This document shows, piece after piece, positions 1 through 64,000 of a stretch of DNA of 64,000 nt. Source of the DNA: Candidatus Dojkabacteria bacterium (lineage in GTDB: Bacteria > Patescibacteriota > Dojkabacteria > SC72); assembly GCA_012513575.1 (NCBI GenBank), contig JAAZBX010000001.1, positions 10,163 through 74,162 on the forward strand, in the 5' to 3' direction. Both the position numbers and the translations under genes were made by a program. Every line of letters starts with the position of its first letter. Within the stretch, counting starts at the first letter, position 1. The notes under the pieces were generated by a model. That model was given only the letters and a program-made list of their open reading frames with translations, was not told where the DNA came from and ran no database searches.

Positions 1-1
1 G

Positions 2-814
2 AAAACAGAATTGGCAAAAGTACTTTCTGAGGAATTGTTTGGGAATACAGAGAATTTAGTTCAAATTGATATGAGTGAAATGATGGAGATGCATAGTGTT
101 TCGAAATTGATTGGGTCTCCTCCGGGGTATGTTGGTTTTCAACAAGGAGGTTGGTTAACGGAAAGAGTTAGAAGGCATCCACATTCAGTGATTCTTTTTG
201 ACGAGATAGAGAAAGCTCATCCCGATGTTCTAAATATTCTTTTGCAAATCATGGAATACGGCCACCTAATGGATGGTAGGGGGAAGAGAGTAAATTTTAA
301 AAATACGGTAATAATTCTAACCTCTAATATCGGAGCGGAAGAGATTAGAAAGAGCAGGGTTCTTGGATTTTCAGAAGTTAAGGAGAAAGCAGAGAGCAGT
401 ATTAAAGACGAGAGAGAAACCTATAAACATATGAAGGAAACGCTCATGGAAGAGTTAAAAAACACTCTAAGACCCGAATTATTAAACAGGTTGGATGAAG
501 TTGTAATATTTCGTTCCCTAAATAGGGTAGATGCAAGGAAGATAGTAAAACTTCTACTTTTTGATTTAAATAATCGATTAAAGGAGGAGAAAATTCTTGT
601 AAAATTGAATTCACAGGCCATTAGCTACATAGTAAAGGAGTCTTTTAGTGACGAATATGGAGCAAGGCCGTTGAGAAGATTTTTACAGGATAAGGTCGAG
701 AATCTTCTTGCTGACTATATTCTCCACAAAGGAGATGGTACAAATAAAGGGGAATTAGTGGAAGTATCAATTGGATTAGAGGATAATAACTTAGTAATAT
801 TAAAGAAAAAATAG
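2..814 (+). CDS. clpC: ATP-dependent Clp protease ATPase subunit ClpC/ClpB-like, C-terminal (D2 AAA+) fragment; 5' end lies outside the window
   Basis: The frame is open from base 2. The translation 'KTELAKVLSEELFG...DMSEMMEMHSVSKLIGSPPGYVGFQQGG...ILFDEIEKAHPDVLNILLQIMEYG' is the conserved ClpA/B/C D2 sensor and ClpB_D2-small region. Confidence 0.85.
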   Translation, partial: KTELAKVLSEELFGNTENLVQIDMSEMMEMHSVSKLIGSPPGYVGFQQGGWLTERVRRHPHSVILFDEIEKAHPDVLNILLQIMEYGHLMDGRGKRVNFKNTVIILTSNIGAEEIRKSRVLGFSEVKEKAESSIKDERETYKHMKETLMEELKNTLRPELLNRLDEVVIFRSLNRVDARKIVKLLLFDLNNRLKEEKILVKLNSQAISYIVKESFSDEYGARPLRRFLQDKVENLLADYILHKGDGTNKGELVEVSIGLEDNNLVILKKK

Positions 815-2161
815 ATGAAATATGTTTGCAATGCATGTAATTCAGAATTCCTAAGATGGGCAGGCAAATGCCCCTCATGTGGGGAGTGGGGTTCTCTCGA
901 AGAGGTCGAAGAATCTTCTTTGCCAATTTCTCAAACTGAAAAGAAGGTTGTACCTTCAAAGTATAGTAAAATCACGGAATTCTCAAAAAATAAGAAAAGT
1001 AATACATCCAAAGGTAGGATAACAACTGGTTCTTTTGAATTCGATCGAGTTTTGGGGAAGGGTATTGTTCCAGGAGAAGTAATTCTACTAAGTGGAGAAC
1101 CCGGAGTAGGGAAATCAACACTTTTGATGAAGATTGTTTTAAATTTCTGCGAGAAGGGCAAGGTTCTATATGTTTGTGGAGAAGAATCACCTTCTCAATT
1201 GATGGAAAGGCTTGATAGGTTAACAGTAAAAAAAGAATACAACAGAGACAATTTTATTGTTACAGAGGATACAACTGTTGAAAATGTAGTTGCTTTAATA
1301 GAGGGGGGTAATTTTGAGCTTGTAGTAGTAGATTCAATTCAAAGTATGCAGTCTATTCAATCCAAAGGTTTCCCAGGGAGTATTGGGCAAGTTCGTCTTT
1401 GTGGTGCATTGCTAACAAGAGCAGCCAAAAGAACAGGTATTCCAATTTTTGTTGTTGGGCAAATAAATAAGAGTGGAGATGTCGCTGGACCAAAAGTATT
1501 AGAACACGTTGTTGATTGTGTTTTGTATATGGAAGGAGATCAGTATAATCAGTACAGAATAATTAGAAGCATGAAAAACCGTTTCGGCTCAACGAATGAG
1601 ATTGGTGTATTCGAGATGCTAGGGAATGGTCTAAATGAAGTAAAAAATCCATCATTGCTTTTTCTAGAATCTTCCGAAGAATCTTCTGGGAGTGCAATTA
1701 GTGCCGTAATTCAGGGTTCTAGAGTAGTATTTGTTGAAGTTCAAGCTCTTGTTGTCGAGAGGGAAAGTGAGGTGGGTCCGTTGAGAAGAGTTGCGAATGG
1801 AATAAAGAAACCACGGTTGGATATGCTCTGTGCTGTAATGTCTAGAAAAGGTAAGCTATTTTTGGGAAATAAGGATGTATTTGTTAATGTTGTTGGAGGT
1901 CTTACTGTGAGCGACCCATCAATAGATTTGGCGATTTGCGCTGCGATCAAGTCTTCAGTAATGGACAAACCTCTCTCAAAGAATGTTCTGTATGTTGGTG
2001 AGGTTGGATTAACAGGTGAGGTTAGGGGAACTTGGGGGGTGGAGTCAATTATAAAAGAGGCTGAAAGAAGTGGATATTCAGACTTATTAGTTGGTCGAAT
2101 GAAAGTAGGTGCTAATGAAAAGGTAAATGTAAAAAAAATATATAAAGTATCTACTCTTTAA
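815..2161 (+). CDS. radA: DNA repair protein RadA/Sms
   Basis: N-terminal C4 zinc finger (CNACNSEF...CPSCGEW). RecA-like Walker A 'GEPGVGKST'. Lon-protease-like C-terminal domain. Confidence 0.9.
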   Translation: MKYVCNACNSEFLRWAGKCPSCGEWGSLEEVEESSLPISQTEKKVVPSKYSKITEFSKNKKSNTSKGRITTGSFEFDRVLGKGIVPGEVILLSGEPGVGKSTLLMKIVLNFCEKGKVLYVCGEESPSQLMERLDRLTVKKEYNRDNFIVTEDTTVENVVALIEGGNFELVVVDSIQSMQSIQSKGFPGSIGQVRLCGALLTRAAKRTGIPIFVVGQINKSGDVAGPKVLEHVVDCVLYMEGDQYNQYRIIRSMKNRFGSTNEIGVFEMLGNGLNEVKNPSLLFLESSEESSGSAISAVIQGSRVVFVEVQALVVERESEVGPLRRVANGIKKPRLDMLCAVMSRKGKLFLGNKDVFVNVVGGLTVSDPSIDLAICAAIKSSVMDKPLSKNVLYVGEVGLTGEVRGTWGVESIIKEAERSGYSDLLVGRMKVGANEKVNVKKIYKVSTL

Positions 2162-2182
2162 CTAATTTAATAAACAATTTAA

Positions 2183-2518
2183 ATGGGGACAGAAAAAATT
2201 TTTCAAGAGAATAATCTTCAATTAATAGAGGATTATGATGAAGTTTTAGAAGGAAGGGAGCTGATTCTTTTTGAAGATTACCAACTTATGCGTAAGCAAT
2301 TAAAAAGAAAAGAGGTATTGGCAGCATATTTTGTTTTTCAATCAGAAGAGGATGATTTGGCAATAGCTATAAACAGCCCAGAGCAATTTGATACAGTTGT
2401 GGCAGTAGTAAATAAAGATAAAGAAACAATGGAAAGATATATGCAAGATTCTAAATATCGAAGTGATATTGTTTTTAGGGAAGTTTCATTTTTTGCAATT
2501 GACTATTTATTGAATTAA
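2183..2518 (+). CDS. hypothetical protein (111 aa), acidic
   Basis: ORF with ATG start in a compact gene array. I do not recognise any motif. Confidence 0.4.
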   Translation: MGTEKIFQENNLQLIEDYDEVLEGRELILFEDYQLMRKQLKRKEVLAAYFVFQSEEDDLAIAINSPEQFDTVVAVVNKDKETMERYMQDSKYRSDIVFREVSFFAIDYLLN

Positions 2519-2919
2519 GGCCCTTATGGTAGGCACCTTAAAACATCTTCGCTTGTTGTTGTCCACACCCAGCGTAACAGAGTGGGATATCAACAGGTTT
2601 TCGTAACTTCATGTGCAGCCCACTTGGGATATGGTGCTCTGGTGCTAAGAAACATAAAGAAGTACACAATGTGGAGAAAGTTTATGGGCTTGACAACTAT
2701 GACTATAAGGAGTATACTTCTGTTACAGTTCTTTACAAGGTTGTGGATATCTTAGGTTTCTCCCTTTGTCTGGGGTGTTACAAGCACAACTGGGCAACAG
2801 GAAAAGCCTAAGATTTTTTACCTTTTTCTCATTTTTGTTTAACTATATAAACCAAAATAAGAAGAGGGGAAACATCCTGTATGTTACTCGAAACTGTTCC
2901 TTATTTAGGAATAGAACCC

Positions 2920-2958
2920 GGGGTCGGTTGGGGCAGTACCGATCCCTTCTTCTTTTTT
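2920..2958 (+). terminator. intrinsic terminator-like hairpin (9-bp GC stem GGGGTCGGT/ACCGATCCC, 9-nt loop) followed by a T-run, about 105 nt upstream of the rho start
   Basis: Read directly: GGGGTCGGT tggggcagt ACCGATCCC then TTCTTCTTTTTT. Confidence 0.55.
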
Positions 2959-3064
2959 CATATTTGATATTTAAAGAAGTTGACATAGTTTCTGTATTTC
3001 AATATACTTTTGTATCTGATATGAATAAATGCCTCATATCTATATAAATTTCCTTTTTTGATAG

Positions 3065-4333
3065 ATGGTAAAAAAATCAAGTAAAACTATTAAAGATTAC
3101 GAAGCAATGACTTTAGCCGATATCCGTGCTGAAGCTCAAGAGATTAAATTGGAAAACTTCATGGAGTTACCTAAACGAGAATTAATTATTGAAATTCTTA
3201 AAAAGAATTCAAATAATGAAGGTTTTGTTGAAGTAAGTGGAATCCTTGAAGTTATGAAGGATGCATCTCATGGGATATTAAGAACAGAAGATCTTTTGCC
3301 TGGCGATAATGATGTGTATATCTCTGGCTCGCAGATTCAGAAGTTCAGTCTAAGGACAGGGGATGAAGTAACGGGTCCTGCTAGACTTCCAAAAGACAAA
3401 GAGAAGTATTTAAGTCTTCTAAGAGTCGATACAGTATATGGGAAGCCTGCAGCAGAAGCAGCTAAAAGACCAAATTTTAGGAAATTAACACCAATATTTC
3501 CAAATAAGCAAATTAAATTAGAGACAGATCAAGATGTTATATCTACAAGAATGATTGACTTGCTTTCTCCAATTGGTTTTGGTCAGAGATCTATGGTAGT
3601 TTCTCCTCCTAAAGCAGGAAAAACATGGCTTTTGAAAGATATTGCAAACGGAATTGCTAAGAATCATCCAAAGGCAAAATTAATTGTTGTATTGGTTGGT
3701 GAAAGACCTGAAGAGGTTACTGATATGAAAAGGTTTGTTAAGGGAGAAGTGTATGCATCGAACTTTGATGAACTTCCACAGCACAACTGTAGCGTGGCGG
3801 AGATGGCACTTCAGAAAGCTATGCGAATGGTTGAATGGGGAGAGGATGTCATTATCCTAATGGATAGTATTACAAGACTAGCAAGGGCATACAATATTAC
3901 TATGCCAACATCGGGAAAAACATTATCTGGTGGTTTCGATCCAGTTGCTTTGTATCCCCCTAAGAGGTTCTTTGGGGCAGCTAGAAACTTTGAAGAAAGT
4001 GGAAGTCTCACGATAATTGCAACCGCTCTTGTTGATACAGGTAGCAGAATGGACGATCTAGTTTATGAAGAATTTAAGGGTACTGGGAATATGGAACTTC
4101 ATTTAGATAGATCATTAGCAAACAAGAGAGTTTACCCTTCCATAGATGTAAACAACTCTGGTACAAGAAATGAAGAGCTATTGCTTGGAAAAGAAGTGTT
4201 AAATCAATCATGGAGAATCAGAAGAATGCTTGAATTCTTAGATAGTAATGAAAATCCAACAGAGGTATTGATAGATAGACTCAAGAAAACAAAGAATAAT
4301 GAAGAATTTCTTGCAACATTGCACGAAGCTTAG
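3065..4333 (+). CDS. rho: transcription termination factor Rho
   Basis: Rho_N domain at the N-terminus. Walker A 'PPKAGKT'. Typical RecA-like Rho C-terminal core. 422 aa. Confidence 0.92.
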
Positions 4334-4378
4334 TTATGATATAATACAGTTTAGAACTATTTAACACTAAATAGCTTT

Positions 4379-5707
4379 GTGAACAACAATGATTTCCAAC
4401 AAAATAAGAATATTCCAGGATTAAGCTTTAAAAGTATTAGTCCCTTAAAGATTTTTGATGATGAAAATCTCTTTGTTGATGATGAAATAGTTGGAAATCA
4501 ATTTATTCGTGATATAAAAAGGAAATTCTCAAATTTTTATTCAAGACAGAAATCAAAAAATAATTTAATAGAATTTATTCTAGCAATAATAGAGTATATA
4601 TTCTCGAGATTGCAGGTATTTTTCATATTAATCTCTGTTCTTTTTGATATTCTTTTTCAATCATTTAATTCAAAAAAGAACTCTTTTGCTACAAAAATGT
4701 TTTGGGGTAGAGGAAATTTTCTTTCTTCTGCATTTAAGGTTCTATTAGTATCAGTCGTTTTCATAATTGCAATTACATATCTATACAGGAAACCCGTTGT
4801 TAGTGCTGCAGGAGATCAGATGCTGGATACAATAGGCGTAGCTCAAACTGATTTAGTAGTTATGAATGCAAGTGTAAATACTGTTACACCTAAGGATCGT
4901 CCGAGAAGATACCCTGAGGAATATATTGTAAAGAGAGGGGATTCCTTAGCTAGTATTGCTTCCCTCTATGATTTAGATGTTAAGACAATTATGTGGGCAA
5001 ATAATATTGCAAATGTTAATTCATTGAAACTAGGTCAAACTTTAGAAATTCCTCCAAGAGATGGAGTCGTTGTTACTATTAAAAAGGGAGATACTGTTGA
5101 ATCATTAGCAAAAAAATATTCAGCAGAAGCCGCAGATATTGTAGACCATAACTGGCTAGAGAGTCCTTTTACATTGGTTGAAGGTTCTGAATTGTTTATC
5201 CCAAATGGTATCATAAAAGAGACTCCTAAACCTGTATATGCTTCTGCGCCACTTTCTTTGTCAAGAGGTTCTACTTCAATTGGGTATAGTAATGCTCCTG
5301 TTGATCCAAATGTTGGGAAATTCTTAGGTTGGCCGGTAGGTGGCCCAAGCAGAATATCAAGAGGTTTCTTTCCAGGTCACTACGGTATTGATATCTATCC
5401 AACTAACAGGGTAAATCTTCCTGATGTTGTTGCCGCTTCTGCGGGTACAGTTATTAGTACTGGTTGGGGTAGTGGGAAATACAATGGTTTTGGTTACTAT
5501 GCACATGTAGACCATGGGAATGGATACACAACACTTTATGCCCATATGTCGCAAGTATATGTTAGATCTGGTCAGGCAGTTGGTAGGGGTCAATCATTGG
5601 GAAAGATTGGTGCTACTGGTGTAGCTTTTGGAATTCATGTTCACTTTGAATTAAGAAGAGGTGCCGAATTGAGTGGAAGAATTAATCCTGCACCATATAT
5701 GCAGTAG
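4379..5707 (+). CDS. LysM-domain murein endopeptidase (peptidase M23 family) with N-terminal membrane anchor
   Basis: Two LysM repeats ('VKRGDSLASIASLYDLDVKTIMWANNI', 'KKGDTVESLAKKYSA'). C-terminal M23 motifs ('HYGIDIY', 'HVDHGNGYTTLYAHM', 'GIHVHFEL'). GTG start. Confidence 0.85.
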   Translation: MNNNDFQQNKNIPGLSFKSISPLKIFDDENLFVDDEIVGNQFIRDIKRKFSNFYSRQKSKNNLIEFILAIIEYIFSRLQVFFILISVLFDILFQSFNSKKNSFATKMFWGRGNFLSSAFKVLLVSVVFIIAITYLYRKPVVSAAGDQMLDTIGVAQTDLVVMNASVNTVTPKDRPRRYPEEYIVKRGDSLASIASLYDLDVKTIMWANNIANVNSLKLGQTLEIPPRDGVVVTIKKGDTVESLAKKYSAEAADIVDHNWLESPFTLVEGSELFIPNGIIKETPKPVYASAPLSLSRGSTSIGYSNAPVDPNVGKFLGWPVGGPSRISRGFFPGHYGIDIYPTNRVNLPDVVAASAGTVISTGWGSGKYNGFGYYAHVDHGNGYTTLYAHMSQVYVRSGQAVGRGQSLGKIGATGVAFGIHVHFELRRGAELSGRINPAPYMQ

Positions 5708-5708
5708 G

Positions 5709-5780
5709 GGGCTCATAGCTTAGTTGGTAGAGCATCGCATTCGCATTGCGAAGGCGCCAGTTCGATTCTGGCTGGGTCCA
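5709..5780 (+). tRNA. tRNA-Ala (anticodon CGC)
   Basis: Hand-folded cloverleaf. Acceptor GGGCUCA/UGGGUCC with the G3:U70 Ala identity pair. Anticodon loop UUCGCAU. T-loop TTCGATT. Confidence 0.8.
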
Positions 5781-5809
5781 CTTGAAATTTGGTATAATGT
5801 CAGGTTTCT

Positions 5810-5883
5810 GGGCCTGTAGCTCATTTGGTTAGAGCACTTCGCTGGCAGCGAAGGGGTGAGGGGTTCGAATCCCCTCAGGTCCA
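5810..5883 (+). tRNA. tRNA-Ala (anticodon GGC), CCA encoded at 5884-5886
   Basis: Acceptor GGGCCUG/CAGGUCC with G3:U70. Anticodon loop CUGGCAG. T-loop TTCGAAT. A TATAAT-like box at 5793-5798 separates the two tRNAs. Confidence 0.85.
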
Positions 5884-5999
5884 CCAAAACAAATGTACAA
5901 AGAAATTCATACATGCTGTTCTTTGTTTCACTGCTTAGTTCCACAAAACACGAAACTGTGTTCTTCCAATATATTTCTTTTTAATGTAAAATCATCCTC

Positions 6000-8429
6000 A
6001 TGATAGAGAAGTACAACCCTCAGGAAATAGAAAAAAAATGGCAAGAAAAATGGTATTCCTCCGATGTGTATAGAGCAAGGGACTTTGATGTAAATAGAGA
6101 AAAATACTATCTATTAGCCGAGTTTCCATACCCCTCTGGTGATTCTATGCACATGGGTCATGCTCGTAACTATACCGAAATGGATTCCTTGGCAAGATTA
6201 AGAAGGATGTTAGGTCAAAATGTACTGTATCCAATGGGTTGGGATGCTTTTGGTTTGCCAACAGAAAACTATGCGATAAAGATGAAAAGACCTCCACAAG
6301 AGATTACAAAAGAGAATATTGCTGCTTTTACAAGACAATTAAAAGCAATGGGATTCTCTTTTGATTGGAGTAGAGAGATAAATACAACAGATTCGGGATA
6401 TTACAAATGGACACAATGGATTTTTCTTCAACTGTATAAAAAGGGCCTTGCCTACAAGGCGGAAATGCCTATCAATTGGTGTCCTAAATGTAAGGTAGGT
6501 TGTGCAAACGAAGAAGTTATTGATGGGAAGCATGAAAGGTGTGGAACTGAAGTAACTAAGAAGAAATTGAATCAATGGGTTTTAAAAATTACTGAATATG
6601 CAGATCGTCTTGCAGACGAATTAGACGAAACAGATTATTGGGAGAGTGTAAAAGCAAGACAAAGAAATTGGATTGGAAGGAAGGTGTGGTATGACATTGA
6701 GTATCCAGTAGAAGGTACGAATGTTAAACTAAAGGTATCAACTACAAGGCCAGATACTCAATTTGGCTCAACTTTTGTAGTGATTGCTCCTGATGCAGAA
6801 ATTGTTGATCTTCTTTTAAAATATATCCCAGCAGAGAAGAGGGATGAGGTGTCAGATTATATAAATGAGTCAAAAAAGAAAACAGAAGAAGAGAGAACAG
6901 CAGGTGAAAAAGAAAAAACGGGCGTAGATACTGGTCTTAGATGTAAAAATAGCATAACGGACAAAAGTCTGCCAATATACCTTGCGGACTTTGTTCTTCC
7001 AACAGTTGGCACTGGTATGGTGGTAGGAGTCCCTGCTCATGATAAAAGGGACTTTGTATTTGCAAAAAAATATTCTCTTCCTATCATTCGAGTAGTTGAA
7101 GGGCCAAATGGAGACAGAGGAGAAATAGATTCTGTTGAAAAGGTATATGAAGATGAAGGATTGATTTTTGACTCTGGATTTATCAATAATCTGGGCAGTG
7201 TAGAAGCTAGAGAGAAGATGGGGGAGTATATTAAGGAAAAAAACATTGGTGAGGTAGTCATAAGGTATAACCTTAGAGATTGGATTTTCTCAAGGCAGCA
7301 TTATTGGGGAGAACCAATTCCAATTGTCCATTGTCCAAAATGTGGTGTTGTTCCGGTTTCCGAAAATCAGTTACCTGTTGAGCTACCAAAAGTTAAGAGT
7401 TATGAACCTACAGATACTGGAGAATCTCCGTTAGCAAATATTAAGGAGTGGGTAAATACTGTTTGTCCTATTTGTAAGGGTGAAGCAAAGAGAGAAACTG
7501 ATACGATGCCAAATTGGGCTGGTTCAAGTTGGTACTTCTTGAGGTACTTAGATCCGAAGAATTCAGAAGCGTTTGCAGATATGGACAAAATGAAATACTG
7601 GATGCCTGTTGATCATTATGAAGGTGGGTCCGAGCATGTTACTTTGCATCTTCTTTATTCCAGATTCTGGTATAAAGTTCTCTCAGATTTAAAACTAGTT
7701 CCAGGTTTGGAGCCATACAAAAAAAGAACAATACATGGAGTTGTTTTAGGAGAAGGTGGTGTCAAAATGTCAAAATCATTGGGAAATGTTATTACACCGG
7801 ATGGATTGCTAGATAGGTATGGAGCTGATGTCACAAGGGCATATTTGATGTTTATGGGTCCCTACGAAGGTGATGTAGTTTGGAGTACTGAAACTATAAA
7901 TGGTGTAAACCGATTTGTAGCAAAATTCTTCGTCTTTTTGCAAAAAGCATGGGAGCAAAGGGACACTAAAGGGGGTGCTAGCAGAGAGGTTGCCAAGCTT
8001 GCCAAGAAGGTTCAAAATGACTTGTTATCATTCAAGTTTAACACAGTTATCTCTTCTTTGATGCAATTTTACAACTCTGTTCAGGGGAAGGTATTTTCAA
8101 CTGAAGATATTGAGAAAATTATTTTAATTGTTTCTCCTATTCTTCCTCACATTGCTGAAGAGCTTTGGTCCCAAACAGGTCATGAATTTAGTGTGCACTC
8201 TCAACACTGGCCAGAAATCGAATCGAACCTTCTAATTGATGATTCTGTTTCTATTCCAGTTCAAATTAATGGCAAAGTTAGAGGTAAGATTCAAATATCT
8301 CCAAGGGCTTCTGAGGGGGAAGTAGTTGAGATTCTCAAGCAGCAAGAATTCTTTGTTAAAGTCTTCGCTTGCAAAGAGCCTAAAAGGATAGTGTATGTCC
8401 CTGGGAAGATAGTAAATATTGTCCAGTAA
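6000..8429 (+). CDS. leuS: leucyl-tRNA synthetase
   Basis: HIGH motif 'HMGHARNYT', KMSKS 'VKMSKSLGN', and the CP1 editing region. 809 aa. Confidence 0.95.
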   Translation: MIEKYNPQEIEKKWQEKWYSSDVYRARDFDVNREKYYLLAEFPYPSGDSMHMGHARNYTEMDSLARLRRMLGQNVLYPMGWDAFGLPTENYAIKMKRPPQEITKENIAAFTRQLKAMGFSFDWSREINTTDSGYYKWTQWIFLQLYKKGLAYKAEMPINWCPKCKVGCANEEVIDGKHERCGTEVTKKKLNQWVLKITEYADRLADELDETDYWESVKARQRNWIGRKVWYDIEYPVEGTNVKLKVSTTRPDTQFGSTFVVIAPDAEIVDLLLKYIPAEKRDEVSDYINESKKKTEEERTAGEKEKTGVDTGLRCKNSITDKSLPIYLADFVLPTVGTGMVVGVPAHDKRDFVFAKKYSLPIIRVVEGPNGDRGEIDSVEKVYEDEGLIFDSGFINNLGSVEAREKMGEYIKEKNIGEVVIRYNLRDWIFSRQHYWGEPIPIVHCPKCGVVPVSENQLPVELPKVKSYEPTDTGESPLANIKEWVNTVCPICKGEAKRETDTMPNWAGSSWYFLRYLDPKNSEAFADMDKMKYWMPVDHYEGGSEHVTLHLLYSRFWYKVLSDLKLVPGLEPYKKRTIHGVVLGEGGVKMSKSLGNVITPDGLLDRYGADVTRAYLMFMGPYEGDVVWSTETINGVNRFVAKFFVFLQKAWEQRDTKGGASREVAKLAKKVQNDLLSFKFNTVISSLMQFYNSVQGKVFSTEDIEKIILIVSPILPHIAEELWSQTGHEFSVHSQHWPEIESNLLIDDSVSIPVQINGKVRGKIQISPRASEGEVVEILKQQEFFVKVFACKEPKRIVYVPGKIVNIVQ

Positions 8430-8499
8430 ATTCAAATAGATATTGATTCATATTAGTTTAAACTGTATCCTATATACATATAAATTTATATTAATCATT

Positions 8500-9132
8500 A
8501 TGGGAGTAATGCTTGATACCCTAAAAGAAAATTCGAAAATTCTTTTGTTATCCATTGGGATTTTAATAGTATCTATTTTAGGCCTAATGCTAACTAAACA
8601 ATCTAATTTATCATCAACATCATTTATGGAAGAAGAAAAACTTGCTAACTTGCCAAATTACTCAGCAACTATTAAGACGAATATGGGTAATATTGAAATA
8701 GACCTTTTTGAAAAAGAGACGCCAAATACTGTTTCAAATTTTGTTAAGTTATCAAATGATAGCTTTTACAACGGTCTTATTTTTCATAGGGTAGTTGAGG
8801 GTTTTGTGATACAGGGTGGAGACCCAAATGGAAATGGAACTGGAGGTCCAGGGTATAAATTTAATGATGAGATTACAGTAAGGAAGTTCACAAGATACTC
8901 CCTTGCCATGGCAAACTCAGGGCCAAATACTAATGGTTCTCAATTTTTCATTACTTTGGGTGACATAGCTGAGGAAAACCTTAGAAATCTTGATGGGGGA
9001 TATACACTGTTTGGAGAGGTAACAGAAGGTACTGAGGTAGTTGACAGTATAGGAAGAGTGCAGGTAGATGAGAATGATAAGCCATTGACTCCTGTTGTGA
9101 TTGAGTCAATTACAATAAAAGAAGAGAAATAG
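8500..9132 (+). CDS. cyclophilin-type peptidyl-prolyl cis-trans isomerase with N-terminal TM anchor
   Basis: Cyclophilin signature 'FHRVVEGFVIQGGDPNGNGTGGPGYKFNDE'. The first ATG in the frame is at 8500; the ORF track's TTG at 8443 would add 19 hydrophobic residues. Confidence 0.85.
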   Translation: MGVMLDTLKENSKILLLSIGILIVSILGLMLTKQSNLSSTSFMEEEKLANLPNYSATIKTNMGNIEIDLFEKETPNTVSNFVKLSNDSFYNGLIFHRVVEGFVIQGGDPNGNGTGGPGYKFNDEITVRKFTRYSLAMANSGPNTNGSQFFITLGDIAEENLRNLDGGYTLFGEVTEGTEVVDSIGRVQVDENDKPLTPVVIESITIKEEK

Positions 9133-9182
9133 AGGTCAAAAGTTAATTGTAAGTTAATATTTGCAATCTAATCTCTTTCTTT

Positions 9183-9908
9183 ATGAAGGGAGAGATTGCA
9201 AAGGAACAAGTCCGAAAATATTTTGTTATTTTTTTCTTTTCTTTTTTTTGTGGAATACTTTCTGATTACTTCATAATTAATAGGTATTTTTTTAATACCC
9301 AAGAAGATTGTCCCCAAGAGAGTGAAACTGTTAATACGAAGCCCTTAATGGTAAGTTCCACAGAAGAAGATAAAAAAGTGATTATTGAACAAACTTGCAA
9401 GGTTCATGTTGATACAAGTGGCGCTGTAAAGCAACCCGGAGTCTTCTGTTTACCAGAAGGATCGATGGTTATAGACGCAATAGGTAAGGCTGGAGGATTT
9501 ACTAATACTGCAGCTTACCGATTCATCTCAAGAAGGATTAACCTCTCACAGTTATTACTCGATAATCAGAAGATATATATACCTTTTGAAGACGAGATGG
9601 AGTGTAAACTAGTAAGTTTCCTACCACAAACAAAAGAAGTTCAGGCAATGATTTCTAACAGTATTGCTTTAACTTATCCGACATCTGAGCTAGATAGTAC
9701 TGAAACAGAAACAGGGGGGGATAGTGCAGGATGTGTGAATATAAATACGGCAACAGCAGAGGAGTTAGATTCTTTGTCGGGAATAGGTGAAGTAATGGCA
9801 AAAAAGATTATAGAGGGTCGGCCATATGAGAAAATTGAAGACTTGCTGAATGTAAGTGGAATAGGAGAATCCCTTTTTGAAAAAATTAAAGAAGAAATAT
9901 GCATTTAA
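9183..9908 (+). CDS. comEA: competence protein ComEA (SLBB domain plus tandem helix-hairpin-helix DNA-binding domain)
   Basis: C-terminal 'NINTATAEELDSLSGIGEVMAKKIIEGRPYEKIEDLLNVSGIGESLFEKI' is a double HhH. An SLBB-like 'VHVDTSGAVKQPGVF...GSMVIDAIGKAGGFT' precedes it. Confidence 0.85.
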   Translation: MKGEIAKEQVRKYFVIFFFSFFCGILSDYFIINRYFFNTQEDCPQESETVNTKPLMVSSTEEDKKVIIEQTCKVHVDTSGAVKQPGVFCLPEGSMVIDAIGKAGGFTNTAAYRFISRRINLSQLLLDNQKIYIPFEDEMECKLVSFLPQTKEVQAMISNSIALTYPTSELDSTETETGGDSAGCVNINTATAEELDSLSGIGEVMAKKIIEGRPYEKIEDLLNVSGIGESLFEKIKEEICI

Positions 9909-11572
9909 GAGTGTTCCACGCCGGCAAGAGGGTGATTCAAAAGTATGCGGTTCGGTTTGGGGGAGTAGTTCACTATGTAATGGATTACCAAATTATTAAA
10001 TATTCTCTTCTGTATATTTTAGGCAACCAGTTAACAATTTCATATCTGAGAAACATCCCATATGCGAAAATTATAGGGTTTGAGGTTTTAGAGATTTTTC
10101 TTTTTTGCGTTTTTTGTGTCTTGTTTCTATTTTTCATCTTGAGATGGAAGAGTCTCAAGTCAAAAGGTAAGGGATTAAAGGGAGCAAATGAACAAGGTAA
10201 ATTTTTTGTACTATCAAGAAATGCACTAATATTGGTGCTCCTAATCTTCGTGAGAAATTTCTTTTGGATCTCAAGTGAGAGAGAGGTACAGAAAAGCATG
10301 GACAGTTTCACAAACAGTTCCACGGTGTTCGAGGGGTATATTAAAGCCGAGTCGGTAGAGAAGCATACAAGGCAAGAGCTACCCATCCAATTGCTAGAGG
10401 ATATTCGAGTTGGGGAATATGTTATTAAAAAAAATTCGACTTACATCCTCTTAAAGGTCCCATCTTTTTATAAATTTCAGGTTGGACAAGTTTGTAAAAT
10501 TTTTGGTCAATTACTTCCACCTGAAAATTTTGATGATTTTGATTACGTTCGTTATTTGGCAAATCAAAAAATTTATTTCATTGTAGAAAATCCCTCAATT
10601 TCCTGTGATTCAATATCTGAAAGACGTGAAGGAAGCTTTTTAACAAATTTTCTTGTTGATTTGAAGGTCAAATTGATTGAGGATGTAGATAAAGTCTTAA
10701 ATGAGCCACAATCATCTCTGTTAGCTGGGATACTGTTTGGACAAAAGAGGTTGTTTAGTAATGAATTTGATGATGCTACAAGAATAGGGGGTGTTAGCCA
10801 TATCGTAGCCGCTTCTGGGTACAATGTGACAATACTTTCATTGTTAGTTAGCAATATTTTTAGTTTCTTCCCAAAAAAGTATAAATTAATTCTAAGTCTG
10901 ATTGTAATTTGGTTATTTGCAGTTCTCTCGGGGCTCTCCCCATCTATTGTTAGAGCATGCTTAATGAGCAGTATCTCAATTTTTGCACTTCTTTTTGGAA
11001 GAAGTAATTCAATTAATATTCTGTTACCCTTCACAGCGTTTATTTTTGTTTTTCTATCCCCAACGGCTTTATCAAATGTAGGTTTCTTACTCTCAATATC
11101 TGCAGTGTTTGGATTGGTATATATTCTCCCAATACTTGCACAAATTTGTAAACAAATGAAGATAAAGAGGAAATTTGTTGAGAACTACATCCTTCCTACA
11201 TTAAGTTGTACTCTTTCAACTCTTCCAGTATCTGTATTTGTGTTTAAAACCATTACAATTTGGTCTGTTCTAGTAAATGCTCTAATCCTTCCAGTATTAG
11301 AATCAACAATGCTATTTGGCTTTTTGGGGATATTAATTCAATCAGTTCTTCCCCATCTATCATTGCTTTTCTATTCAATAGTTAATACGCAATTAAAATA
11401 TTTTGAGAAAATTGTTCTGTTTATTCAAAAAATTCCTTTTGGTCAATACTTGTTAAGTGATTCAGCTTCAATGATTATTGGAATTTCCCTGCTTTTATTT
11501 GAAGTTTTGTTAATCTTTTACTTCTTTCCTATTAAAAATGAACAGTACAATTACTATCTTAAAAGTAATTAG
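9899..11572 (+). CDS. comEC: ComEC/Rec2 DNA internalisation channel, N-terminal part (DUF4131 plus competence domain, polytopic)
   Basis: Competence-domain motif 'LAGILFGQKRLFSNEFDDATRIGGVSHIVAASGYNVTIL' and many TM helices. The frame ends at 11572, 35 nt after the start of the next ORF. Confidence 0.8.
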   Translation: MHLRVFHAGKRVIQKYAVRFGGVVHYVMDYQIIKYSLLYILGNQLTISYLRNIPYAKIIGFEVLEIFLFCVFCVLFLFFILRWKSLKSKGKGLKGANEQGKFFVLSRNALILVLLIFVRNFFWISSEREVQKSMDSFTNSSTVFEGYIKAESVEKHTRQELPIQLLEDIRVGEYVIKKNSTYILLKVPSFYKFQVGQVCKIFGQLLPPENFDDFDYVRYLANQKIYFIVENPSISCDSISERREGSFLTNFLVDLKVKLIEDVDKVLNEPQSSLLAGILFGQKRLFSNEFDDATRIGGVSHIVAASGYNVTILSLLVSNIFSFFPKKYKLILSLIVIWLFAVLSGLSPSIVRACLMSSISIFALLFGRSNSINILLPFTAFIFVFLSPTALSNVGFLLSISAVFGLVYILPILAQICKQMKIKRKFVENYILPTLSCTLSTLPVSVFVFKTITIWSVLVNALILPVLESTMLFGFLGILIQSVLPHLSLLFYSIVNTQLKYFEKIVLFIQKIPFGQYLLSDSASMIIGISLLLFEVLLIFYFFPIKNEQYNYYLKSN

Positions 11573-12380
11573 AAAAATACTGATTAACAATATCTTAAGT
11601 TTCTTCTTTTTCATCTTTGCTCTTGTTTTTGTTGTAGTGTTAAAGAAAAATATTGTAACGGAGTCCCAGATCATTTTTTTGGATGTTGGGCAGGGAGATG
11701 CTATCTTAATACAGCAGGATAATTATCAAATACTTGTAGATGGGGGCCCTGATGATTCAATTATGTACGAATTGGCAAAATTTATGCCTTGGTTTGATAA
11801 AAAGATAGAGAAGCTTGTCTTAACACATCCTCACGATGATCATATTTTGGGTCTTCTAATATTGTTGAGAAAGTACGAGATAAAGGAAATTCTTTATTCT
11901 AAGGTAAAATATCCCAACTTAGCCTATGATTATCTCAAGAATAATTACCAAGAAATTCTTCATGATGTAAAAGCGGGGTACTCATTTAGTTACAATGATA
12001 TTTTCTTTTCGGTACTTTATCCTTTTGATCGAGAATATAAACAGGAAGAAAATTTAAATAATGAGTCTCTAGTTATATTTTTGCATATTAATGGATATAA
12101 AATTTTATTAATGGGAGATGCAGAAGTTGGAGTAGAAGAGAGATTACTTGACTATAATATCTTAAATGGTATTGATATCTTGAAAGTAGGGCATCATTGT
12201 TCGAGAAGTTCTACCTCAGAAAAATTTCTTAGTTTCACACAACCTGAGGTTGCGATTTGTATGTGTGGTGAGGGCAATAGATTTGGACATCCCCACTATG
12301 AAACATTGAAAAAATTAAAAGAAAGGAATGTACAATATTTCATAACATCTCATGAGGGAAATATTAAGTTTTCATTCTGA
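11538..12380 (+). CDS. comEC: ComEC C-terminal metallo-beta-lactamase domain, as a separate overlapping ORF
   Basis: MBL motifs 'LDVGQGDAILIQ', 'HPHDDHILG', 'GHHCS', preceded by one TM helix. ComEC is normally a single polypeptide. Confidence 0.75.
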   Translation: MNSTITILKVIRKILINNILSFFFFIFALVFVVVLKKNIVTESQIIFLDVGQGDAILIQQDNYQILVDGGPDDSIMYELAKFMPWFDKKIEKLVLTHPHDDHILGLLILLRKYEIKEILYSKVKYPNLAYDYLKNNYQEILHDVKAGYSFSYNDIFFSVLYPFDREYKQEENLNNESLVIFLHINGYKILLMGDAEVGVEERLLDYNILNGIDILKVGHHCSRSSTSEKFLSFTQPEVAICMCGEGNRFGHPHYETLKKLKERNVQYFITSHEGNIKFSF

Positions 12381-12414
12381 AAAAGCTATCTTTTGTGGTA
12401 AAATTACATATATT

Positions 12415-12488
12415 GTACCTGTAGCTCAATTGGATAGAGCATTAGTTTGCGGAACTAAAGGTTGTCGGTTCGATTCCGACCAGGTACG
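12415..12488 (+). tRNA. tRNA-Arg (anticodon GCG)
   Basis: Acceptor GUACCUG/CAGGUAC. Anticodon stem UUAGU/ACUAA, loop UUGCGGA. T-loop TTCGATT. The fold is clean; the anticodon is unusual for bacteria. Confidence 0.75.
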
Positions 12489-12523
12489 TTCTGTTATTTG
12501 TGATAGAATGATAAGTAAGAGAA

Positions 12524-12597
12524 GCACCTGTAGCTTAACTGGATAGAGCATCGGTCTTCGGAACCGAGGGTTGGGGGTTCAACTCCCTCCAGGTGCG
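12524..12597 (+). tRNA. tRNA-Arg (anticodon UCG)
   Basis: Acceptor GCACCUG/CAGGUGC. Anticodon loop CUUCGGA. T-loop TTCAACT. Confidence 0.8.
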
Positions 12598-12607
12598 TAT
12601 AAATATT

Positions 12608-14392
12608 ATGAAAAATAGGATTAAAGAAAAAATTAAAGAAGCTTTGATAATGTTACAGATTGATTTGCCAGAGGAAGGAGTTTTTGTTGAAGAGACAAAG
12701 GATATTTCAAAAGGCGATTTTTCTACAAATATTGCAATGAGGTTAGCATCAGTGGAGAAGACTGATCCATTAATTCTTGCAGAAAGAATAGTTAAGTCAC
12801 TTAAAAAGGACAAAGATTTTAAATTAATTGAATTTGTTAAACCTGGTTTTATCAATTTCTTCTTGTCAGATACATATCTTTTAGGTGAAATTGAAAAATA
12901 TGCCAAGCTGGGGGCTGATTATTTTGCTCAAAATATTCAGAAAGGAAGGAATATTGCTATTGAGTTTACCGATGCAAATCCGTTTAAAATCTTCCATATT
13001 GGTCACCTCTATACAAATGCTGTTGGGGAATCAATTTCAAGGATGCAGGAGTCACTTGGGGCCTCTGTAAAGAGGGTAACATATCAGGGAGATGTAGGGC
13101 TTCATGTATCTAAAACTATGTGGGGAGTTGAGGAACAATTAAAAAAAGAGGGAAAGAACTTTTCTGACATCGAAAAGCTTGATTTGGAGGAAAGAGTGGC
13201 CTGGCTTGGCAGTTGTTATATCCTGGGTGCTGAAATGTACGATTATTCCAAAGAGAGTAAGGCAATTGAAGAGATTAATGAAATTAATTATTATATTTAC
13301 TATCTAACAAATCCCAGTCTAGAAAAGAAAGATTTCTCAAAATTTGAAGAGGTTAATATAAAGGAAAAATATACAAAAGGTCGTCTTTGGTGTCTTGAGT
13401 ATTTTGAGAAAATCTACTCTGTTCTTGGGACAAAATTTGATAATTATTTCTTCGAAAGTGAAGTTAGTGAAATGGGTTTAGAGATTGTTAAAAAAAATAC
13501 AGGAGAAATATTTAAAAAAGATGCTGGATCGGTGATATATGAAGGTGAAAAGGAAAAAGGTTTGCATACGAGAGTATTTATAAATAAGTATGGATTGCCA
13601 ACCTATGAGACAAAAGAGATAGGGCTTGCTCTAAAGAAAGAAGAGCTCCTAAGGTCAGATGAGTCGATTATTATTACTGCCAATGAGCAGAGCTCATATT
13701 TTAAAGTAATAATGGATGTTCTTTCGAAATTAAATCCTGAAATTGCTTACAAAACGAAACATTTTTCCCATGGTGTGATTCGTTTGCCTAACGCTCAAAA
13801 AATGTCTAGCAGAAGAGGCGGGGTCATAAGTGGAGAGTGGCTATTTTCGGAAACAAAAAGAAAAGTGTTGAGTATTATGAGTAATTCAGATGAATTAGAG
13901 CCCGAATTGGTTGATGAGATCAGTGATAAGATTGCTATTGCGGCAATTAAGTATGCTTTCCTAAAGGTAACTATCGGAAGTGATATCGTTTTTGACTTTG
14001 ACAAAGCTATTTCATTTGATGGGGATACTGGACCATATATTCAATATGTATATGCTCGGGCCAACTCACTAATAAAAGAGTTCGGAACTGGAGACTCTCA
14101 AAATATTTGCCTGGGTTCATGTCTTGCAAACCCCTTTGTAGAAAGACTGGTAAGGACCCTTAGCAAATACAGGGTGGCAATGCTTGATAGCGCTTTGACA
14201 TATTCCCCCTCAACACTTTGCCAATATCTTTTTGATCTTAGCCAATCATTTAATGCCTTTTATCAAAATGTGAGATTATCTGAGATGTCAGAAGACGACA
14301 GAGGGGTTTATCTTGTTATCATAAGGGCAGTATTAAATGTTCTTCAAAGTGGGCTCTTTAATCTTGGGATTCCAATTGTTGAAAAAATGTAA
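12608..14392 (+). CDS. argS: arginyl-tRNA synthetase
   Basis: HIGH region 'FHIGHLYTNAVGESI' and a C-terminal DALR anticodon-binding domain. The ATG at 12608 is preferred because the GTG at 12593 would overlap the tRNA 3' end. Confidence 0.9.
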   Translation: MKNRIKEKIKEALIMLQIDLPEEGVFVEETKDISKGDFSTNIAMRLASVEKTDPLILAERIVKSLKKDKDFKLIEFVKPGFINFFLSDTYLLGEIEKYAKLGADYFAQNIQKGRNIAIEFTDANPFKIFHIGHLYTNAVGESISRMQESLGASVKRVTYQGDVGLHVSKTMWGVEEQLKKEGKNFSDIEKLDLEERVAWLGSCYILGAEMYDYSKESKAIEEINEINYYIYYLTNPSLEKKDFSKFEEVNIKEKYTKGRLWCLEYFEKIYSVLGTKFDNYFFESEVSEMGLEIVKKNTGEIFKKDAGSVIYEGEKEKGLHTRVFINKYGLPTYETKEIGLALKKEELLRSDESIIITANEQSSYFKVIMDVLSKLNPEIAYKTKHFSHGVIRLPNAQKMSSRRGGVISGEWLFSETKRKVLSIMSNSDELEPELVDEISDKIAIAAIKYAFLKVTIGSDIVFDFDKAISFDGDTGPYIQYVYARANSLIKEFGTGDSQNICLGSCLANPFVERLVRTLSKYRVAMLDSALTYSPSTLCQYLFDLSQSFNAFYQNVRLSEMSEDDRGVYLVIIRAVLNVLQSGLFNLGIPIVEKM

Positions 14393-14414
14393 TTAATATA
14401 ACTTATTTAATAAT

Positions 14415-14639
14415 ATGTCAGAGCAAGTAAAAAAGAACTCGTTTTTAAAGAATAACTGGCTTTTGATAATTGCCCTTATTTATCTTTTTCTTCCAATTGA
14501 TTTGATCCCTGATGCTTTACCAGTTTTAGGTACTCTAGATGATTCCTTTTTGATTATTATCAATTTAATTCAAAAATACCTTGCTTGGAAAGAGCAAGGT
14601 CAAAGAAGTGATATAAAAGAGCGCGAAATTGTCGAATAG
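14415..14639 (+). CDS. small membrane protein, DUF1232/YkvA-like
   Basis: 'LIIALIYLFLPIDLIPDALPVLGTLDDSFLIIINL' matches the DUF1232 pattern. Confidence 0.6.
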   Translation: MSEQVKKNSFLKNNWLLIIALIYLFLPIDLIPDALPVLGTLDDSFLIIINLIQKYLAWKEQGQRSDIKEREIVE

Positions 14640-14647
14640 TAAATATT

Positions 14648-14721
14648 CGGGGTGTAGTTCAGATGGCTAGAACGCTACGTTCGGGACGTAGAGGTCGTCC
14701 GTTCAAGTCGGATCACCCCGA
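14648..14721 (+). tRNA. tRNA-Pro (anticodon CGG)
   Basis: Acceptor CGGGGUG/CACCCCG, with C1:G72 typical of bacterial Pro. Anticodon loop UUCGGGA. T-loop TTCAAGT. Confidence 0.8.
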
Positions 14722-14735
14722 TGTATGAAATTAAT

Positions 14736-15356
14736 ATGAAAGAGAAACCCAAAGTAACAAAAAAAGAGCTTTTGAAAGCAATGGATGAAATAAGGAATTC
14801 GAACAGAATCAAGAAGGCCATTGCAGTAGCACAAAAAGCTCACAAGATTCAATTGAGAGATGGTGGTGGGAATTATCTCACTGAGCATATTTATTATTTA
14901 ACATCTCTTATATATTCTGATTATAAAAATGATCCTCGCATTGAAGACTTAGTGATCGTTTCTCTTCTTCACGATTCGGTAGAGGATGGAGGGATTTCTC
15001 TTCTAGAAATCAGAAAGATTTTTGGAGAAAGAGTTTCAGAAATAATAGAGTTGCTCTCAAAGCAAAACGACAAGGAAGTTAAAACCCAAGAAGAGAAATA
15101 TATTATTAATCAAAATTACTTGTTAAGCCTATCTTCTGACAATGAGGCGGTACTTGTAAAACTGTATGATCGTTTAGCTAATATTAATTGTATTAGTGAG
15201 GAGAGTATTTCACTAAAACCTGATAAGTATAGGAGGTATCTACTCGAGACAAAAAATCTTTTTATTCCTCTCGCAAAAAAATACAAACTCTCTAAACTTC
15301 TTTCAAAATATGAGAGTGAAGTGGATAGGATAGAGGAGCTTTTCAATAGAATATAG
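14736..15356 (+). CDS. HD-domain protein, small (p)ppGpp hydrolase-like (RelA/SpoT HD domain only)
   Basis: 'AHKIQLRDGGGNYLTEHIY' plus 'LLHDSVEDGG' is the HD signature of the SpoT/Mesh1 family. The ATG at 14736 is used because the ATG at 14721 overlaps the tRNA-Pro discriminator base. Confidence 0.65.
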   Translation: MKEKPKVTKKELLKAMDEIRNSNRIKKAIAVAQKAHKIQLRDGGGNYLTEHIYYLTSLIYSDYKNDPRIEDLVIVSLLHDSVEDGGISLLEIRKIFGERVSEIIELLSKQNDKEVKTQEEKYIINQNYLLSLSSDNEAVLVKLYDRLANINCISEESISLKPDKYRRYLLETKNLFIPLAKKYKLSKLLSKYESEVDRIEELFNRI

Positions 15357-15786
15357 CAGAACCTGTAGTTGTATTCTCAATTTTGGTTATCTTATTTTTA
15401 AAAGAGATAGCCAGGGAAACCTTTTAATGCTTTTTGTAGATTTGTTGACAATAGGATAGGAAGGAAAAGGAATAAACTAAAATTTTTTTATTCATGCTAT
15501 TGGACTTAATTCCCTAAGAAATAATTTTAAGAATTTGACAGTGAAACATAAATAATTTTGGAATCTGCCATGTCTTCAATTTTGAATAAAATAAGAATAC
15601 TAAAAAAACTTAATTTTGTTCATAAAAATTTTTTAGCATATTTTTCTTTATGAAAGCGTATTTTATTTTTGCGACAAAAAAGTATACATAGCAAATTTTG
15701 AACTTCAAACGAATTGATGAGTTGAAAAAGACAAATGTTTCACTCAAGTTTATTCATCCTAGAGAATACGATTGCCTAAAAGCGGT

Positions 15787-18654
15787 CTATTTGAGACCCT
15801 TTTTCGACTCGAGATGCCTCTTAAGAAATTGTCCGGTATAACAATGTTTTGTATTAATAATATCGGAGACAGTTCCTTGCGCAACTATATATCCTCCAGC
15901 ATCCCCACCCTCTGGTCCCAGATCGATAATCCAATCTGAGTTGGAAATAACATCCATATTATGTTCGACGACTATAACTGTATTCCCCTTATCAACCAAC
16001 TCCCTAAGAATTGTAAGAAGTTTATCTACATCATAATAGTGGAGTCCTGTAGTCGGCTCGTCTAGTATATATAAAGTACGACCAGTAGAAATTTTGGATA
16101 ACTCTTTTGCCAATTTCACTCTTTGAGATTCACCTCCAGAGAGAGTGAGTGCAGATTGGCCAAGTTCTATATATCCAAGGCCAACTTTATTTAATGTGCC
16201 AAGCTTTCTTGATATTTGAGGGAAGTTTTTAAAGAAGGATAAAGCTTCTTCTACAGTCATATTTAGTACATCGGAGATGTTTTTGCCTTTGAAATCTACC
16301 TGAAGTACCTCGGAATTGTACCTTGTTCCGCCACAAAGATCACATTTGATATAAATATCAGGTAAAAATTGCATTTCAACTTTTATCTGTCCCTCACCCT
16401 TACATTTTTCACATCTTCCACCTTTAACATTAAAACTAAATCTTCCGGATTTATATCCTCTTGCTTTCGCCTCGTTAGAATTAGAAAAAATTTCTCTAAT
16501 GTTGTCGAACACACCAATGTAAGTAGCAGGGTTTGAGCGAGGAGTGCGGCCTATAGGGGACTGGTCAATGCTGATAACTTTGTTGAGCTTTTCAACACCT
16601 AAGATGTCTTCAAATTTACCCTCGAGTCTCTTTCCTTTCATGATTCTATTTGTTAAGACAGGGACCAGAGTGTTTTCTATCAGGGACGACTTCCCACTGC
16701 CAGAAACACCTGTTATTGAAATAAGGCGATTTAATGGGAAATTTACATTGATATTTTTTAAGTTATTCGTTTTGACTGATTCTAGTGTCAAAAATTCTTT
16801 TGGTTGTGAAAAATTGGGATGCTTTAGACTTTGGCCCACAATTAGAGAATTGTTTAAATACTTAGCGGTTAAAGTATCCGTGTGCTTGATTTGTTCCAAG
16901 GTCCCTTCAAAGGTTAGTTCTCCCCCATGTTTTCCAGCAAAAGGACCTATATCAACAATCCAGTCTGCCTGGCTTATAGTGTCTTGGTCGTGCTCAACAA
17001 TGATTAGTGAATTTCCAGCATCCCTAAGTTCTTTAAGAGATTTTGTTAACTTCGATATGTCTCTTGCATGTAGTCCAATTGAAGGTTCATCCAATACATA
17101 TACTACTCCTGACAATCCTGTCCCTATTTGTGAAGCCAAGCGAATTCTTTGTGACTCTCCGCCCGAAAGTGTATTAGCTTTTCTAGCAAGAGTTAAATAA
17201 TCCAACCCTACATTAACCAAGAAATTCAATCTTGTATTCATTTCCTTAATGATTGGTTCCGAAATCTTTGCTTTGTTTTCCTTAAGATTAAGATTGTTAA
17301 TAAATTTTATACTTTCTTTTATCGTCATTTCAGTAACATCGACAATATTTTTATCCATAATTCGGACAGATAGGGAATAAGGTTTTAGTCGTTTACCACC
17401 GCATACAGGGCAAATTGATTCGGACATGTACTTTTCTATTTCGGATTTGTAAAAATTTGAAGAACTTTCTTTATATTTTCTTTTTAGTTCTGGTATTACT
17501 CCTTCGTATTTAGTTAAGTGATTGTTTGTTATTCCGAATCTGTTTGTATATTCAATTTTGTAATAATCCTTCGCTCCTTCACCGTAGAAAATAAGATTAA
17601 AGATCTTCTGAGAATAGTTTCCAATTGGGGTAGTTAAATTAAAACCGTGTATTCTTGCCACTTCGTTAAGTATCCTAGTTGTCCAACTATCCTTTGAAAC
17701 TCTATTGGACCAAGGGAAAATGCCACCTTCTTTAATTGTTAGTTTAGGATTGTAGATTAGATTAATATCAATCTCTTGTAAGAATCCTAACCCTGAACAA
17801 TTTTCACAAGCACCCTCTGGAGCATTAAAAGAAAAGGAGAGGGGAGTGATCTTGGGATATGATATTCCACATTTGTTACAGGTATTTCCTTCTGAGAAAA
17901 GTAAATCTTCATCTCCAATCTTCACTTTTACTTCTCCTTGTGACTGAAGTATTGCCAATTCAATATCATCCGTAATCCTTTTTTTGAAATCTTTGCCCTC
18001 TTTATCTTCCGGTGAAAACCTGTCAATTACTAGGTCGATGTTGTGCTTCTTGTTTTCATCGATACTGAGGTCTTCTATATCATCTAGAAGGTAGATTTCG
18101 TTGTCAATTATTACTCTTAGGAAGCCCTTGGATAACAATTTGCTTAGAAGAGATTTGAATTCTCCCTTGCGGTTTTTTATTAAGGGTGAAACAATGGTAA
18201 CATTTTTCGTGGAACTTTGTATGGCTTTTAATACCTTGCGTGTAATTTCTTCAATCGTTTGAGATTCTATTGGGATATTACACTGTGGACAGTAAGGCTG
18301 TCCCACATATCCAAAGAGTAGCCTTAAGTAATTATATATCTCAGTAATTGTTCCAACTGTTGAACGTGGATTACTACCGGTTGTTTTTTGATCGATAGAA
18401 ATTGCAGGAGAAAGCCCAGTGATGGATTCTACGTCAGGTTTCTTCATTATTCCTAGAAATTGCCTAGCATACGAGGAGAGTGATTCAACATATCTTCTTT
18501 GTCCTTCCGCATAGATGGTGTCAAATGCTAAAGAGGTCTTTCCACAGCCTGAGACCCCTGTTAGAACAACCATTTTATTCTTAGGTATGTCTACCGAAAT
18601 ATTTTTTAAATTGTTCTCTTTTGCACCTCTGATTTTTATATATTCAGTTTTCAT
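15787..18654 (-). CDS. uvrA: excinuclease ABC subunit A
   Basis: Two ABC ATPase modules (Walker A 'GVSGCGKTS' and 'GVSGSGKSS'), zinc fingers and signature motifs. 955 aa. Confidence 0.95.
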   Translation of the reverse strand: MKTEYIKIRGAKENNLKNISVDIPKNKMVVLTGVSGCGKTSLAFDTIYAEGQRRYVESLSSYARQFLGIMKKPDVESITGLSPAISIDQKTTGSNPRSTVGTITEIYNYLRLLFGYVGQPYCPQCNIPIESQTIEEITRKVLKAIQSSTKNVTIVSPLIKNRKGEFKSLLSKLLSKGFLRVIIDNEIYLLDDIEDLSIDENKKHNIDLVIDRFSPEDKEGKDFKKRITDDIELAILQSQGEVKVKIGDEDLLFSEGNTCNKCGISYPKITPLSFSFNAPEGACENCSGLGFLQEIDINLIYNPKLTIKEGGIFPWSNRVSKDSWTTRILNEVARIHGFNLTTPIGNYSQKIFNLIFYGEGAKDYYKIEYTNRFGITNNHLTKYEGVIPELKRKYKESSSNFYKSEIEKYMSESICPVCGGKRLKPYSLSVRIMDKNIVDVTEMTIKESIKFINNLNLKENKAKISEPIIKEMNTRLNFLVNVGLDYLTLARKANTLSGGESQRIRLASQIGTGLSGVVYVLDEPSIGLHARDISKLTKSLKELRDAGNSLIIVEHDQDTISQADWIVDIGPFAGKHGGELTFEGTLEQIKHTDTLTAKYLNNSLIVGQSLKHPNFSQPKEFLTLESVKTNNLKNINVNFPLNRLISITGVSGSGKSSLIENTLVPVLTNRIMKGKRLEGKFEDILGVEKLNKVISIDQSPIGRTPRSNPATYIGVFDNIREIFSNSNEAKARGYKSGRFSFNVKGGRCEKCKGEGQIKVEMQFLPDIYIKCDLCGGTRYNSEVLQVDFKGKNISDVLNMTVEEALSFFKNFPQISRKLGTLNKVGLGYIELGQSALTLSGGESQRVKLAKELSKISTGRTLYILDEPTTGLHYYDVDKLLTILRELVDKGNTVIVVEHNMDVISNSDWIIDLGPEGGDAGGYIVAQGTVSDIINTKHCYTGQFLKRHLESKKGLK

Positions 18655-18768
18655 TCAATCTTAATTATACCATGTAAGGGCAAGTAATTACGACCTGTAG
18701 TACTCCAGGTGGGTAGTGTAAAACCAGAGACAAATTGGTATAATTGGTGGTGTGATAAAGCGAGATAT

Positions 18769-18843
18769 GCACCCGTAGCTCAATTTGGATAGAGCAACAC
18801 ACTCCTAACGTGTAGGTTGTTGGTTCAATTCCGACCGGGTGCG
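18769..18843 (+). tRNA. tRNA-Arg (anticodon CCU)
   Basis: Acceptor GCACCCG/CGGGUGC. Anticodon loop CUCCUAA with an A31:C39 mismatch closing the stem. T-loop TTCAATT. A TATAAT box lies at 18739-18744. Confidence 0.75.
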
Positions 18844-18851
18844 CTTTCCTA

Positions 18852-20393
18852 CTACTGTAATCTATATTCGTTAATATTAAAGAAACCTTGTTCGTCTTTT
18901 TCTAGTGTAACAATATTCTCTCTTGAATATTTGATTGTGTAATAGAGCATTTTGTCTGTAGGAATAGTTTTAACAGTGTTGTCACCATCCATTTCAGAAA
19001 TAGTAATGTAGTTATCTTTGATATATGAAAGATGCTTAGAATTCTTAACCCATCTGGGGAAATGTTCGGATTTTAATCCTGGAATATTAATTAATCCTAT
19101 TTCTTCTGTAGGATCTAACGTTTCTTTCTCAAAAGTAAATACAGAAGTGTTCTCCTTTGAACCGATAAGTAATCTCCTATTATCTGTTGATGTGGAAAGT
19201 AGTATTGATGGGAAATGAGAGATTGCCAAATATTTAGCATCAGGAATACTGTACCAGTATGATGCTACAGTGGTAGATAAAAATATTCCCTTCGCCTGCT
19301 TATTTATATATATGTAATCGATTTTCCCAACAGTTTGAGTGTTTTCGGGAGAATTCGTAAAGGGAACAAAGGGGTTTGTTTGAGCTCTGTAATATTCAAT
19401 ATATTTTTCATCTTTTTGCAAATAGACAGTTTTTAACAAAGAATCTTCATTCACTCCGTCTAAAGAAATACCTTCAATAGAGTAAGAGTAAACAGATGAA
19501 TTATCAATGGAATTATCTTTTAGATAGTAAAGATAACCATCCTCGGTAGTTGTCCAGATCTTTTTGGATTGGTCACTTTGGTTATTGATTTCATTCGTAA
19601 GTAATGTGTACATTAATCTATCAGTAATATTGTAGGAGAGAAGCTGAGTAGGAGATTCAAAAAGGATATGCTTATTGTCTTGTGCCCAGGATATTGTAAA
19701 GCCTTCAAGTTTTGAGAGGTCAATCTTATTATTTATACTCGGTACAAAGGCAGTTGATGTATTCATTAAATATGAGGAATTTCCGCTTTCCGTTTTTGTG
19801 GTTAAAAGAGCATATTCTCCATTAGGAGACTGCATTAGTGAGAGGGTGGAGTCAGAGGTTTCCCAAATCTTCATTGGATTATTCAATATCTCCCATAGAG
19901 AGCTTTCAATTTTATACTTCCATAAGGAATGTTTTTCAGCATTCTCTTTTAGTAGGACCAATACAACATCATTATTCTTATTTATCCAGTAATTAACAAA
20001 TTCTTTTTGTGGATTCCATATGGTATATTTCTTGTTGTCTGAAAGGAGAAGCCAAGGGGTAAGTATAGTTGTTGTCTCCTCTGGGATATTTATGATTTTA
20101 TTCCATAAATGGTAACCCTCTTTCTCAATTTTCACATCATGTACTCCATACTCGAGTACTTTGCTTTTGGGTGTTTTTCCTAAATTTTCATCATCAATAT
20201 ATATTGTTGCATTGGAAGGGTAGGTCTTTACTGTGAGAGCACCTGTTTTAGTAATTTTTTGATCTGTAAGATTGACCCTATAGCCTTTTGCGAGGAGGAA
20301 AAGGATAAACGCAAATGAAAAGACCAAAATTGAAAATAAAGTTGGAATAACTGCTGGGGTTGAATATTTTTGAGGTTTCTTTTCTTTTACCAT
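18852..20393 (-). CDS. membrane-anchored PEGA-domain protein with a large C-terminal, probably beta-rich, domain
   Basis: N-terminal TM helix, then a PEGA-like 'TVKTYPSNATIYIDDENLGKTPKS..VHDVKIEKEGYHLW'. The remainder is unannotatable by eye. Confidence 0.5.
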   Translation of the reverse strand: MVKEKKPQKYSTPAVIPTLFSILVFSFAFILFLLAKGYRVNLTDQKITKTGALTVKTYPSNATIYIDDENLGKTPKSKVLEYGVHDVKIEKEGYHLWNKIINIPEETTTILTPWLLLSDNKKYTIWNPQKEFVNYWINKNNDVVLVLLKENAEKHSLWKYKIESSLWEILNNPMKIWETSDSTLSLMQSPNGEYALLTTKTESGNSSYLMNTSTAFVPSINNKIDLSKLEGFTISWAQDNKHILFESPTQLLSYNITDRLMYTLLTNEINNQSDQSKKIWTTTEDGYLYYLKDNSIDNSSVYSYSIEGISLDGVNEDSLLKTVYLQKDEKYIEYYRAQTNPFVPFTNSPENTQTVGKIDYIYINKQAKGIFLSTTVASYWYSIPDAKYLAISHFPSILLSTSTDNRRLLIGSKENTSVFTFEKETLDPTEEIGLINIPGLKSEHFPRWVKNSKHLSYIKDNYITISEMDGDNTVKTIPTDKMLYYTIKYSRENIVTLEKDEQGFFNINEYRLQ

Positions 20394-20444
20394 TTAGTGT
20401 ATAGAGTATAGCATAATAGCCAATAAGTTGTTAGAATACTTGTT

Positions 20445-21449
20445 ATGGAAAAGAAAAGAATTTTAACAGGAGACAGGCCAACTGGCAAACTTCATATTGG
20501 GCATTTACTTGGTTCTTTGTCAAACAGAGTAAAATTGCAGTATGAGTATGACTCTTTTATTGAGATTGCAAACATTCAAGCTCTCTCTGATAATTTCAAC
20601 AATCCTTCAAAAGTTAAAGATGGTATTATAGAACTTCTTTGTGATTATTATGCTGTAGGTATAGATTTTGACAAAGCCAACATATTTATACAAAGCGAAG
20701 TGCCTCAGATACATGAAATATTTATCTATTTGGCCAATTTTGCTACTGTTCAGCAGATACAACATAATCCGACAATAAAGACAGAAATGGCACAAAACAG
20801 ATATGAAGCCTCGACCCCTTTAGGTTTTTTCTTTTATCCAATTCATCAAGCTGCAGATATTTTTTCAGTAAATGCCGACTTGGTACCTGTTGGAAAAGAT
20901 CAATTACCCATGATAGAGGATGCAAGAGAATTGGGAAGAAGATTTAACAAAACTTACGGAGTAGATATCCTTGGTCAACCCGAAGCACTGTTAGGTACAA
21001 AAATAAATGTTCCTGGTATTGATGGAGCCGAGAAAATGGGGAAGAGTTTGAATAACTGTATTTACTTGTCAGATAGTCAAGAGGAATTAAAGAAAAAAGT
21101 ATTTAAAGTATATACAGATCCTACTAGAATACATGCAGACGATCCTGGTCAAGTAGAGGGGAATGTAGCTTTTACATATCTTGATTTATTCTCAGATGAA
21201 TCCCAAAAAGAGGAAATAGAAGATATGAAGAGAAGGTACAGGGAGGGTACAATTAAGGATATTGAAGTTAAGGGAAAACTTTTTGAAGTTATGGATGTTG
21301 TTTTGAAACCCATTAGGGATAGAAGAAAGGAAGCTGAAGAAATGAAGGACGAACTTGTTAAGAAAGCTTTAAATTCGAGCAGAGTTGTCTCATCGATAGC
21401 AAGAGAGACGGCGGATGAAATGAAAAAAGCTATGAAAATTGAATTTTAA
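20445..21449 (+). CDS. trpS: tryptophanyl-tRNA synthetase
   Basis: 'TGDRPTGKLHIGHLLG' (HIGH) and 'KMGKS'. 334 aa. Confidence 0.92.
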   Translation: MEKKRILTGDRPTGKLHIGHLLGSLSNRVKLQYEYDSFIEIANIQALSDNFNNPSKVKDGIIELLCDYYAVGIDFDKANIFIQSEVPQIHEIFIYLANFATVQQIQHNPTIKTEMAQNRYEASTPLGFFFYPIHQAADIFSVNADLVPVGKDQLPMIEDARELGRRFNKTYGVDILGQPEALLGTKINVPGIDGAEKMGKSLNNCIYLSDSQEELKKKVFKVYTDPTRIHADDPGQVEGNVAFTYLDLFSDESQKEEIEDMKRRYREGTIKDIEVKGKLFEVMDVVLKPIRDRRKEAEEMKDELVKKALNSSRVVSSIARETADEMKKAMKIEF

Positions 21450-21476
21450 TAGTATTTAACTTGTAGTGTTATTTCT

Positions 21477-22496
21477 ATGTTAGGAAAGAAGCTTGGAATT
21501 GATTTAGGAACTGCAAATTCAGTTATTTTTGTCCAAGGGGAAGGAGTTGTCTTGACTGAACCTACAGTTGTTGCAATTGATTTAGATACTCGAACTGTTA
21601 TTGCGGTTGGGACGAAAGCAAAACAGATGATTGGTAAAACACCAGAGAATATTGTAGCTAGAAGACCATTAAGAGAGGGGGTAATCGCTGATTCAAGAAT
21701 TACTGAAGCTTTGTTAAGATATTTCTATGATAGAGCTTTAGGTAAATCTAGGTTGATAAAGCCGGATGTAGTAATTAGTGTACCTGCTGGTATAACGTCA
21801 GTAGAAGAGAGAGCTGTCCATAAGGCTGCTAATGCTGTTGGCTCTCGAACTGTGACTCTTCTTCCAGAACCTTTGCTTGCAGCTTTAGGTGCAGGCCTTC
21901 CAATTCACACATCGTCTGGAAACATGATTGTAAATATGGGTGGAGGAACTAGTGAGGTTGGAGTAATGTCCCTTGATGGGATAGTAGAATACGAATCTAT
22001 TAGGGTAGGTGGAGATGCTCTTAACGAATATATTATATCCTATATGAAGAAAAAGAAGGGAATTTTAATTGGAGAGCAAAGTGCGGAGAATATTAAGATT
22101 AAAATTGGTTCCGCTGTTGAAGTTAGAGATCCAAAAGAAATGGAAGTAAGAGGAAGAGATGTTGGCGCTGGAATGCCAAAATCCATTATGGTAGATTCAA
22201 ATGATATTGCCAAAGCAATAGAGTTTCCTTTGAAAAGAATCATATCTGCAATTAAAACAGTTTTAGAGAAGACTCCACCAGAGCTATCGGCTGATATTAT
22301 TGATAGGGGAATGGTCATGAGTGGTGGTACTGCGAAACTAAGGAATTTAGACAAACTTTTTTCTAGGGCTACTGGAGTTCCTTGCCATGTGGCTGATGAT
22401 CCATTGCTTTGTGTCGTAAAAGGAACAGGGATAGCACTTGAACTTCTTGCTACAGGGGAGAGGAAATTCTCGTTTAACAAAGAATTTAGACGATAG
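21477..22496 (+). CDS. mreB: actin-like rod-shape protein MreB (paralog 1)
   Basis: 'LGIDLGTANSVIFVQGEGVVLTEPTVVA' phosphate-1 motif. Full-length actin fold, 339 aa. Confidence 0.85.
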   Translation: MLGKKLGIDLGTANSVIFVQGEGVVLTEPTVVAIDLDTRTVIAVGTKAKQMIGKTPENIVARRPLREGVIADSRITEALLRYFYDRALGKSRLIKPDVVISVPAGITSVEERAVHKAANAVGSRTVTLLPEPLLAALGAGLPIHTSSGNMIVNMGGGTSEVGVMSLDGIVEYESIRVGGDALNEYIISYMKKKKGILIGEQSAENIKIKIGSAVEVRDPKEMEVRGRDVGAGMPKSIMVDSNDIAKAIEFPLKRIISAIKTVLEKTPPELSADIIDRGMVMSGGTAKLRNLDKLFSRATGVPCHVADDPLLCVVKGTGIALELLATGERKFSFNKEFRR

Positions 22497-22516
22497 TTTA
22501 TGATATATTAACTCAT

Positions 22517-23677
22517 ATGGGAATTTTAGATAAAAAAAAGAAAAGCATGACACTAGATGAGGTAAGTACAAAGTTGGAGGAACTTAGATTGCCTACAGCT
22601 TTAGTCTTTACGCCACTGAACCTAGAAGTAGAGAGAAAGAAATTTTTTAATTCCGATATATATAGCCCATATTTTAAATACAGGATAGTAAAAAACAGTA
22701 ATGAGAAAATTCTGCAAGAGCTTTCAAAGGTAGAAGAAATTTCAGATATTGATCCAAGGGTATCTCAATTCTATGTCGATTTGATTAAATCAAAAGGGCA
22801 GACAAATGAATTAATGAATGCAGTTGGGAATAATTTAAGAGTAAGTGAAATCTCAAAAGAAAGGTTTGGAATTCCCTCAGAGAAACTTTATAGAAATGCT
22901 TGCAGGGTTTTAAGAGGTACTTTCAATAATTATAAACTAATTAAAAATCCTTCTCTAAAGAAAGAACCTCTTCTTGATTTTAATGATATTGTGAATGTAT
23001 TTGATTTGGTTTTTGAAGAATTAGGGTTAAGTGATTGGCAAGTCTATAAGTCTCAAAATATGGCCAAAAACGGTATGAAGGTAGGTATTAAGAGAAAGCA
23101 GATTTTAGTTAACCCTGAGATCCACAAAAGTAGGTTTAAACTTAAGAAATCGATTGTTCATGAGGTGGGAACACATGTTCTTCGATCAATTAATGGGTTT
23201 AATACAAATTTTTCAGCATTGGGAAATGCTAATTTGCCAAGTTATTTAGATATTGAGGAAGGTTTGGCAACGTACAATGAGAGTGACATGGGTTTATTAA
23301 CAGAAACAGGTCTAAAAAAGAAGGCAGCATTGGTTTTTGCAATTAAAAATGGAGAGCAAATGACTTTTAGGGAATTGTACAACTGTTTGTTAGGAATTTT
23401 CCCCAAATATGCAGCTTTTGATATTGTATATCGTGTGAAGAGGGGACTTGCAGATACAGCAAAACCTGGAATTTATACCAAAGATATTGTTTATTTTAGG
23501 GGTTTTAGAAGAGTAAAAAACTCTTTAGAAAAAGATAACTCACTATACAACAAGCTGTATTCAGGTAAAATTAGTTTGAAACAGGTTTCTTGGGTAGAGG
23601 AGGGTTTGATTCCAAAAGCAAAAACGGTGCCTTCTAAAGAAATGTGGACCAAAATATTCAAGAAAGCAGGTTTGTAA
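22517..23677 (+). CDS. DUF1704 / 'QEGLA-motif' family protein (bacterial homolog of the MATCAP tyrosine carboxypeptidase family); putative zinc metallocarboxypeptidase
   Basis: 'HEVGTH' zinc-binding-like motif, then '(E)EGLATY', the family's QEGLA signature. About 386 aa, typical for the family. The assignment rests on motif recall, not a search. Confidence 0.6.
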   Translation: MGILDKKKKSMTLDEVSTKLEELRLPTALVFTPLNLEVERKKFFNSDIYSPYFKYRIVKNSNEKILQELSKVEEISDIDPRVSQFYVDLIKSKGQTNELMNAVGNNLRVSEISKERFGIPSEKLYRNACRVLRGTFNNYKLIKNPSLKKEPLLDFNDIVNVFDLVFEELGLSDWQVYKSQNMAKNGMKVGIKRKQILVNPEIHKSRFKLKKSIVHEVGTHVLRSINGFNTNFSALGNANLPSYLDIEEGLATYNESDMGLLTETGLKKKAALVFAIKNGEQMTFRELYNCLLGIFPKYAAFDIVYRVKRGLADTAKPGIYTKDIVYFRGFRRVKNSLEKDNSLYNKLYSGKISLKQVSWVEEGLIPKAKTVPSKEMWTKIFKKAGL

Positions 23678-23765
23678 TACAGCCCATAGAGATTTCCTCG
23701 GAAATATTGTATAATAATGCGTTAGTCGCACATTAACAAGCGGTGTTAGTTCGAAGGAGGTTATT

Positions 23766-24038
23766 ATGAGTGAGACTCTTGAAAATATTGTATTATGGTT
23801 AACGTTCGCTTTGGTTATGATTACTCTTGTTTTAAGTGTAATGAGATTAAAAGGATTCCTAAAGGAAACAAAAAATCTTAGAATTATGATAATCGTTTTG
23901 TATATACTTCTAGGAGTCCTCCATATCATTGGAACAACTATTCAGCAATCAAGGCTAATAATTATACTAGACGCAGTATTCGGAATTATTTGGCTTATCC
24001 TTGCTTATCTGGAAATAAGACATCCTGTCGTAAGATAG
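23766..24038 (+). CDS. small 3-TM membrane protein (90 aa)
   Basis: Strong SD AGGAGG 6 nt upstream of the ATG. Three hydrophobic helices. A TATAAT box at 23710-23715. Confidence 0.55.
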   Translation: MSETLENIVLWLTFALVMITLVLSVMRLKGFLKETKNLRIMIIVLYILLGVLHIIGTTIQQSRLIIILDAVFGIIWLILAYLEIRHPVVR

Positions 24039-24065
24039 GAAAAGAATAAACAAAATGCGACTAAC

Positions 24066-24110
24066 AGCCTAAGGTTAACTGATTTCATATCTTTAGCCTT
24101 AGGCTTTTTT
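24066..24110 (+). terminator. hairpin (9-bp perfect stem AGCCTAAGG/CCTTAGGCT, about 22-nt loop) plus T-run between convergent genes
   Basis: Read directly. T6 then CTTTTT follows the stem on the + strand. Confidence 0.5.
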
Positions 24111-24114
24111 CTTT

Positions 24115-25053
24115 TTATCTAAATGCTGTAATAATTGCTTCTGCAATATTTACTGGAGTACCCTCTATCTTTGTTTCGTATGCTTTAAATCCAGGGTGGA
24201 AACTAAACTCTTGTACTGCAAGCTTGTTGTTAATATACATAAAATCTACAGCTATAAAATCCGCATTAAGTATGGTAGCCACTTTTTCAGCCATCTCTTT
24301 CATCTCCCTATTGGGTTGATTATACATTTCGTATATTCCCTTACTTACCGTCATGAAGCTATCATTTGCTATTCTTTTCCAGCCACCAATAACCTTACCT
24401 AGTTTTACAAATACTCTGTAATCTTCACCTGTATCAGAAAATTCTTGGATAAAGAAATTTCTATAGTCCCTCTCTCTTAATTCGTCTTCATTATTAATTT
24501 TGAAAACATTCTTCTTAATAACTTCTTTCCCTTCTTTAATTTCAATTCTATTAGCCCCTGTATATTCTTTAATGATCAAAGGAAAATTATTAAGAACTTT
24601 TCTTCTGGTTAAGTAATCTCCATCAGTTCTAAAGTAAGAATTGAAGTAGGGTATATTATTTTTTATACAGAATTGAGCTATTGCAATTTTATTGTAGTAT
24701 GGGAACTTCTTTATTGCTTCAGCATTTTGAACAAAAATCTTTTTGGAAGGGTTTTCTTTGTTATATTCATCTATGAAGTCAATAATGTATCTCTTATAGT
24801 GATACTCCTTTTCATTTTCAAGAGAGTGCCCACGAAAAAGAATATGAGAATAGTCAGAGATAGGGTTGCTATCAGCGAATATTTTCATTTTCCCATCTTG
24901 GAAGACAAATTCTAATTGATCATTAAAGATGAAATCATTTTCAATATTTTTCTTTTTGAGTTCTTCTACTATCCTCTTAGATGCAGTAGGGATTTCTTTC
25001 TCTCCGATTCTAGGTCTTTTGTCGATGATTAAATACCTCATATATTTATACAA
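24115..25053 (-). CDS. ATP-grasp family ligase (312 aa)
   Basis: ATP-grasp motifs 'PLIIKEYTGANRIEI', 'FIQEF...GEDYRVFVKLGKVIGGWKR' and 'ADFIAVDFMYINNKLAVQEFSFHPGF'. Its start overlaps the upstream gene by 8 nt. Confidence 0.65.
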   Translation of the reverse strand: MYKYMRYLIIDKRPRIGEKEIPTASKRIVEELKKKNIENDFIFNDQLEFVFQDGKMKIFADSNPISDYSHILFRGHSLENEKEYHYKRYIIDFIDEYNKENPSKKIFVQNAEAIKKFPYYNKIAIAQFCIKNNIPYFNSYFRTDGDYLTRRKVLNNFPLIIKEYTGANRIEIKEGKEVIKKNVFKINNEDELRERDYRNFFIQEFSDTGEDYRVFVKLGKVIGGWKRIANDSFMTVSKGIYEMYNQPNREMKEMAEKVATILNADFIAVDFMYINNKLAVQEFSFHPGFKAYETKIEGTPVNIAEAIITAFR

Positions 25054-26749
25054 TTTTTATTTTATTTATAAACCTTTTTGTTTTATATCTCTTAACAATC
25101 TTCATTTCATCTTTCTCTGCTTCATCTTTACTTATGATTAACAAATCAATGTTGTTAAAACCCAAGCCATCACTCTTTACTGCATCCCAATCTCTGTGAT
25201 GAACGATTATTCCGTCCAAAGAGGCATTAACCTTAAGAGCTTCCAAAGCTTTCCATTTCTCAAGGCCATCATTAATTTCTAACCCATTTATTCTCATATA
25301 TCCATCTTTGTACTCTCCAATTACATCTTTCTTTGAGAAATATGATCCCCAGAGACTTTTCTCACTAAGAAGTGTTAATATGTCAGGGAGAGTATTTCCT
25401 ATAGCAACAATTTTTTTTGTTTGATTCTCTTTAAGTAGTTTCTCTACAAATGTCTTTACTACATATTCTCTCTCTTCTCCCAAAACAGGGAAGAAATTTA
25501 AATATGCTTCAGGCATGGTATTAACTTCTAATATTGCACCATTCTCTTTTGTTAGAGGCTTACTAATGTCTTTACATAGAACATCTACACCAAGAGTAAA
25601 CGCATGTATAGAGGAGGCAATACTTTCAACCACATACTTAATTTCATCAGACACTTCATCAGTAAAATCCTCTGTGATTCCTCCTTTACTCATACTAGCT
25701 ACCTTTCTGACAGGGATTTTTTCATTTAATTTTGGGATGTAATCTAAAGAGAGATTTTGTTGCTCCAAATGGTCTATGAGGGATTCATCAATTACAATGG
25801 GTTTTAATGTGTGTACTGGGCTAGAGGTGTCCCTTTTTGGATCTTTGTTTGTTTCATTAATTAATTTTTTTATAGAATTTTTTCCATCTCCAATTATGAA
25901 AGCAGGAATTCTTTTTGTTGCAATCTCAAGTTTCCCATCTATAACAAGGAGCCTGTAATCTTCTCCGGGGACCTGTTCTTGGATCATTATCTTTTTTTGC
26001 CATTCCTCTCTTGGTTTCTCATTTACAGACTTTTGTGCAAATTCAAATGCTTTTTTAGCTTCATCAAGAGTATTTAATCCAACCACAACACCGTTCCCCC
26101 CAGTAAGGCCTGTTGGCTTAATTACAACTGGTTTTGCAAAATCAGACCATATTTCCTCTAATTGATTTTTGTTCTCAATTGTTTGCCATTTAGGTATAGG
26201 AAGACCTAATCTAGAGATCATTAAGTTTGTAGACCATTTATCTTTTTGAATCTCTTTGGCGTTTTTGGAATCCTTACTTGATGATATGGAATAGATAATT
26301 TGGGAACCTTTTCCACAACCGAGCGTGTGATGTCTGTTATATGTTTTGGGATATCCGGATTTATTAGTTTGAATAATTGCTTGATCAAGCAGGGTAGGTG
26401 TAATCTCATAGCCAAGGTCGTATGCAGTATTCAATATTGGGATTGTGGACATGGAAGCGACCCTTTGTTTAATTAGTTGATCTACAAGAAGCTCTTTACA
26501 TTTTTCAAATGAAATTTGTGAACAACCCAATTGTTGTAAGTAATCATTTGCTTCTCTCCAAAGAAATGGAATTTTTGTTTCAATATAAAGGTAACCTTGG
26601 GTAAAATAGTATTTTTCAATAAAAAGAGGATGATAATTTTTTACTAAATCTAAAATCTTTTTTACTGAATCGTCCTCATTTACTTCAATAATTACGGTTG
26701 AGTAGGGCGATATTAAGTTTAATCCTTGCAACACTTGTGCTTTCTTCAT
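25046..26749 (-). CDS. cyanophycin synthetase-like protein with CphA N-domain and ATP-grasp G-domain but no Mur-ligase (M) domain (567 aa)
   Basis: The N-terminus 'MKKAQVLQGLNLISPYSTVIIEVNEDD' resembles the CphA N-terminus. G-domain motifs 'VVIKPTGLTGGNGVVVG', 'EDYRLLVIDGKLEIATKRIPAFIIGDGKNSIKKLINETNKDPKR', 'GVDVLCKDISKP..ILEVN'. The C-terminal roughly 130 aa lack the GxxGKT of Mur ligases. Confidence 0.65.
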   Translation of the reverse strand: MKKAQVLQGLNLISPYSTVIIEVNEDDSVKKILDLVKNYHPLFIEKYYFTQGYLYIETKIPFLWREANDYLQQLGCSQISFEKCKELLVDQLIKQRVASMSTIPILNTAYDLGYEITPTLLDQAIIQTNKSGYPKTYNRHHTLGCGKGSQIIYSISSSKDSKNAKEIQKDKWSTNLMISRLGLPIPKWQTIENKNQLEEIWSDFAKPVVIKPTGLTGGNGVVVGLNTLDEAKKAFEFAQKSVNEKPREEWQKKIMIQEQVPGEDYRLLVIDGKLEIATKRIPAFIIGDGKNSIKKLINETNKDPKRDTSSPVHTLKPIVIDESLIDHLEQQNLSLDYIPKLNEKIPVRKVASMSKGGITEDFTDEVSDEIKYVVESIASSIHAFTLGVDVLCKDISKPLTKENGAILEVNTMPEAYLNFFPVLGEEREYVVKTFVEKLLKENQTKKIVAIGNTLPDILTLLSEKSLWGSYFSKKDVIGEYKDGYMRINGLEINDGLEKWKALEALKVNASLDGIIVHHRDWDAVKSDGLGFNNIDLLIISKDEAEKDEMKIVKRYKTKRFINKIKIV

Positions 26750-26761
26750 TCTTCTTAGATA

Positions 26762-27751
26762 TTAACTTAAATATTTATCTCGGATGTATTCCATTATAGG
26801 TACAGCTACCTCTGTCTTTTGCCCTTTATCAACTTTGTAGTGTAACCTAAGCCCAGGGTTGTAGTTTACCTCGTTAATTGCACATTTGCTGGGTTTGGAG
26901 ATATTTTCTGCGATAATATCAACTCCTCCAAATTCCGTATCTAGTGCTTTTATAGCTCTTATTGCAAGTTGATTGTAAAAATCATTTACCTCACTTTGAC
27001 ATTCTTCTGTCGTACCACCAGTTGTTAAATTACAATTATACCTAAGTATTACTTCTTCGTCTTTTTGTGGAATTGATTCTAAATTCATGTTATTTCTTTG
27101 TAATTTAAGGACAAGTTCGTTGTCGATTACTATCGGAAGCATTATATTCTTTTTTCTCTCTTCGTTTTTCAATTCTATGAGTTTTCTTATTGAATTCTCT
27201 CCATTTCCGACAATATGTGCGGCCTTTCTTCTAACGACACCAATCACTTTCTCTCCAAGGACTAAGAACCTGTAATTATCACCTTGAACGAATTCTTCTC
27301 CGATTACCTTTTTACTATCATCTGGATTATGTGATAGGTTAAACGCATTTTTGTAAGCATTAAGAACTTGCTCCTCGCTTTGTGGTAAAAGAGAAACGCC
27401 TTTTCCTCCTAATTGTTGTGAGGGTTTAATTACTATATTTTTATAGTTATGAAAGAATTTTATTGCATCAATCTCGCATGCTAGAATTTCTTGTTTTGGT
27501 ACAGGTATTCCATTTTTTTCTAATACCATATGAGTAAGATTTTTTCTTTTACAAATTGTAGTACTTGGAGTTGGAACTAGGGGAGTGACAGTATTGATAA
27601 TATACCAATGTTTGTTTTTAATTTTAAATTCTGCCATTAATCCTGGAACTAATACATGATATTCAATCCCCAGCTTATAAGCTGCTTCAATGTAGTAGGA
27701 GAGATGGATATTTCCTGCTTCTTTTAAAAAATTTTTTTCCCCCTCTGTCAT
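26762..27751 (-). CDS. cyanophycin synthetase G-domain-like ATP-grasp ligase (329 aa, stand-alone)
   Basis: 'VIKPSQQLGGKGVSL', 'DNYRFLVLGEKVIGVVRRKAAHIVGNGENSIRKLIELKNEERKK', 'GVDIIAENISKPSKCAINEVNYNPG'. Confidence 0.65.
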   Translation of the reverse strand: MTEGEKNFLKEAGNIHLSYYIEAAYKLGIEYHVLVPGLMAEFKIKNKHWYIINTVTPLVPTPSTTICKRKNLTHMVLEKNGIPVPKQEILACEIDAIKFFHNYKNIVIKPSQQLGGKGVSLLPQSEEQVLNAYKNAFNLSHNPDDSKKVIGEEFVQGDNYRFLVLGEKVIGVVRRKAAHIVGNGENSIRKLIELKNEERKKNIMLPIVIDNELVLKLQRNNMNLESIPQKDEEVILRYNCNLTTGGTTEECQSEVNDFYNQLAIRAIKALDTEFGGVDIIAENISKPSKCAINEVNYNPGLRLHYKVDKGQKTEVAVPIMEYIRDKYLS

Positions 27752-27768
27752 TTGGTAAATATTTAATA

Positions 27769-29223
27769 TTAATTACTGAATGTTTTACTTGTATCTATTA
27801 AATACCCTTTCAATACTTCTCGACCAATTATTAGATGATAATCTGAATTCTCAATTATTACCACTTCAATATCTTTTATCTCGCCAGAGATTTTCACTTT
27901 AATATCAACAACTGGACGGACTTTGACATCTTCGCCATCAACAATTTTCGCAACTCTTTTGATATTCTCTTCCAAAGTTAATGCTTTTAAATGAGTATCA
28001 ATATATTCCTGAGCCTCTTTAATAGAGTTGAACTTTCTTGGAACATTTAGAGAATTAAAATATTGTGTAGTAGCTAAAAAACCAACTCTGTTAGCAAAAG
28101 TCTCTGACATTCTTGAAGTAAGTACCCCAGTATCCATAAAAGCACGGCCAGATTCTTTTTCGGGCTCTTTCTTCTTTGTTTTGTTTTGGTGAAAGACCAT
28201 TACTTTCTCATCAATTGTAACAACCTTTCTACCACTTATTGTTTCAATACTTTCTTCAACCTCCCCGCCAAAAAGACTCTTTGCTAATCTGATCCCATGT
28301 TTAATATTTTTTACTTCCACATCCTTAACTTTCTCTAGCCTCCATCTAAGTCCTGCTTTATTTGCGACTTGTATTCCAAGCCCAGGTCTTGCGTTAAGTT
28401 CAAAGACAATTGGTCCGTGTTCGGCATCTAGCGCGATATCTACACCAATGTATCCTAATTTTGATACTCTTTGACACTTTAGAGCGATTTCAAGAATTGA
28501 GTCCCATTCAGGTATATGAATTCCGCTTAAAATTTTGTTTTCCTTAAGATCCTGTGTTGTATCGATATCCTCATATGTGTCACTAAAAGGGGAGTTAGTA
28601 TCCATTTGCATAGAATAGGTAGTAATGCCAGTAGCAATATCAATTCCAGTACAAATAGCTCCAGAATGAAGATTTGCGGTACCATTAGACCTTTTTGTCG
28701 GAATTCTTGTCATTGCCATTATGGGTACGCCGTTAAAGCATATTACTCGGATATCTGGGACTCCCTTGTAAGAATACTGTTTAAGTAATGGAGCGGTCTT
28801 CACTCTTTCTTCAATAATAGCAATATCTTTTCGATTTCCCATCGAAAATCTTCCATCTAAGATGTTTTCTATATGAAGGATGATGTCATTTCTTGTCATA
28901 ATATCACCATTTGGTCTAATCCATGCATACTGTCCTTTCTTTTTCCCATAGAAAACAATTATGCCGTTGCCTCCAGTTCCTTGATTTGGCTTAATTACAA
29001 AGCTCTTTGGGAGAGAATCCCAGTCTATGAATTTAAGTTGTTGTTTGTTCCTAATTAATTTGTATACCTCAGGAGTCTTAATATTCTCTTTAGCTAGAAC
29101 CTTTTTTGTCAGAATTTTATTATCCGCAATCCTTTTAGCTGATGGAGGATTAAAAGGTCGAATGTATTCCTGGTTCCTTCTATTTAAACCCAAAATGTTC
29201 TTATACTTACTTCTTTGTGTCAT
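27769..29223 (-). CDS. RimK-related alpha-L-glutamate-ligase-like ATP-grasp enzyme fused to a C-terminal RimB-like retropepsin-type ('ATP-dependent Zn protease', DUF785-like) domain
   Basis: N-terminal 'ILGLNRRNQEYIRPFNPPSAKRIADNKILTKK' is the hallmark start of the alpha-L-glutamate-ligase-like family. ATP-grasp core 'FVIKPNQGTGGNGI', 'GVPDIRVICFNGVPIMAMTRI', 'YIGVDIALDAEHGPIVFELNARPG'. C-terminal domain with 'FMDTGVLTS' (D-T-G) and 'EVVIIENSDYHLIIGREVLKGYLID'. Confidence 0.7.
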   Translation of the reverse strand: MTQRSKYKNILGLNRRNQEYIRPFNPPSAKRIADNKILTKKVLAKENIKTPEVYKLIRNKQQLKFIDWDSLPKSFVIKPNQGTGGNGIIVFYGKKKGQYAWIRPNGDIMTRNDIILHIENILDGRFSMGNRKDIAIIEERVKTAPLLKQYSYKGVPDIRVICFNGVPIMAMTRIPTKRSNGTANLHSGAICTGIDIATGITTYSMQMDTNSPFSDTYEDIDTTQDLKENKILSGIHIPEWDSILEIALKCQRVSKLGYIGVDIALDAEHGPIVFELNARPGLGIQVANKAGLRWRLEKVKDVEVKNIKHGIRLAKSLFGGEVEESIETISGRKVVTIDEKVMVFHQNKTKKKEPEKESGRAFMDTGVLTSRMSETFANRVGFLATTQYFNSLNVPRKFNSIKEAQEYIDTHLKALTLEENIKRVAKIVDGEDVKVRPVVDIKVKISGEIKDIEVVIIENSDYHLIIGREVLKGYLIDTSKTFSN

Positions 29224-29872
29224 TTTCCTTAATTACAGATTTAAATCGAAAGTAGTCTTTGAGCCTTAATCCTTTAAATTGGCCAATAATTAAGTTGGCA
29301 AAGATTAATAACGGGATAAGCCACAAATTATTAATAACATAATTTGAAATGTAATCTCGAGTAATTACAAACCATCCAGCTGTGGCAATTAATACTGTTC
29401 CAAATAGTGCAGTAAATGAAGACTTACTTGATTTTTGTACAAATTGTTTAGTAAAGAAATCAGAAAGTGCGGCTATTGAAATTAACGCTAGAGGTGGGAC
29501 AGTGGACATATTTTCTAAGCCCAGACCCAACTCATCAATTAGTATAATAAAGGAAACTAAAGCGATGCTTAAAAGACAGTAGTTAATTGCAATTCTTGTA
29601 ATATAGTGCATTCTAATCTTCTTAAGTACCAGGTGGGAAAGTAATGATACTGTTATCACCATAAAAGTTATTGCCAATCCGTATTTTAAGCCAGTATAAG
29701 AATAGGCAATTGCAAGTAAAATAGGAGCATAAATCCCATATGATTTAGTCCCAAAAAGATATCTGAATATACTTACAATAGTTGCAACAATTGTAATAGC
29801 TAAAAAAAGCTCTAATGTTTTTTCGGGCACTCCATGTTCTAATATCCACTGAGTAAAAGTAGAGTAGTACAT
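29207..29872 (-). CDS. 7-TM integral membrane protein, first gene of the ATP-grasp operon
   Basis: Seven hydrophobic helices counted by eye. Overlaps the next gene by 17 nt. The position matches the 7TM partner of RimK-like/QEGLA cassettes but no transglutaminase domain is present. Confidence 0.55.
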   Translation of the reverse strand: MYYSTFTQWILEHGVPEKTLELFLAITIVATIVSIFRYLFGTKSYGIYAPILLAIAYSYTGLKYGLAITFMVITVSLLSHLVLKKIRMHYITRIAINYCLLSIALVSFIILIDELGLGLENMSTVPPLALISIAALSDFFTKQFVQKSSKSSFTALFGTVLIATAGWFVITRDYISNYVINNLWLIPLLIFANLIIGQFKGLRLKDYFRFKSVIKENDTKK

Positions 29873-30040
29873 TTCAGAAAATTAAAAAATTAGATATAAA
29901 TTGTAAGGCAGATTCAACACATGAATTATACCATTTTTGTACTGTTAGTACTAGATTTCCCAGCTTTTTTTAGTGCTACATTTCATTATTGTTAATTTCA
30001 GTTTTACTAAGTAGAAAGGGTAGAATATAATCATTGATAT

Positions 30041-31135
30041 ATGAAAAAAGTATTAATAGTAATTGGGGATGCAGGTGCGGGTCATCTTTCCTGCGCAAAC
30101 GCAACAAGGAATGCAATAAAAAAGCTGGATAGTACAATTTCTGTTGAAATAATTGATATTTTTCAGTTTTCTAAAATGTCTAGATTGTATAATTTTGTTC
30201 AGTATTTAGTTAGTGGTTCAAAATTAATAGAATTTCTTTTCAACACATCATTTACATTAATAAATAAGTCAAAGTTTTGTAGTGAATTAGCCTATTTTTT
30301 TGCTCTAAGTCCAATTGTAAAACCCACTTTGAAATATCTTCGAGAGTACAATCCTGATTTAGTGATCTCAAACAATGCACTAACAACGGAGGTTCTTAGT
30401 AGGTGCAAAAAAGAATTCCAATTCAAATACGTCATAACTGTTCCAGATTTAGTTACTATGGTGAGATGGTGGGCAAGCTCTGAGGCTGATCTGATTTTTT
30501 CTCCAACAGAAAAAGCTACGGAAGAATTACTTTCCTTTAATCCTAATTGTAATATCCTTACCGGGTATTATCCGTTAAGAGATATAAAAGAATTCTCTGA
30601 GGAAGAGATACATGATTTTAGGAAAATTTTTTGTAAGGAACATGACTTTGAATTCGAAAGAGATATTATTCTGATTACTGGATGCGGAGTGTCCACAGCG
30701 GGTTTAGTGAGGCGACTTAAAAGTTTTATTTTAAATACAAATTATCAATTAATTATTTTGACTGGTAAGGATACAAAATTAAAAAGGAGATTGGAGAAGA
30801 GATTCCAAAGGAACAAAAGGGTATATATCTCAGGTTATACAAATGAAATTCTAAAATTATTTGTAATATCAGACCTAATTATTTCAAAAACGGGTCCTGC
30901 TACCGTTTTAGAAATAGAGAAAGTAAACAAAAAAGCAATATTTACCGAACCCCCAGTTATTCAAGAGTTTGGTAACGTTGAGTATATTAAAGATAATCCC
31001 AATTTTAGTTATATAGGGTCTAATTATGAGAAATTACCAGAATTAGTAGAGAGAATGTTAGTAAAAGATACAATTAAATACCAAAGCGAGATTAAAGATG
31101 CTAACTCAATAGCAAACATTATCCTAAAGTTGTAA
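30041..31135 (+). CDS. glycosyltransferase, MurG / MGDG-synthase-like (GT28-type)
   Basis: N-terminal 'KVLIVIGDAGAGHLSCANA', like the G-loop of MurG/MGDG synthases, and a C-terminal Rossmann half. Divergent from the ATP-grasp operon. Confidence 0.6.
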   Translation: MKKVLIVIGDAGAGHLSCANATRNAIKKLDSTISVEIIDIFQFSKMSRLYNFVQYLVSGSKLIEFLFNTSFTLINKSKFCSELAYFFALSPIVKPTLKYLREYNPDLVISNNALTTEVLSRCKKEFQFKYVITVPDLVTMVRWWASSEADLIFSPTEKATEELLSFNPNCNILTGYYPLRDIKEFSEEEIHDFRKIFCKEHDFEFERDIILITGCGVSTAGLVRRLKSFILNTNYQLIILTGKDTKLKRRLEKRFQRNKRVYISGYTNEILKLFVISDLIISKTGPATVLEIEKVNKKAIFTEPPVIQEFGNVEYIKDNPNFSYIGSNYEKLPELVERMLVKDTIKYQSEIKDANSIANIILKL

Positions 31136-31240
31136 AATCTAAAAATAGCAACCGTAAGTTTACAGGAAACAACTGCAAGTTGGTGGTTGCAACTGTTGGA
31201 TTAAAGGTAAGATTGGTCATTAATTTAAACAATTAAATAT

Positions 31241-32674
31241 ATGAGTTTTAGGAAAAACTTGGAATACCTTAGAAAGGGTAAAAAACTTTCACAGGAGGAG
31301 TTGGCTAACAGGCTGAATGTTTCTAGGCAATCAGTATCTAAATGGGAGTCGGGTGGTGCTTATCCTGAGACAGAAAAAATGCTTGTAATGTGTAAAATTT
31401 TTGATTGTTCTCTTGATCAGTTGATGAATGATGATATTGCTGAGATAGAGAAGAGTGAGGCTAGAAAATATACCTTTAACGATTTACTAAATGAATTTAC
31501 AAAAATTATTAGAGGTACTATTGATATGTTAGGCTCAATGAATACGAAGTCAGTCATTAAATTCCTTTTTGAAATAGGTTTGTTATTTTTAATTATTTTG
31601 TTATTAAATATTCCATTCTCATATATTAGCAGTATTGGCTCTTCTTTCTTCTATAGCTTTGGTACAACAGCTGGTGGAATCCTTTCAGGATTCTGGGAGT
31701 TTTTGACAAAAATAGTATATCTTGTAGTTGCGGTTTTAACCTTTGCTTATATCTATAAGATAAGATTTATTGATAAATTTCATAGTATACAAGAGGAAGT
31801 AGAGAAGGAAAAAGAGCATTCTGTTGAAAAACAAGTAATTAGAGAGAAAGAAGTAGTTAAGAATATTGAAGTAAAAAAATATGACTTTGGACTTTTCTCT
31901 CTAATTGGGAGATTTGCCATGGCCTTTGTAAAATGTTTTGTTTTCTTCATTTCAATGCCTATTGTTTTTCTCCTATTTTGTTCTTCAGCCGGGGTTTTAA
32001 TAGGTATTGTCTGGATGTTTAGTGGAATCTTTTATTTAGGTATTATCGTTTTCCTTCTTTCTTTTATACTTTTTGCTGTGTCATTACTGAAAGCTTTTTA
32101 CAATTTTATTGTAGATAACAGGACAAATTGGAAGAAACTCTTTGTTGTGTTTATGATTTCAATCATAGGTTTGGGAGTTGGAGCTGGAATTTCTTTCTTG
32201 GATTTCTCAAAATTAACGATAAACTCAAAAGCTCCTAGCAGAGTAGTTGCTAATAAAGAAATTGGGGAGTATCCCATGAGTGAAAACTTGGTACTTTTTA
32301 ATTACGGTCTGGGTGGCACTCAATCTGCATATTATGAAGTTGATGATTCATTAGTAGGCACTGTAAGGATAGAAGTGGAATATTACAGAATGTTTTCAAA
32401 ACCAATAATTACAATTTCAGAATCTGAGGAGGGAAGGGTGATTAATGTATTCAATGAAGGAGAATCAAGTGTAAATTTAAGTAAAATATATAAAATATTT
32501 TTAGATGATTTAAAACACTATACTCTCTCAAACTATTCTGAATTAGGAGGTTTTCAGGTAAATGTGTATTCAAGTAAAGAAAATATTGAAAAAATGCAAA
32601 ATAATTTCTTTTTAGCAATTAATGAAACAGAAGTACAACCAGAGGTAATCGAAGATTTTCCTGAGAATCTATAA
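31241..32674 (+). CDS. XRE-family HTH transcriptional regulator fused to a polytopic membrane domain and a C-terminal extracytoplasmic domain
   Basis: HTH_3 'LRKGKKLSQEELANRLNVSRQSVSKWESGGAYPETEKMLVMCKIFDCSLDQLM', followed by at least five TM helices. Confidence 0.75.
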   Translation: MSFRKNLEYLRKGKKLSQEELANRLNVSRQSVSKWESGGAYPETEKMLVMCKIFDCSLDQLMNDDIAEIEKSEARKYTFNDLLNEFTKIIRGTIDMLGSMNTKSVIKFLFEIGLLFLIILLLNIPFSYISSIGSSFFYSFGTTAGGILSGFWEFLTKIVYLVVAVLTFAYIYKIRFIDKFHSIQEEVEKEKEHSVEKQVIREKEVVKNIEVKKYDFGLFSLIGRFAMAFVKCFVFFISMPIVFLLFCSSAGVLIGIVWMFSGIFYLGIIVFLLSFILFAVSLLKAFYNFIVDNRTNWKKLFVVFMISIIGLGVGAGISFLDFSKLTINSKAPSRVVANKEIGEYPMSENLVLFNYGLGGTQSAYYEVDDSLVGTVRIEVEYYRMFSKPIITISESEEGRVINVFNEGESSVNLSKIYKIFLDDLKHYTLSNYSELGGFQVNVYSSKENIEKMQNNFFLAINETEVQPEVIEDFPENL

Positions 32675-32687
32675 ATAACAAATTAAT

Positions 32688-32716
32688 AAAAAAGACCACC
32701 TTTCGGTGGTCTTTTC
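32688..32716. terminator. bidirectional intrinsic terminator (AAAAA-GACCACC-TTTC-GGTGGTC-TTTT) between convergent genes
   Basis: Perfect 7-bp GC-rich stem, 4-nt loop, flanked by an A-run and a T-run. It sits between the XRE gene stop (32674) and the rplL stop (32736). Confidence 0.85.
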
Positions 32717-32735
32717 ATTATCTTTTCAAAAAAGA

Positions 32736-33137
32736 CTATGCTAATTCTACTGTAGCACCAATTTCTTCAAATTTTGCCTTGATAGCTTCTGCATCTTCTT
32801 TCTTAACCCCTTCTTTAACTGTTTGAGGAGCTTTGTCTACAAGATCCTTAGCTTCTTTTAATCCAAGCTCAGTAATCTCTCTGACAACTTTGATAGCACC
32901 AATCTTGTTAGCACCACCATCCTTAAGAACGATGTTGAACATTGTCTTCTCTTCCTCTGCTGGAGCTGCTTCTGCTGGAGCTGCTGCAACTGCTACTGGG
33001 GCTGCTGCTGATACTCCGAACTTATCCTCCATGACCTTTACTAGGTCTGCGAGTTCCAATACTGACATTTTCTCGACAATTTCGAGGACTTTTTTACCAT
33101 TTTCTGATAATTCTGGTAATGTTTTCTCTTCTGCCAT
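32736..33137 (-). CDS. rplL: 50S ribosomal protein L7/L12
   Basis: Ala/Pro/Glu-rich hinge and the conserved C-terminal domain '[27 protein letters not shown]'. Confidence 0.95.
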
Positions 33138-33173
33138 TTTTGTAAAATATTTAAATTAAATAAGATTGTCTAA

Positions 33174-33695
33174 TTAAGCTTTCTTCTCAGAAATGCCTTT
33201 AAGAACCATAGTTAAACCTCTAACATTTCCAGTGATAGCATTCATAAATCCTGATAGAGGTGCGGACATACTGCCAAGTAATTTAGAAAGAAGGACTTCT
33301 TTTGAAGGAATGTCTGCTAATTGCATTACTCTTTCAGCTGAAAGGAATTCTCCTTCGAAGACACCACCCTTTGCATCAAGTAATTTACTTGTTTTCTGTG
33401 TCTCTTTGACTAATTTCGCAGGTCCAGTTGGGTCTTGTTCAAAGTAAATAATTGCTGTTGGGCCATCGATCTCCTGTGTCTGCAATGGTTGTTCTGTATC
33501 TTGGAGAGCGACTTTAAAAATACTGTTTTTTACAACAGCAAAATTTGCATCAACATCTTTTAACTGTACTTTCAATTTTGTAACAGTAGCAGTGTCGATT
33601 TTGTCAGAGTTTACTAAAAGATATCCGGTTTTATTTTTCAATATATCCTTATATTTCTCTAGTAACTCTGTTTTTTGAGAGTGAGTCTTAGGCAT
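33174..33695 (-). CDS. rplJ: 50S ribosomal protein L10
   Basis: 173 aa, L10 family by position and sequence. Confidence 0.9.
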   Translation of the reverse strand: MPKTHSQKTELLEKYKDILKNKTGYLLVNSDKIDTATVTKLKVQLKDVDANFAVVKNSIFKVALQDTEQPLQTQEIDGPTAIIYFEQDPTGPAKLVKETQKTSKLLDAKGGVFEGEFLSAERVMQLADIPSKEVLLSKLLGSMSAPLSGFMNAITGNVRGLTMVLKGISEKKA

Positions 33696-33831
33696 ATTCT
33701 TTCACTTATTAATTAATTTGAATGTATATTTATCTCGCAAGGATTTATTTTTATACCTTGTTTCTTAGATAAATGAACTAGGTGGATTATATATGAAGAA
33801 GAAAAGGAGGTCAAGGGTTTGTTTGTATTCA

Positions 33832-34815
33832 TTATTCAATACTGACCTTTTCTCCCCGATACCATTTAAGCGTGTCTTCAATAGTGATAATTATGTCTCT
33901 CGCCTGGTATCCTAAATCCTTTTCAGCCTTTCTACTGTCTATTTGGTAATTGGAATTCAATACATCTACAGAATATTTTGTAAGAAGAGGTTTCTTGTTA
34001 AATATTTTGTAGAAAACTTCCGCAAGTGGAACTACAAGCTTCACTATATTTCGTGGGATTTTTACTCTAGGACCCACAGCATCCGTCAGGCTCGAAAGTG
34101 TAGTAAAAAGCTGCTTGATAGAAATATCATTACCCCCTAGTAAGTAGTCTTCACCTTTTTTGCCATTAAATAGGGCAGATATAATACCTTTGGAAACATC
34201 TCTGACATCTACAAAATTATATCCTCCATCAACATAGAAATATTTTGAGTAGTTAGATGCTTCTCTAATCAGAGTACCCATTTCTGAGTTTTTAAAATCG
34301 TAAGGACCGATTACTCCGGAAGGGTAGACAACTATTGCATCTAGACCTTTTTTTACAGCTTCAAATACAATCTTAGTAGCTTGAACTTTTGTTTTTGCAT
34401 AATCACCAAGGACATTCTCAACCTTGGCGAGTTTTTCAATAATGGGGATCCCTTTTTTGGGCTCATGCAACGCATGGATTGAGCTGGTGTAAAGTAATCT
34501 TTTAACGCCACTTTCTAAGCACGCTTCTGTGACCATTCTTGTTCCCTCAACATTTACGTCTTGAAGAAGTTTTCTTTTCTTTGAGACAATTGATATTACT
34601 CCAGCAAGATGACAGACAAAATCGGCCTGTTTAAAAGTTGAAAGTAGAAATTTTTTATCTCGGATATCTCCTTGGAAAAATTTTATAGGGAGATTAGAAA
34701 TTGCTGGATCCGATGATGGGTCTCGGTCAATTACACCAACCTCAAGTCCCATATCCAGTAAATGTCTTACTAAAACATTTCCAATATGTCCACTTCCTCC
34801 AGTTACTACAATCAT
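33832..34815 (-). CDS. NAD-dependent epimerase/dehydratase (extended SDR family)
   Basis: N-terminal 'MIVVTGGSGHIGNVLVRHLL' Rossmann motif and a YxxxK region. It lies between rplA and rplJ. Confidence 0.8.
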   Translation of the reverse strand: MIVVTGGSGHIGNVLVRHLLDMGLEVGVIDRDPSSDPAISNLPIKFFQGDIRDKKFLLSTFKQADFVCHLAGVISIVSKKRKLLQDVNVEGTRMVTEACLESGVKRLLYTSSIHALHEPKKGIPIIEKLAKVENVLGDYAKTKVQATKIVFEAVKKGLDAIVVYPSGVIGPYDFKNSEMGTLIREASNYSKYFYVDGGYNFVDVRDVSKGIISALFNGKKGEDYLLGGNDISIKQLFTTLSSLTDAVGPRVKIPRNIVKLVVPLAEVFYKIFNKKPLLTKYSVDVLNSNYQIDSRKAEKDLGYQARDIIITIEDTLKWYRGEKVSIE

Positions 34816-34860
34816 ATAAAAATGATTATATCTTTTAGAAAGAAGTAGTCAAATTAGGTC

Positions 34861-35547
34861 TTACTCTCTGCTATATGAGATTTTTACACTTGGACCCATT
34901 GTTGGTGCTAGGTGCATCCTTTGAATTGACAATTCAGGTGTTTTACCCAGTACATCCGCAATTGCTAACACTGCGAAGTGAATATTTTCAATTATTTTCT
35001 CATCTTCTAAATCAATTTTCCCAACGCTCATATGTATAACTCCTGATAAATCACATGCAAATGTTTGTTTCCCCTTTTTGTATTCAGCCACAGCAGATGC
35101 AATATCATCTGTTACTGTACCATTCTTTGGATTTGGCATTAGGCCTTTAGGCCCTAATTCTTTCCCTAGAACAGCGATTTTAGGCATAACTGATGGGGTA
35201 GCAATAGCTACATCGAATTCAATTTTGCCATCTTTTACAATCTTCATAATGTTCTCAAGTCCGACAAAATCAGCACCTGCTTTTTTTGCTTCTTCTTCCA
35301 TCTCAACAGGGCAAAAAACTGCAACTTTTACACTCTTCTTGCTTGAGGAATGGGGTAGGGATACTGCACCTTTAAGTGATTTGGAGTCCTTATTCTTAGG
35401 GAGCTTTAAATCAACATGAAGCTCAACACTTCCAACAAATTTTGAATATGACAACTCCTTAACTTTCTTAACACCCTCTTTAAGATTGTAAGAGATACTT
35501 TTATCTAAGTTTTTTGTAATTTTTGTATATTTTTTTCCTCTTTTCAT
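34861..35547 (-). CDS. rplA: 50S ribosomal protein L1
   Basis: 228 aa, L1 family. Confidence 0.9.
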   Translation of the reverse strand: MKRGKKYTKITKNLDKSISYNLKEGVKKVKELSYSKFVGSVELHVDLKLPKNKDSKSLKGAVSLPHSSSKKSVKVAVFCPVEMEEEAKKAGADFVGLENIMKIVKDGKIEFDVAIATPSVMPKIAVLGKELGPKGLMPNPKNGTVTDDIASAVAEYKKGKQTFACDLSGVIHMSVGKIDLEDEKIIENIHFAVLAIADVLGKTPELSIQRMHLAPTMGPSVKISYSRE

Positions 35548-35560
35548 AGTTTATAAATAG

Positions 35561-35989
35561 TTATTTAATTTCTGTTTCAATTCCCATTTGTTTTGCTGTT
35601 CCAGCGATAATTTTTGCAGCTTGCTCAGGGTCTGAAGTGTTAAGGTCTGGCATTTTTATTTCCACAATTTTAGCTATCTGTTCCTTTGTTAGTTTGCCGA
35701 CTTTCTCTAAGTTAGGTTTAGCAGAACCTTTTTTTATCTTTAGCTCTCTTCTAATAAGTTCAGAAGTGGGAGGAGTCTTGGTAATAAAGGTAAATGATCT
35801 GTCTTCGTAGATTGTTAATACTACTGGTGTTAATATCCCATTGTTTTCTCTTGTCTGTTCGTTAAATTGAGTGCAGAATTCTCCTGCATTGATACCATAA
35901 GGGGCTAGGGTAGGTCCTATGGGAGGGGCCATTGTAGCCATTCCTGCTGGAATAGTAATTTTAATAACTTTTTTGATCTCTTTTGCCAT
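35561..35989 (-). CDS. rplK: 50S ribosomal protein L11
   Basis: 'PAGMATMAPPIGPTLAPYGINAGEFC' conserved L11 N-terminal domain. Confidence 0.95.
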   Translation of the reverse strand: MAKEIKKVIKITIPAGMATMAPPIGPTLAPYGINAGEFCTQFNEQTRENNGILTPVVLTIYEDRSFTFITKTPPTSELIRRELKIKKGSAKPNLEKVGKLTKEQIAKIVEIKMPDLNTSDPEQAAKIIAGTAKQMGIETEIK

Positions 35990-36006
35990 ATATTTTTTAT
36001 TATTAA

Positions 36007-36624
36007 CTAAAGCTTTGTCACTTGAGAGAGCTCCAACTCTACAGGGGCTTCTCTGCCTAAGAATGAGATGAGGACTTTTATCTTACCCTTAGTTGTGTCA
36101 ATTTCCTGAACACTACCAATGAAATCAGCGAAAGCTCCTTCTGTAATCTTAACAGCTTCGCCAACACTAAATGATGTCTGAAAGGAAGGTTGTTCAACCT
36201 CCATGAACTTAGTAATTGCTTGAACCTCTGACTCTGCAAGAGGCTTAGGATATCTATCAGTTTTTACAAATCCTCTCACACCCTCTGTATTTTGAACCAA
36301 GTCCCAAGTTTTATTATTTAATTCCATTTTGATAAGAATATATCCAGGAAATATTTTCTCCTCTCTTACCTCCTGTTTCCCCTTCTTTACAAAAATTTTT
36401 TTCTGTACTGGAACTAAAATATCTACAATCTCATCTTCCATTCCTGTGGCTTCAGCCCTCTGCCTTAATTCTTTTTGAATGCTGTTTTCATACCCATTTC
36501 TAATATTCAATACATACCACTTTGCATTAATGTTCTCTTTCTTTGTTGATTGAATAGCCTTCTCTTTTGTAATTTTCTTCTTACTTACGACTTTTTTTGT
36601 AGTTTTTTTCTTTTTTTCTTCCAT
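36007..36624 (-). CDS. nusG: transcription antitermination factor NusG with a Lys-rich N-terminal extension
   Basis: NGN domain 'KWYVLNIRNGYENSI' and a C-terminal KOW domain 'FSVGEAVKITEGAFADFIGSV'. About 35 aa of K-rich leader. Confidence 0.9.
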   Translation of the reverse strand: MEEKKKKTTKKVVSKKKITKEKAIQSTKKENINAKWYVLNIRNGYENSIQKELRQRAEATGMEDEIVDILVPVQKKIFVKKGKQEVREEKIFPGYILIKMELNNKTWDLVQNTEGVRGFVKTDRYPKPLAESEVQAITKFMEVEQPSFQTSFSVGEAVKITEGAFADFIGSVQEIDTTKGKIKVLISFLGREAPVELELSQVTKL

Positions 36625-36634
36625 TTCTTTCTAA

Positions 36635-36808
36635 TTAAATATTAAGGAACCAATCTCTAACTTCTGCAAACCCCAAATCGAGGGAGAGCATTACTATTGT
36701 TAGAATACCTGCAATGGCTAAGACATAAAGGGTCATATTCAGTATGTCCTTTCTGTTTGGCCAGGTAGTATTTTTTAGTTCATTTACTATATTTTTAAAA
36801 AATTTCAT
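36635..36808 (-). CDS. secE: preprotein translocase subunit SecE (57 aa; below the ORF-track cutoff)
   Basis: Hand translation 'MKFFKNIVNELKNTTWPNRKDILNMTLYVLAIAGILTIVMLSLDLGFAEVRDWFLNI', a single TM. Canonical position between tRNA-Trp and nusG. Confidence 0.8.
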   Translation of the reverse strand: MKFFKNIVNELKNTTWPNRKDILNMTLYVLAIAGILTIVMLSLDLGFAEVRDWFLNI

Positions 36809-36834
36809 TTGTTAAATTTTTAATTAACTTTTGG

Positions 36835-36907
36835 CAGGCCCACACCGACTCGAACGGTGAACTACGGTTTTGGAGACCGCCATTTTACCGATTGAAACTA
36901 TGGGCCC
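36835..36907 (-). tRNA. tRNA-Trp (anticodon CCA)
   Basis: Acceptor GGGCCCA/UGGGCCU. Anticodon loop CUCCAAA. T-loop TTCGAGT. Canonical position upstream of secE. Confidence 0.8.
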
Positions 36908-36929
36908 TAAACGGTAAAGAGCAATTCAG

Positions 36930-37094
36930 TTATTTAACTTTTGTCTCCTTATGTGTAGTATGCTCATTGCAAACTCCACAAAACTTCTTTAACTCTATCT
37001 TTTCTTTAACATTCTTTGTTTTAAATAGAGTATAGTTTTTACTTCCGCACTTTGTACATTTTAGAGCGATGATGTCTCTTTTTATTTTTGCCAT
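36930..37094 (-). CDS. rpmG: 50S ribosomal protein L33 (54 aa; below the ORF-track cutoff)
   Basis: Hand translation 'MAKIKRDIIALKCTKCGSKNYTLFKTKNVKEKIELKKFCGVCNEHTTHKETKVK' with the C-x2-C...C-x2-C zinc ribbon of L33. Confidence 0.85.
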   Translation of the reverse strand: MAKIKRDIIALKCTKCGSKNYTLFKTKNVKEKIELKKFCGVCNEHTTHKETKVK

Positions 37095-37191
37095 TCCCTG
37101 AACAAAGACTAATTTAGAATAATAATATGGGAAATACTAGGGTATTATATTGGAAAACGGTCAAGAGGTCAAATATTATTGACTATTATTT

Positions 37192-37719
37192 CTATAGACC
37201 TAAATCTTTTTTCTGATTATTTAGTTCTTCTGTTTCTTTGGGTCCATGATATATGAATTCGTCTCTGTCTAAATAGTAATTTTCAGGATAATTTAGAACA
37301 AGGTCTATCTTTTTGTAAGCATCCAAAAGCCAGGTATAAATTGAGTATGGGTTTGAAGAGGGAATATTTGTTTGTATTTCTTGAATGGAATTATCTCTGT
37401 TAAGAAGGATTGCTACAAACTCCTGTTTGTTTATCTTTCGATTGAATATTGAAATTTTATTGTATTGTTCAAATTCTGGACTTCCAGGGAAATATTGAAG
37501 TTGTTGTTCTCCAAATAGGGCATAGGTGATATTAATACCAATTGGTTGATTGAAGTTGTTGATTATCGATACAGTGCCGCCATATTGGTCGAATTCTTCA
37601 AGATTCCCAAATATTGAGCTCATTATTGTTGAAAGGTGGGAAACAGATTCTTCAATTAAATCTTTCTCTTCTGTTGGGATATCAATTGAATTTTCTATGT
37701 TATACCATTCTGAAGGCAT
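37192..37719 (-). CDS. hypothetical protein (about 175 aa)
   Basis: ORF only. The internal ATG is preferred because the TTG at 37749 is only 4 nt from the tRNA-Thr 3' end. No recognisable motif. Confidence 0.4.
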   Translation of the reverse strand: MPSEWYNIENSIDIPTEEKDLIEESVSHLSTIMSSIFGNLEEFDQYGGTVSIINNFNQPIGINITYALFGEQQLQYFPGSPEFEQYNKISIFNRKINKQEFVAILLNRDNSIQEIQTNIPSSNPYSIYTWLLDAYKKIDLVLNYPENYYLDRDEFIYHGPKETEELNNQKKDLGL

Positions 37720-37753
37720 AGAATGTAAAAGTTTAAAGTTATGGGGCAAGTGG

Positions 37754-37827
37754 AGCTGGATCCGAGAGTCGAACTCGGGACCTCATTCTTACCAAGAATG
37801 TGCTCTAACCGTCTGAGCTAATCCAGC
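37754..37827 (-). tRNA. tRNA-Thr (anticodon GGU)
   Basis: Acceptor GCUGGAU/AUCCAGC. Anticodon loop UUGGUAA. T-loop TTCGACT. Confidence 0.8.
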
Positions 37828-38538
37828 CTATTTGTTAATTATTACCTCTTTGCTTCTTAGAGTCTTAATTAAAAATGTTATCCAAACTGGTATAGTAACA
37901 ATAGAAATAGCAACGGGGATACTTGGAGGATTGATTTGTACTATACTGTCAGGTCTAAAGTATATGTAATTTACTAAGAGATATGTAGCCATTGGAATAC
38001 TAATTATTCCAACAACACTGTATCCAATTAAAGATAGGAAATTGTATATTTTTTTAAGCCATACAAATTTTTCTTTTTTCTCCACAAGATGTAAGCCAAT
38101 TTTATGTAATGCGAAAATGATTATCATAGAGACAAAGAAAGAAAGCCCGTTTACAATCTCAGCTTTCTGTTTTTCATTATTAAAGCATACTTTCTGGCCT
38201 TCTATCTCCATGGGATAACCTTCAAAACATAAAGGCTCTGTTGTCTGACCTTCAATTTCAATTGGAGAGTTTACCTCCTGCAAATTGTATGAGAAAGGTA
38301 CTCCGAACTTATATGACATTAATGCATTAATGAAAATTACTAAACCAATCATTGAGATGGCTAATGAGACTAGTGATACTACATAGAAATAAATATGGAG
38401 TAGGGTATTCATGTTAAAGGATGTCTTCTTTTCTTTGTCTTTTGTAAAGTAGACAATCAGGTATATTATTCCTCCAACAAAGAGTAATCCTCCGAGTGCG
38501 GAGAGAACAAAAAACAACACACCAGTGATTTCTCCCAT
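37828..38538 (-). CDS. polytopic membrane protein (236 aa), hypothetical
   Basis: At least five hydrophobic helices. No motif recognised. Confidence 0.45.
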   Translation of the reverse strand: MGEITGVLFFVLSALGGLLFVGGIIYLIVYFTKDKEKKTSFNMNTLLHIYFYVVSLVSLAISMIGLVIFINALMSYKFGVPFSYNLQEVNSPIEIEGQTTEPLCFEGYPMEIEGQKVCFNNEKQKAEIVNGLSFFVSMIIIFALHKIGLHLVEKKEKFVWLKKIYNFLSLIGYSVVGIISIPMATYLLVNYIYFRPDSIVQINPPSIPVAISIVTIPVWITFLIKTLRSKEVIINK

Positions 38539-38558
38539 ATTATAATTGTTTTAAGATA

Positions 38559-38641
38559 AAGATTTAATTTGCAGAGAATTGGATTTGAACCAATGTACCC
38601 CGAAGGGAGCGGATTTACAGTCCGCCGCGTTTGACCACTCC
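38559..38641 (-). tRNA. tRNA-Tyr (anticodon GUA), class II with long variable arm
   Basis: Acceptor GCAGAGA/UCUCUGC. Anticodon loop CUGUAAA. Variable arm CCC-UUCG-GGG. T-loop TTCAAAT. Confidence 0.8.
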
Positions 38642-38644
38642 GCC

Positions 38645-38718
38645 ATCTCTGCACAAGCCAGAGGAGAGATTCGAACTCTCGACCTGCTGTTTACAAAACA
38701 GCTGCTCTGACCAACTGA
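38645..38718 (-). tRNA. tRNA-Thr (anticodon UGU)
   Basis: Acceptor GCCCGAG/CUCUGGC with one C4:U69 mismatch. Anticodon loop UUUGUAA. T-loop TTCGAAT. Confidence 0.75.
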
Positions 38719-39012
38719 GCTACTCGGGCATTCAGAAAGAAGTTTATTATATATTGATTAAATAGTCAATCTTACAGAGAGAGGAGAGTTCTTTATGAAA
38801 GGGGACAAATGCCCCAGAAGAAGGCAGAGTCATAGAGCTCTTAAAGATAAGTGGGGATCCTCAACTCAACCCCAAGGGGCTGAGCGATTATATCTTTTTG
38901 GATTCCCTAGCTCTTGTTTGTGGAGCTATGAAACCGCCTATATTCTTCTAGAGCAGTATATTATCCCATGATATAGAGAGGAAATCCAATAGGTTGGGGC
39001 CTGTAGTTGTGC

Positions 39013-39633
39013 TTAAATGAGACCTAATACCGAAAGAAGAAGGGAAGAGACCTTTGAAATTAGCAGAGATATTATTGATCCAAATGGAAATATGGGGATT
39101 AATAAAATAATTAAAAAGGGTATCTGAAATCTTTCAAGATTCTCCCAGTAATATCTAGCCTTCTGAGGTAAAAATGCTCTTACAATCTTATGTCCATCAA
39201 GAGGTGGGATTGGGAGAAGATTGAATATTGCTAAAACAATATTTACCATGGCAAAAGTTACGAAAAACACAGCCAATCCCCCAGTAGGTCTTAAAAGAGA
39301 ATTTAAAGCAGATATTACTAGTAATAGAAAGAAATTTGATAAAGGACCAGCAATAGAAACTAAGGCAGTATCCCTTGTTCTGTTTTCAAAATTGTATTCA
39401 TTTATTGGTACTGGTTTACTCCATCCAAATTTAAAAAGAATCATGCAGAGTGCTCCAAGAGGATCAATATGTTTGAGAGGGTTGAGAGTCAATCTGCCAT
39501 TTACTTTAGATGTTAAATCACCAAGCTTTGTGGCTGTCCAGGCATGAGCATATTCATGAAAAGTAGAGGCTATAACGATTGAAGGAATAGCAAATATAAT
39601 CCAGTAGAAAAAGCCTGAGTCAATTATGTTCAT
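39013..39633 (-). CDS. site-2 protease family (peptidase M50) membrane metalloprotease
   Basis: 'HEYAHAW' HExxH in a TM helix and 'LLPIPPLDG' (LDG motif). Polytopic. Confidence 0.8.
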   Translation of the reverse strand: MNIIDSGFFYWIIFAIPSIVIASTFHEYAHAWTATKLGDLTSKVNGRLTLNPLKHIDPLGALCMILFKFGWSKPVPINEYNFENRTRDTALVSIAGPLSNFFLLLVISALNSLLRPTGGLAVFFVTFAMVNIVLAIFNLLPIPPLDGHKIVRAFLPQKARYYWENLERFQIPFLIILLIPIFPFGSIISLLISKVSSLLLSVLGLI

Positions 39634-39730
39634 ATCCCATTATAGCAGTTTCTTCTTCGTTAATCTTGAAATAAAATAAAATTGGGATGGTTCTTGCCAT
39701 TCTTAATTTCTTAATATATAATGCAACGCT

Positions 39731-39940
39731 ATGGCAAAGATATGTGAACTATGTGGAAAATCTACAGTATCTGGTAACAGAATTCAACATAAGCACTCAG
39801 TTGGTTGGAGGTACAAAGCTCCAAAAACTAAAAGAGGTTTTAAACCAAATCTAAGAAGTGTAAATGTCGAAATTGATGGAACACCAACTAAGGTGGATGT
39901 TTGTATGAAATGTTACAAACAGCTAAAAAAAGAAATCTAA
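39731..39940 (+). CDS. rpmB: 50S ribosomal protein L28
   Basis: 'MAKICELCGKSTVSGNRIQHKHSVGWRYKAPKTKRGFKPNL' matches the L28 family. Confidence 0.85.
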   Translation: MAKICELCGKSTVSGNRIQHKHSVGWRYKAPKTKRGFKPNLRSVNVEIDGTPTKVDVCMKCYKQLKKEI

Positions 39941-40031
39941 ACCTCTTCTATCTATCATTTCTTATTAACCGAAAGGGCTTTTTGTATATGTACGATATAA
40001 TGAATAAATGATAGAATCATTTAAAGATTAA

Positions 40032-41105
40032 TTGTATTCATTTTTACCGATGAGCTTTATTGACTCTTTTTGGAAACTGATAACATATGATTTGGGCATT
40101 GATTTAGGAACAGCGAACACCATGGTATATATGAGGAATCACGGTGTTGTGGTATCTGAACCTTCAGTTGTTGCTATTGATAAAAGAACCAAAATGGTTC
40201 TGGCTGTTGGAAAAGATGCAAGGCAAATGATTGGTAGAACACCAAGCAATATTGTCGCAGTAAGACCTCTGCGTGATGGGGTGATCTCAGATTTTGATAC
40301 TACCCAAGCTATGATTCATCATTTTATTACAAAGTCTCATAAATATTTTACAAAAGGAATTAGAATTCAAAGACCAAGGGTGATTATTGGGGTACCTTCC
40401 TCTGTGACCGAAGTAGAAAGGCAGGCTGTGATTGATGCGGTTAAAACTGCACAAGCAAGAAAAGTCTATGTAGTTGAAGAGGCCATGGCTGCAGCAATAG
40501 GGGCAGGACTTCCGATAGAAGATGCGTCTGGGAGCATGATTATCGATTTGGGTGGTGGTACCACAGATATTGCAGTTTTCTCTTTGGGAGATATGGTCGT
40601 TGATAGGACAATGAAAATTGCAGGTGATGAGATGGATGAGGACATAATTAACTATGTAAAAAGTAAATACAACATGTTAATAGGGGAGAGAAGTGCAGAG
40701 GATATCAAAATAATGATGGGCTCAGCAATGCCACTTAAGAAAGAGAAAAAATACCCTGTCCAAGGAAGAGATTTACTTACAGGATTACCAAAAACTGTTG
40801 AAATTAGTAGTATTGAAGTTCGAGAGGCCATAATGAATACGATCTCATTAATAACCGAGGCGGTTAAAGATGCAATTGAAGAAACTCCTCCGGAATTACT
40901 TAAAGACTTGGTGTCCTCGGGTGTTTATGTCGCTGGTGGTGGTGCGTTGATTAGAGGTTTGGATACTTTCTGGACAAAGGAGTTAGAGTTGCCAGTAAAA
41001 ATTGTAGAAGATCCCTTATCAGCGGCGGCAAGAGGGACTTCATTAATGCTTGATCACATAGAATTGCTTGATAGAGTCCAAAGATCTTGGGAAGAATTAG
41101 TTTAA
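40032..41105 (+). CDS. mreB: rod-shape-determining protein MreB (paralog 2, in the mreBCD-mrdA operon)
   Basis: 'DLGIDLGTANTMVYMRNHGVVVSEPSVVA', full actin fold, followed by mreC/mreD/PBP2. Confidence 0.9.
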   Translation: MYSFLPMSFIDSFWKLITYDLGIDLGTANTMVYMRNHGVVVSEPSVVAIDKRTKMVLAVGKDARQMIGRTPSNIVAVRPLRDGVISDFDTTQAMIHHFITKSHKYFTKGIRIQRPRVIIGVPSSVTEVERQAVIDAVKTAQARKVYVVEEAMAAAIGAGLPIEDASGSMIIDLGGGTTDIAVFSLGDMVVDRTMKIAGDEMDEDIINYVKSKYNMLIGERSAEDIKIMMGSAMPLKKEKKYPVQGRDLLTGLPKTVEISSIEVREAIMNTISLITEAVKDAIEETPPELLKDLVSSGVYVAGGGALIRGLDTFWTKELELPVKIVEDPLSAAARGTSLMLDHIELLDRVQRSWEELV

Positions 41106-41116
41106 TTCGATATTAA

Positions 41117-41959
41117 ATGAAAAAGTATAAGAAATCATTCACTATCTCTGATAAGCAATCTTTCTTTATTATTTTAATCCCAATTATTATTCTTTTAATA
41201 CTTTTGGATTCAAGAAATCTTTTATATTTTTTCAGAAATGGGCTCTCATTTATATATGAACCTGTAGCTGTCTCGGGAAGTCAAATAGGGAAGGGTATTA
41301 AAGATTACTTTTTAACTTTTTCGCAAATTTCAGATTTTAGAGATGAGTATAATCAGATGAAAATTGATATTTTTGAAAAAGATATTAACAATGCTTACTA
41401 TCAGACAATTTTTGAGGAAAAGCTGGCTTTAGAAAAGCAACTCAATGTGGCCAATAAGGAAGCACATTACCTAAAAGCAAAGGTTGTCGGATATGATAGT
41501 GATAGCATAAGAATTAATGTTGGGAGCGAAGATGGTGTCGTTGTTGGAGATACAGTTCTGTTCGGAAATATGTTCGTTGGTATCGTACATGGGGTAGATT
41601 TAAACGGTTCGTTGGTAATTCTTCCTTATTCTAAAAATAGTAGCTTTGAGGTTTTTATCTCTCCCTCGGGAATAGAGAATGGTGTAGTAACAGAAAAAAC
41701 AGAGGTATTTAGCAAGGCTGTGGTTAAGGGAGTTGGTGATCATATAGATATTGAAAACATTTCTTCCGAATCATTGGTTCAGGATGGTGATATTGTTGTT
41801 TCAAATGATAAAAAAATTAACCAATATTTAGTTATTGGTAAAATTGCAAACATATCTTCAAATCCGGCTGAGGCTTCAAGGAGGGGTAATGTCGTTCCTC
41901 TTATTGATTACAATGATTTGATGACAGTTTTTGTTGATATAAGAAAGGAGGAGATATGA
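41117..41959 (+). CDS. mreC: rod-shape-determining protein MreC
   Basis: N-terminal TM helix, coiled coil, C-terminal beta domain. Operon position. Confidence 0.7.
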   Translation: MKKYKKSFTISDKQSFFIILIPIIILLILLDSRNLLYFFRNGLSFIYEPVAVSGSQIGKGIKDYFLTFSQISDFRDEYNQMKIDIFEKDINNAYYQTIFEEKLALEKQLNVANKEAHYLKAKVVGYDSDSIRINVGSEDGVVVGDTVLFGNMFVGIVHGVDLNGSLVILPYSKNSSFEVFISPSGIENGVVTEKTEVFSKAVVKGVGDHIDIENISSESLVQDGDIVVSNDKKINQYLVIGKIANISSNPAEASRRGNVVPLIDYNDLMTVFVDIRKEEI

Positions 41960-42462
41960 TATTAGTTTTACAAATAATTGGAATTTTTCTTGGTTCTTTC
42001 ATTCTGATTTTCTTTGAAAACATCCTTTTGGGTTTGTTCAATTTTAATTTCTTTATTGTATTATTTCTTCTTTTTAGTAAAAGAACTAGTATTAAACTCT
42101 TTTTACCATTAACAATCTTGCTTTCAGTCATCCTTGATGTAGTCTTACATAATATATTGGGAACTACATTGTTGCTTCTTCTTTTACCATCTATTCTTTT
42201 GTATATACTTTCGTTCTTCTCCCAGATTGAAGAAGGGCTCTCTTTATATATTACAAGCTTTTTAGCGGCCCTACTGTTTTACATCTCTAAATGCCTTCTT
42301 ACCCCTTTTCTTCTTACTAATACATGGGGATATTGTGATGGGAAAACATTTGCAGGTATTGTATTTAAAGCACTAATGACCACAGCATTTATATGGCTAG
42401 GAGAGTTGTTAATAGCAAAGTTTAGGGATGGAGGAAATAGTAATCAAATTCGATTAAAATAG
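41956..42462 (+). CDS. mreD: rod-shape-determining protein MreD (polytopic membrane protein)
   Basis: 5 TM helices. 4-nt overlap with mreC. Assigned by position between mreC and the PBP2 gene. Confidence 0.55.
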   Translation: MILVLQIIGIFLGSFILIFFENILLGLFNFNFFIVLFLLFSKRTSIKLFLPLTILLSVILDVVLHNILGTTLLLLLLPSILLYILSFFSQIEEGLSLYITSFLAALLFYISKCLLTPFLLTNTWGYCDGKTFAGIVFKALMTTAFIWLGELLIAKFRDGGNSNQIRLK

Positions 42463-42466
42463 AAAG

Positions 42467-44473
42467 ATGGAATTGAAATTCTCAAAAAAACTTGAGCAAA
42501 TAATAAGACATAGGAAAAAAGCAAAGTTTTCTTTAAAACCAAATGAGTTGATTAAATCTCTTAAGGGTAGTATGACAAATGGTCAAGAGAGAGAATCAAG
42601 CTCTGAATGGAACTATTTAGTGCCCTTTTTGCTCTTTGTAGTACTTTTTGGCTTTCTACTTTTTCATATCTCTGATCTACAAATAAATAAGGGGGAGGAA
42701 ATGCTTGAGAGGTCGAAATTCAATCAGCTAAAAATTAGAAAAGAAAATGCACTAAGGGGGGTAATACTGGATAGAAATGGAACTCTGTTGGCGAGGAACA
42801 TAGCCTCAATGAATGTATATATCTCCGTAGAGAGATATCTTGATGAGAAAGGCTACATTGATACCGTGCACTTGGAAAAAGCCTGTAATACCCTCGGGGG
42901 TATACTTGGCGATTTGTGGAAAGGACAGGACGCTGAGGGCAAAACGGAGTATAGCAATTTGTCAGAAAAAATATATTCACAGTATTTGAATAATACCTAT
43001 TTTACTGAAATACTTGTTGCTCAAAATATTGATGATGAACTAGCAATAAAAATTAAAGCTGCAGAAAATGAGTTGCCAGGAGTTTATATAGATAGTGGAA
43101 GTAAAAGAGAGTATCCTTCCGGCGTGGCTTTCTCTCATCTTTTGGGTTACACTGGTACTGTAACGGCAGAGGATTTGAAAGCTTTGTCCTATGTTGATTC
43201 CACGGATACAGTTGGTAGGACTGGAGTTGAGAAAGAATACGACCAAAACCTAATCGGGATTGATGGCGAAATAGCTTGGGAGGTGGATTCTCTTGGTAGA
43301 AGAGTCCAAGATGAGGGATATATTGTCAAGGAACCAGTTGCAGGGGAAAATCTTTATCTTACAATCGATATGGCAGTACAACAGAAGCTTTACGATTTAA
43401 TGGAGAAAGCTGTTGTTGATTATAAAGCTGTTGGAGGTGCGGCGGTCGTTGAATCTGTTCAAAATGGGGAGTTGATTGCCTTGGTTTCAAATCCAGGCTT
43501 TGATAATAATCTTTTTGTAGGGGGTATATCGCAGAGTGAGTATAAGGGATTACTTGAGAACCCGAGAAATCCTTTGCTTAACAGAGCCATAGCTGCACAG
43601 ATGCCCCCAGGTTCGACATTTAAAACGATAGTTGCTGCTAGTGGGTTGGAGGCGGGTGTATTAACTAAAAACACTGTATATGTGAGTAGGGCAGGATACA
43701 CATTTACTGGTGGGGCTCCTTTTCAGGAATATGGGAATAATTCGTATGGGCCGTTAAATTTAATTGATGCAATATCTGTATCTTCTAATATATATTTCTG
43801 CGAGATGATAAGAAGATGGAATATGGATGCTTTGGTCCCATATATAAAAGAATTTGGAATTGGTGAATATACAAATATTGATTTGTCTGGTGAAGCTCCT
43901 GGGAGATTGCCCTCTCCAGAGAATAAAATAGAGCTTTCAAAATCAAGCCCTTGGTTGGAACCAGTATGGTATCCGGAGGGAGATTCTTGCAACTCAGTTA
44001 TTGGCCAGGGGATAACATTGGTTACTCCAATCCAGATGGCGAATTGGACTTCGGCTATAGCAAATGGAGGAATTTTAAATACTCCTCATTTGGGTAAAAC
44101 GTTTGAAAATGAAAAAAAAGAGAGAAGGGATATACAGTTCTCACCCCTTCAAAAGAAGATTCTTTCAGAGAAATCCCTCTCGACAGTACTTGAAGGTATG
44201 TGGAATGCTGTAAATGGTCCTCGAGCAACTATTCGTGGTCTATCAGGAATTGCAGGACTAACTGTTGCCGCCAAAACCGGTACTGCAGAGTTTGGACAAT
44301 TAAACAAGAAGGGGGAGTATGAACATACCCATGCTTGGGTAACCACAGTATTCCCATATGACAACCCGAAATATGTGCTTACAATTTTCCTAGAAGATGG
44401 AGGACAGAGTTACAATGCTGCCAAAGTTGCTAAAGAAATGATTATTTGGATGAAAGACAATGCGAAGCTTTGA
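42467..44473 (+). CDS. mrdA: penicillin-binding protein 2 (elongasome transpeptidase)
   Basis: PBP dimerisation domain plus transpeptidase motifs 'GSTFK', 'SSN', 'KTGT'. Confidence 0.9.
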   Translation: MELKFSKKLEQIIRHRKKAKFSLKPNELIKSLKGSMTNGQERESSSEWNYLVPFLLFVVLFGFLLFHISDLQINKGEEMLERSKFNQLKIRKENALRGVILDRNGTLLARNIASMNVYISVERYLDEKGYIDTVHLEKACNTLGGILGDLWKGQDAEGKTEYSNLSEKIYSQYLNNTYFTEILVAQNIDDELAIKIKAAENELPGVYIDSGSKREYPSGVAFSHLLGYTGTVTAEDLKALSYVDSTDTVGRTGVEKEYDQNLIGIDGEIAWEVDSLGRRVQDEGYIVKEPVAGENLYLTIDMAVQQKLYDLMEKAVVDYKAVGGAAVVESVQNGELIALVSNPGFDNNLFVGGISQSEYKGLLENPRNPLLNRAIAAQMPPGSTFKTIVAASGLEAGVLTKNTVYVSRAGYTFTGGAPFQEYGNNSYGPLNLIDAISVSSNIYFCEMIRRWNMDALVPYIKEFGIGEYTNIDLSGEAPGRLPSPENKIELSKSSPWLEPVWYPEGDSCNSVIGQGITLVTPIQMANWTSAIANGGILNTPHLGKTFENEKKERRDIQFSPLQKKILSEKSLSTVLEGMWNAVNGPRATIRGLSGIAGLTVAAKTGTAEFGQLNKKGEYEHTHAWVTTVFPYDNPKYVLTIFLEDGGQSYNAAKVAKEMIIWMKDNAKL

Positions 44474-44510
44474 TTAATCCTCTGTTAATACTTCTAATGT
44501 AAATTCAAGT

Positions 44511-45203
44511 GTGAAAATAGTAAAAAAGAACGACAAAGGATTTCCTTTTCTATTAGGGCAAATGGCAGATCCTCCAGAATCTCTTTTTTGTAAAGGAGAT
44601 ATATCATTGTTGGGACATAGGATTGTTACTATAGTTGGGACAAGAAAGGTAACAGAGTACGGGAGGAAAATAGTTGAATTGCTCCTAGGAGAATTTCTTA
44701 AAGAAATGAATATCGTTGTCGCAAGTGGCATGGCTTTTGGAGTTGATGAATATGTTCATAAAGTATGTTTACGAAGGGGAATTAAGACGATGGCTGTTCT
44801 CCCTGGAGGGTTGGAAGATGTAATTCCTGAAAGAAATTACTTGCTTAAGGAGGAGATAAATAAAAAGGGTTTACTTGTAGCTGAACATCCAGGGAAAGTT
44901 CCTTGGGGTAAATATCTTTACATACGAAGGAACCGTATACTCGCGGGGGTATCAGGAATGGTGGTAGTTATACAAGCGGGAGAAACTAGTGGTTCTTTAA
45001 GTACCGCAAGATTCGCATTAGATTACAATAGAGATGTTCTTGTGATTCCTGGGGATATAACTAGAGAGGTATCAAAAGGTTGTAATTTACTTGCAAAGGA
45101 AGGTGCAGAGATGATCACTTGTTTAGAAGATTTTAAAAACATATTAAGAATTGAAGAAAATCAGTTAACTTTCTTTGAGGGAAGAAAGGGGGAATATCCT
45201 TAA
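44511..45203 (+). CDS. dprA: DNA-processing protein DprA/Smf (Rossmann-like domain only, short form)
   Basis: 'GHRIVTIVGTRKVTEYGRK...ASGMAFGVDEYVHKVCL...VLPGGLEDVIP...LVAEHPGK' DprA core. GTG start; an in-frame ATG lies at 44562. Confidence 0.8.
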   Translation: MKIVKKNDKGFPFLLGQMADPPESLFCKGDISLLGHRIVTIVGTRKVTEYGRKIVELLLGEFLKEMNIVVASGMAFGVDEYVHKVCLRRGIKTMAVLPGGLEDVIPERNYLLKEEINKKGLLVAEHPGKVPWGKYLYIRRNRILAGVSGMVVVIQAGETSGSLSTARFALDYNRDVLVIPGDITREVSKGCNLLAKEGAEMITCLEDFKNILRIEENQLTFFEGRKGEYP

Positions 45204-45221
45204 GTGGTATAATACACGAAT

Positions 45222-47396
45222 ATGGCAAAAACAAAATTAAAAAAATCAACAAAAAGTAAGGCAACAAGGGCAGTTTACAACAACCTGTTAATTGTTGAGT
45301 CTCCGTCAAAAGCAAAGACAATCAACAAATATTTGGGAAGTGATTACAAGGTTTTGGCAACTGTTGGGCATATAATTGATTTACCTAAAAGTAAATTGGG
45401 TGTTGATATTGATAACGGTTATGAACCCCTTTGGGAGCAGATTTATGGGAAAGGGAAAATTGTAAAGGATTTAAAAAAATCGATCCCAAAAGGTGGAAAT
45501 GTATATTTAGCTATGGACCCAGATCGAGAGGGAGAGGCAATTGCTTGGCATACTGCAAATTCCTTGGGACTTAAGGAACCTAAAAGGGTGACATTCCATG
45601 AAATTACTCAAGATGCAGTAAAGGAAGCCATATCAAAGCCCCAAACAATAGATATAGATTTGGTGAATGCTCAAAAAGCAAGAAGGGTCCTAGATAGGTT
45701 AGTGGGATACAAGTTGTCAGAGATTCTTTGGAAAAAGATTTGGTATGGACTCTCTGCGGGAAGAGTTCAATCTGTTGCATTAAGATTGATAGTTGAAAAG
45801 GAAGAGGAGAGAGAAGCTTTTGATTCCGAAGAATATTGGGAGGTAAAGGTTGTTGTAAAAGATAATAGGAACAATCTTTTAGAAGCCAAGCTTCAGAAAA
45901 AAGATGAGAAGAAATATATCCCTAAGAATAAACAAGAGGTTGAAGAATTAGAAGAAAGAATTGGTAATGGGAAATTTGTTGTAAAAAATATCTCTAAGAA
46001 AAAAATTAGTAAACATGCTTTTCCCCCTTTTACTACATCAACATTGCAGCAATCAGCTTACAATGGTTTAGGATTCACTTCAAAAAGAACAATGGCCCTT
46101 GCCCAGCAGCTTTACCAATCTGGATATGTCACTTACATGAGAACAGATTCGGTCTATTTAGGTGCGAAAGCTATTGAGAGTATTCGAAAACTTGTACAGG
46201 AGAGATTTGGTAAGGAATATATTCCTGAGAAACCAAACTTTTACAAAACAAAATCAAAAAATGCACAGGAGGCTCATGAAGCAATTCGTCCTACTGATTT
46301 TTGGATTGATTCTAAAAGGATTTCATCTGAGCTTGGGGATTCTGCAGCGAAGCTTTATGAATTAATCTGGAAAAGGGCAGTGTCAAGTCAAATGAGTAGT
46401 AAAGAAGTTGAAGTGTTATCAGTATCTTTAACCCCAAGGGAGCTAAAATCTCCTGAGTATGAATTCCTTATGGGAGGGGAAAGAATCCTTTTTGAGGGTT
46501 TTAGAAAAGTTCTTTTTATTAAACATGAGAGCGAGGATTTGCAAGAGATAAATCAGCTAGAGAAAGGAGATGAATTAACTAAAGAGAAATTCATCAATGA
46601 ACAAAAATTTACGCAGCCACCTGCGAGATTTACGGAGGCCTCTCTTATTAAGAAGTTAGAAGAGCTGGGTATTGGTAGGCCTTCAACCTATGCGACGATA
46701 ATTTCTACAATCTTGGCGAGGGGTTATGTGGTAAAGGATGGGAGAGCAATTCTTCCTGTAGATGTAGGAAGATTGGTAACAAACTTTCTTAGGGGGAATT
46801 TTACTAGGCTTGTAGACTATGCTTATACCGCACAAGTTGAGGATGAATTGGACAGTATCTCTTTGGGAAAGAAAAAATATTTTCCTGTAATTGATGAAGA
46901 ATTTAAAATGTTAACAGAGGCTATCTCAAAGGCAGAAAAGGATGTTAAGAAAGATGATGTTGTAATAATTGGCAAATCTGAAGAGAAGTGTCCTAAATGT
47001 GGTGGCGAAATGGTTGTTAGAGTTGGCAGATACGGTAGATTCTTAAGTTGTGCGAAATTTCCTGAATGTAAGGGGATGAAAGATATCTCTGGGGGAATAG
47101 AAATCGATTTTGAGAAATATGAGAAACAAGATAAATGTCCAAAGTGTGGTAAGAGTGTTGTTTTAAAGAGTGGAAAATATGGGAAATTTTGGGCTTGTGA
47201 GGAGTATCCAGATTGTAAAGGAGTTATCCCATTGCTTCTGAAGGAAAAGTGTCCTGAGTGTGGTCATAACCTTGTTGAGAGGAGAAGTAAATGGGGGAAA
47301 ACCTTTATCGGTTGCAGTAACTACCCAGAGTGCAAATATATCAAGAATGCCAGGAAATCCATTTCTGGGAACAGGAGGAAAAAAGCCAAGAAATAA
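45222..47396 (+). CDS. topA: DNA topoisomerase I with three C-terminal zinc ribbons
   Basis: Toprim 'LLIVESPSKAKTI', active-site region 'GYVTYMRTDS', C-terminal 'CPKCGGEMV...CxxC' repeated three times. Confidence 0.93.
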   Translation: MAKTKLKKSTKSKATRAVYNNLLIVESPSKAKTINKYLGSDYKVLATVGHIIDLPKSKLGVDIDNGYEPLWEQIYGKGKIVKDLKKSIPKGGNVYLAMDPDREGEAIAWHTANSLGLKEPKRVTFHEITQDAVKEAISKPQTIDIDLVNAQKARRVLDRLVGYKLSEILWKKIWYGLSAGRVQSVALRLIVEKEEEREAFDSEEYWEVKVVVKDNRNNLLEAKLQKKDEKKYIPKNKQEVEELEERIGNGKFVVKNISKKKISKHAFPPFTTSTLQQSAYNGLGFTSKRTMALAQQLYQSGYVTYMRTDSVYLGAKAIESIRKLVQERFGKEYIPEKPNFYKTKSKNAQEAHEAIRPTDFWIDSKRISSELGDSAAKLYELIWKRAVSSQMSSKEVEVLSVSLTPRELKSPEYEFLMGGERILFEGFRKVLFIKHESEDLQEINQLEKGDELTKEKFINEQKFTQPPARFTEASLIKKLEELGIGRPSTYATIISTILARGYVVKDGRAILPVDVGRLVTNFLRGNFTRLVDYAYTAQVEDELDSISLGKKKYFPVIDEEFKMLTEAISKAEKDVKKDDVVIIGKSEEKCPKCGGEMVVRVGRYGRFLSCAKFPECKGMKDISGGIEIDFEKYEKQDKCPKCGKSVVLKSGKYGKFWACEEYPDCKGVIPLLLKEKCPECGHNLVERRSKWGKTFIGCSNYPECKYIKNARKSISGNRRKKAKK

Positions 47397-47449
47397 TCCA
47401 ATCTCGATGATTTCATAAAGATTTCATTTATTAGGAGTAATATGCAAAT

Positions 47450-48085
47450 ATGCTTCCTCGGGAGAAATATATTGAAAGGGGTATTGATTCTCTTTCTGAT
47501 ATGGAATTACTTGCGATTTTGGTAGGCAAGGGTATTAGAGGGAAGAATTTTCTATCAATCTCAAGAAGTTTGATTTCTAGAATGAGAGGGTTACTTGAAT
47601 CAAAAAAGGGTTTAACACTTGAGAAGATAAGGGAGATTGATGGAATCGGAGAGGTTACGGGAATGAAAATTCTTTGTGGCATCGAATTGGGTCGTAGGCT
47701 TTATGATACAAGGCAATCAGAGAGGAAATTTGTTAGAAACTCCCAGGAAGCATATTCTCTTCTTAGATATATTGGCAGAAGGAAGCAGGAACATGTTGTA
47801 GCTCTCTTCCTAAATTCACGCTTTGAGGTTATTGCTAAAAGGACAATTTGTATAGGGACTCTAGATGGGGTGAATGTATTACCAAGGGATATTATCATCC
47901 CAGCTCTTGAAAACAATGCCAATAGCATAGTTATTGCCCATAATCATCCATCCGGAGATTGTTCACCAAGTGGCGAAGACCTTGAAATTACAAGAAGAAT
48001 CAGCTCTGCACTCGAATTGGTGGGCCTTTCTTTACTTGATCATATAATCATCTCTTCAAATGGTTGGAAAAGGGTAGAAATTTAA
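47450..48085 (+). CDS. radC: RadC-family JAB/MPN-domain protein (UPF0758)
   Basis: N-terminal HhH and JAMM motif 'HNHPSGDCSPSGEDLEITRR'. Confidence 0.85.
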   Translation: MLPREKYIERGIDSLSDMELLAILVGKGIRGKNFLSISRSLISRMRGLLESKKGLTLEKIREIDGIGEVTGMKILCGIELGRRLYDTRQSERKFVRNSQEAYSLLRYIGRRKQEHVVALFLNSRFEVIAKRTICIGTLDGVNVLPRDIIIPALENNANSIVIAHNHPSGDCSPSGEDLEITRRISSALELVGLSLLDHIIISSNGWKRVEI

Positions 48086-48098
48086 ATCCCTAATAATA

Positions 48099-48127
48099 TT
48101 GTCAAAACCTCTTGTGTTGTGTATAAT
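48099..48127 (+). promoter_or_regulatory. sigma-70-type promoter for rpsB-tsf: -35 TTGTCA (48099-48104), 17-bp spacer, -10 TATAAT (48122-48127)
   Basis: Read directly. About 90 nt upstream of the rpsB ATG. The leader contains the hairpin CTGGA-N11-TCCAG and the SD GGAAAGGA. Confidence 0.55.
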
Positions 48128-48216
48128 CCAAACGGTTAATTAATCTCATATATTTCTGGCCAATCCTGGATAGAGATATCCTCCAGAAATATCATTAAAA
48201 GGAAAGGAATACATAT

Positions 48217-49353
48217 ATGGCAGAAGCCAAAAAAGAGGTCTTGCAGAAAACTGAGACCAAAAACAAAAGTTTTCAAATGCCAGAACTTTTAGATTTACTT
48301 AAAGTAGGTGCGCACTTTGGGCACAAAAAGAGTGCTTGGGATCCTCGAATGGAGAAGTATATCTACGAAATTAGAAATGGTATTCACATTATCGATTTGG
48401 TTAAGACCTTAGAGATGCTAGAAGTCGCTCTTCAAAAGATTCAACATTTCTCAGAAAGAGGCAATATCCTCATCGTTGGGACTAAAGGTCAAGCAGCGAC
48501 AATAATTGAAGATGTGGCAAAAAGAAGTGGTATGTTTTATGTAAATAGAAGGTGGCCAGGAGGTCTTTTCACAAATTTTGATGGAATTAAAAAGAGTGTT
48601 CAAACATTGGTTAAAATGGAGGAACAAATAGCTCGAGGAGGAAAAGGTCTTGTAAAAAAAGAGATACTTCTGCTTCAAAAAGATGTTGAGAGATTAAATA
48701 GAATGTACAGCGGTATTAAATTCATGGATAAGCTTCCAGAAGCAATTATCGTGGTCGATAGTGCAGTTGAGAAGAATGCTGTCAAAGAAGCGAGGAATAT
48801 GAATATTCCAATTATTTCTTTAATTGATACTAACTGTAATCCAGATGTAATTGATTACCCAATACCTGCAAATGATGATTCCCTAAAGAGTATTTCCCTC
48901 TTTGTTAATATCTTTGGTGATGTTGTAAAGGATTCCAAGAATTCTCTATCGGTCATTTCTTTAAGAAGAGATAATGATGCTTTACTTGCCAAATTAGAAA
49001 AAGAGGCAAATGAAGAGAAAGAAAGAATTGCAAAGATGGAAGAAGAGGAGAGGGAGAGAATGAAGGCTTTAAGAGAAGGGAAAATTACCTCTGTGACAAC
49101 CTCATCCGTAGTTAGAGTGGTAAAAAAAGAAAAGGATATTGATGCAGAGATAAAGAAAGCTGAAGAGGTAAAAGAGAAAGAAGATAAAAAGGGAATGGAT
49201 GATTTAGGTCTTAGTGTAAGAGTGGTAAAACTTTTAAATGATGCTGGATTGAAGTCTGTTCCAGCCTTAAAGAAACTTTCCAAGAAAGAGTTATTAGCAA
49301 TTAAAGGTATTGGAGAAAAAGCAGCTACTGATATCCTCAAAGCTTTAAAATAG
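48217..49353 (+). CDS. rpsB: 30S ribosomal protein S2 with about 130-aa C-terminal extension (charged coiled-coil plus HhH, RNAP alpha-CTD-like domain)
   Basis: S2 core 'AHFGHKKSAWDPRMEKYIYEIRNGIHIIDL'. Extension 'EKEANEEKERIAKMEEEERER...LGLSVRVVKLLNDAGLKSVPALKKLSKKELLAIKGIGEKAATDILKAL'. Confidence 0.9.
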   Translation: MAEAKKEVLQKTETKNKSFQMPELLDLLKVGAHFGHKKSAWDPRMEKYIYEIRNGIHIIDLVKTLEMLEVALQKIQHFSERGNILIVGTKGQAATIIEDVAKRSGMFYVNRRWPGGLFTNFDGIKKSVQTLVKMEEQIARGGKGLVKKEILLLQKDVERLNRMYSGIKFMDKLPEAIIVVDSAVEKNAVKEARNMNIPIISLIDTNCNPDVIDYPIPANDDSLKSISLFVNIFGDVVKDSKNSLSVISLRRDNDALLAKLEKEANEEKERIAKMEEEERERMKALREGKITSVTTSSVVRVVKKEKDIDAEIKKAEEVKEKEDKKGMDDLGLSVRVVKLLNDAGLKSVPALKKLSKKELLAIKGIGEKAATDILKALK

Positions 49354-49374
49354 ATAATTTGAATTAGGAAGAAT

Positions 49375-50094
49375 ATGGGAAAAGTTACTATAGATGATAT
49401 TAAAACGTTAAGAGACAAGACATCAGCAGGGATGGGTCTTTGTAAAGAAGCCTTAACAAAGTCTGATGGAGATATGAAAAAAGCAATAGAATATATTAAT
49501 AAAAGGAGTGATGTAATTGGAAGGCTTCATAATCTTACTGGTGCCAAAATAGGTCTTTGCAAGCTGGCTTTTGAGGATGCTGGAAAAGAATTCGAGAAAG
49601 CAGTTGAAATTATCAAAGAGAGAGGGTGGAATGAAGAGTTGGAAGGAGATATTGATGAAAAAGTGGAAGGGATTATTGATAGCTATATTCATGGGAATGA
49701 CAAGAGGCTTGGTGCGATGGTAGAAGTCACATGTAAAACAGATTTTGTTGCAAAAAATGAAGACTTTAGAACTTTTGTTCATGAAGTAGTATTACAAGTT
49801 GCTGCAATGAAACCGGAATATGTCTCTAGAGAATCTTTGGATGAAAAGGCCATAAAGGATCTGAAAGAGAAGTTTACAAAAGAGGTTGAAGCAGAGAAAA
49901 AACCTAAGGAGATGGTTGAAAAAATTATTGAAGGGAAACTTAATAAATATTTTGCAGAAAAATGTCTTTTGGAGCAGAAGTGGTTTAAAGATGAATCAAA
50001 AACGATTGCATCTTTGTTAGATGAAACTTCTCAAAAGATGGGTGAACCATTAAAGATTTCAAGAATAATGTTATGGGAGATGGGCAAAAAATAG
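49375..50094 (+). CDS. tsf: elongation factor Ts
   Basis: N-terminal UBA-like 'IKTLRDKTSAGMGLCKEALTKSDGDMKKAIEYI' and a duplicated Ts core. Confidence 0.9.
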   Translation: MGKVTIDDIKTLRDKTSAGMGLCKEALTKSDGDMKKAIEYINKRSDVIGRLHNLTGAKIGLCKLAFEDAGKEFEKAVEIIKERGWNEELEGDIDEKVEGIIDSYIHGNDKRLGAMVEVTCKTDFVAKNEDFRTFVHEVVLQVAAMKPEYVSRESLDEKAIKDLKEKFTKEVEAEKKPKEMVEKIIEGKLNKYFAEKCLLEQKWFKDESKTIASLLDETSQKMGEPLKISRIMLWEMGKK

Positions 50095-50615
50095 AATTTG
50101 AGAAACTTGAAGCCAAATTCTTTATTATTGAAAATGCCCAATTAGTTACTCATGATTTAGATTTGACTTCGAATCTCTGTACTCAGCCTTATTTTAATCA
50201 CAAAAACGGATGTCCTAATTTTGGGGTGAGAGATGATTGTCCTCCCAATGTTAAGCATATTTCAGAGGAATTTGAAATGGATTCAATAAATATTCTCCTT
50301 TTAGAATTTCCTTTGAATGAGTATTTTCTTCAAAGGAAAAAAATCCATCCTGATTGGACAAACAGAGCGCTAATTAATCCAAGGCATTGGCAGAATCACC
50401 TTCGGGCATCTATGAATAATGAATGGGAAAATCTTAAAGAAGAATATCCTAATTACGAAATGATAAGGAATCCAGAGGGGCAAGGGGTAAATGTAGAAGA
50501 GACTTTAAAGTTAGTCGGAATAGAAATGGATTGGTCTGATATGGGAGAGGAAGGGGAGATTATATCTGTTGCTCAAAGGATTTACAGAGTAGCACTTATT
50601 GGAAAAAGGATTTAG
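50073..50615 (+). CDS. hypothetical protein (180 aa) with Cys-containing motif 'CPNFGVRDDCPP'
   Basis: The ORF overlaps the tsf stop by 22 nt. No recognisable family. Confidence 0.4.
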   Translation: MGDGQKIEFEKLEAKFFIIENAQLVTHDLDLTSNLCTQPYFNHKNGCPNFGVRDDCPPNVKHISEEFEMDSINILLLEFPLNEYFLQRKKIHPDWTNRALINPRHWQNHLRASMNNEWENLKEEYPNYEMIRNPEGQGVNVEETLKLVGIEMDWSDMGEEGEIISVAQRIYRVALIGKRI

Positions 50616-50745
50616 AGCGTTTTGCAATTATTTAAAAAAATCGACCTTTATATGTATTAATTTGTTGTAAGAAAGCCATTTGTTTGGTAAAATGTGCTGT
50701 TCTTTAAGAAATTGATACAAAGTTTACGCTCTGGAAAGGAGAAAA

Positions 50746-51279
50746 ATGTTTGAGCAATTACCACCTAATGTGTCCTTTTTGAATCGCTTCCCTGTTGTGT
50801 ATTTTGCACATCCAATAAGTGGTTTACCTCTCAATGTAGTACAAGATTATTATCAATCGACGAGAGAGAGGTTTGGAAGAATCTGTCAAGTTCGCACCCC
50901 CATGGATGTTATCGCGAGAACGGACTTGAAAGAAAGAAAAGAATCTTTCAAAGAGCCAGGAATGGCCAATGATGTAATCACTAGCCGTGACTATGGATTT
51001 GTCCGTGAATGTGATGTGATATTTGCCAACCTCTCAAAATGTACTAGACCGTCAATCGGTTCAATAATGGAAATTGCTTGGGCTTATGCCTATGACAAAT
51101 ACATTATGATTGTAATGGATGAAGAGGGAATTCATGAACATGGGATGATCCTTGGCGCTCATCCACTGGTTTACAGAAGCCATATGGCAGCAGCCAACGA
51201 CTTGATTGAGTACTGTAAAACAGGTTTTAGTGATCCTCGGCTTCGTTCCTATGCTGATAGTTTGAAATATAAACTTTGA
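50746..51279 (+). CDS. nucleoside 2-deoxyribosyltransferase-like protein
   Basis: 'VVYFAHPISG' N-terminus and 'SIGSIMEIAWAYAYDKYIMIV' resemble the NDT/Rcl family fold. Locally higher GC than neighbours. Confidence 0.5.
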   Translation: MFEQLPPNVSFLNRFPVVYFAHPISGLPLNVVQDYYQSTRERFGRICQVRTPMDVIARTDLKERKESFKEPGMANDVITSRDYGFVRECDVIFANLSKCTRPSIGSIMEIAWAYAYDKYIMIVMDEEGIHEHGMILGAHPLVYRSHMAAANDLIEYCKTGFSDPRLRSYADSLKYKL

Positions 51280-51293
51280 TATCAATCTCTTCT

Positions 51294-51331
51294 CCCTAGC
51301 GGGAATTTGTCTTCTGACTCTCCCGCTAGGG
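51294..51331 (+). other. GC-rich perfect hairpin (11-bp stem CCCTAGCGGGA/TCCCGCTAGGG, 16-nt loop) 15 nt downstream of the NDT-like gene; no T-run
   Basis: Read directly. Confidence 0.5.
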
Positions 51332-51418
51332 TATATCTTCCCAAAAACATTTCCATTTATAGACATCCTTAGTATATTGGTATACAATATTTTCATATAA
51401 TATTGTTGGGAATAATAT

Positions 51419-51964
51419 ATGGATATTAACCAATTTAGAGTAGATATTACTAAATGTGTTGAACATGTTAAGGAGGATCTCTCTCAGATAAGAACGGGAA
51501 GGGCTACATCTGAATTAGTTGAGGATATTCTTGTCTCTGCCTATGAGACACAGTCCCCAGTAAAGAACTTAGCTTCAATTTCAGTTATGGATGCAAAAAC
51601 AATCTCAATTGAACCTTGGGATAAATCGATATTGGAAAATATTAATAAGGGTGTCGGTGCTGCAAATTTAGGATTTTCTCCGATTATGGAGGGTGATAGA
51701 GTAATTGTAAAGATACCTGATTTGACTGAGGAAAGGAGACAGGAGTATGTAAAGATAATGAAAGAAAGAATTGAGGATGGGAGAATTTCTGTAAGACAGG
51801 TAAGGCAGAAATTTATGCAAATGATAGACGAAGATCAGAAGGGTGGACTCTCTGAAGATGCTGCAGACTTGATGAGAAATGAAGCAGAGAAGATAGTAAA
51901 AGATGCGAACAACCAAATTGAATTAATAAAGGAAGAAAAAGAAAAAGAGCTACTAACAATTTAA
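51419..51964 (+). CDS. frr: ribosome recycling factor
   Basis: 181 aa, RRF family ('EDLSQIRTGRATSELVEDILVSAYETQSPVKNLASISV'). Confidence 0.9.
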   Translation: MDINQFRVDITKCVEHVKEDLSQIRTGRATSELVEDILVSAYETQSPVKNLASISVMDAKTISIEPWDKSILENINKGVGAANLGFSPIMEGDRVIVKIPDLTEERRQEYVKIMKERIEDGRISVRQVRQKFMQMIDEDQKGGLSEDAADLMRNEAEKIVKDANNQIELIKEEKEKELLTI

Positions 51965-51981
51965 TATTGAAATAAAGAAAC

Positions 51982-53121
51982 ATGTCTATTTTTGTAAATA
52001 TCTTGCTTTTCCTTTTGGTCATAAGTATCTTAACCTTTGTACATGAGCTAGGACATTATGTTTCTGCGAAAATAATTGGAGCGAAGGTTCTAGAATTTTC
52101 CTTGGGTTTTGGGCCTAAACTTTTCTCTAAGAAGTGGAGAGAGACAATTTATAGTTTTAGGGGGTTACCTTTCGGAGGGTATGTGAAAATATTGGGAGAT
52201 GGTGATCCTGGGGAAGAGATGAATTCTAAGGCAGACGACAAGCGAGATTTGCGAAAAAAGCCTAAGTGGCAGCAGATATTCGTAATGCTTTCAGGGGTTA
52301 CTATGAATATCCTTCTTGCCATTTCAATCTATTATGTTGTTTTAGCCTCCAATGGCTGGGAGTTAGTATTAAATTCTGATTTCAAAGATTTTAAAGCGAT
52401 AGGGGCAGAAGTGTATCTAGAGAGAGAAGGGGTTGTCGAATACGAGATTATTGAAGGGGGGAAAGCCTCTGAAGCAAAGTTGCCTGAAAAGGGTTTTATC
52501 AAATCAATAGACAACAAAGAAATCGTATATATGGAAGAGGTAGGGGAGTATATTTCTACTAAAAAAGGGGAGACGATAAGTATAAATATTTGTGTTGATG
52601 AGAAGTGCTCAGATTATGTCATAGAGGTTCCCGAAGAGGGGAAAATTGGAATTTCTCTGCCCTCAAACTATCTTGTGATTCTTTCATATAAGGAGCATAA
52701 ATTGTTCGCAGGATTTTCTCACATCCGTAACAGTCTCGTGCTAATAGGTAATAAGCTTGAAGAAATGATCGGGAATGCAAGGCTTTCTGGTGATTATAGC
52801 GAGATTTCCAATTCAGTCTCTGGTCCTGTGGGGATATATTTTGTGATAGACTACTTTAAAAAATTTGGAGTAATACCATTCCTGGGAATGATAGCGGATC
52901 TTTCTGTGTCGTTGGCACTTGTAAATGTCCTCCCAATACCTGCCCTAGATGGTGGAAGAGTCCTGATCCTACTTCTAGAATGGATAGCAGGTAAAGAGCT
53001 TGATGAGAAGATTGAAACAAAAATAATTAATGGTAGTTTTATATTCCTAATAATTTTGATACTATTTATTATTATTAAAGATATAGTTAATATAGATAGT
53101 ATGAAAGAATTATTTAAGTAA
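51982..53121 (+). CDS. rseP: RIP metalloprotease RseP (M50 site-2 protease with PDZ)
   Basis: 'HELGHYVSAKIIGAKV' HExxH in TM1, a central PDZ-like region, C-terminal 'NVLPIPALDGG'. Confidence 0.85.
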   Translation: MSIFVNILLFLLVISILTFVHELGHYVSAKIIGAKVLEFSLGFGPKLFSKKWRETIYSFRGLPFGGYVKILGDGDPGEEMNSKADDKRDLRKKPKWQQIFVMLSGVTMNILLAISIYYVVLASNGWELVLNSDFKDFKAIGAEVYLEREGVVEYEIIEGGKASEAKLPEKGFIKSIDNKEIVYMEEVGEYISTKKGETISINICVDEKCSDYVIEVPEEGKIGISLPSNYLVILSYKEHKLFAGFSHIRNSLVLIGNKLEEMIGNARLSGDYSEISNSVSGPVGIYFVIDYFKKFGVIPFLGMIADLSVSLALVNVLPIPALDGGRVLILLLEWIAGKELDEKIETKIINGSFIFLIILILFIIIKDIVNIDSMKELFK

Positions 53122-53130
53122 TATTAGTAC

Positions 53131-54450
53131 ATGAGCAATATTAGAGTAGGGGTTGGTAAGAAGGGTATAGTTTTGGCACTTATTGTAGGTGTTTTATTGC
53201 TTGGAGGTGGAGGAGGGTATTTACTTTGGAGAGTTAATCAAGAGGATACAGTAGCGCCCACAGATAGTGATGCGAGTGAACAGGTTTGTGTGGATAGATG
53301 TACGGGGACCTGTTCTCAGGCTTACCCTTGGCAATCTCCCGACCAGTGTACAGATGATGCTTATAAGGGATGCGAATTTGTCTCTGCTGGGGGGAATGTA
53401 TTACATGGTTGTTGTCTTTATGAAAGAGAATGTAACATAACTGCATATCATATTACATATGCCGCTGGTGCGAATGGATCTGTCACGAACGCAGGACAAA
53501 ACAGTGTAGCTCCAGGTGGGAGTATTAGTTCAACTGCAAGTCCTTCAGTAGGATATAGATTTGTAAAATGGAGTGATAATAAAACAACTGCAACAAGAAC
53601 AGACACGAATGTTCAAGCGGATGCAATATATACTGCGATTTTCGAGGTTCTTCCTTCTGACCAAGTTACATTAACATATATCGCAGGTAGCGGAGGGACA
53701 ATATCAGGAACAGCAACTCAAACAATTGCCAAAGGAGCAAGCGGTACTGCCGTAACAGCAACACCTAATAGTGACTATACTTTTGAAAAATGGAGTGATA
53801 ATAAAACAACTGCAACAAGGACTGATACGAATGTACAAGTAAGTGCAACATATACTGCTACATTTAAATCAACATCTCCTACTACCCCTGTAAACTGTAC
53901 AGGTTTTACATTGTCCTGTGGTGCAAACAATACAATTAATATTAATTGGAATCTTGTAACAGGTGCAGTTAAATACATTGCTAGAATCAATAAAGCACCA
54001 AAGAGTGACTGGCTTAATGAAGAAGGAGGTGATGTATGGATAGCTCTCGGACCAGATGTAAATAGCTATGTAATCCAGAATGCTCAATCAGGAGTGGTGT
54101 ATGGAGTTAATGTTCTAGCATATGATGGACCAGATGGCCAGACAGATTTTCATCCTAGTTGTAACATGACAGGTTTGGGACAGATCTGGGATCCTCCAAT
54201 GTATATTGAAATTGCATGTCAAGGAACTTCCCCCATTGTTGTCCCTGATACAGGTATTTTTGATAATTCTAAACATACAGTAATATTTGGCTTTGTTGTA
54301 TTAGTAATTGGTTTGGCTTGGACATGGATATCTACTTTACCGAAGAAAGCACTCTTCGCTATTTCTTCTACTAGTAGTAAAATTAGAGAAGATAGTGAAA
54401 GAAGAAGAGTTGAGAATAGAAGAGAGAGATTAGAAAAAAGAATAAAATAA
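53131..54450 (+). CDS. cell-surface protein with N-terminal signal anchor, Listeria-Bacteroides (Flg_new-type) repeats, and C-terminal 'PDTG' sorting-signal-like motif plus TM plus basic tail
   Basis: N-terminal 'MSNIRVGVGKKGIVLALIVGVLLLGGGGGYLLWRVNQE'. Two 'GY.F.KWSDNKTTATRTDTNVQ' repeats (nucleotide repeats at 53566-53617 and 53788-53839). C-terminal 'VVPDTGIFDNSKHTVIFGFVVLVIGLAWTWIS...RRRVENRRERLEKRIK'. Confidence 0.6.
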   Translation: MSNIRVGVGKKGIVLALIVGVLLLGGGGGYLLWRVNQEDTVAPTDSDASEQVCVDRCTGTCSQAYPWQSPDQCTDDAYKGCEFVSAGGNVLHGCCLYERECNITAYHITYAAGANGSVTNAGQNSVAPGGSISSTASPSVGYRFVKWSDNKTTATRTDTNVQADAIYTAIFEVLPSDQVTLTYIAGSGGTISGTATQTIAKGASGTAVTATPNSDYTFEKWSDNKTTATRTDTNVQVSATYTATFKSTSPTTPVNCTGFTLSCGANNTININWNLVTGAVKYIARINKAPKSDWLNEEGGDVWIALGPDVNSYVIQNAQSGVVYGVNVLAYDGPDGQTDFHPSCNMTGLGQIWDPPMYIEIACQGTSPIVVPDTGIFDNSKHTVIFGFVVLVIGLAWTWISTLPKKALFAISSTSSKIREDSERRRVENRRERLEKRIK

Positions 54451-54463
54451 AATATTTATTTAA

Positions 54464-56206
54464 ATGGCTAATATAAGAGTAAGTGCTAGTAAAAAGACAA
54501 CAGTTATTATATTACTCCTTCTATTTCTTGTTGTAGGTGGTACAGGTGGATATTTGTTATGGAGGGTTAATCAGGAGAAAGAATTAAGTCCTGGGGAAAG
54601 TGAGGCTGGAAGTAACCAATGCAACTGTTATAAGCCTGGTGAAAGTTGCGGAAGCTTACCAGATTGTAATAATGTAAGTTATCCTATTTCTTGCTATTGT
54701 GTTTATGTGCAAGCAACATGCCCTTTATTACCACTATGTACTCCAGGAGAGGTTCCGCAGTGCACACAAGGCTCTCATTGTACCGAAAAAGTCCATTGTA
54801 TTTGGCCAGAGGTGGCGTATTGTCAAAGCGGTACTTGTATTTGTAAATCTCCACCTAACGGTTGTTATGACACAGAGCCTCAATGTACTCCTCAATGTCC
54901 AGAAGGTTATGAAAAATGCTCAGGAGCTGATTGTACTGGAGAGATAAAAGATGTTGAGTGTAGTCATGATTGTGCAAGTTGTAACAATAGATACTATGTA
55001 AGGGCAAAATGTAAAAAAATTGTTACAAATACCTGTGGCGATGGTAATAAGGGTGGTAGTGAGGCTTGTGATCCTCCTGGATCTGTATGTACAGCTGCAA
55101 GTGGGAAACAGAGTACATGTTCTTCTACATGTACATGTCCTGAACCTGCCAATATTTGTGGTGATGGGAATAAAGCAGGAGACGAGGCTTGTGATCCTCC
55201 AGGATCTACATGCACAACGGCAAGTGGTAAAGAGGGTACATGCTCTTCTACATGTACATGTCCTGAGCCTCCTGTTGGAAATATATGTGATGCACAGGGC
55301 GCCAAATGGGTAACTCAGCCACCCAGTAGGGTAGAATTCGGCAAACCAATATCTTTTGAATATATTACTGGCGACACTGATGGGGTACAAAATGTAAATA
55401 TAATTGTAAAACTTGATGGGACATCTGTTCCAGTAACAAAAATTCCTGCAACAGACAATGCTCCTAATATTACGGTTAAAGGAACTTTAAATGGTAGTGA
55501 AGGTGTCTTAAGTCCTGGGAACCATAAACTTGAAATATCTTGGAATGACATTAAAGGTGCAGGAGGTCTTCCTTGCTATGCATACAGTATGATTACAGTT
55601 TTGCCTGAAAATCCAGAGTGGGATATTGAGAAAAAAGCATTACAAACATGCGTAAATGACTGGACGGAAAATCCAACTTCAAATCTAACATATACAGTTA
55701 CCATTACAAACACAAATACTGGTTCTGGAGCTGGAACAATCACAAGTATTCTTGACACTTTAGATCCTAAAGTAGATTCAACCAAGGTAACAAATATTTC
55801 AAATGGAGGGGTAATTTCCAATGGCAAAATTGTTTGGAATTTAACATCTCCATTATCTGATTTTGATCCTGGGGAATCGAAATCCTTTACATATTCGATA
55901 AGTGTAAACAAAGAATCCTTTGGAATATATGAGAATACTGTAGTTGCAACCCCCGACATCTCTAGTGGGGATTCTTCCAACTTAGAGGCATCTGTGAATA
56001 TTGAAGCAAGATGTAATGTTCCTGGAGAACCTGTTCAACCAGATACTGGGCTTTTTGATGACTCCAAAAATATTGTAATTTTGGGAGCGGCATTACTCTT
56101 TGCAGGTTTAGGGTGGTCATGGATTACTGATTCCTTCGGTACTATGAAACAGAAAATCTCGTACGAAAGTAAAGCAAGATTCGAAAAAAGAGTATCAAAA
56201 AGATAG
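54464..56206 (+). CDS. paralogous cell-surface protein with Cys-rich 'CGDGNK..EACDPPGS' tandem repeats and the same N-terminal and C-terminal sorting modules
   Basis: N-terminal 'MANIRVSASKK...GGTGGYLLWRVNQE'. Numerous Cys. Two 41-aa tandem repeats. C-terminal 'VQPDTGLFDDSKNIVILGAALLFAGLGWSWIT...KRVSKR'. Confidence 0.6.
   Translation: MANIRVSASKKTTVIILLLLFLVVGGTGGYLLWRVNQEKELSPGESEAGSNQCNCYKPGESCGSLPDCNNVSYPISCYCVYVQATCPLLPLCTPGEVPQCTQGSHCTEKVHCIWPEVAYCQSGTCICKSPPNGCYDTEPQCTPQCPEGYEKCSGADCTGEIKDVECSHDCASCNNRYYVRAKCKKIVTNTCGDGNKGGSEACDPPGSVCTAASGKQSTCSSTCTCPEPANICGDGNKAGDEACDPPGSTCTTASGKEGTCSSTCTCPEPPVGNICDAQGAKWVTQPPSRVEFGKPISFEYITGDTDGVQNVNIIVKLDGTSVPVTKIPATDNAPNITVKGTLNGSEGVLSPGNHKLEISWNDIKGAGGLPCYAYSMITVLPENPEWDIEKKALQTCVNDWTENPTSNLTYTVTITNTNTGSGAGTITSILDTLDPKVDSTKVTNISNGGVISNGKIVWNLTSPLSDFDPGESKSFTYSISVNKESFGIYENTVVATPDISSGDSSNLEASVNIEARCNVPGEPVQPDTGLFDDSKNIVILGAALLFAGLGWSWITDSFGTMKQKISYESKARFEKRVSKR
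55034..55285 (+). repeat. tandem direct repeat (2 units of about 123 and 129 nt) encoding the Cys-rich module inside the surface-protein gene
   Basis: Units begin at 55034 and 55157 (tgtggcgatgg... / tgtggtgatggg...), near-identical. They generate spurious ORFs on both strands in the ORF track. Confidence 0.8.
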
Positions 56207-56263
56207 TAAAATTTTTACATAGTGTGGTATAATCACCCTTAGTATTATTTAAAGGAGGTAAAT

Positions 56264-56464
56264 ATGTCAGTTATAGTACATTCTAATGAAAATATAGATA
56301 GTGCCCTCAAAAGACTTCACAGAGAAGTATTGAGAGAAAAAATCTTAGAAACATACAAGAACAAAGCTTACAGAATAAGAGAAGCAGATCTTGATATTGC
56401 CAAAAGAAAAGAATGGGCAAAAAGAAAAAGAAGAAGAAGGGCTGCCGCAAGAAGAGCTAGATAA
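56264..56464 (+). CDS. rpsU: 30S ribosomal protein S21
   Basis: 'SALKRLHREVLREKILETYKNKAYRIREADLDIAKRKEWAKRKRRRR' matches the S21 family. Confidence 0.85.
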   Translation: MSVIVHSNENIDSALKRLHREVLREKILETYKNKAYRIREADLDIAKRKEWAKRKRRRRAAARRAR

Positions 56465-56480
56465 TTTCATCTAAATCAAA

Positions 56481-56924
56481 ATGTCGCTAATAGATACTTT
56501 TAGAAAAGACATGATTTCTGCAACAAAAGATGGAAATACTGACAAGCTAGATATACTGAAATTAGCCTTAGCTTCAATGATAAATGCTCAAAAAGCTGCA
56601 AGCGAGGAGCTAAAGGATGTAGATTTTGAAAAAATCCTAAAAAAAGAAGTAAAAAAAGTTAAAGATTCCATTGTGCAGTTTTCTGCGATAGGAAGGATGG
56701 AGCTTGCCAACAGGGAAAAGAGACAACTTGAAGTATTGGAATCATATTTACCCAAAGAGATGTCTTCTGAAGATGTAGCTAAAATTGTGAAGCGAATAAT
56801 CTCTGCAATTAAGCCAGAAGGCTCTAAAGATATGGGTAGGGTTATGGGTGTGGTAATGAAAGAAGTCGCAGGTAGGGCTGATGGGAATATTGTCAAAGAG
56901 ATTGTATTGGAGCATCTAAAATAA
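56481..56924 (+). CDS. GatB/YqeY-domain protein
   Basis: 147 aa. The 'LKLALASMINAQKA...' helical family commonly sits next to rpsU. Confidence 0.65.
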   Translation: MSLIDTFRKDMISATKDGNTDKLDILKLALASMINAQKAASEELKDVDFEKILKKEVKKVKDSIVQFSAIGRMELANREKRQLEVLESYLPKEMSSEDVAKIVKRIISAIKPEGSKDMGRVMGVVMKEVAGRADGNIVKEIVLEHLK

Positions 56925-56926
56925 CT

Positions 56927-57406
56927 ATGATTTTAGAAATTTCAAATTGGAGTATTCTGAAGAAAGCGGTATCTGAAGCGTCTTTTACTAAGGGGGTTTT
57001 AGAAAATATTCTTGAGAAGCATTTTTTTGAGTACAACTTCTCCAGCCTGGGTATAATATTTGTTTCTGAGCAGTATATTCGAGACATAAACAGTCAGTAC
57101 AGAGGGGTAGATTCTGTTACAGATGTGTTATCCTTTGGGCTTGGAACAAAGCCTTTTATGGGGGAGGTGTATATTTGCCCCCAATATATTAAGAATAAAA
57201 TCCACCCAGATTTCCTTAAAGAGGAGATAATTAGAGATGTCGTTCATGGAGTTCTTCATATTTTGGGTTATGATCATAAAGGAGAATTTTCTGAAAAAAA
57301 TATTCAAGACGAAATGTTTGTAAAACAGGAAGATATATTGCACAATATACTAGATGAAATTAATAACAGGTCTGGGAAATCCAGGAGAAAAATATCAAAA
57401 GAGTAG
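56927..57406 (+). CDS. ybeY: rRNA maturation endoribonuclease YbeY
   Basis: 'VVHGVLHILGYDH' zinc-binding H3xH5xH motif. Confidence 0.85.
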   Translation: MILEISNWSILKKAVSEASFTKGVLENILEKHFFEYNFSSLGIIFVSEQYIRDINSQYRGVDSVTDVLSFGLGTKPFMGEVYICPQYIKNKIHPDFLKEEIIRDVVHGVLHILGYDHKGEFSEKNIQDEMFVKQEDILHNILDEINNRSGKSRRKISKE

Positions 57407-57917
57407 GCATAATGTGGGTTTTCTTGTTGTAGAGAGATTAAGAGAACGTTTCCTTTTCCAAAAGAATTTCACGGTAACAGATTGGGAAGAGGAATCAACA
57501 TTTATGTCGGAATTGGCCTTCCTAAAACAAGGTTCTAAGGTTTTAGTTATCTTTCAGAAGCCTTTAACTTACATGAACAACTCTGGGCAGGCAGTAAGTA
57601 AAGTTGTTAAGAAGTATGGGATTGAAAATTTAGAAAAAAATTTCATTCTTTTGCATGACGATTTAGATATTTCGCTTGGTAAATTCAAGATCCAAAAAAC
57701 TAAATCCCCAAAAGGGCACAATGGTGTTAAAGATGTAGAAGATATGCTAAAGAGTAACAAATTCCAAAGAGTAAGAATTGGTATTGAAAGTAGATTAGAT
57801 AAAAATATTTCTGGGGATGAGTATGTGTTAAAGAAATTCTCAAAAGATGAGCAAATAATTCTTGGGGAAGTAATAGAGGATGTAGTAAATACAATACTCG
57901 CAGAAATTCTTCTTTAG
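57354..57917 (+). CDS. pth: peptidyl-tRNA hydrolase
   Basis: 'MKLITGLGNPGEKYQKSRHNVGFLVVERL' matches the Pth family N-terminus. Confidence 0.9.
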   Translation: MKLITGLGNPGEKYQKSRHNVGFLVVERLRERFLFQKNFTVTDWEEESTFMSELAFLKQGSKVLVIFQKPLTYMNNSGQAVSKVVKKYGIENLEKNFILLHDDLDISLGKFKIQKTKSPKGHNGVKDVEDMLKSNKFQRVRIGIESRLDKNISGDEYVLKKFSKDEQIILGEVIEDVVNTILAEILL

Positions 57918-57927
57918 TTTCAATTAG

Positions 57928-60333
57928 ATGGATAGTATTAGTGAAAAATTTGTCTCAAAGTGCAAAGGGCTGAGGTCCCTAATTCTTGATAAAAAGTCTG
58001 TCACAGGTATTGATAAAGAGTATTTGGAATTTTCGGCTGAATTGCTTGGTTTAATCCTCAATGATGTAGTTTGGCTTTCAACGACTCCTGAGAAAGATAG
58101 TGAAGAGAACATAAAAGAAATAGGAGTTGGAGAAAAATTTGATATAAAAATTCTTGAGGATTTAGGATATTGCAGAGTTGAAAGAGTATGGGAGGTGGGA
58201 GAGTACTCTGTTTTAGGTGATGTGATTGTTGTTTGGCCTTTTAGTATGAAGAATATATTAAGAATTAGTCTTTTTGGGAACAATATTGAAAGTATTGATA
58301 TTGTTGAGAGTTCAACCCGAAAGAAAATTGAAAGTGTTAAAAGAAGAATTTTAGTTGATTCTTCTACTACATTATTAATTGGGAATGAAGAAGCAGAGCA
58401 TAGGACAAAGATTTCTTTTAAGGAGGGATTAGGGCTTGGAGAGGAGGAGGCTGTCAATCTTGGGATTCGAACTATCCCAGGAATGGAAGTATATTCATCT
58501 GTCCATGCAACTAAGGAAATTGTAAACAATTTTAAAAACAGAGGATATGAGATTATATATATATCAAGTAATTTAGATAGATATGAACTTGAGGTTGAGA
58601 AGTCATTAAAAAACTCTTTTGATATGATATTTTTAGCAAATGGGAGGTACAAGGATATCATAAAAAGAGGTTTTCTCTTTAATTCTGTTAAACTTCTTGT
58701 GTTAACGGACATGGAAGTTTTGGGAGAGCTTGATTTGTCAGATTTCTGGGAGAAAAATAGGAATATTGATCCAGGATCAATAGAAATTCTTAAAAAGATA
58801 ATTCCAGGGGATTATGTAGTTCATGAGGATCATGGGATAGGAAAGTTCGTTGATTTGCAACTTAAAGAGGGTGGGTATTACATACAGATTGCATATGCTG
58901 GTAGTGATAAGCTTTTTGTTCCCTTGAGTGCATCCCAAAAGATAACAAAATATATTGGAGCAGGGAGGGCGAAACCAATTTTAACAGGTTTGAATAGTGG
59001 AAGCTGGAGAAGAATATCACAAAAAGCTAGAGAAAGGGCAGAGGATATCGCTAAAGAGCTAATTCAGCTCTATGCTCTTCGAGAGACTGTTGAGGTAAAT
59101 GCAGTACTCTCTAATGAAGAAGATTTGGCAGATTTCAATACGTTTGTAGAAAGATTTGAATACAAGGATACAGATGATCAGTATATTGCAACTAGTCATT
59201 TGGTTAAGGATCTTCAGAAAGGAAAACCTTTGGATAGGTTGCTTGTCGGTGATGTGGGGTATGGAAAGACCGAAATTGCAATGAGGGCAATGTATGCAGT
59301 AGTTAATGCAGGATTCCAAGCAGCTCTTCTTGCCCCAACCACAATCTTGGTTCAACAACATTATGCAGTGTTAAAAAAGCGTTTCGAAGGTACAGCGATA
59401 ACCATTAAAGCTCTATCAAGATTAATTTCAAGTAAACAACGAGAAGATATTTGGGAAGGGTTAAAAAGGGGGAGTGTTGATATCATTGTTGGTACACAGG
59501 CACTTCTTAATGAAGAAATTCAGTTTAAAGATTTGGGATTACTTGTAGTCGATGAGGAACAGAAATTTGGGGTGAAACAGAAAGAGAAGATTAAGAGGAA
59601 GAAGTTAAATGCAAATGTTCTCTCCTTAACCGCCACTCCAATACCTAGGACATTAAACATGGCTTTGATGGGGATTCGGGATATTTCTGTACTTTCGACA
59701 CCTCCATCAGGGAGAAGGGAGATTCAGAATCACTTTGGGAAGTTTGATTGGGACAAAGTTCATGAAATTATCACAAAGGAGTTGAATAGAGGAGGTCAGG
59801 TTTACTTCCTTCATAACCGAGTTGAAACGATTCAGAATATTTATGATAAATTGGACAAGTTGTTCCCTCAAGCAAAAGTAAAGGTAATTCATGGGCAGAT
59901 GGGTGTTCAAACTTTATCTGAAAATATGCAAAGTTTTGTAGAGGGGGATGCGAAAATATTGCTTTGTACAACGATAATTGAGAATGGCTTAGACATTCCG
60001 AATGTGAATACACTTATAGTGGATGATGCAACAATGTTAGGACTTGCACAGATGTATCAAATAAGGGGAAGAATTGGGAGGTCAGAAAAGCAAGCCTATG
60101 CTTATTTCTTATATAATTCACTTAAGGGGAATTCTGCCTTAAGATTAGAAGCGTTAAAAAATTCTCAGGAGTTAGGTTCTGGTTTTTTGCTCTCAAATAG
60201 AGATTTGGAAATAAGAGGGGCTGGAGATATTCTCGGGAAAAATCAATCTGGGGCTATTAATTCCGTAGGTTATGGGCTTTATACTCAAATGCTCTCAGAT
60301 GCAGTGGAAAAAATCAAAAGATTGGGTAAATAA
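57928..60333 (+). CDS. mfd: transcription-repair coupling factor Mfd, compact form (801 aa) lacking the C-terminal D7 region
   Basis: UvrB-homology motif 'GEYSVLGDVIVVWPF...ISLFGNNIESIDIV'. Superfamily-2 translocase motifs 'GDVGYGKTEIAMRA', 'DEEQKFG', 'QIRGRIGRSEKQAYAYF'. The protein ends shortly after the TRG-like 'LEIRGAGDILGKNQSG'. Confidence 0.75.
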   Translation: MDSISEKFVSKCKGLRSLILDKKSVTGIDKEYLEFSAELLGLILNDVVWLSTTPEKDSEENIKEIGVGEKFDIKILEDLGYCRVERVWEVGEYSVLGDVIVVWPFSMKNILRISLFGNNIESIDIVESSTRKKIESVKRRILVDSSTTLLIGNEEAEHRTKISFKEGLGLGEEEAVNLGIRTIPGMEVYSSVHATKEIVNNFKNRGYEIIYISSNLDRYELEVEKSLKNSFDMIFLANGRYKDIIKRGFLFNSVKLLVLTDMEVLGELDLSDFWEKNRNIDPGSIEILKKIIPGDYVVHEDHGIGKFVDLQLKEGGYYIQIAYAGSDKLFVPLSASQKITKYIGAGRAKPILTGLNSGSWRRISQKARERAEDIAKELIQLYALRETVEVNAVLSNEEDLADFNTFVERFEYKDTDDQYIATSHLVKDLQKGKPLDRLLVGDVGYGKTEIAMRAMYAVVNAGFQAALLAPTTILVQQHYAVLKKRFEGTAITIKALSRLISSKQREDIWEGLKRGSVDIIVGTQALLNEEIQFKDLGLLVVDEEQKFGVKQKEKIKRKKLNANVLSLTATPIPRTLNMALMGIRDISVLSTPPSGRREIQNHFGKFDWDKVHEIITKELNRGGQVYFLHNRVETIQNIYDKLDKLFPQAKVKVIHGQMGVQTLSENMQSFVEGDAKILLCTTIIENGLDIPNVNTLIVDDATMLGLAQMYQIRGRIGRSEKQAYAYFLYNSLKGNSALRLEALKNSQELGSGFLLSNRDLEIRGAGDILGKNQSGAINSVGYGLYTQMLSDAVEKIKRLGK

Positions 60334-60375
60334 TTTTCTCTTGGCAAACTTTTCGAATTGAACTAACATATAAAC

Positions 60376-61935
60376 ATGTCCTCAGTACTATATCAAAAAT
60401 ATAGGTCTCAGAATTTTGACCAAATTATAGGTCAAGAAAATGTAACAAAGCTCCTTAAGAACGCTATTAAAAAAGATCAGCTAGCTCATGCATATCTTTT
60501 TGTTGGATCTAGGGGTACTGGGAAGACTTCTACAGCGAGGATATTAGCTAAAGCAGTAAACTGTACTAATATTCAGAAAGACGGAAATCCTTGTCTTGAA
60601 TGTGAGCATTGCAAAGCCATTGCGAATGGGACTTTTTTAGATCTGATGGAGATAGATGCCGCATCCAATCGAGGGATTGATCAGATTAGGGAGCTAAAGG
60701 AAAGAATTGAATTTTCCCCAAGTGAGGGCAAATACAAGGTATATATCATTGATGAGGTGCATATGTTAACTACAGAGGCTTTTAATGCTCTTCTTAAAAC
60801 TCTTGAAGAACCCCCAGCACATGTGATTTTCATTTTGGCAACGACAGATGTTCATAAATTGCCACCAACGATTCTTTCAAGATGTCAAAGGTATGATTTT
60901 AGATTGGGTACAGACAAAGAGGTAAAAGAGTTAATCCAAGCAATTTGCAAAGAAGAGAAAATTAAAATTCAAGATGAAGCACTAGATATAGTTGTACAAA
61001 ATGCTAAGGGAAGTTACAGAGATGCTCTCTCACTGATGGATGTAGTATATAGTGGGCAAGAGCAAAGTAAGTCCGAGATTACTCTTGATGAGGTAAGGAA
61101 GACTTTAGGGCTTCCAGATTCTGAAAAGGTAATTTTACTTCTTTCAAGCTTAGTGAGTGGTGATGGAGGGAAGGCGTTAGAGATTATTGAAGGGTTGGAG
61201 TCCAGTGGTTTGAATTTACAACAATTTACAGCCTATATACTTGACACTTTAAGAAGAATTTTTACAGCAAAGATTAAAGGAACGATTGAGAAGGAATACT
61301 CATATATTAAAGATATTGATATTCGAGAATTGCATAAATTAATTAATCTTTTCTTAGAGGCCGAAAACAGGATAAGGTATGCAAATAATCAGGCACTTGT
61401 TTTAGAAATGATTATTCCAGAGATGATGAAACCTAATGTTCAAAGTGATGTTAAAATTGTAAATAGAGATGTAAAAAAAAGAATTTCAGTAGTTGAAGAA
61501 CCAAAAGAAAAAGTGGTACAAAGAGAGTGTGTTAAACAGGTCTCTCTGGATGAAATAAACAGTAAATGGGAGAGTTTTATTGAGGAGATTCGTCCTTTTA
61601 ATCACCACCTGTACGCATTTGTTGGAGCTGCCCACATTATCTCTTTTGAGAATGGGATATTACATATAGAAGTTCCTTTCTCTTTTCACAAGGAAAGGAT
61701 AGAAATCCCCAAGAGTAAAAATATTATCTCTGAAGTATTTACTAAGGTGTATGGAGTTCCTTGTAATATTGAATGCGATGTGAATTCTGCGATGAAACCC
61801 ATTGAGAAGGCTGATGCGGAGACTGTTTTGAAAAATCTTCCAACTCCCAAACCCTCAGAGAAATCAAAAAGAAATTTTAAACCTAGAGGAAGCTCTAAGA
61901 TTAATGATATAGAGGCCATCTTTGAAGGTGTTTAG
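60376..61935 (+). CDS. dnaX: DNA polymerase III subunit gamma/tau
   Basis: 'YRSQNFDQIIGQENV...AYLFVGSRGTGKTSTARILAKAVNC', zinc module 'CLECEHC', SRC motif 'LSRCQRYDF'. Confidence 0.9.
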   Translation: MSSVLYQKYRSQNFDQIIGQENVTKLLKNAIKKDQLAHAYLFVGSRGTGKTSTARILAKAVNCTNIQKDGNPCLECEHCKAIANGTFLDLMEIDAASNRGIDQIRELKERIEFSPSEGKYKVYIIDEVHMLTTEAFNALLKTLEEPPAHVIFILATTDVHKLPPTILSRCQRYDFRLGTDKEVKELIQAICKEEKIKIQDEALDIVVQNAKGSYRDALSLMDVVYSGQEQSKSEITLDEVRKTLGLPDSEKVILLLSSLVSGDGGKALEIIEGLESSGLNLQQFTAYILDTLRRIFTAKIKGTIEKEYSYIKDIDIRELHKLINLFLEAENRIRYANNQALVLEMIIPEMMKPNVQSDVKIVNRDVKKRISVVEEPKEKVVQRECVKQVSLDEINSKWESFIEEIRPFNHHLYAFVGAAHIISFENGILHIEVPFSFHKERIEIPKSKNIISEVFTKVYGVPCNIECDVNSAMKPIEKADAETVLKNLPTPKPSEKSKRNFKPRGSSKINDIEAIFEGV

Positions 61936-62008
61936 GTTTTTTTGGACCTGTGCTTCCTTTCACTTTGTAGTATAATAATATTCATTTAATTTTGATCGAA
62001 TATATTGT

Positions 62009-62308
62009 ATGGGAATCGGAAATCCAGTCGAATTGCTTAAAATGCAAAGTGAGGCCAAAAAAATGCAAAACAAGTTAAGAGAAAGAAAGATAAAAGGAGA
62101 GTCAAAGAATGGTATGGTACGAATATATATGAATGGAGCTCAGGAATTTGAAGATATTTATATTGATGATGCGTATCTTGATCCTGATATGTCTGATGAA
62201 ATAAAGAAAGGTATGAAGGAAGCTTTCAAGGATTATCAGAAGAAACTTCAAAAGGAGATGATTCAAGATGTTGATTTAGATCAGTTAAAAAGTATGTTTG
62301 GAAAGTAA
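62009..62308 (+). CDS. ybaB: nucleoid-associated protein YbaB/EbfC
   Basis: 99 aa; 'LLKMQSEAKKMQNKLRE...' in the canonical dnaX-ybaB-recR arrangement. Confidence 0.85.
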   Translation: MGIGNPVELLKMQSEAKKMQNKLRERKIKGESKNGMVRIYMNGAQEFEDIYIDDAYLDPDMSDEIKKGMKEAFKDYQKKLQKEMIQDVDLDQLKSMFGK

Positions 62309-62315
62309 GTAAAAT

Positions 62316-62939
62316 ATGTCTGTATTACCAAAAAGCGTAGAAAAAGTAATAGATGAGTTTAGTAGATTACCCGGGGTAGGTCCTAAATCTGCTTCTAGAA
62401 TGGCTTATCACTATCTTAGATCGCCGAACAAAGATGCTACCAAACTTGCAAATGCACTTATCCAAATGGAGGATAGTGTGAAAAATTGTAAGAAATGCTT
62501 CAATGTCGCAGAGGAAGAGGAGTGTAATATCTGTTCAAGTCCATTAAGAAAAAAAGACAGAATCTGTGTTGTAGAAGAACCTTTAGATGTTGTTGCTTTT
62601 GAAAATTCAGGAGTATATGACGGAGTCTATTTTGTACTTGGGGGGGTGATTTCTCCAGCTGATGGGATTACTTCTGAGGAATTAAGGTTTAAGGAACTAA
62701 AGAATCGTGTCCAAGAATTATTATCTGATGCTAATACTCTTGAAGTTATTATTGCCACAAATCCAAGTCTGGAAGGGGAGGCCACAGCCAGCTATATATA
62801 TGATCTGTTCAAAAATCTTCTAAAAGAGGGTAAACTTAAGTTAACAAGATTGGCGATGGGTCTGCCTACTGGTGCAGATTTGGAGTATGCTGACAGATTA
62901 ACTTTAAAAAAGGCACTAGAGGGAAGGAGAAATATTTAA
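62316..62939 (+). CDS. recR: recombination protein RecR
   Basis: HhH 'LPGVGPKSASRMAYHYL', C4 zinc finger 'CKKCFNVAEEEECNICS', Toprim domain. Confidence 0.9.
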   Translation: MSVLPKSVEKVIDEFSRLPGVGPKSASRMAYHYLRSPNKDATKLANALIQMEDSVKNCKKCFNVAEEEECNICSSPLRKKDRICVVEEPLDVVAFENSGVYDGVYFVLGGVISPADGITSEELRFKELKNRVQELLSDANTLEVIIATNPSLEGEATASYIYDLFKNLLKEGKLKLTRLAMGLPTGADLEYADRLTLKKALEGRRNI

Positions 62940-64000
62940 TGAAACTTTACTCAACATTAGACAAAAAGATAGTAGAAATTCAACCAAACAAGGAGGGTGA
63001 GATTTCTATGTATAACTGCGGTCCGACAGTATATTACAGAATGCATTTGGGTAATATCCGAGCATATGTAAACTGGGATATCCTTCATAGAGCTTTGCTC
63101 TATCTTGGCTATCAAGTTAAGAGGGTAATGAATATAACTGATGTTGGGCATATGACTTCAACAGATGACTTTGGAGATGATTTTGGGACAGATAAGATGG
63201 ACAAACAGGCAGAAAAAGAAGGGATTCAGCCAATTGATATAGCTAATAAATATATTGATACGGTTTTGGATGATTTTAGGGCATTGGATATAATTGCCCC
63301 AAATGGGAAAGAGATTCCAAATGATTTAACTCATGAGAAGGTCTCTGAATTTGGTTGGACTAGAGCTACAGAGTATATTAATCAAATGATTGAGGTTGTA
63401 AAAAGGATGGAGGAAAGGGGCTTTACGTACGAGACAAAGCAAGCCATTTATTTTGATGTGACAAAAATCCCAGATTACAATATTTTTACCGGTCAAAAAT
63501 TAGACGAAAAAAAGGTTGGAGCAAGAGAAGATGTTGGTATTGATCCCGAAAAAAGAAATCCCGCTGATTTTGTTTTGTGGATGAAAAAAGTAGGAAAGTA
63601 TGATAACCATTTGATGAACTGGCCGTCTCCTTGGGGGGAGGGCTTTCCTGGTTGGCATATAGAATGTTCGGCAATGGGAACTTCCATTCTTGGAGAGCGA
63701 TTTGATATCCACACTGGAGGTGTAGATCATATCCCTGTTCACCATTCAAATGAGAGAGCCCAGAATATTGGAGCCTTTGGCCATCCTGTCGTTAAGTACT
63801 GGATACACAATGAGTGGTTGGTAAATAAGGAAGATGAAAAAATCTCAAAGAGTAAGGGTGCTGATTCGTTACCTGAAATTGTTAAGTTGGGGTATGATCC
63901 TTTGGATATTAGATATCTTTTCCTCTCGGTGAATTATCGAACAAAAATCAGTTTTTCTATGGAAGCTTTAGATGGTGCAAAAAATTCTAGAAAGGCACTC
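62939..64000 (+). CDS. cysS: cysteinyl-tRNA synthetase (5' part; continues beyond the window)
   Basis: The ATG overlaps the recR stop (TAATG). 'MYNCGPTVYYRMHLGNIRAY' (HIGH-type) and the class-I core. There is no stop before the window end, so the ORF is absent from the track. Confidence 0.85.
   Translation, partial: MKLYSTLDKKIVEIQPNKEGEISMYNCGPTVYYRMHLGNIRAYVNWDILHRALLYLGYQVKRVMNITDVGHMTSTDDFGDDFGTDKMDKQAEKEGIQPIDIANKYIDTVLDDFRALDIIAPNGKEIPNDLTHEKVSEFGWTRATEYINQMIEVVKRMEERGFTYETKQAIYFDVTKIPDYNIFTGQKLDEKKVGAREDVGIDPEKRNPADFVLWMKKVGKYDNHLMNWPSPWGEGFPGWHIECSAMGTSILGERFDIHTGGVDHIPVHHSNERAQNIGAFGHPVVKYWIHNEWLVNKEDEKISKSKGADSLPEIVKLGYDPLDIRYLFLSVNYRTKISFSMEALDGAKNSRKAL

Follow-up and report, generated by a model that had tools for sequence, protein, structure and literature searches.

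What a carboxypeptidase of the MATCAP family does in a host without tubulin is the question raised by a 64,000-nucleotide stretch of DNA (hereafter, the window) from Candidatus Dojkabacteria, a lineage of the CPR. MATCAP was discovered in 2022–23 as a missing tubulin detyrosinase and deglutamylase, and is reportedly the subject of Landskron et al. 2022; the Pfam definitions of two further families that enter this analysis, ATPgrasp_ST and 7TM_transglut, are said to come from the amidoligase study of Iyer et al. 2009. The literature searched, which did not include these two papers, contains no discussion of prokaryotic MATCAP relatives. The gene in question (22517..23677, plus strand) encodes a zinc metallocarboxypeptidase of 386 amino acids from an ATG start, and its membership of the MATCAP/DUF1704 family is already present in database annotation.

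The initial annotation had recognized the open reading frame as a MATCAP/DUF1704-like metallopeptidase from its motifs, and profile searches bore this out. The Pfam MATCAP profile PF08014 matched residues 42–362 of the product (profile positions 2–330 of 365) with an E value of 8.4e-31 and 107.7 bits, against a gathering cut-off of 27, and the sequence also matched the human MATCAP chains 7z5g and 7z6s (E 6e-12), the significant alignment being confined to residues 30–56 and 205–358. As sequence statistics, the profile scores are far beyond chance; an HExxxH motif by itself would not carry such weight. The NCBIfam QEGLA profile TIGR02421 was also matched (E 1.4e-35, 123.2 bits), but this score is under the equivalog cut-off of 338.65 and the motif of the window peptidase reads EEGLA, which places it outside the proteobacterial equivalog.

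The metal-binding and catalytic residues are intact. The HExxxH zinc-binding and catalytic motif, HEVGTH (residues 215–220; 23159..23176, plus strand), aligns with human HEIGTH (H280, E281 and H285), and EEGLA (residues 247–251; 23255..23269, plus strand) aligns with the human EEGLA containing E316, so that E248 is predicted to be the third ligand of the zinc. H215, E216, H220 and E248 are invariant among the Dojkabacteria, proteobacterial and human sequences, as are E248, G249, L250 and A251 of EEGLA in the same cross-phylum alignment, and the HExxxH motif is invariant in two alignments (A1 and A2). All of the full-length family members fetched (78 of 78) carry HExxxH followed by (E/Q/D)EG. 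Because the catalytic residues are invariant, an inactive pseudo-enzyme was rejected as a reading. The AF2 model of the peptidase (pLDDT 87.7, pTM 0.85) has the MATCAP fold: in a Foldseek search of the PDB, human MATCAP (7z5g and 7z6s; E 7e-10 to 4e-9, probability 1.00, TM 0.52–0.62) was the only significant match, and the next matches had E values above 0.07. By inspection, neither a signal peptide nor a transmembrane segment is evident at the N-terminus, and the enzyme is predicted from its sequence to be cytoplasmic. Its pI of 9.6 and net charge of about +21 make it strongly basic and, as weak evidence, compatible with an acidic substrate.

Downstream of the peptidase gene, and convergent to it, lies a tight operon of five genes on the minus strand (29872–24115). 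The first gene (29207..29872) encodes a 7TM membrane protein of 221 amino acids (PF14402, E 1.4e-19, profile positions 55–247), whose homology to RloB is confined to the 7TM half (NF052267 positions 312–508, 51 bits versus 900) and which lacks a transglutaminase-like domain. The second (27769..29223) encodes an RloC-like ligase of the ATPgrasp_ST, alpha-L-glutamate ligase-like type (PF14397, E 4.3e-66; TIGR02291, 292.4 bits versus a cut-off of 314.2), followed by a C-terminal retropepsin-like domain. The latter gave weak matches to PF05618 and PF09668 (residues 407–474), and its DTG active-site motif (residues 364–366; 28126–28134, minus strand) is conserved in 24 of 25 orthologues.

The next two genes encode ATP-grasp ligases related to the G domain of cyanophycin synthetase, one of 329 amino acids (26762..27751, minus strand; TIGR02068, E 3e-60), which is also related to the C-terminal domain of GshAB, and one of 567 amino acids (25046..26749, minus strand; TIGR02068, E 2e-69, positions 183–480 only) that bears extra N- and C-terminal regions. 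The shorter ligase matched cyanophycin synthase 7lgn (E 2.4e-33) and GshAB 3ln7 (E 4e-28) in the PDB. Both correspond to the G-domain part only (TIGR02068 positions ~166–480 of 862; 204–235 bits versus a cut-off of 850), as do their PDB matches, and neither has the N, G and M domain layout of CphA1. The last gene (24115..25053, minus strand) encodes a RimK-like ATP-grasp ligase of 312 amino acids (PF08443, E 6.7e-09), which scored 52.1 bits against TIGR00768, under the cut-off of 143.4, and gave no PDB match by sequence. None of the four ligases reached this RimK family cut-off, the best score being 72.5 bits, and none matched the TTL family in Pfam at E values up to 0.01. The adjacent ligases had at first been described as RimK/TTL-like; their adjacency and the RimK-like type stand, while the TTL-like label was dropped in favour of RimK, RloC (ATPgrasp_ST) and cyanophycin-synthetase G-domain types.

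The ligase genes thus form an operon of their own on the opposite strand, past two intervening features. A small hydrophobic open reading frame of 90 amino acids (23766..24038, plus strand), with a GGAGG ribosome-binding site and about three predicted transmembrane helices by inspection, sits between the peptidase gene and the operon. It has no Pfam match, and its position is not conserved across loci: a homologue was seen only in the near-identical locus L038, and elsewhere there is nothing or unrelated genes at this place. Beyond it, a hairpin with an A-run and a U-run on its flanks (24066..24105; fold energy -21 kcal/mol, z-score -4.35) was equalled in stability by none of 200 shuffles. It was spotted by eye and then folded, being absent from the output of the consensus terminator scan, and is probably a bidirectional intrinsic terminator that separates the two convergent units.

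The arrangement recurs. Of the 40 Dojkabacteria-type loci with enough downstream sequence, several of them near-duplicates, 38 have the peptidase gene and the ATP-grasp operon in this convergent layout, and the 3' ends of the two units often abut or overlap. The same layout was recovered from RloC-like homologues picked regardless of the peptidase, and the adjacency stays while the surrounding genes vary. In a deep Dojkabacteria relative (L073) the peptidase gene lies inside the ligase cluster, and in another locus (L044) it adjoins the RloC-retropepsin and 7TM genes. Six further loci (L056, L057, L064, L072, L077 and L083) encode a fusion of ATPgrasp_ST and MATCAP domains, ~790 amino acids long, beside a 7TM_transglut protein; both domains are present in the best 120 of 1,363 homologues, those with a named source being mostly from Candidatus Peregrinibacteria. 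In four others (L078, L081, L082 and L084) the peptidase adjoins RimK/GshB-like ligases and a RimB-like retropepsin, and in Proteobacteria it is fused to an FGase domain and encoded beside a GshB-like ligase. In all, at least three further clades have the peptidase next to RimK/GshB-like ligases, and a rough NJ tree distributes the ligase association over at least four separate clades. From the adjacency the initial annotation had suggested a reversible C-terminal modification cycle; that the pairing is functional rather than accidental is supported by its conservation across Dojkabacteria, by the CPR fusions and by the further clades.

On these grounds the peptidase is rather probably an active cytoplasmic zinc carboxypeptidase that forms the exopeptidase arm of an ATP-grasp peptide-ligase module of the Rim/Rlo type. 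The five-gene operon would extend a peptide, polymer or protein at its C-terminal carboxylate, the added amino acids being most likely Glu and/or Asp; the fused retropepsin would then cut the ligase-made chains internally, and the MATCAP-like enzyme would strip residues singly from the free C-terminus, thereby limiting or resetting chain length. The proposed chemistry follows published analogies. In human, MATCAP/TMCP1 and TMCP2 detyrosinate tubulin and also act on alpha-linked polyglutamate, whose chains they shorten (PMC10499314). The retropepsins RloA and RimB cleave polyglutamate, and the loss of RloA is rescued by deletion of rloB or rloC (PMC12239564). In Photobacterium damselae, low salt induces a GshB-like gene 38-fold and, together with it, the neighbouring QEGLA gene 27-fold (PMC10308900). 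No assay of any bacterial member of the MATCAP family was found in the literature searched. Neither the window nor the fetched loci encode a candidate substrate with an acidic C-terminal tail, and rpsF was likewise not found in either in a search with an S6 query sequence.

The link between peptidase and ligases is not universal. Among the distant family members fetched, about half lack an ATP-grasp gene in the vicinity, seven of them with at least 5 kb of flank on each side, and the family is therefore not obligately ligase-linked. Two Dojkabacteria-type loci, L037 (46% identity) and L012 (59%), have no ligase immediately downstream, and synteny within a single class can be explained by descent alone. 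A rival reading is housekeeping salvage: in an auxotrophic CPR cell, a general cytoplasmic carboxypeptidase would break down imported peptides to release their amino acids, the ligase adjacency being inherited synteny without function. Many family members are indeed orphans beside genes for threonyl-tRNA synthetase, RNase HII, CorA or a radical-SAM protein; the nearest Foldseek matches outside MATCAP, which are not significant, are M32 carboxypeptidases; and the window peptidase gene lies on the strand opposite to the ligases. Such a salvage role is nevertheless unlikely, in view of the fusion of the peptidase domain to an RloC-like ligase in all of the best 120 homologues of the fusion protein, the recurrence of the ligase association in separate clades and the persistence of adjacency amid changing surroundings.

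If the peptidase does act within a ligase module, the product could alternatively be a soluble peptide of few residues, for instance an osmolyte made of two or three amino acids or a compound resembling glutathione, and the peptidase would degrade that metabolite instead of trimming the tail of a polymer or protein. In favour of this, two of the ligases are similar to GshAB, N-acetylglutaminylglutamine synthetase and the G domains of cyanophycin synthetase; the proteobacterial relatives, which carry a fused N-formylglutamate-amidohydrolase-like domain and are encoded beside a GshB-like ligase, respond to low salt; and Rlo systems are tied to osmotic stress. However, partner retropepsins of the RloA/RimB type require at least eight consecutive Glu residues (PMC12239564), MATCAP homologues work on protein tails and polyE chains, and four ligases with a 7TM protein exceed the needs of a dipeptide pathway. 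Small-peptide turnover is accordingly regarded as quite unlikely, and the trimming of longer, ligase-made chains is preferred.

The upstream side of the peptidase gene bears on the identity of a possible protein substrate. Two genes precede it on the same strand: trpS (20445..21449, plus strand), encoding tryptophan–tRNA ligase (TIGR00233, 245 bits, above the cut-off), and mreB2 (21477..22496, plus strand), a second, basic MreB paralogue (pI 9.2; PF06723, E 7.5e-128). Gaps of 20 nt had been noted at first for both; this holds between the stop of mreB2 and the start of the peptidase gene, whereas trpS and mreB2 are 27 nt apart. Divergent to them, a gene on the minus strand (18852..20393) encodes a membrane-anchored PEGA-domain protein of 513 amino acids (PF08308, E 2.8e-15), and this gene is kept beside mreB2 in the Dojkabacteria-type loci. 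Promoter-like sites occurred at the rate of shuffled sequence (15 observed versus 15.2), and the consensus scan called no terminator, so that transcription was judged by gene spacing, from which the peptidase gene appears to be co-transcribed with trpS and mreB2, and trpS is probably the first gene of the unit. trpS is found in only some of the related loci and is therefore outside the conserved core. In contrast, every Dojkabacteria-type locus down to 46% identity, L037 and L012 among them, has mreB2 upstream of the peptidase gene.

The initial annotation had suggested MreB as a speculative substrate, and two forms of this idea were considered. In the first, the peptidase, with or without the ligases, would remodel the C-terminus of the apparently co-transcribed MreB2, as MATCAP and TTL do that of tubulin. 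The close spacing on one strand, the conserved mreB2-peptidase pair even where ligases are not nearby (L037), a short C-terminal extension of MreB2 that is absent from the canonical MreB encoded in the window (40032–41105), and the cell-shape defects of P. aeruginosa rlo mutants all speak in its favour. The C-termini themselves do not: the last three to six residues vary freely among 28 distinct MreB2 sequences aligned from lineages that keep the peptidase (...KEFRR, ...NKGLN, ...EKSIS, ...PTVSY, ...SSMLE and ...GSGSN, for example) and are neither acidic nor consistently aromatic, the extreme C-terminus of the window MreB2 being basic. Moreover, no mreB adjoins the peptidase in the basal loci L073 and L044, which retain their ATP-grasp genes, or in any other clade, and the mreB linkage is therefore derived and lineage-specific; nor is any MreB known to be modified at its C-terminus. 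MreB2 was thus rejected as the leading substrate on its variable, non-acidic C-termini and is retained as a highly improbable rival. In the second form, Dojkabacteria would apply something like the tubulin code to an actin homologue: the four ligases would extend MreB2, or a partner such as the PEGA membrane protein, at its C-terminus, and the MATCAP-like enzyme and the retropepsin would trim it. This form is equally improbable; if true, such a tail cycle would tune cell shape or envelope growth.

The module that is preferred here, a ligase operon opposed by an exopeptidase, can be set beside several known systems. RloABC of Pseudomonas aeruginosa likewise combines an RloC-like ligase with a 7TM protein of the RloB kind and a protease of the retropepsin type; genetics show that the proteases counter the product of ligase and 7TM protein, and polyglutamate is cut in vitro (PMC12239564). 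RloA, however, is a secreted, stand-alone retropepsin with a signal peptide, whereas the window retropepsin is the C-terminal part of a cytoplasmic ligase polypeptide and so has no signal peptide of its own. RloB contains an inactive transglutaminase domain, which the window 7TM protein does not, the window proteins score under the NCBIfam cut-offs, and the window adds a MATCAP-like peptidase and a further three ligases. The RimK-RimB system, which polyglutamylates ribosomal protein S6, is likewise a cytoplasmic pair, made up of an ATP-grasp alpha-L-glutamate ligase and a retropepsin that trims the Glu tail; it has no MATCAP-type peptidase, and the window offers only the low-scoring RimK-like ligase (52 bits versus 143.4) and no rpsF.

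The fusions of Peregrinibacteria and other Patescibacteria (e.g., P0121, 790 amino acids), annotated merely as “DUF1704 domain-containing protein”, share with the window the same two enzyme families, a 7TM_transglut partner and a CPR host. In these, ligase and peptidase form one polypeptide without a retropepsin, and the partner 7TM protein is ~500 amino acids long with an extracellular N-terminal domain (PKD in L056), in contrast to the ligase-retropepsin fusion, the separate convergent MATCAP-like gene and the three additional ligases of the window. The proteobacterial QEGLA-type proteins (TIGR02421) belong to the same Pfam family and adjoin a GshB-like ATP-grasp ligase, but they are only 22–25% identical, carry QEGLA instead of EEGLA, lack a “DTxxP” insertion and are fused to an N-terminal N-formylglutamate-amidohydrolase-like domain. 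That insertion, ahead of a conserved KD..Y segment, is common to the window peptidase and human MATCAP1/TMCP1 (KIAA0895L) and MATCAP2/TMCP2 (KIAA0895), as are the Pfam family, the fold and the HExxxH and EEGLA motifs. Both the bacterial and the human enzymes would oppose ATP-grasp amino-acid ligases, the human ones removing C-terminal Tyr or Glu and shortening polyE; they differ in sequence (~20–30% identity) and in their partner ligases, which are of the TTL/TTLL type in human and of the RimK, RloC and CphA-G types here.

As a composite, the system extends the Rim/Rlo-type modules by a further version. The gain in knowledge is moderate: the family had been annotated, ligase-peptidase modules are a known theme, and the mechanism is one that we infer. 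For Rlo-type systems it bears on the nature of their product, since a carboxypeptidase that is exchanged for, or paired with, a retropepsin would imply that the product ends in a free, alpha-linked C-terminus, probably an acidic one. The repeated ties of the family to ligases in bacteria, by fusion or adjacency, suggest from sequence comparison that a module in which a ligase adds and a MATCAP-type carboxypeptidase removes is older than tubulin and predates its eukaryotic use. The retention of five genes and a peptidase in a genome of ~0.7–0.8 Mb, as judged from related contigs, suggests that the system is important for CPR cell biology. The scan of genome contigs yielded a single close relative. 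There is no evidence that Dojkabacteria were the specific source of eukaryotic MATCAP: a fragment of the human protein reached its highest score, 65 bits, with two orphan bacterial loci, followed by Dojkabacteria (57 bits) and, lowest, the proteobacterial fusions (19–24 bits).

A single ORF with an ATG start spans exactly positions 22517-23677 (+) and encodes a protein of 386 residues. By every testable criterion this protein belongs to PF08014 (MATCAP, formerly DUF1704), an assignment as secure as sequence analysis permits. The Pfam match (E 8.4e-31; 107.7 bits, gathering score 27) covers ∼330 of 365 profile positions, and the sole real matches among PDB sequences were human MATCAP (KIAA0895L; 7z5g, 7z5h and 7z6s; E 6e-12). 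The HExxxH and EEGLA motifs, on which the initial annotation had based the same identity, both align with the human enzyme: HEVGTH (215-220) with HEIGTH (H280/E281/H285; the 7z6s chain carries an E281Q substitution) and EEGLA (247-251) with EEGLA (E316). In A1, an alignment of Dojkabacteria, alpha- and gamma-proteobacterial and human family members, the residues H215, E216, G218, H220, N226, E248, G249, L250, A251, R306, R309, G310, K322, D323 and Y326 are invariant, and HExxxH followed by (E/Q/D)EG is kept in all 78 full-length family members fetched.

The MATCAP-type fold, like the active site, is intact. An AlphaFold2 model built from 26 homologues (mean pLDDT 87.7, pTM 0.85) gave MATCAP chains as its only significant PDB fold matches in Foldseek (E 7e-10 to 4e-9, probability 1.00, TM 0.52-0.62), followed by M32 carboxypeptidases with non-significant E-values. 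The protein is strongly basic (pI 9.6), and inspection of its N-terminus revealed no signal peptide or transmembrane segment. In the NCBIfam search it matched TIGR02421 ('QEGLA'; E 1.4e-35) with 123 bits, far under the equivalog cut-off of 338.65, and it is thus not a member of this proteobacterial equivalog. The EEGLA motif and a 'DTxxP' insertion (residues 313-319 of the window protein in A1) are common to the Dojkabacteria protein and human MATCAP; in the proteobacterial members of A1 the motif reads QEGLA and the insertion is missing. The human MATCAP fragment scores highest against two orphan bacterial loci (L047 and L049), not against Dojkabacteria.

Upstream of the peptidase gene, on the same strand, are trpS (20445-21449) and mreB2, encoding a second MreB paralogue (21477-22496). 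This order had been described with gaps of 20 nt, which holds for mreB2 and the peptidase gene, while trpS and mreB2 are 27 nt apart. Promoter and terminator scans yielded nothing above chance, so we infer co-transcription of the peptidase gene from spacing only. Convergent with it is a minus-strand operon (24115-29872), tightly packed, its neighbouring genes either overlapping by up to 17 nt or spaced by no more than 17 nt. It encodes a 7TM homologue of RloB's membrane half, lacking the transglutaminase domain (29207-29872), a RloC-like ATPgrasp_ST ligase that ends in a retropepsin-like domain (27769-29223; DTG at 364-366, kept in 24 of 25 orthologues), a ligase related to GshAB and the cyanophycin-synthetase G domain (26762-27751), a second ligase related to the latter (25046-26749) and a RimK-like ligase (24115-25053). 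Of the RimK/TTL-like neighbours previously proposed, a RimK-like one is present; none of the four ligases matched the TTL family in the Pfam search.

Between the convergent units lie a strong hairpin with A-/U-run flanks (24066-24105; -21 kcal/mol, z -4.35) and a hydrophobic 90-aa ORF (23766-24038, +), which has a strong GGAGG ribosome-binding site and an upstream promoter-like TAGAGA-17-TATAAT. The ORF is not conserved at this site; in other loci the spot is empty or taken by an HD-domain gene or a 103-aa ORF, which indicates a variable insertion point.

An 87%-identical locus belongs to a Candidatus Dojkabacteria (WS6, Patescibacteria/CPR) MAG. The block (PEGA-domain gene, optional trpS, mreB2 and peptidase gene, facing the five ligase-operon genes) recurs at 58-71% peptidase identity amid differing flanking genes, often without trpS and in places with unrelated genes between the convergent units. 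Among Dojkabacteria-type loci with enough downstream sequence, the ligases are present in 38 (several of them near-duplicates) and absent in two (L012 and L037). Three loci picked from the ligase side, blind to the peptidase, showed the identical arrangement. Upstream of the block, at a distance of a few genes, some related Dojkabacteria contigs encode a RuBisCO large-subunit homologue (L003, 1-512; L004, 78-1463).

Since synteny within the class could be inherited, the decisive evidence comes from outside the Dojkabacteria-type loci. In L073 (35% identity; its protein cluster carries the name Dojkabacteria) the peptidase gene is located inside the ligase cluster, and in L044 (30% identity) it adjoins the RloC-retropepsin and 7TM genes; neither mreB nor PEGA was found within 10 kb of the peptidase in either locus. 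Six further loci (L056, L057, L064, L072, L077 and L083), plus the truncated L063, encode a fusion protein of ∼790 residues (ATPgrasp_ST at 15-285, MATCAP at about 472-790), directly 3' of a ∼500-aa 7TM_transglut gene. A database search with the fusion gave 1,363 homologues at E ≤ 1e-10; all of the best 120 (49-100% identity) contain both domains, and the named proteins among these are mostly from Candidatus Peregrinibacteria. In L078, L081, L082 and L084 a stand-alone peptidase has as neighbours a RimB-like retropepsin and two or three ligases of RimK/GshB type, and replicons of Rhizobiaceae and Photobacterium encode a fusion of the peptidase domain with an N-formylglutamate-amidohydrolase-like domain, abutting a GshB-like ATP-grasp gene. 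MATCAP peptidases are thus repeatedly coupled, genomically or physically, to carboxylate-acting ATP-grasp ligases. In a rough neighbour-joining tree the four ligase contexts form separate clades, and the ligase-linked, mreB-less L073 and L044 stand at the base of the Dojkabacteria clade, making the ligase link recurrent and the older of the two, and the mreB2 link derived and lineage-specific. About half of the distant family members lack an ATP-grasp neighbour, seven of them despite at least 5 kb of flank on both sides, which counts against an obligate link. With so many orphans in the family, the peptidase might be a housekeeping salvage carboxypeptidase, but the ligase-peptidase fusions do not fit this role and make it unlikely.

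The predicted ligase/peptidase pairing, already suggested in the initial annotation, is well supported by comparative genomics, through recurrent adjacency and fusions. Human MATCAP/TMCP1 and TMCP2 take off Tyr and Glu from C-termini and trim alpha-linked polyglutamate chains, leaving the branch-point Glu (PMC10499314), and RimB and Rlo retropepsins cut runs of at least eight Glu (PMC12239564). Loss of all RloA proteases in P. aeruginosa is lethal in low-salt medium and is suppressed by rloB or rloC deletion (PMC12239564), so these proteases work against whatever the ligase and 7TM protein make. Low salinity co-induces the adjacent GshB-like (38-fold) and QEGLA (27-fold) genes of Photobacterium damselae (PMC10308900). 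Such low-salt responses, and the GshB/Ngg-like ligases, would suit a function in small-peptide or osmolyte turnover, which is nevertheless quite improbable because the partner proteases prefer polyE. We favor, with reasonable though not high confidence, a pathway in which the Dojkabacteria ligases would add amino acids, probably acidic, to a C-terminal carboxylate, the fused retropepsin would cleave such chains internally and the MATCAP-like enzyme would shorten them from the free C-terminus, the two peptidases jointly limiting chain length or recycling the product. Proteins, free peptides or polymers and small metabolites are all candidate acceptors; neither an acidic-tailed ORF nor rpsF was found within the 64-kb window.

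A canonical mreB-mreC-mreD-PBP2 operon is located at 40032-44473 (+; MreB of 357 aa, pI 5.3), and MreB2 is therefore an extra paralogue; it is basic (pI 9.2), with a short C-terminal extension (...GERKFSFNKEFRR). MreB as the substrate, an earlier suggestion with which the conserved 20-nt spacing agrees, is unsupported and very improbable, given the basic, unconserved extreme C-terminus of MreB2 and the lack of adjacent mreB in basal and non-Dojkabacteria members. The membrane-anchored PEGA protein (18852-20393, -) is always encoded divergently from (trpS-)mreB2 in Dojkabacteria-type loci, even in L037, which lacks an adjacent ligase operon, and may be functionally paired with MreB2.

The ligase operon probably works in the manner of a Rim/Rlo module. 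It nevertheless falls outside RloABC: it scores below the profile thresholds, its 7TM protein lacks the transglutaminase domain, and its retropepsin is cytoplasmic and ligase-fused rather than secreted. Likewise, the ligases did not classify as RimK, CphA1 or TTL. The family assignment is already annotated in public databases (NCBI names close Dojkabacteria homologues 'DUF1704 domain-containing protein' or 'tyrosine/phenylalanine carboxypeptidase domain-containing protein'), and the fusion implicitly so by JGI. The literature searched contained no MATCAP/DUF1704-ATP-grasp link and no discussion of prokaryotic MATCAP homologues, although Iyer et al. 2009 may note the link. This CPR genome combines four ligases, a fused retropepsin and a 7TM protein with a carboxypeptidase of the MATCAP type, a fresh variation on a known theme. 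The bacterial pairing would represent an evolutionary antecedent of the tubulin ligase/MATCAP antagonism, and offers a handle on what Rlo-type systems make.

Several additional features were observed. The 7TM_transglut partner in L056 (7034-8530) has an N-terminal PKD domain instead of a recognisable transglutaminase-like domain, and equivalent partner genes occur in L057, L064, L072, L077 and L083. A 477-aa protein (31241-32674, +) with an N-terminal Xre-type HTH, hydrophobic TM-like segments and a C-terminal domain recurs in several Dojkabacteria loci (also L002, L003 and L088), just past the 7TM gene; its architecture loosely resembles RodZ, with no RodZ-specific profile match. Some contigs carry paired MATCAP-family genes (L060, 621-2177 (-) and 3697-4770 (+); L082, 2031-3179 and 3205-4305), and in one L060 member (518 aa) the N-terminus is extended by ∼180 aa that match no Pfam family. 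The whole family comprises ∼2,530 clusters at 50% identity, mostly stand-alone proteins of 340-390 aa. One such protein (P0258, 367 aa) has been assigned to a DPANN archaeon, Candidatus Woesearchaeota, and the family therefore reaches small-genome archaea as well.

Follow-up and report, generated by a model that had tools for sequence, protein, structure and literature searches.

In the window of 64,000 nucleotides of Candidatus Dojkabacteria bacterium DNA analysed here, a gene at positions 27769..29223 on the minus strand joins an RloC-type ATP-grasp ligase, an acidic junction and a divergent PF05618 retropepsin-like domain in one polypeptide of 484 aa (plus stop). The gene cluster to which it belongs is best read as a compact, cytoplasmic variant of Pseudomonas rloABC, with ligase and peptidase covalently coupled. 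The gene appears in the ORF list as one uninterrupted ATG-to-stop reading frame; the earlier note on this DNA had given the interval with no strand. In all 80 related Dojkabacteria genome loci examined, the ligase and peptidase parts adjoin within a single reading frame, and the fusion is therefore not an artefact of gene calling or assembly. The covalent linkage of a ligase to a DUF785/PF05618 retropepsin-type domain, as claimed in that note, is borne out by this single ORF and its conserved frame. Full-length homologues of the fusion, 483–497 aa in length, form more than 120 clusters. The PF14397 and PF05618 domain pair is already present in the precomputed Pfam annotation of a few relatives, and a description of the fusion was not found in the literature on RimB, RimK, retropepsin, fusions or Dojkabacteria ATP-grasp proteins.

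The ligase part consists of residues 1–318 (28270..29223, minus strand). Residues 15–300 match PF14397 over model positions 1–277 of 278, with a score of 223.4 bits against the gathering cut-off of 31.4 (4.3e-66). The NCBIfam model TIGR02291, the 'alpha-L-glutamate ligase-like protein' family, scores best by far, with 292.4 bits for residues 5–301, narrowly below its hypothetical-equivalog cut-off of 314.2. As the RloC-type comparator, a Legionella adelaidensis plasmid operon (L088) was used in place of Pseudomonas RloC. Residues 4–318 of the fusion align end to end with residues 7–312 of the 314-aa Legionella protein WP_058463117 at 40% identity (E = 2e-74); the latter is a stand-alone 'alpha-L-glutamate ligase-like' protein in a canonical PF05618 / PF14400+PF14402 / PF14397 operon. 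The RimK-related layout that had been read in the N-terminal 330 aa holds for the ATP-grasp assignment and fails for RimK itself. PF08443 gives the fusion protein 50.8 bits, indicating a distant RimK relation, and neither TIGR00768 (RimK; 61 bits against a cut-off of 143.4) nor PRK10446 (RimK, S6--L-glutamate ligase; 19.9 bits against 331) is reached. Judged by these sequence profiles, the ligase belongs to the PF14397/TIGR02291 paralogous group, the third gene of rloABC-type operons, and is not RimK proper. The ligase is probably competent, since K78, E138, E139, D262, E275 and N277, which we take to be the ATP/Mg-binding residues as in ATP-grasp enzymes generally, are all invariant in an alignment of 23 homologues. 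PF14397 was originally tied to sugar-transfer contexts, and an extra YdjC domain is present in one relative; on these grounds the acceptor could be a glycoconjugate.

The retropepsin-like domain, of RimB/RloA type, spans residues ~332–484 (27772..28230, minus strand) and is predicted to carry a two-helix insertion after the DTG strand. The domain misses the family cut-offs with its own sequence. PF05618 (Zn_protease / DUF785, named 'RimB-like' in the newer Pfam annotation) scores 17.4 bits with the full-length protein and 20.2 bits with the domain alone against the gathering cut-off of 27, and the RloA NCBIfam models NF052262-4 score 15–18 bits against cut-offs of 210–280. In a Pfam scan for ATP-grasp plus Zn_protease, which the earlier note had suggested as a check, PF14397 passes and PF05618, at 17.4 bits, does not. 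Sub-threshold matches to PF05618 and other clan AA families are found in 19 of the 23 homologues. When the last 154 residues were searched as a single sequence in the PDB, RloA was matched no better than marginally (E 0.04–0.08), and profiles were needed. The A2 profile finds the distant fusions with E values of 1e-11 to 1e-18, and the distant fused homologues P0132, P0135, P0141, P0164 and P0172 pass PF05618 at 29–37 bits over nearly the whole model. Against solved structures, the A3 profile matches RloA 9g58 (1.5e-10), RloA2 9g59 (4.2e-10) and the DUF785 protein 2pma (6e-7), and hhalign against the Legionella RloA-type protein gives 84.7% (E = 6.7e-6). The AF2 model of the domain (pLDDT 80) agrees: the best 50 Foldseek PDB matches are retropepsin folds without exception, with a probability of 1.00 each, and include Ddi1, RloA, RloA2, the HIV and EIAV proteases, APRc and Lpg0085. 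The helical insertion keeps the TM-scores modest (0.33–0.46, relative to query length). On this profile, distant-relative and predicted-fold evidence, residues ~332–484 are assigned to a divergent PF05618 retropepsin-like domain; the homology claimed for the C-terminal region stands, while the domain's own scores (17–20 against 27 bits for PF05618) stay below the Pfam and NCBIfam cut-offs.

Directly upstream of the fusion gene, at 29207..29872 on the minus strand, lies a gene whose 221-aa 7TM product is equivalent to RloB's membrane half. This protein matches PF14402 with 71 bits against a cut-off of 25, covers only positions 312–508 of the RloB model NF052267, and aligns in BLASTP with residues 309–505 of a 508-aa Legionella RloB-type protein (E = 3e-10). 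PF14402 is the only domain matched in the 221-aa protein, the PF14400 transglutaminase-like domain being absent. The last 17 bases of the 7TM gene overlap the start of the fusion gene, and an AAGGA ribosome-binding site stands 2 bases before the fusion ATG. From the sequence, the fusion gene is translationally coupled to the 7TM gene. In 71 of 80 Dojkabacteria loci the 7TM gene immediately precedes the fusion, as it does in all seven distant Patescibacteria loci, and the core of 7TM and fusion genes recurs in other Patescibacteria. The rloABC-type set of peptidase, 7TM_transglut and ATPgrasp_ST is thereby found together in one tight cluster. It is noted that this overlapping 7TM_transglut gene went unmentioned earlier.

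For these components we somewhat favor a builder/trimmer mechanism, in which a bifunctional cytoplasmic protein composed of the ligase, the Glu-rich junction and the peptidase works with the 7TM partner. We infer the ligase chemistry, peptidase activity, dimerisation and substrate along the following lines. The ligase, which probably sits against the 7TM protein on the inner side of the membrane, would use ATP to add acidic residues, most likely alpha-linked glutamate, to an acceptor that may be a peptide, a protein tail or a polymer. Two C-terminal domains would pair across subunits to form a two-aspartate active site. The paired site may then cut or trim the Glu-rich product, tune the ligase allosterically, or both. 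RimB does both for RimK, and RloA counteracts RloB and RloC genetically, the defects of RloA-less mutants being rescued by deletion of rloB or rloC (PMC12239564). The fusion would guarantee a 1:1 stoichiometry and the co-localisation of builder and trimmer, and an obligate functional coupling of the ligase and peptidase modules is a reasonable inference.

The candidate catalytic motif D364-T365-G366, encoded at 28126..28134 on the minus strand, lies in the segment FMDTGVLTS (residues 362–370); a second segment pointed out earlier, EVVIIENSDYHLIIGREVLKGYLID, corresponds to residues 453–477. D364 and T365 are invariant in the 23-homologue alignment, as is R371 just after the motif, and DTG aligns with the catalytic DTG, in AK(L/M)DTGA, of RloA 9g58 and 9g59. 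Three letters alone would be at chance level; the motif is meaningful because D and T are invariant, the RloA DTG is aligned with it and a retropepsin fold is predicted. The conservation of DTG among orthologs holds in ~113 of 120 homologue clusters (~94%) and falls short of strict invariance. The exceptions among the close clusters are DTS (three times), DTT, DTA, DTV and NTG, and INTG occurs in one distant relative, so that the third position varies and Asp is replaced by Asn twice. The surroundings of the motif were compared with K46, R114 and R137 of RloA, the basic residues proposed for binding of substrate glutamate. In partial alignments, the nearly invariant F362 aligns with K46, two residues before the catalytic Asp; the RPV at residues 436–438 aligns with the RPV of 9g58 and 9g59, with R436 retained; and a basic residue is retained in G-R467...L-K472. 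Ahead of L471 the homologues conserve G(R/K), whereas RloA has GS or GT there, and the residue after DTG is Val, Ile or Leu in place of the small Ala of RloA.

These observations bear on an alternative in which the retropepsin-like domain has lost, or never had, peptidase activity in this lineage. It would instead regulate the ligase without proteolysis, through dimerisation, binding of poly-acidic chains or allostery, in line with the other known activity of RimB, its modulation of the RimK ATPase. The variation of the third DTG position (S, T, A, V), the NTG and INTG of single lineages, the Phe at the K46 position and the bulky residue after DTG are consistent with such a role. So is the divergence of the domain, which is much faster than that of the ligase (40–90% against 75–94% identity in the related loci), and RimB binding alters the RimK ATPase (PMC10092738). 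However, Asp and Thr are retained in >98% of the homologues across a wide divergence, which is unexpected for a purely structural role, the more distant fusions have the full AK(I/V)DTGA signature, and the retropepsin GR and RP motifs are retained. We consider an inactive domain rather unlikely.

Between the ligase and the peptidase lies the conserved acidic junction GGEVEESIETISG, residues 319–331 (28231..28269, minus strand). In the 23-homologue alignment F318, G319, G320, E321, E323, I326, E327, S330 and G331 are invariant, and the motif LFGGE(I/V)E.E(I/V)E is found in 9 of 12 distant Patescibacteria fusions. The junction starts exactly where the stand-alone RloC-type proteins end, the Legionella protein stopping at the position of residue 318. 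The confidence of the model is low in this segment (mean pLDDT of 53 for residues 321–330). Retropepsins classically release themselves from a precursor, and the fusion could likewise be a retroviral-polyprotein-like precursor that is cut by itself in LFGGEVEESIE, freeing the peptidase and leaving a ligase with a Glu-ending C-terminus that may serve as an acceptor. A junction that is invariant and yet predicted to be flexible, that is acidic, begins at the end of stand-alone RloC and is kept in distant fusions would fit such a cut, as would the specificity of the partner peptidase family for runs of Glu (PMC12239564, PMC11957791). Nevertheless, RloA requires a run of 8 or more Glu and does not cut runs of up to 6 (PMC12239564). 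The junction has only 4 Glu in 7 residues, and a hinge or a docking segment would explain the motif just as well. Self-cleavage is improbable.

The RimK-RimB framing of the earlier note, taken here as a true fusion that would add glutamate to ribosomal protein S6 and remove it again, can draw on the distant relation of the ligase to RimK (PF08443, 50.8 bits), on a cytoplasmic location that fits RimB and not the secreted RloA, and on the ribosomal genes for L10-L7/L12, which neighbor the cluster in 56 of 80 loci. That adjacency may be one lineage's conserved gene order, as it is absent in the distant loci. The RimK-specific models stay far below their cut-offs, the best full-length match is of the RloC type, and the invariant partner 7TM_transglut is a hallmark of rlo loci as opposed to rim loci (PMC12239564). 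An S6-directed fusion is accordingly quite improbable. That the C-terminal region is unrelated to retropepsins and carries its DTG by chance, a notion that has only the sub-threshold single-sequence scores to recommend it, is scarcely credible and is refuted by the transitive profile links (E 1e-10 to 1e-18), the distant fusions that pass PF05618 over nearly the whole model, the retropepsin folds that make up the best 50 structural matches and the alignment with the RloA DTG.

The fusion is followed by three further ATP-grasp ligase genes, which we propose to be co-transcribed with it; the resulting five-gene cluster is conserved in ~70–80 Dojkabacteria genomes. The first, at 26762..27751 on the minus strand, encodes a 329-aa ligase resembling the cyanophycin synthetase G domain and the GshB half of GshAB. 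It matches TIGR02068 at 3e-60 over model positions 166–470 of 862, far below the cut-off, and is found downstream of the fusion in the same order in 79 of 80 loci. The second (25046..26749, minus strand; 567 aa) is also cyanophycin-synthetase-G-domain-like, with PRK14016 and TIGR02068 matches of ~2e-69 over residues 140–450 and extra N- and C-terminal regions, and is kept in 76 of 80 loci. The last gene of the cluster, at 24115..25053 on the minus strand, encodes a RimK-like ligase of 312 aa (308 aa in public gene calls) that scores 36 bits with PF08443 (cut-off 21) and 52 bits with TIGR00768 (cut-off 143). Its start overlaps the 567-aa gene by 8 bases, and it is kept in 68 of 80 loci. A possible accessory gene at 22517..23677 on the plus strand, directly after mreB and converging on the cluster, encodes a 386-aa putative metallocarboxypeptidase of the MATCAP / DUF1704 / QEGLA family (PF08014, 107.7 bits against 27; TIGR02421, 123 bits, below its cut-off). 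It adjoins the cluster in 60 of 80 Dojkabacteria loci; in L085, an unrelated locus from Patescibacteria, it sits within the cluster and is co-directional with it.

Other candidates in the neighborhood were set aside. Two ORFs of 122 and 90 aa that lie downstream of the cluster match no family, and tblastn with the former found nothing in the 80 related loci; both were left out. Divergently transcribed genes for a glycosyltransferase and an HTH-membrane protein adjoin the cluster in only 7–10 of 80 loci. A search with an HMM of the peptidase domain found no second copy in the 64-kb window. A defense-system reading was dropped because none of the five cluster proteins matched a PADLOC model. Sigma-70 promoter and terminator scans performed no better than on shuffled sequence.

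The covalent arrangement is an argument for one physical unit that both builds and trims an acidic peptide tail or polymer, and it suggests that peptidase action is possible on the cytoplasmic side. As a minimal, single-polypeptide version of the system, the fusion offers a handle on the ligase product and the cleavage specificity. Four ATP-grasp ligases in a five-gene cluster, kept in very small genomes, point to a peptide-based modification or polymer that is probably important and has gone unrecognised.

An association of ATP-grasp, inactive-transglutaminase-7TM and peptidase genes was reportedly first predicted by Iyer et al. in 2009. The closest counterpart of the fusion is not RimK-RimB, as had been supposed, but RloA-RloB-RloC of Pseudomonas (Lormand et al., mBio 2025, PMC12239564), as shown by the upstream 7TM_transglut gene. 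In both systems the PF05618, PF14402 and PF14397/TIGR02291 families are adjacent and translationally coupled. In Pseudomonas, survival under hypo-osmotic conditions, biofilm formation, cell shape and tolerance of beta-lactams are under the control of rlo; RloC-type enzymes have no published substrate, and the RloC product and the physiological RloA substrate are open in the literature (PMC12239564). Several differences are seen. The peptidase of the fusion is cytoplasmic and, placed at the C-terminus of a cytoplasmic ligase, has no signal peptide, whereas RloA is a separate protein that has one; since RloA is secreted in Pseudomonas, the fused peptidase cannot share its compartment. The peptidase domain carries the predicted two-helix insertion and has no Lys ahead of DTG, and the 7TM protein is without the ~300-residue inactive transglutaminase domain of RloB. 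The rlo order of peptidase, RloB and ligase is replaced by 7TM followed by ligase::peptidase, with three extra ATP-grasp ligase genes after the fusion. The host is a member of the Patescibacteria (Dojkabacteria), whereas 96% of the reported RloB matches are from Proteobacteria (PMC12239564).

The RimK-RimB(-RimA) S6 module of Pseudomonas (PMC11957791, PMC10092738, PMC7343187) likewise combines a cytoplasmic ATP-grasp Glu ligase with a dimeric PF05618 endopeptidase. RimB, a dimeric retropepsin-like endopeptidase, cleaves poly-Glu and binds RimK, and its binding changes the ATPase and the poly-Glu output of RimK (PMC11957791, PMC10092738). The RimB-RimK complex is non-covalent, and the fusion is its covalent equivalent; however, the fusion ligase is no RimK orthologue, a membrane partner is present, RimA is absent, and a link to S6 is unsupported. 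The G domain of cyanophycin synthetase (CphA1), which polymerises a poly-amino-acid backbone, is resembled by the two middle ligases of the cluster. These were rejected as cyanophycin synthetases: the N and M (Mur-ligase-like) domains are missing, and their scores are nowhere near the cut-offs.

In the tubulin tyrosination/glutamylation cycle, TTL/TTLL ATP-grasp ligases add tail residues, and MATCAP and other carboxypeptidases remove them. A MATCAP-family gene stands beside the present cluster too, which is a likeness of logic and not of family membership, and a protein acceptor is unsupported here. As a long shot, the 7TM protein, the fusion, up to three further ligases and the MATCAP carboxypeptidase could form a self-contained, reversible peptide-tailing machine, a bacterial counterpart of the tubulin code. 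An amino-acid tail on a protein or envelope acceptor would be written by the several ligases and erased by two peptidases of unrelated families, and the junction would be a pseudo-substrate or self-cleavage site that switches the enzyme between states.

A further comparison is provided by plasmid CP007061 of Halobacterium sp. DL1, where an unannotated ORF of 584 aa (L089:3185-4939) encodes a 7TM_transglut::ATPgrasp_ST protein. It is archaeal and joins the membrane protein to the ligase with no peptidase domain, unlike the ligase::peptidase fusion, and represents an independent fusion event within the same three-component system. Taken together by Rosetta-stone reasoning, the ligase::peptidase fusion and the independent haloarchaeal 7TM::ligase fusion suggest that the three components are in physical contact and act on the same molecule.

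The fusion gene at 27769..29223 on the minus strand is a single ORF that runs from ATG to stop and encodes 484 aa. Both strings quoted in the earlier note are present, FMDTGVLTS at residues 362-370 and EVVIIENSDYHLIIGREVLKGYLID at residues 453-477. In a search of ~5.8 billion proteins, the query was matched over its full length, at 66-99% identity, by more than 120 homologue clusters of 483-497 aa, and those that carry a name all belong to Candidatus Dojkabacteria (candidate division WS6, Patescibacteria/CPR). The identical protein is recorded on 17 contigs, one of which is 451 kb in length, and the two halves are joined in one reading frame at each of 80 species-level genome loci. The fusion ORF is therefore real and widespread. 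The C-terminal domain is without annotation in the Dojkabacteria homologues; the PF14397 and PF05618 pair is already present in the precomputed Pfam annotation of a few metagenomic relatives. No paper describing the fusion was found in a literature search, the scope of which did not extend to Iyer et al. 2009. It should be mentioned that many of the 80 records are titled 'uncultured Candidatus Saccharibacteria bacterium'; their loci match the Dojkabacteria-titled ones at 60-90% identity and with the same gene order, and these titles seem to be generic or mistaken.

The N-terminal part is matched by PF14397 (ATPgrasp_ST) over residues 15-300 (4.3e-66) and by the NCBIfam model TIGR02291 ('alpha-L-glutamate ligase-like protein') over residues 5-301, where the score of 292.4 bits is slightly below the cut-off of 314.2. 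Residues 4-318 align to residues 7-312 of a 314-aa stand-alone ligase from Legionella adelaidensis with 40% identity (E = 2e-74), which indicates that this part is a complete ligase of the RloC type. The end of the Legionella enzyme falls exactly at L317-F318 of the window protein. In an alignment of 23 homologues, K78, E138, E139, D262, E275 and N277 are invariant. We take these residues to bind ATP and Mg, as in ATP-grasp enzymes generally, and on this basis the ligase looks catalytically competent.

The sequence of the C-terminal domain alone yields sub-threshold matches only, all to families of the aspartic-peptidase clan AA: PF05618 (17-20 bits vs a cut-off of 27), PF09668, PF13650 and PF13975. 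The NCBIfam models RloA1, RloA2 and RloA3 also match below threshold (E ~1e-3), and the chains of RloA crystal structures are matched by the single sequence at E 0.04-0.08. PF05618 is matched by 19 of the 23 homologues. A profile built from the Dojkabacteria peptidase domain (A2) found only 93 clusters among 1.84 billion representatives, and its matches at E 1e-11 to 1e-18 include distant fusions of 465-511 aa. Of ten such fusions scanned, five score above the PF05618 gathering cut-off along almost the full length of the model, with PF14397 alongside. Alignment of A2 to the Legionella RloA-type protein with hhalign gave a probability of 84.7% (E = 6.7e-6, 113 columns). A broader profile (A3), with the window sequence among its members, matched many stand-alone PF05618 proteins (1e-8 to 1e-24) as well as the solved structures of RloA (9g58, 1.5e-10), RloA2 (9g59, 4.2e-10) and the DUF785 protein Lpg0085 (2pma, 6e-7). 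The AlphaFold2 model of the domain has a pLDDT of 80 (core ~90), and the best 50 Foldseek matches of this model in the PDB are all retropepsin folds, among them Ddi1 RVP domains, RloA, RloA2, HIV-1 and EIAV proteases, Rickettsia APRc and Lpg0085. Given the transitive profile homology, the profile matches to solved structures and the predicted fold, we regard the placement of the domain with the PF05618/retropepsin-like peptidases as settled. Two helices (residues about 374-391 and 401-415) follow the DTG strand in the window domain, an insertion common to all Patescibacteria relatives, fused or stand-alone, whereas RloA-type proteins have beta structure at this place.

All of the alignments place D364-T365-G366 over the catalytic DTG of RloA. 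No sequence in the alignment of 23 departs from D364 or T365, and DTG is found in about 113 of 120 close clusters, the exceptions being DTS (3), DTT, DTA, DTV and NTG; most distant fusions carry the classical AK(I/V)D(T/S)GA signature. Residues 436-438 keep the RPV motif, and the G(R/K) ahead of L471 is likewise retained. The catalytic Asp is replaced by Asn in the 501-aa homologue P0126 (INTG) and in one of the 120 close clusters (NTG). These Asn-for-Asp forms, as well as DTS, DTT, DTA and DTV, may have lost activity or may stem from errors in sequencing. K46 of RloA, a lysine two residues before the catalytic Asp, was proposed to bind substrate Glu (PMC12239564). In contrast, its position in the Dojkabacteria fusions is taken by a near-invariant Phe, and an invariant R371 lies five residues past the DTG. 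Across the 80 loci the peptidase domain (40-90% identity) diverges faster than the ligase domain (75-94%). The domain is predicted to be probably active but specialised. A purely regulatory domain is a real minority possibility; RimB, a dimeric retropepsin-like endopeptidase that cuts poly-Glu, also binds RimK and shifts its ATPase activity and poly-Glu output up or down (PMC11957791, PMC10092738).

The fusion gene lies within a tight cluster of five minus-strand genes. It is preceded by a gene for a 221-aa PF14402 7TM protein (29872-29207), with which the fusion gene (29223-27769) overlaps by 17 bases, its AAGGA ribosome-binding site being located 2 bases ahead of the ATG within the end of the 7TM gene. 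After a 17-base gap follows a 329-aa ATP-grasp protein resembling the cyanophycin synthetase G domain (27751-26762), after 12 bases a second one of 567 aa (26749-25046), and, overlapping the latter by 8 bases, a 312-aa RimK-like ATP-grasp protein (25053-24115) as the last member. A single operon in a very small genome thus codes for four ATP-grasp ligases, three of them consecutive after the fusion (24115-27751, minus strand). The five genes keep their order in 68-79 of the 80 Dojkabacteria loci, with the shortfalls mostly at contig ends. An extended -10-like element, TGGTATAAT (29925-29933, minus strand), lies ~50 bases upstream of the 7TM gene start and could be the operon promoter; lacking a -35 match, it was passed over by a sigma-70 scan. 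Convergent with the cluster and directly after mreB (21477-22496) is a plus-strand gene (22517-23677) for a 386-aa protein of the MATCAP/DUF1704/QEGLA family (PF08014, 107.7 bits). It adjoins the cluster in 60 of the 80 loci, and its product is a candidate for a second 'eraser' peptidase in this system. Two divergent plus-strand genes, for a GT28-type glycosyltransferase (MGDG-synthase-like, 30041-31135) and a 477-aa protein that combines a Cro/C1-type HTH at its N-terminus with a long hydrophobic stretch (31241-32674), are adjacent in only 7-10 of the 80 loci and are probably unrelated.

In all seven loci from other Patescibacteria, one of them a Kerfeldbacteria genome, the 7TM gene is directly upstream of the fusion gene, usually overlapping it. 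The remaining gene content is variable. Extra ATP-grasp genes are present in four of them (L085, L086, L087 and L092), and on one unrelated contig the MATCAP-family gene is co-directional and inside the cluster (L085:12553-13848). The Kerfeldbacteria locus (L084:6418-9883) has a separate gene for a 158-aa stand-alone RimB-like protein after the fusion gene; here and in L091:5454-6968, N-terminal PKD domains on the 7TM protein replace the inactive transglutaminase domain. In the 688-aa protein P0164 (L092:1159-3225), ligase and peptidase are followed by a third, YdjC-like domain (PF04794, 126.6 bits). YdjC-like proteins are carbohydrate deacetylases, which gives a hint that the acceptor may contain sugar. 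An unannotated 584-aa ORF on the Halobacterium sp. DL1 plasmid CP007061 (L089:3185-4939, record 106092-107846) joins PF14402 (86 bits) to PF14397 (202 bits) and represents a separate, archaeal fusion event in this system. Since the 7TM gene is upstream of the fusion in all seven loci while other genes vary, the invariant core is the 7TM protein, the ligase and the peptidase, two different pairs of which have been fused in different lineages. The fusion provides a Rosetta-stone argument for the rlo-type system, and a compact experimental handle on its biochemistry.

Based on the RimB, RimK and RloA literature (PMC11957791, PMC10092738, PMC12239564), we propose that the fusion, with the 7TM protein, would build an acidic chain, most likely alpha-glutamyl, at the inner membrane face. 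The C-terminal domains of two subunits would pair to form an Asp dyad, which would trim this chain and/or regulate its synthesis. Between L317-F318 and the first peptidase strand lies an acidic junction, GGEVEESIETISG (residues 319-331; 28231-28269, minus strand), which is absent from stand-alone RloC-type proteins. Nine of the 14 positions from F318 to G331 are invariant, nine of 12 distant fusions carry the motif LFGGE(I/V)E.E(I/V)E, and residues 321-330 are predicted to be flexible (mean pLDDT 53 in the full-length AlphaFold2 model). Being Glu-rich and directly upstream of a domain from a family that cuts Glu runs, the junction could serve as a hinge, act as a pseudo-substrate or be cut by the protein itself; self-cleavage, however, has against it that RloA requires at least 8 consecutive Glu (PMC12239564).

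The canonical three-gene locus for comparison was found by tblastn against plasmids on the Legionella adelaidensis plasmid. It encodes a 152-aa RloA-type PF05618 protein annotated as 'RimK/LysX family protein' (L088:1999-2457), a 508-aa RloB-type inactive-transglutaminase-7TM protein (PF14400 and PF14402) and the RloC-type ligase, an 'alpha-L-glutamate ligase-like protein' with PF14397. The same arrangement in Pseudomonas was named rloA-rloB-rloC. The lethal or morphological defects of mutants devoid of all RloA paralogues are suppressed by deletion of rloB or rloC (PMC12239564), which implies that RloA has to process a product of RloB and RloC. The window 7TM protein corresponds to residues 309-505 of the Legionella RloB-type protein (E = 3e-10) and does not have the transglutaminase-like half. 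Pseudomonas RloA is secreted, whereas the peptidase of the fusion is cytoplasmic. It is noted that the annotated Legionella RloA-type protein, unlike secreted Pseudomonas RloA, begins straight at the domain (MANNEKIIYGFIEKA...) without an obvious signal peptide; this may reflect a misannotated start or a compartment that differs from one rlo-type system to another. The earlier note had proposed a natural RimK-RimB fusion. The joining of a ligase to a PF05618 peptidase stands, but strict RimK identity does not, since the window protein scores well below the RimK cut-offs (TIGR00768, 61 bits vs 143.4; PRK10446, 19.9 vs 331). The protein resembles RimK-RimB in topology, and is a fused, truncated and rearranged variant of the rloABC kind.

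Follow-up and report, generated by a model that had tools for sequence, protein, structure and literature searches.

Two adjacent genes of Candidatus Dojkabacteria, an uncultured ultra-small bacterium, encode proteins that begin alike and end alike, which raises the question of whether these common ends form a sorting signal and, if so, what kind of enzyme would read it. The genes lie in a stretch of 64,000 nucleotides (GCA_012513575.1 JAAZBX010000001.1:10163-74162), referred to here as the window; coordinates are counted from its first nucleotide, and every feature described is on the plus strand. ORF A (53131-54450) encodes 439 amino acids and carries the long-tail (T1A) form of the family signal, and ORF B (54464-56206) encodes 580 amino acids and carries the 25-aa-tail (T1B) form. 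The AF2 models of the two proteins have mean pLDDT values of 81.5 and 74.5, respectively.

Two neighbouring proteins with common ends

BLASTP comparison aligned the N-termini of the two proteins (27/53 identical, E 6e-11) and their C-termini (28/80 identical, E 1e-10), and yielded no HSP below E=3 beyond these two ends. As only the ends gave better matches than this, the middles are unrelated, and similarity is confined to the first ~50 and last ~70 residues. A preliminary description of this DNA had proposed two ORFs with common termini and unrelated middles at these positions, and the comparison bears this out.

The shared start, termed the N-module, covers residues 1-48 of each protein, with a predicted helix at residues 10-35 and the string YLLWRVNQ at residues 30-37 in both. 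In ORF A (53131-53274) it consists of a basic n-region, a hydrophobic core, GGGGG, YLLWRVNQ and TVAPTDSDA, with a net charge of +3 ahead of the helix and acidic residues behind it; in ORF B (54464-54607) the corresponding elements are GGTGG, YLLWRVNQ and KELSPGESEA. At the DNA level, the two N-modules are no more than 61% identical.

The shared end, termed the C-module, contains in both proteins the PDTG-x-FD motif and transmembrane (TM) helix that had been described: the motif is VPDTGIFD at residues 371-378 of ORF A (54241-54264) and QPDTGLFD at residues 525-532 of ORF B (56036-56059). The TM helix occupies residues 383-403 of ORF A (54277-54339), where it bears a conserved Gly, Gly and Trp, and residues 537-555 of ORF B (56072-56128); hydropathy maxima at 382-404 and 536-555 coincide with helices in the AF2 models. 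The basic tails, earlier put at 25-38 aa, measure 36 aa in ORF A (54340-54447; 13 K/R and 6 D/E, ending RRERLEKRIK, predicted cytoplasmic and helical at 406-438) and 25 aa in ORF B (56129-56203; 8 K/R, ending ARFEKRVSKR). There are exactly two hydrophobic segments per protein, with charges distributed in keeping with an N-in/C-in topology. In both AF2 models, most of the motif falls in a low-confidence coil that separates the folded domains from the TM helix, with pLDDT <50 at residues 372-374 of ORF A and 522-529 of ORF B.

A recurrent C-terminal module

A profile of the tail was searched against 1.84 billion representative proteins, with clusters at 50% identity. The module recurred in 70 cluster representatives at E<=1e-3, of which 37 matched at E<=1e-10. 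The match is C-terminal in all of them except P0036, a repetitive outlier; in P0048, P0053 and P0060 the alignment stops 20-41 residues early, yet the module reaches the C-terminus. The idea that the shared motif is a recurrent module thus gained support, with at least four otherwise unrelated protein types carrying it. An LPDSG cohesin-like group, an MPKTG group and ORF A/B have only the tail in common, and the first two groups combine ordinary, apparently cleavable signal peptides with the same C-module, including the Gly, Gly and Trp of the helix. The C-module is an autonomous C-terminal module. The N-module was found in 44 of 65 apparently full-length members, as a basic n-region of ~11 aa and a hydrophobic and Gly-rich stretch of ~18 aa; some members without it have ordinary-looking signal peptides, and the remainder are apparently truncated.

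The module runs in the order [V>Q,L,I,M]-P-x-T-[G/A]-[I/L]-F-D, about four polar residues, TM helix and basic tail. Among 73 sequences, the first position is Val in 46 (63%), Gln in 7, Leu in 7 (10%), Ile in 6, Met in 4, Ala in 2 and Thr in 1. Pro is present in 73/73 (4.32 bits), the third position is free (D/E/K/Q/A/N/S/V), and Thr is found in 69/73 (95%; 3.97 bits), followed by Gly in 63 (86%) or its sole alternative, Ala, in 10 (3.75 bits for G/A); Phe (72/73, 4.22 bits) and Asp (69/73, 4.02 bits) are similarly conserved. Behind the motif, 12-26 residues (about 19-21 as a rule) run without a charged one in 73/73 sequences, and the TM helix carries Gly+16 (73/73), Gly+23 (72/73) and Trp+26 (67/73). 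Tails measure 22-58 aa (median 37) and end in (R/K)(F/L)E(K/R)(K/R)(I/V)xK; this terminal basic cluster (RRxRLEKRIK or RFEKRVSKR) closes the protein, with 15-45 extra residues between it and the TM helix. The 25 residues upstream of the motif are enriched in Pro (2.1-fold) and Glu (1.6-fold) and depleted of Lys and aromatics, like a wall-spanning linker.

None of the curated sorting-signal models detects the C-module. TIGR01167 (LPXTG_anchor) matched 3 of 61 tails, at E>=0.063 and below its cut-off, and PF00746 (Gram_pos_anchor) matched neither ORF A nor ORF B at E<=1 and no protein of the 65-member Pfam census at E<=0.001. The named CTERM models (PEP-CTERM, GlyGly-CTERM, MYXO-CTERM) gave no match to full-length ORF A or ORF B in NCBIfam at E<=1, and for the 61 tails at E<=10 none was among the matches listed, the 25 most often matched of 28 families.

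Variable adhesin-type middles

Between its ends, ORF A contains two InlB B-repeat domains at residues ~106-247 (53446-53871; pLDDT >90), matched in two stretches by Pfam Flg_new_2 (PF18998, E 7e-22), confirming the Flg_new-type repeats noticed earlier. The string KWSDNKTTATRTDTNVQ occurs twice in ORF A, at residues 146-162 and 220-236, with 47/51 nucleotides identical. At residues ~255-362 (53893-54216) there is a fibronectin-III-like beta-sandwich domain with AF2 strands at 260-362, for which Foldseek against the PDB returned tandem FnIII proteins, and single FnIII domains at TMt 0.65-0.74.

ORF B has a Cys-rich region (54608-55273) with 35 Cys in residues 49-270 and low pLDDT at residues 36-95. 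The 41-aa repeat CGDGNK..xEACDPPGS occurs in it twice, from residues 191 and 232 (nt 55034 and 55157); it had been described as a Myxococcus-type Cys-rich repeat, and the repeat itself stands, but the Myxococcus-type label does not, with no NCBIfam or Pfam match at E<=1. Two Ig-like beta-sandwich domains occupy residues ~280-380 and 385-515 (55301-56008; AF2 pLDDT roughly 85-97), and their Foldseek matches include domains of PrgB, ClfA, SdrG, CNA and SspB, all sortase-anchored adhesins. The second of these domains resembles DUF11, which Pfam matched in ORF B at E 0.0012 and in 19/65 family members in the census (best E 9.4e-25). Middles across the family comprise InlB B-repeat, DUF11, LRR_adjacent, CARDB, Big_7 and FnIII/Ig domains. 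Array genes with identical ends encode 364-597 aa with adhesin-type beta-sandwich middles, in agreement with the variable surface-protein family with constant ends that had been suggested.

Lineage restriction, synteny and array organisation

All members with readable genomic context lie in Candidatus Dojkabacteria-type synteny, as the earlier proposal of a lineage-specific system would have it. The main slot, rpsB-tsf-frr-rseP-[array]-rpsU-yqeY-ybeY, holds 1-3 members in 28 reference genomes, and relatives have further members at up to three other slots (PBP2-dprA, mfd-dnaX, argS-uvrA). Copies per genome are apparently few, about 2-5, with 2 in this window. Here rseP, which encodes an M50 site-2 protease (51982-53121; Pfam Peptidase_M50 6.6e-51), ends 9 nt before ORF A and scores 194 bits with the NCBIfam RseP equivalog model TIGR00054 (cut-off 147.55); rpsU (ribosomal protein S21, 56264-56464; Pfam Ribosomal_S21) is the conserved downstream boundary of the slot. 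In every locus with an upstream flank, rseP lies directly upstream of the array (9-60 nt), even at 49% RseP identity.

Tail subtypes are kept by array position across species in 28 genomes, the last array gene keeping the ORF B subtype. ORF A and ORF B are old paralogues, each with its own tail subtype and array position. As subtype and position are conserved for each gene across species, the two did not exchange cassettes recently; of the modular swap proposed earlier, variable middles between constant ends were confirmed and a recent exchange between these two genes was not. Two adjacent genes sharing only their ends might also be explained by recent duplication or gene conversion between neighbours, with no signal at all. 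That reading is contradicted by the occurrence of the tail on unrelated proteins at other loci, spread over 70 clusters at 50% identity, and by the orthologous, positional conservation of tail subtypes in 28 genomes, and it also sits poorly with N-modules that are just 61% identical in DNA; we give it hardly any weight.

In several genomes, the middle array gene has the same N-module and ends in LPGTA, LPGTS, MPQTS or MPQTA, a TM helix and a 13-16-aa basic tail (T2). These T2 genes have the N-module and Flg_new repeats in common with the family but carry a different C-terminal signal.

A candidate sortase-type signal and its alternatives

Judged by their sequences, ORF A and ORF B appear to represent a Dojkabacteria-specific family of adhesin-like surface proteins, presumably exported and laid out as N-module, variable beta-sandwich and C-module, in which the shared end module probably marks proteins displayed on the surface of this organism. 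A slight balance of probability lies with the C-module being a variant cell-wall sorting signal of the sortase type that goes together with a specialised signal peptide. The N-module would then act as a Sec signal peptide or a signal anchor of a specialised kind that carries the protein across the membrane, and the TM helix and basic tail would keep the precursor there. The flexible Pro-rich linker would offer [V/I/L/Q/M]-P-x-T-[G/A] to a sortase, which would cut after Thr and link the ectodomain to peptidoglycan, and the remnant (G-[I/L]FD.., helix and long helical tail) would remain in the membrane. The strong conservation of the remnant suggests an additional role for it, possibly in specific docking to the enzyme, or in signalling or quality control like streptococcal C-pep. 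The analysis shows the architecture, motif logo, topology signals, lineage restriction, conserved synteny, variable adhesin middles and unstructured linker; we infer export, cleavage after Thr, a sortase as the enzyme, anchoring to the wall and some part in surface or host attachment. If this reading is true, the peptide PIVVPDTGIFDNSK is expected to be a Dojkabacteria sortase substrate, beside the LPGTA type.

Several observations argue for a sortase. The pentapeptide is conserved in an LPxTG-like manner (invariant P, T at 95%, G at 86% or else A, a free third position and a hydrophobic or variable first), in a tripartite layout at the extreme C-terminus. The preliminary description had noted the replaced Leu as a departure from LPXTG, but this does not take the motif out of sortase chemistry: pneumococcal pilins have VPDTG (RrgC) and IPQTG (RrgB) as established sortase signals, which shows that Val or Ile in the first position does not preclude cleavage by a sortase (PMC5640630). 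The motif sits in a low-confidence coil with a Pro-rich linker upstream, sister array genes carry more canonical LPGTA-type short-tail signals, and the middles have the folds of sortase-anchored adhesins. The source genome encodes peptidoglycan wall machinery (PBP2, MreBCD and a LysM-M23 peptidase), and sortases are found in more than half of CPR genomes (PMC6744442), with reports from SR1, WWE3 and TM7 and predicted substrates in WWE3 and TM7 (PMC6744442; PMC3812714). There is precedent both for a special signal peptide that accompanies LPXTG (YSIRK/GXXS; PMC5962339) and for a functional sortase remnant (S. gordonii C-pep; Hall 2019, as cited in PMC11326707).

Against a sortase, searches with PF04203, the TLxTC motif and S. 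aureus SrtA/SrtB (phmmer) found none in the window and 10 kb beyond each end (~84 kb of the 451-kb contig), nor in the sequence flanking some 50 related loci; these loci largely re-sample the same conserved block, and the search covered ~100 kb of unique Dojkabacteria sequence. Outside Microgenomates, the distribution of sortases is described as patchy (PMC6744442). In addition, the tails are not recognised by TIGR01167 or PF00746, and their length stands against the usual 2-5 basic residues of the Haft criteria. The invariant Gly/Gly/Trp and conserved tail end, absent from generic sortase A substrates, would also suit recognition by a specialised membrane enzyme or an anchor that is never removed. 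Such an anchor would hold an extracellular loop between the N- and C-terminal TM helices, with PxTG[I/L]FD as an uncleaved structural interface. It would account for the two hydrophobic segments with N-in/C-in charges, for GGxGG in the first helix and Gly+16/Gly+23/Trp+26 in the second, which could reflect helix-helix packing, for a predicted cytoplasmic helical tail conserved to its last residues, and for the lack of a sortase nearby. However, since the LPDSG and MPKTG groups keep the whole C-module, Gly/Gly/Trp included, with ordinary signal peptides, the C-terminal helix is independent of an N-module partner. A free position flanked by an invariant P and T typifies protease or transpeptidase sites, not packing motifs, and the motif falls within a low-confidence, flexible linker; we regard permanent two-ended anchoring as unlikely.

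A dedicated enzyme other than a sortase, specific to the lineage and reading the C-module and possibly the N-module in the manner of exosortase, rhombosortase or myxosortase, is distinctly unlikely in our estimation. It would suit a module that has most of Haft's tripartite attributes and is covered by no curated model, and signals that intramembrane enzymes read are typically conserved within the TM helix, as here. In one version, the adjacent RseP would clear or release the Gly-rich type-II N-anchor or the tail-bearing remnant; type-II orientation and a helix-destabilising Gly run, both seen in the N-anchor, favour S2P substrates (RseP). The constant position of rseP ahead of the array is relevant here, as consecutive enzyme and target genes are a mark of dedicated systems (Haft, bioRxiv 10.1101/2023.06.07.544157). 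However, the M50 protein is by score the housekeeping RseP equivalog, and as rpsB-tsf-frr-rseP is an ancestral bacterial string within a ~25-kb block that is all syntenic, the adjacency may be inherited rather than functional. Members at the PBP2-dprA, mfd-dnaX and argS-uvrA slots have no adjoining M50 gene, the C-terminal helix has the type-I orientation, which disfavours S2P, the ~84 kb region read showed no exosortase, rhomboid or CPBP gene, and the motif is close to sortase chemistry. More elaborate, and in our view very improbable, is a two-ended Dojkabacteria sorting and signalling device beyond a classical sortase alone, in which a dedicated membrane enzyme would read the Gly/Gly/Trp helix with PxTG[I/L]FD, and RseP would then cut the N-anchor and/or the remnant, so that the conserved helical basic tail, set free in the cytoplasm, would report surface-protein deployment or host contact. 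If true, an ultra-small episymbiont would thereby link the sorting of its adhesins to regulated intramembrane proteolysis.

Comparison with known sorting systems

Like LPXTG proteins of sortase A (TIGR01167, PF00746), the family has a C-terminal tripartite signal with x-P-x-T-G, in which P and T are invariant (T here 69/73) and the third position is free, on Ig-like or adhesin surface proteins of a monoderm-type cell with a Pro-rich linker ahead. It differs in favouring Val over Leu at position 1, in an obligatory [I/L]-F-D past the Gly and in the invariant Gly, Gly and Trp of the TM helix. The tail is 22-58 aa long, predicted helical and conserved at its end, with the basic cluster far from the TM helix, whereas that of LPXTG proteins has a few Arg/Lys; curated HMMs miss the family, and no sortase was found in ~84 kb of the contig or in relatives' flanks. 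The pentapeptide and TM helix of LPXTG proteins are present, but the short tail and the match to curated models are not. The S. pneumoniae pilins (RrgC and RrgB; class C sortases, SrtA) share VPDTG with ORF A and IPQTG with L035 and P0031/P0032. The pilins belong to another phylum; neither a pilin motif nor an E-box is seen here, nor a pilus operon with a sortase of its own, and the flanking FD, TM residues and tail are foreign to pilins.

With PEP-CTERM/exosortase, GlyGly-CTERM/rhombosortase and MYXO-CTERM/myxosortase, the family shares a lineage-restricted, HMM-definable combination of motif, TM helix and basic end, present in several copies per genome on otherwise unrelated proteins. The attributes listed by Haft that are found here are C-terminal location, multiple occurrences per genome, a conserved signature motif, a predicted N-terminal signal peptide in most members (the N-module in 44/65, ordinary-looking in others), member pairs sharing nothing but the signal, and homologues with a different signal. 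The same work describes a hydrophobic TM segment and then 2-5 clustered basic residues that close the protein (bioRxiv 10.1101/2023.06.07.544157); here the TM helix is present and a basic cluster does end the protein, but it lies 15-45 residues beyond the helix. The signature is sortase-like rather than PEP, GG or Cys, matches none of the models listed, occurs in apparently about 2-5 copies per genome, and no partner enzyme was found for it in the region read.

The pairing of a conserved N-terminal export motif with a C-terminal sorting signal recalls YSIRK/GXXS signal peptides (PMC5962339), although GGxGG-YLLWRVNQ..TVAPTDSxA lies behind the hydrophobic core and not ahead of it, has an unrelated sequence and is not known outside Dojkabacteria. 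C-pep, the TM-plus-tail remnant of sortase A substrates, is sensed by a two-component system in S. gordonii (Hall 2019, as cited in PMC11326707), and, purely by analogy, a remnant with its own function after cleavage would explain selection on the helix and tail of this family. As far as sequence can tell, the family signal is set apart from those catalogued by its combination of a sortase-like VPxTG-[I/L]FD, a membrane helix and a long, conserved basic tail.

Two adjacent genes share their ends and differ in their middles

The preliminary description had placed two paralogous surface proteins side by side in the window, and two adjacent ORFs on the + strand are indeed found there, ORF A (53131-54450, 439 aa) and ORF B (54464-56206, 580 aa). 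When compared by BLASTP, the two proteins have 27 identical residues within the first 53 (E 6e-11) and 28 identical residues within the last ~80 (E 1e-10), and no segment between the ends aligns better than E=3. The shared start that had been described was recovered, with YLLWRVNQ at residues 30-37 in each protein, as was the shared ending, in which x-PDTG-[I/L]-FD-x-SK (residues 371-378 in ORF A and 525-532 in ORF B) is followed by a hydrophobic helix and then by a basic tail of 36 residues in ORF A and 25 in ORF B. We refer to the common start as the N-module and to the motif, helix and tail as the C-module; no other ORF of the 64-kb window has the same C-terminal ending. The repeats of ORF A, previously noted as Flg_new-type, correspond to two InlB B-repeat (Flg_new_2) domains (Pfam, E 7e-22). 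The sole Pfam match of ORF B is a weak one to DUF11, and the "Myxococcus-type" label proposed for its two CGDGNK..EACDPPGS repeats was not confirmed by any Pfam or NCBIfam model.

In the AlphaFold2 model of ORF A (mean pLDDT 81.5), residues 10-35 are helical, confident beta-sandwich domains span ~100 to 362, and confidence is low at 372-374, the Pro, Asp and Thr of the motif. The TM helix covers 380-402, and the tail folds into a further helix at 406-438; tandem fibronectin-III domains are the fold matches of its ectodomain. The ORF B model (mean pLDDT 74.5) likewise starts with a helix at 10-35, followed by a Cys-rich stretch of low confidence and a pair of confident beta-sandwich domains. 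Confidence is low again at 522-529, a stretch that takes in the first five motif residues, and the C-terminal helix spans 534-577. Among the fold matches of ORF B, at low TM-score, are Ig-like domains of the sortase-anchored adhesins PrgB, ClfA, SdrG, CNA, SspB and ACE.

The genes are closely packed, with gaps of 9 nt between rseP and ORF A, 13 nt between ORF A and ORF B, and 57 nt between ORF B and rpsU, and ORF A and ORF B are likely co-transcribed with rseP, as predicted here. Promoter-like and terminator-like sites were not commoner than in shuffled sequence. An obvious Shine-Dalgarno sequence precedes only rpsU, with AAAGGAGG (56230-56264), and none is recognisable in the AT-rich 9-13-nt gaps upstream of ORF A and ORF B (53100-54470).

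The C-module is a recurrent domain

In order to survey the C-module, a profile built from six tails was searched with HMMER against 1.84 billion cluster representatives, yielding 70 matches at E<=1e-3, 37 of them at E<=1e-10. The match lies at the C-terminal end of the protein in all but one case, the repetitive protein P0036. The exhaustive scan was needed because a word-indexed search of a 5.8-billion protein set, with two tails as query, had returned only 6 fragments. In a motif logo of 73 sequences, position 1 is mostly Val (V46/Q7/L7/I6/M4/A2/T1), position 2 is always Pro (73/73), position 3 is free (D29, E19, K11, Q9, others), position 4 is Thr in 69/73, and position 5 is Gly (63) or Ala (10), followed by I/L, Phe (72/73) and Asp (69/73). 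After ~4 polar residues comes the TM helix, in which +16 is Gly in all 73 sequences, +23 is Gly in 72 of them and +26 is Trp in 67, and then a Lys/Arg-rich tail of 22-58 residues (median 37) with the conserved end (R/K)(F/L)E(K/R)(K/R)(I/V)xK. In the 25 residues preceding the motif, Pro (2.1x) and Glu (1.6x) are overrepresented, whereas Lys and aromatics are underrepresented. The C-module is a real, recurrent domain.

Curated models do not detect it, whether by NCBIfam at E<=10 on 61 tails or by Pfam on family members. At that NCBIfam threshold, LPXTG_anchor matches 3 of the 61 tails (best E 0.063), LPxTATN matches one, and PEP-, GlyGly-, MYXO- and other CTERM models are absent from the families listed; Gram_pos_anchor is listed by Pfam neither for ORF A and ORF B (E<=1) nor in a census of 65 members. 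The weak similarity of the tail to the "SCO2097 family" (NCBIfam E 0.008-0.02) falls far under the 110-bit cut-off and was taken to be compositional. A description of the module was not found in curated libraries, and full-text literature searches combining Dojkabacteria/WS6 with sortase, and using the pentapeptides themselves, found no account of it.

The tail is an autonomous module, as it also occurs on proteins with ordinary-looking signal peptides that are otherwise dissimilar to ORF A and ORF B. One such group, of ~225 aa with LPDSG or LPDTG tails, adjoins a Gly-rich protein containing Dockerin_1 and a paralogous small secreted protein; another, with MPKTG tails, sits between PBP2 and dprA (including L019). 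Both groups keep the Gly/Gly/Trp of the helix and the tail-end motif, and their contigs have Dojkabacteria-type synteny, with L047 corresponding to 8-24 kb and L044 to 42-45 kb of the window. The atypical members P0045, P0061 and P0075 have as context only contigs of 1.3-3.7 kb. At the LPDSG loci (L047 7491-10690; L006 1-3376), the ~225-aa protein is beta-rich, the Gly-rich neighbour matches Dockerin_1 at a Pfam E of 8.4e-5, and the divergently transcribed, paralogous-looking secreted protein has a plain C-terminal TM and is 47% identical between the two loci. The LPDSG protein and its Dockerin_1 neighbour may represent a cohesin/dockerin-like surface module in which the tail is borne by the anchor protein. 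A metagenome scan for the LPDSG subgroup returned mostly known Dojkabacteria arrays and one informative 29-kb contig, on which a sortase was not found.

A fixed locus with variable content

The window corresponds to 131135-195134 (reversed) of a 450,994-bp contig in metagenome assembly ENA ERZ795066, has a GC content of 31-38%, and encodes a small-genome housekeeping set with monoderm-type wall machinery (PBP2, MreB/C/D and a LysM-M23 peptidase). Scanning one genome per GTDB species for the N-module pattern, a survey biased towards YLLWRVNQ-bearing members, yielded 34 loci in 28 assemblies, whose record titles include Candidatus Dojkabacteria, candidate division WS6 and "uncultured Candidatus Saccharibacteria" (automated TPA). 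In all loci long enough to show flanks, the gene order is that of the window, and RseP is 49-88% identical to the window's; based on this common order and identity, the loci were treated as one lineage, Dojkabacteria (Patescibacteria/CPR). Complete or near-complete assemblies with members of the family include GCA_018056375.1 (JAGPFQ010000001.1), JBMNHB010000001.1, ERZ795066 NODE_7 and JGI Ga0499520_000004, and several source records give anaerobic digesters or activated sludge as the habitat. A scan of viral contigs with the N-module gave no confirmed relative.

In every reference locus with visible flanks the slot reads rpsB-tsf-frr-rseP-[1-3 members]-(rpsU)-yqeY-ybeY-pth-mfd-dnaX-recR. The first gene of the array carries the long "STLP...RLE+RIK" tail of ORF A, and the last carries the 25-aa "...RFEKRVSKR" type of tail seen in ORF B. 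Several genomes have a middle gene with the same N-module and a more canonical signal (LPGTA, LPGAA, LPGTS, MPQTS or MPQTA), followed by ~6 residues, a "SLYI.." TM and a 13-16-aa basic tail (L007 8312-9991; L014 12364-13974; L017 8173-9420; L019 10001-11722; L026 1653-3191; L028 564-1811). These middle genes have only sub-threshold NCBIfam similarity, to the C-terminus of the enterococcal LPXTG protein EF0750, and the window genome is without one. As the array order is conserved, ORF A and ORF B are old paralogues, each keeping its own tail subtype. The explanation that a mere recent duplication accounts for the common ends is excluded, and recent conversion between the two genes is likewise ruled out, their N-modules being 61% identical at the DNA level.

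Close relatives with the same ends vary in length, from 364 to 597 aa for the A-type and from 432 to 893 aa for the B-type. The N-terminal 50 residues are generally conserved about as well as, or better than, the best-aligned middle part, and for roughly every second A-type relative, no more than 46-64% of the middle of ORF A is alignable. The Pfam census of 65 members found Flg_new_2 (25), DUF11 (19), Flg_new (18) and LRR_adjacent (7) and, more rarely, DUF7927, DUF7619, PEGA, CARDB, HYR, Big_7 and an Ig-like domain.

Some genomes have an extra member, with a QPKTG or VPETG tail, between mfd and dnaX (L024 16134-17972; L032 5059-6087; L041 2-1762; L054 6320-8185), a slot that is vacant in the window (60333-60376). 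Four slots are known for the family, all inside a ~55-kb block covered by the window. Other genes of the window were also recorded. Two M50 metalloproteases lie within 13 kb, a full RseP equivalog beside the array (51982-53121, +) and a minimal one of 206 aa (39013-39633, -) whose best NCBIfam match, far sub-threshold, is a daptide-biosynthesis intramembrane protease. Four ATP-grasp/RimK-type ligases (RimK, GARS_A, RimK-like and ATPgrasp_ST) and a 7TM_transglut membrane protein on the - strand (22517-29872) adjoin a MATCAP-family protein on the + strand; this cluster resembles a system for ligating or modifying peptides, although the genome encodes very little metabolism. The gene for ribosomal protein S2 (48217-49353, 378 aa) has an extra RNA_pol_A_CTD/HHH_5-like region by precomputed Pfam annotation, a fusion kept in relatives. 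Two MreB paralogues occur in one 20-kb stretch (21477-22496 and 40032-41105), the second followed by mreC, likely mreD, and PBP2. A PEGA-domain protein is encoded at 18852-20393 (-), and ComEC (DUF4131 and Competence) and a metallo-beta-lactamase domain form separate, overlapping, unfused ORFs (9899-12380).

Export and the reading of the C-module

The N-module starts 44 of the 65 apparently full-length members. It consists of a basic n-region of ~11 residues, a core of ~18 residues running from hydrophobic to Gly-rich and ending in GGGGG, GGTGG or GGSGG, and then YLLWRVNQ and TVAPT[D/E]S[D/E/S]A. This reads as a putative Sec signal peptide or signal anchor, in which a conserved motif follows the hydrophobic part. 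A prepilin-type (class III) signal is unlikely, since the Gly after the basic stretch varies (KKG, KKT, KKS, RKT) and Glu at +5 is absent. The proteins contain just two hydrophobic segments, located at opposite ends, with a net charge of +3 ahead of the first, acidic sequence behind it and a strongly basic C-terminal tail. This arrangement predicts a topology of N-in, ectodomain out, C-in.

On balance, we favor reading the C-module as a variant of the sortase-type cell-wall sorting signal. The strongest support comes from the conservation pattern, in which a free position lies between an invariant Pro and a near-invariant Thr, followed by Gly, for which Ala is the sole substitute. This motif sits in a flexible linker rich in Pro, immediately outside a TM helix whose cytoplasmic end is basic, and sortase substrates have this appearance. 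Pneumococcal pilins provide established cases of Val or Ile at position 1, namely RrgC (VPDTG) and RrgB (IPQTG) (PMC5640630), and the still more ordinary LPxTA-type signal of the middle sister genes speaks for the use of sortase-type sorting in this lineage. Candidate substrate peptides for such an enzyme would be PIVVPDTGIFDNSK, EPVQPDTGLFDDSK and DDLPGTAASPEG. A sortase was not found in the window, within 10 kb of either of its ends or in the flanks of the related loci, amounting to ~100 kb of unique sequence, as the related loci re-sample the same conserved block. This search comprised precomputed Pfam annotation, Pfam at E<=1 on unannotated ORFs, which found no sortase in or near the window, a TLxTC pattern, and phmmer with S. 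aureus SrtA/SrtB; over all ORFs of the window and ~50 loci, whatever the latter two matched was spurious (antisense ORFs, CysRS and a family member). Sortases are common in the CPR: according to Méheust et al., over half of the genomes have a sortase family, which is near-ubiquitous in Microgenomates and has a patchy distribution in other groups (PMC6744442), and Kantor et al. describe sortases from SR1, WWE3 and TM7, together with predicted sorted proteins from the latter two (PMC3812714). The pairing of a special signal peptide with LPXTG has a precedent in YSIRK/GXXS, as outlined in PMC5962339. The membrane remnant left by sortase can itself be functional, as with C-pep of S. gordonii (as cited in PMC11326707), and by analogy this might provide a reason for selection on the helix and tail of the C-module.

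Two other readings were weighed. Permanent membrane anchoring at both ends seems unlikely, as members without the N-module still keep the conserved helix of the C-module. That helix would fit recognition by a dedicated non-sortase enzyme, for which the always-adjacent RseP is an obvious suspect; however, the score of RseP (194 bits, cut-off 147.55) is that of the housekeeping equivalog, frr-rseP is an ancestral gene string, and no M50 lies beside the members in the other three slots. We consider such an enzyme unlikely.

Significance and comparison with known sorting signals

Much of bacterial diversity belongs to the Patescibacteria (CPR), and those in cultivation live attached to host cells. 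To our knowledge, little has been learned of CPR surface molecules apart from type IV pili, and we know of no cultured member of the Dojkabacteria. The C-module provides a sequence tag for a small set of displayed proteins of these uncultured bacteria, encoded at a fixed, housekeeping-embedded locus and having adhesin-like middles that vary between close relatives. Given this combination, they are prime candidates for a role in attachment to hosts or substrates and in strain-level specificity. As an HMM, the C-module could improve the annotation of Dojkabacteria genomes, and it is a clean query for a partner enzyme by phylogenetic profiling.

In terms of protein sorting, the C-module is an uncatalogued C-terminal domain. 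Generic sortase A substrates are without the obligatory [I/L]FD, the invariant helix residues and the long conserved helical tail found here, and the criteria of Haft describe a basic cluster of 2-5 residues at the end (bioRxiv 10.1101/2023.06.07.544157). These additional features suggest that a specific partner recognises the signal at or within the membrane. The C-module thus joins a sortase-type pentapeptide with the conserved in-helix residues and long conserved tail otherwise seen in signals for intramembrane enzymes, and we would class it as a tripartite signal of the sortase-like kind, in which the conserved membrane and cytoplasmic portion is extended and which is paired with an export module specific to the lineage.
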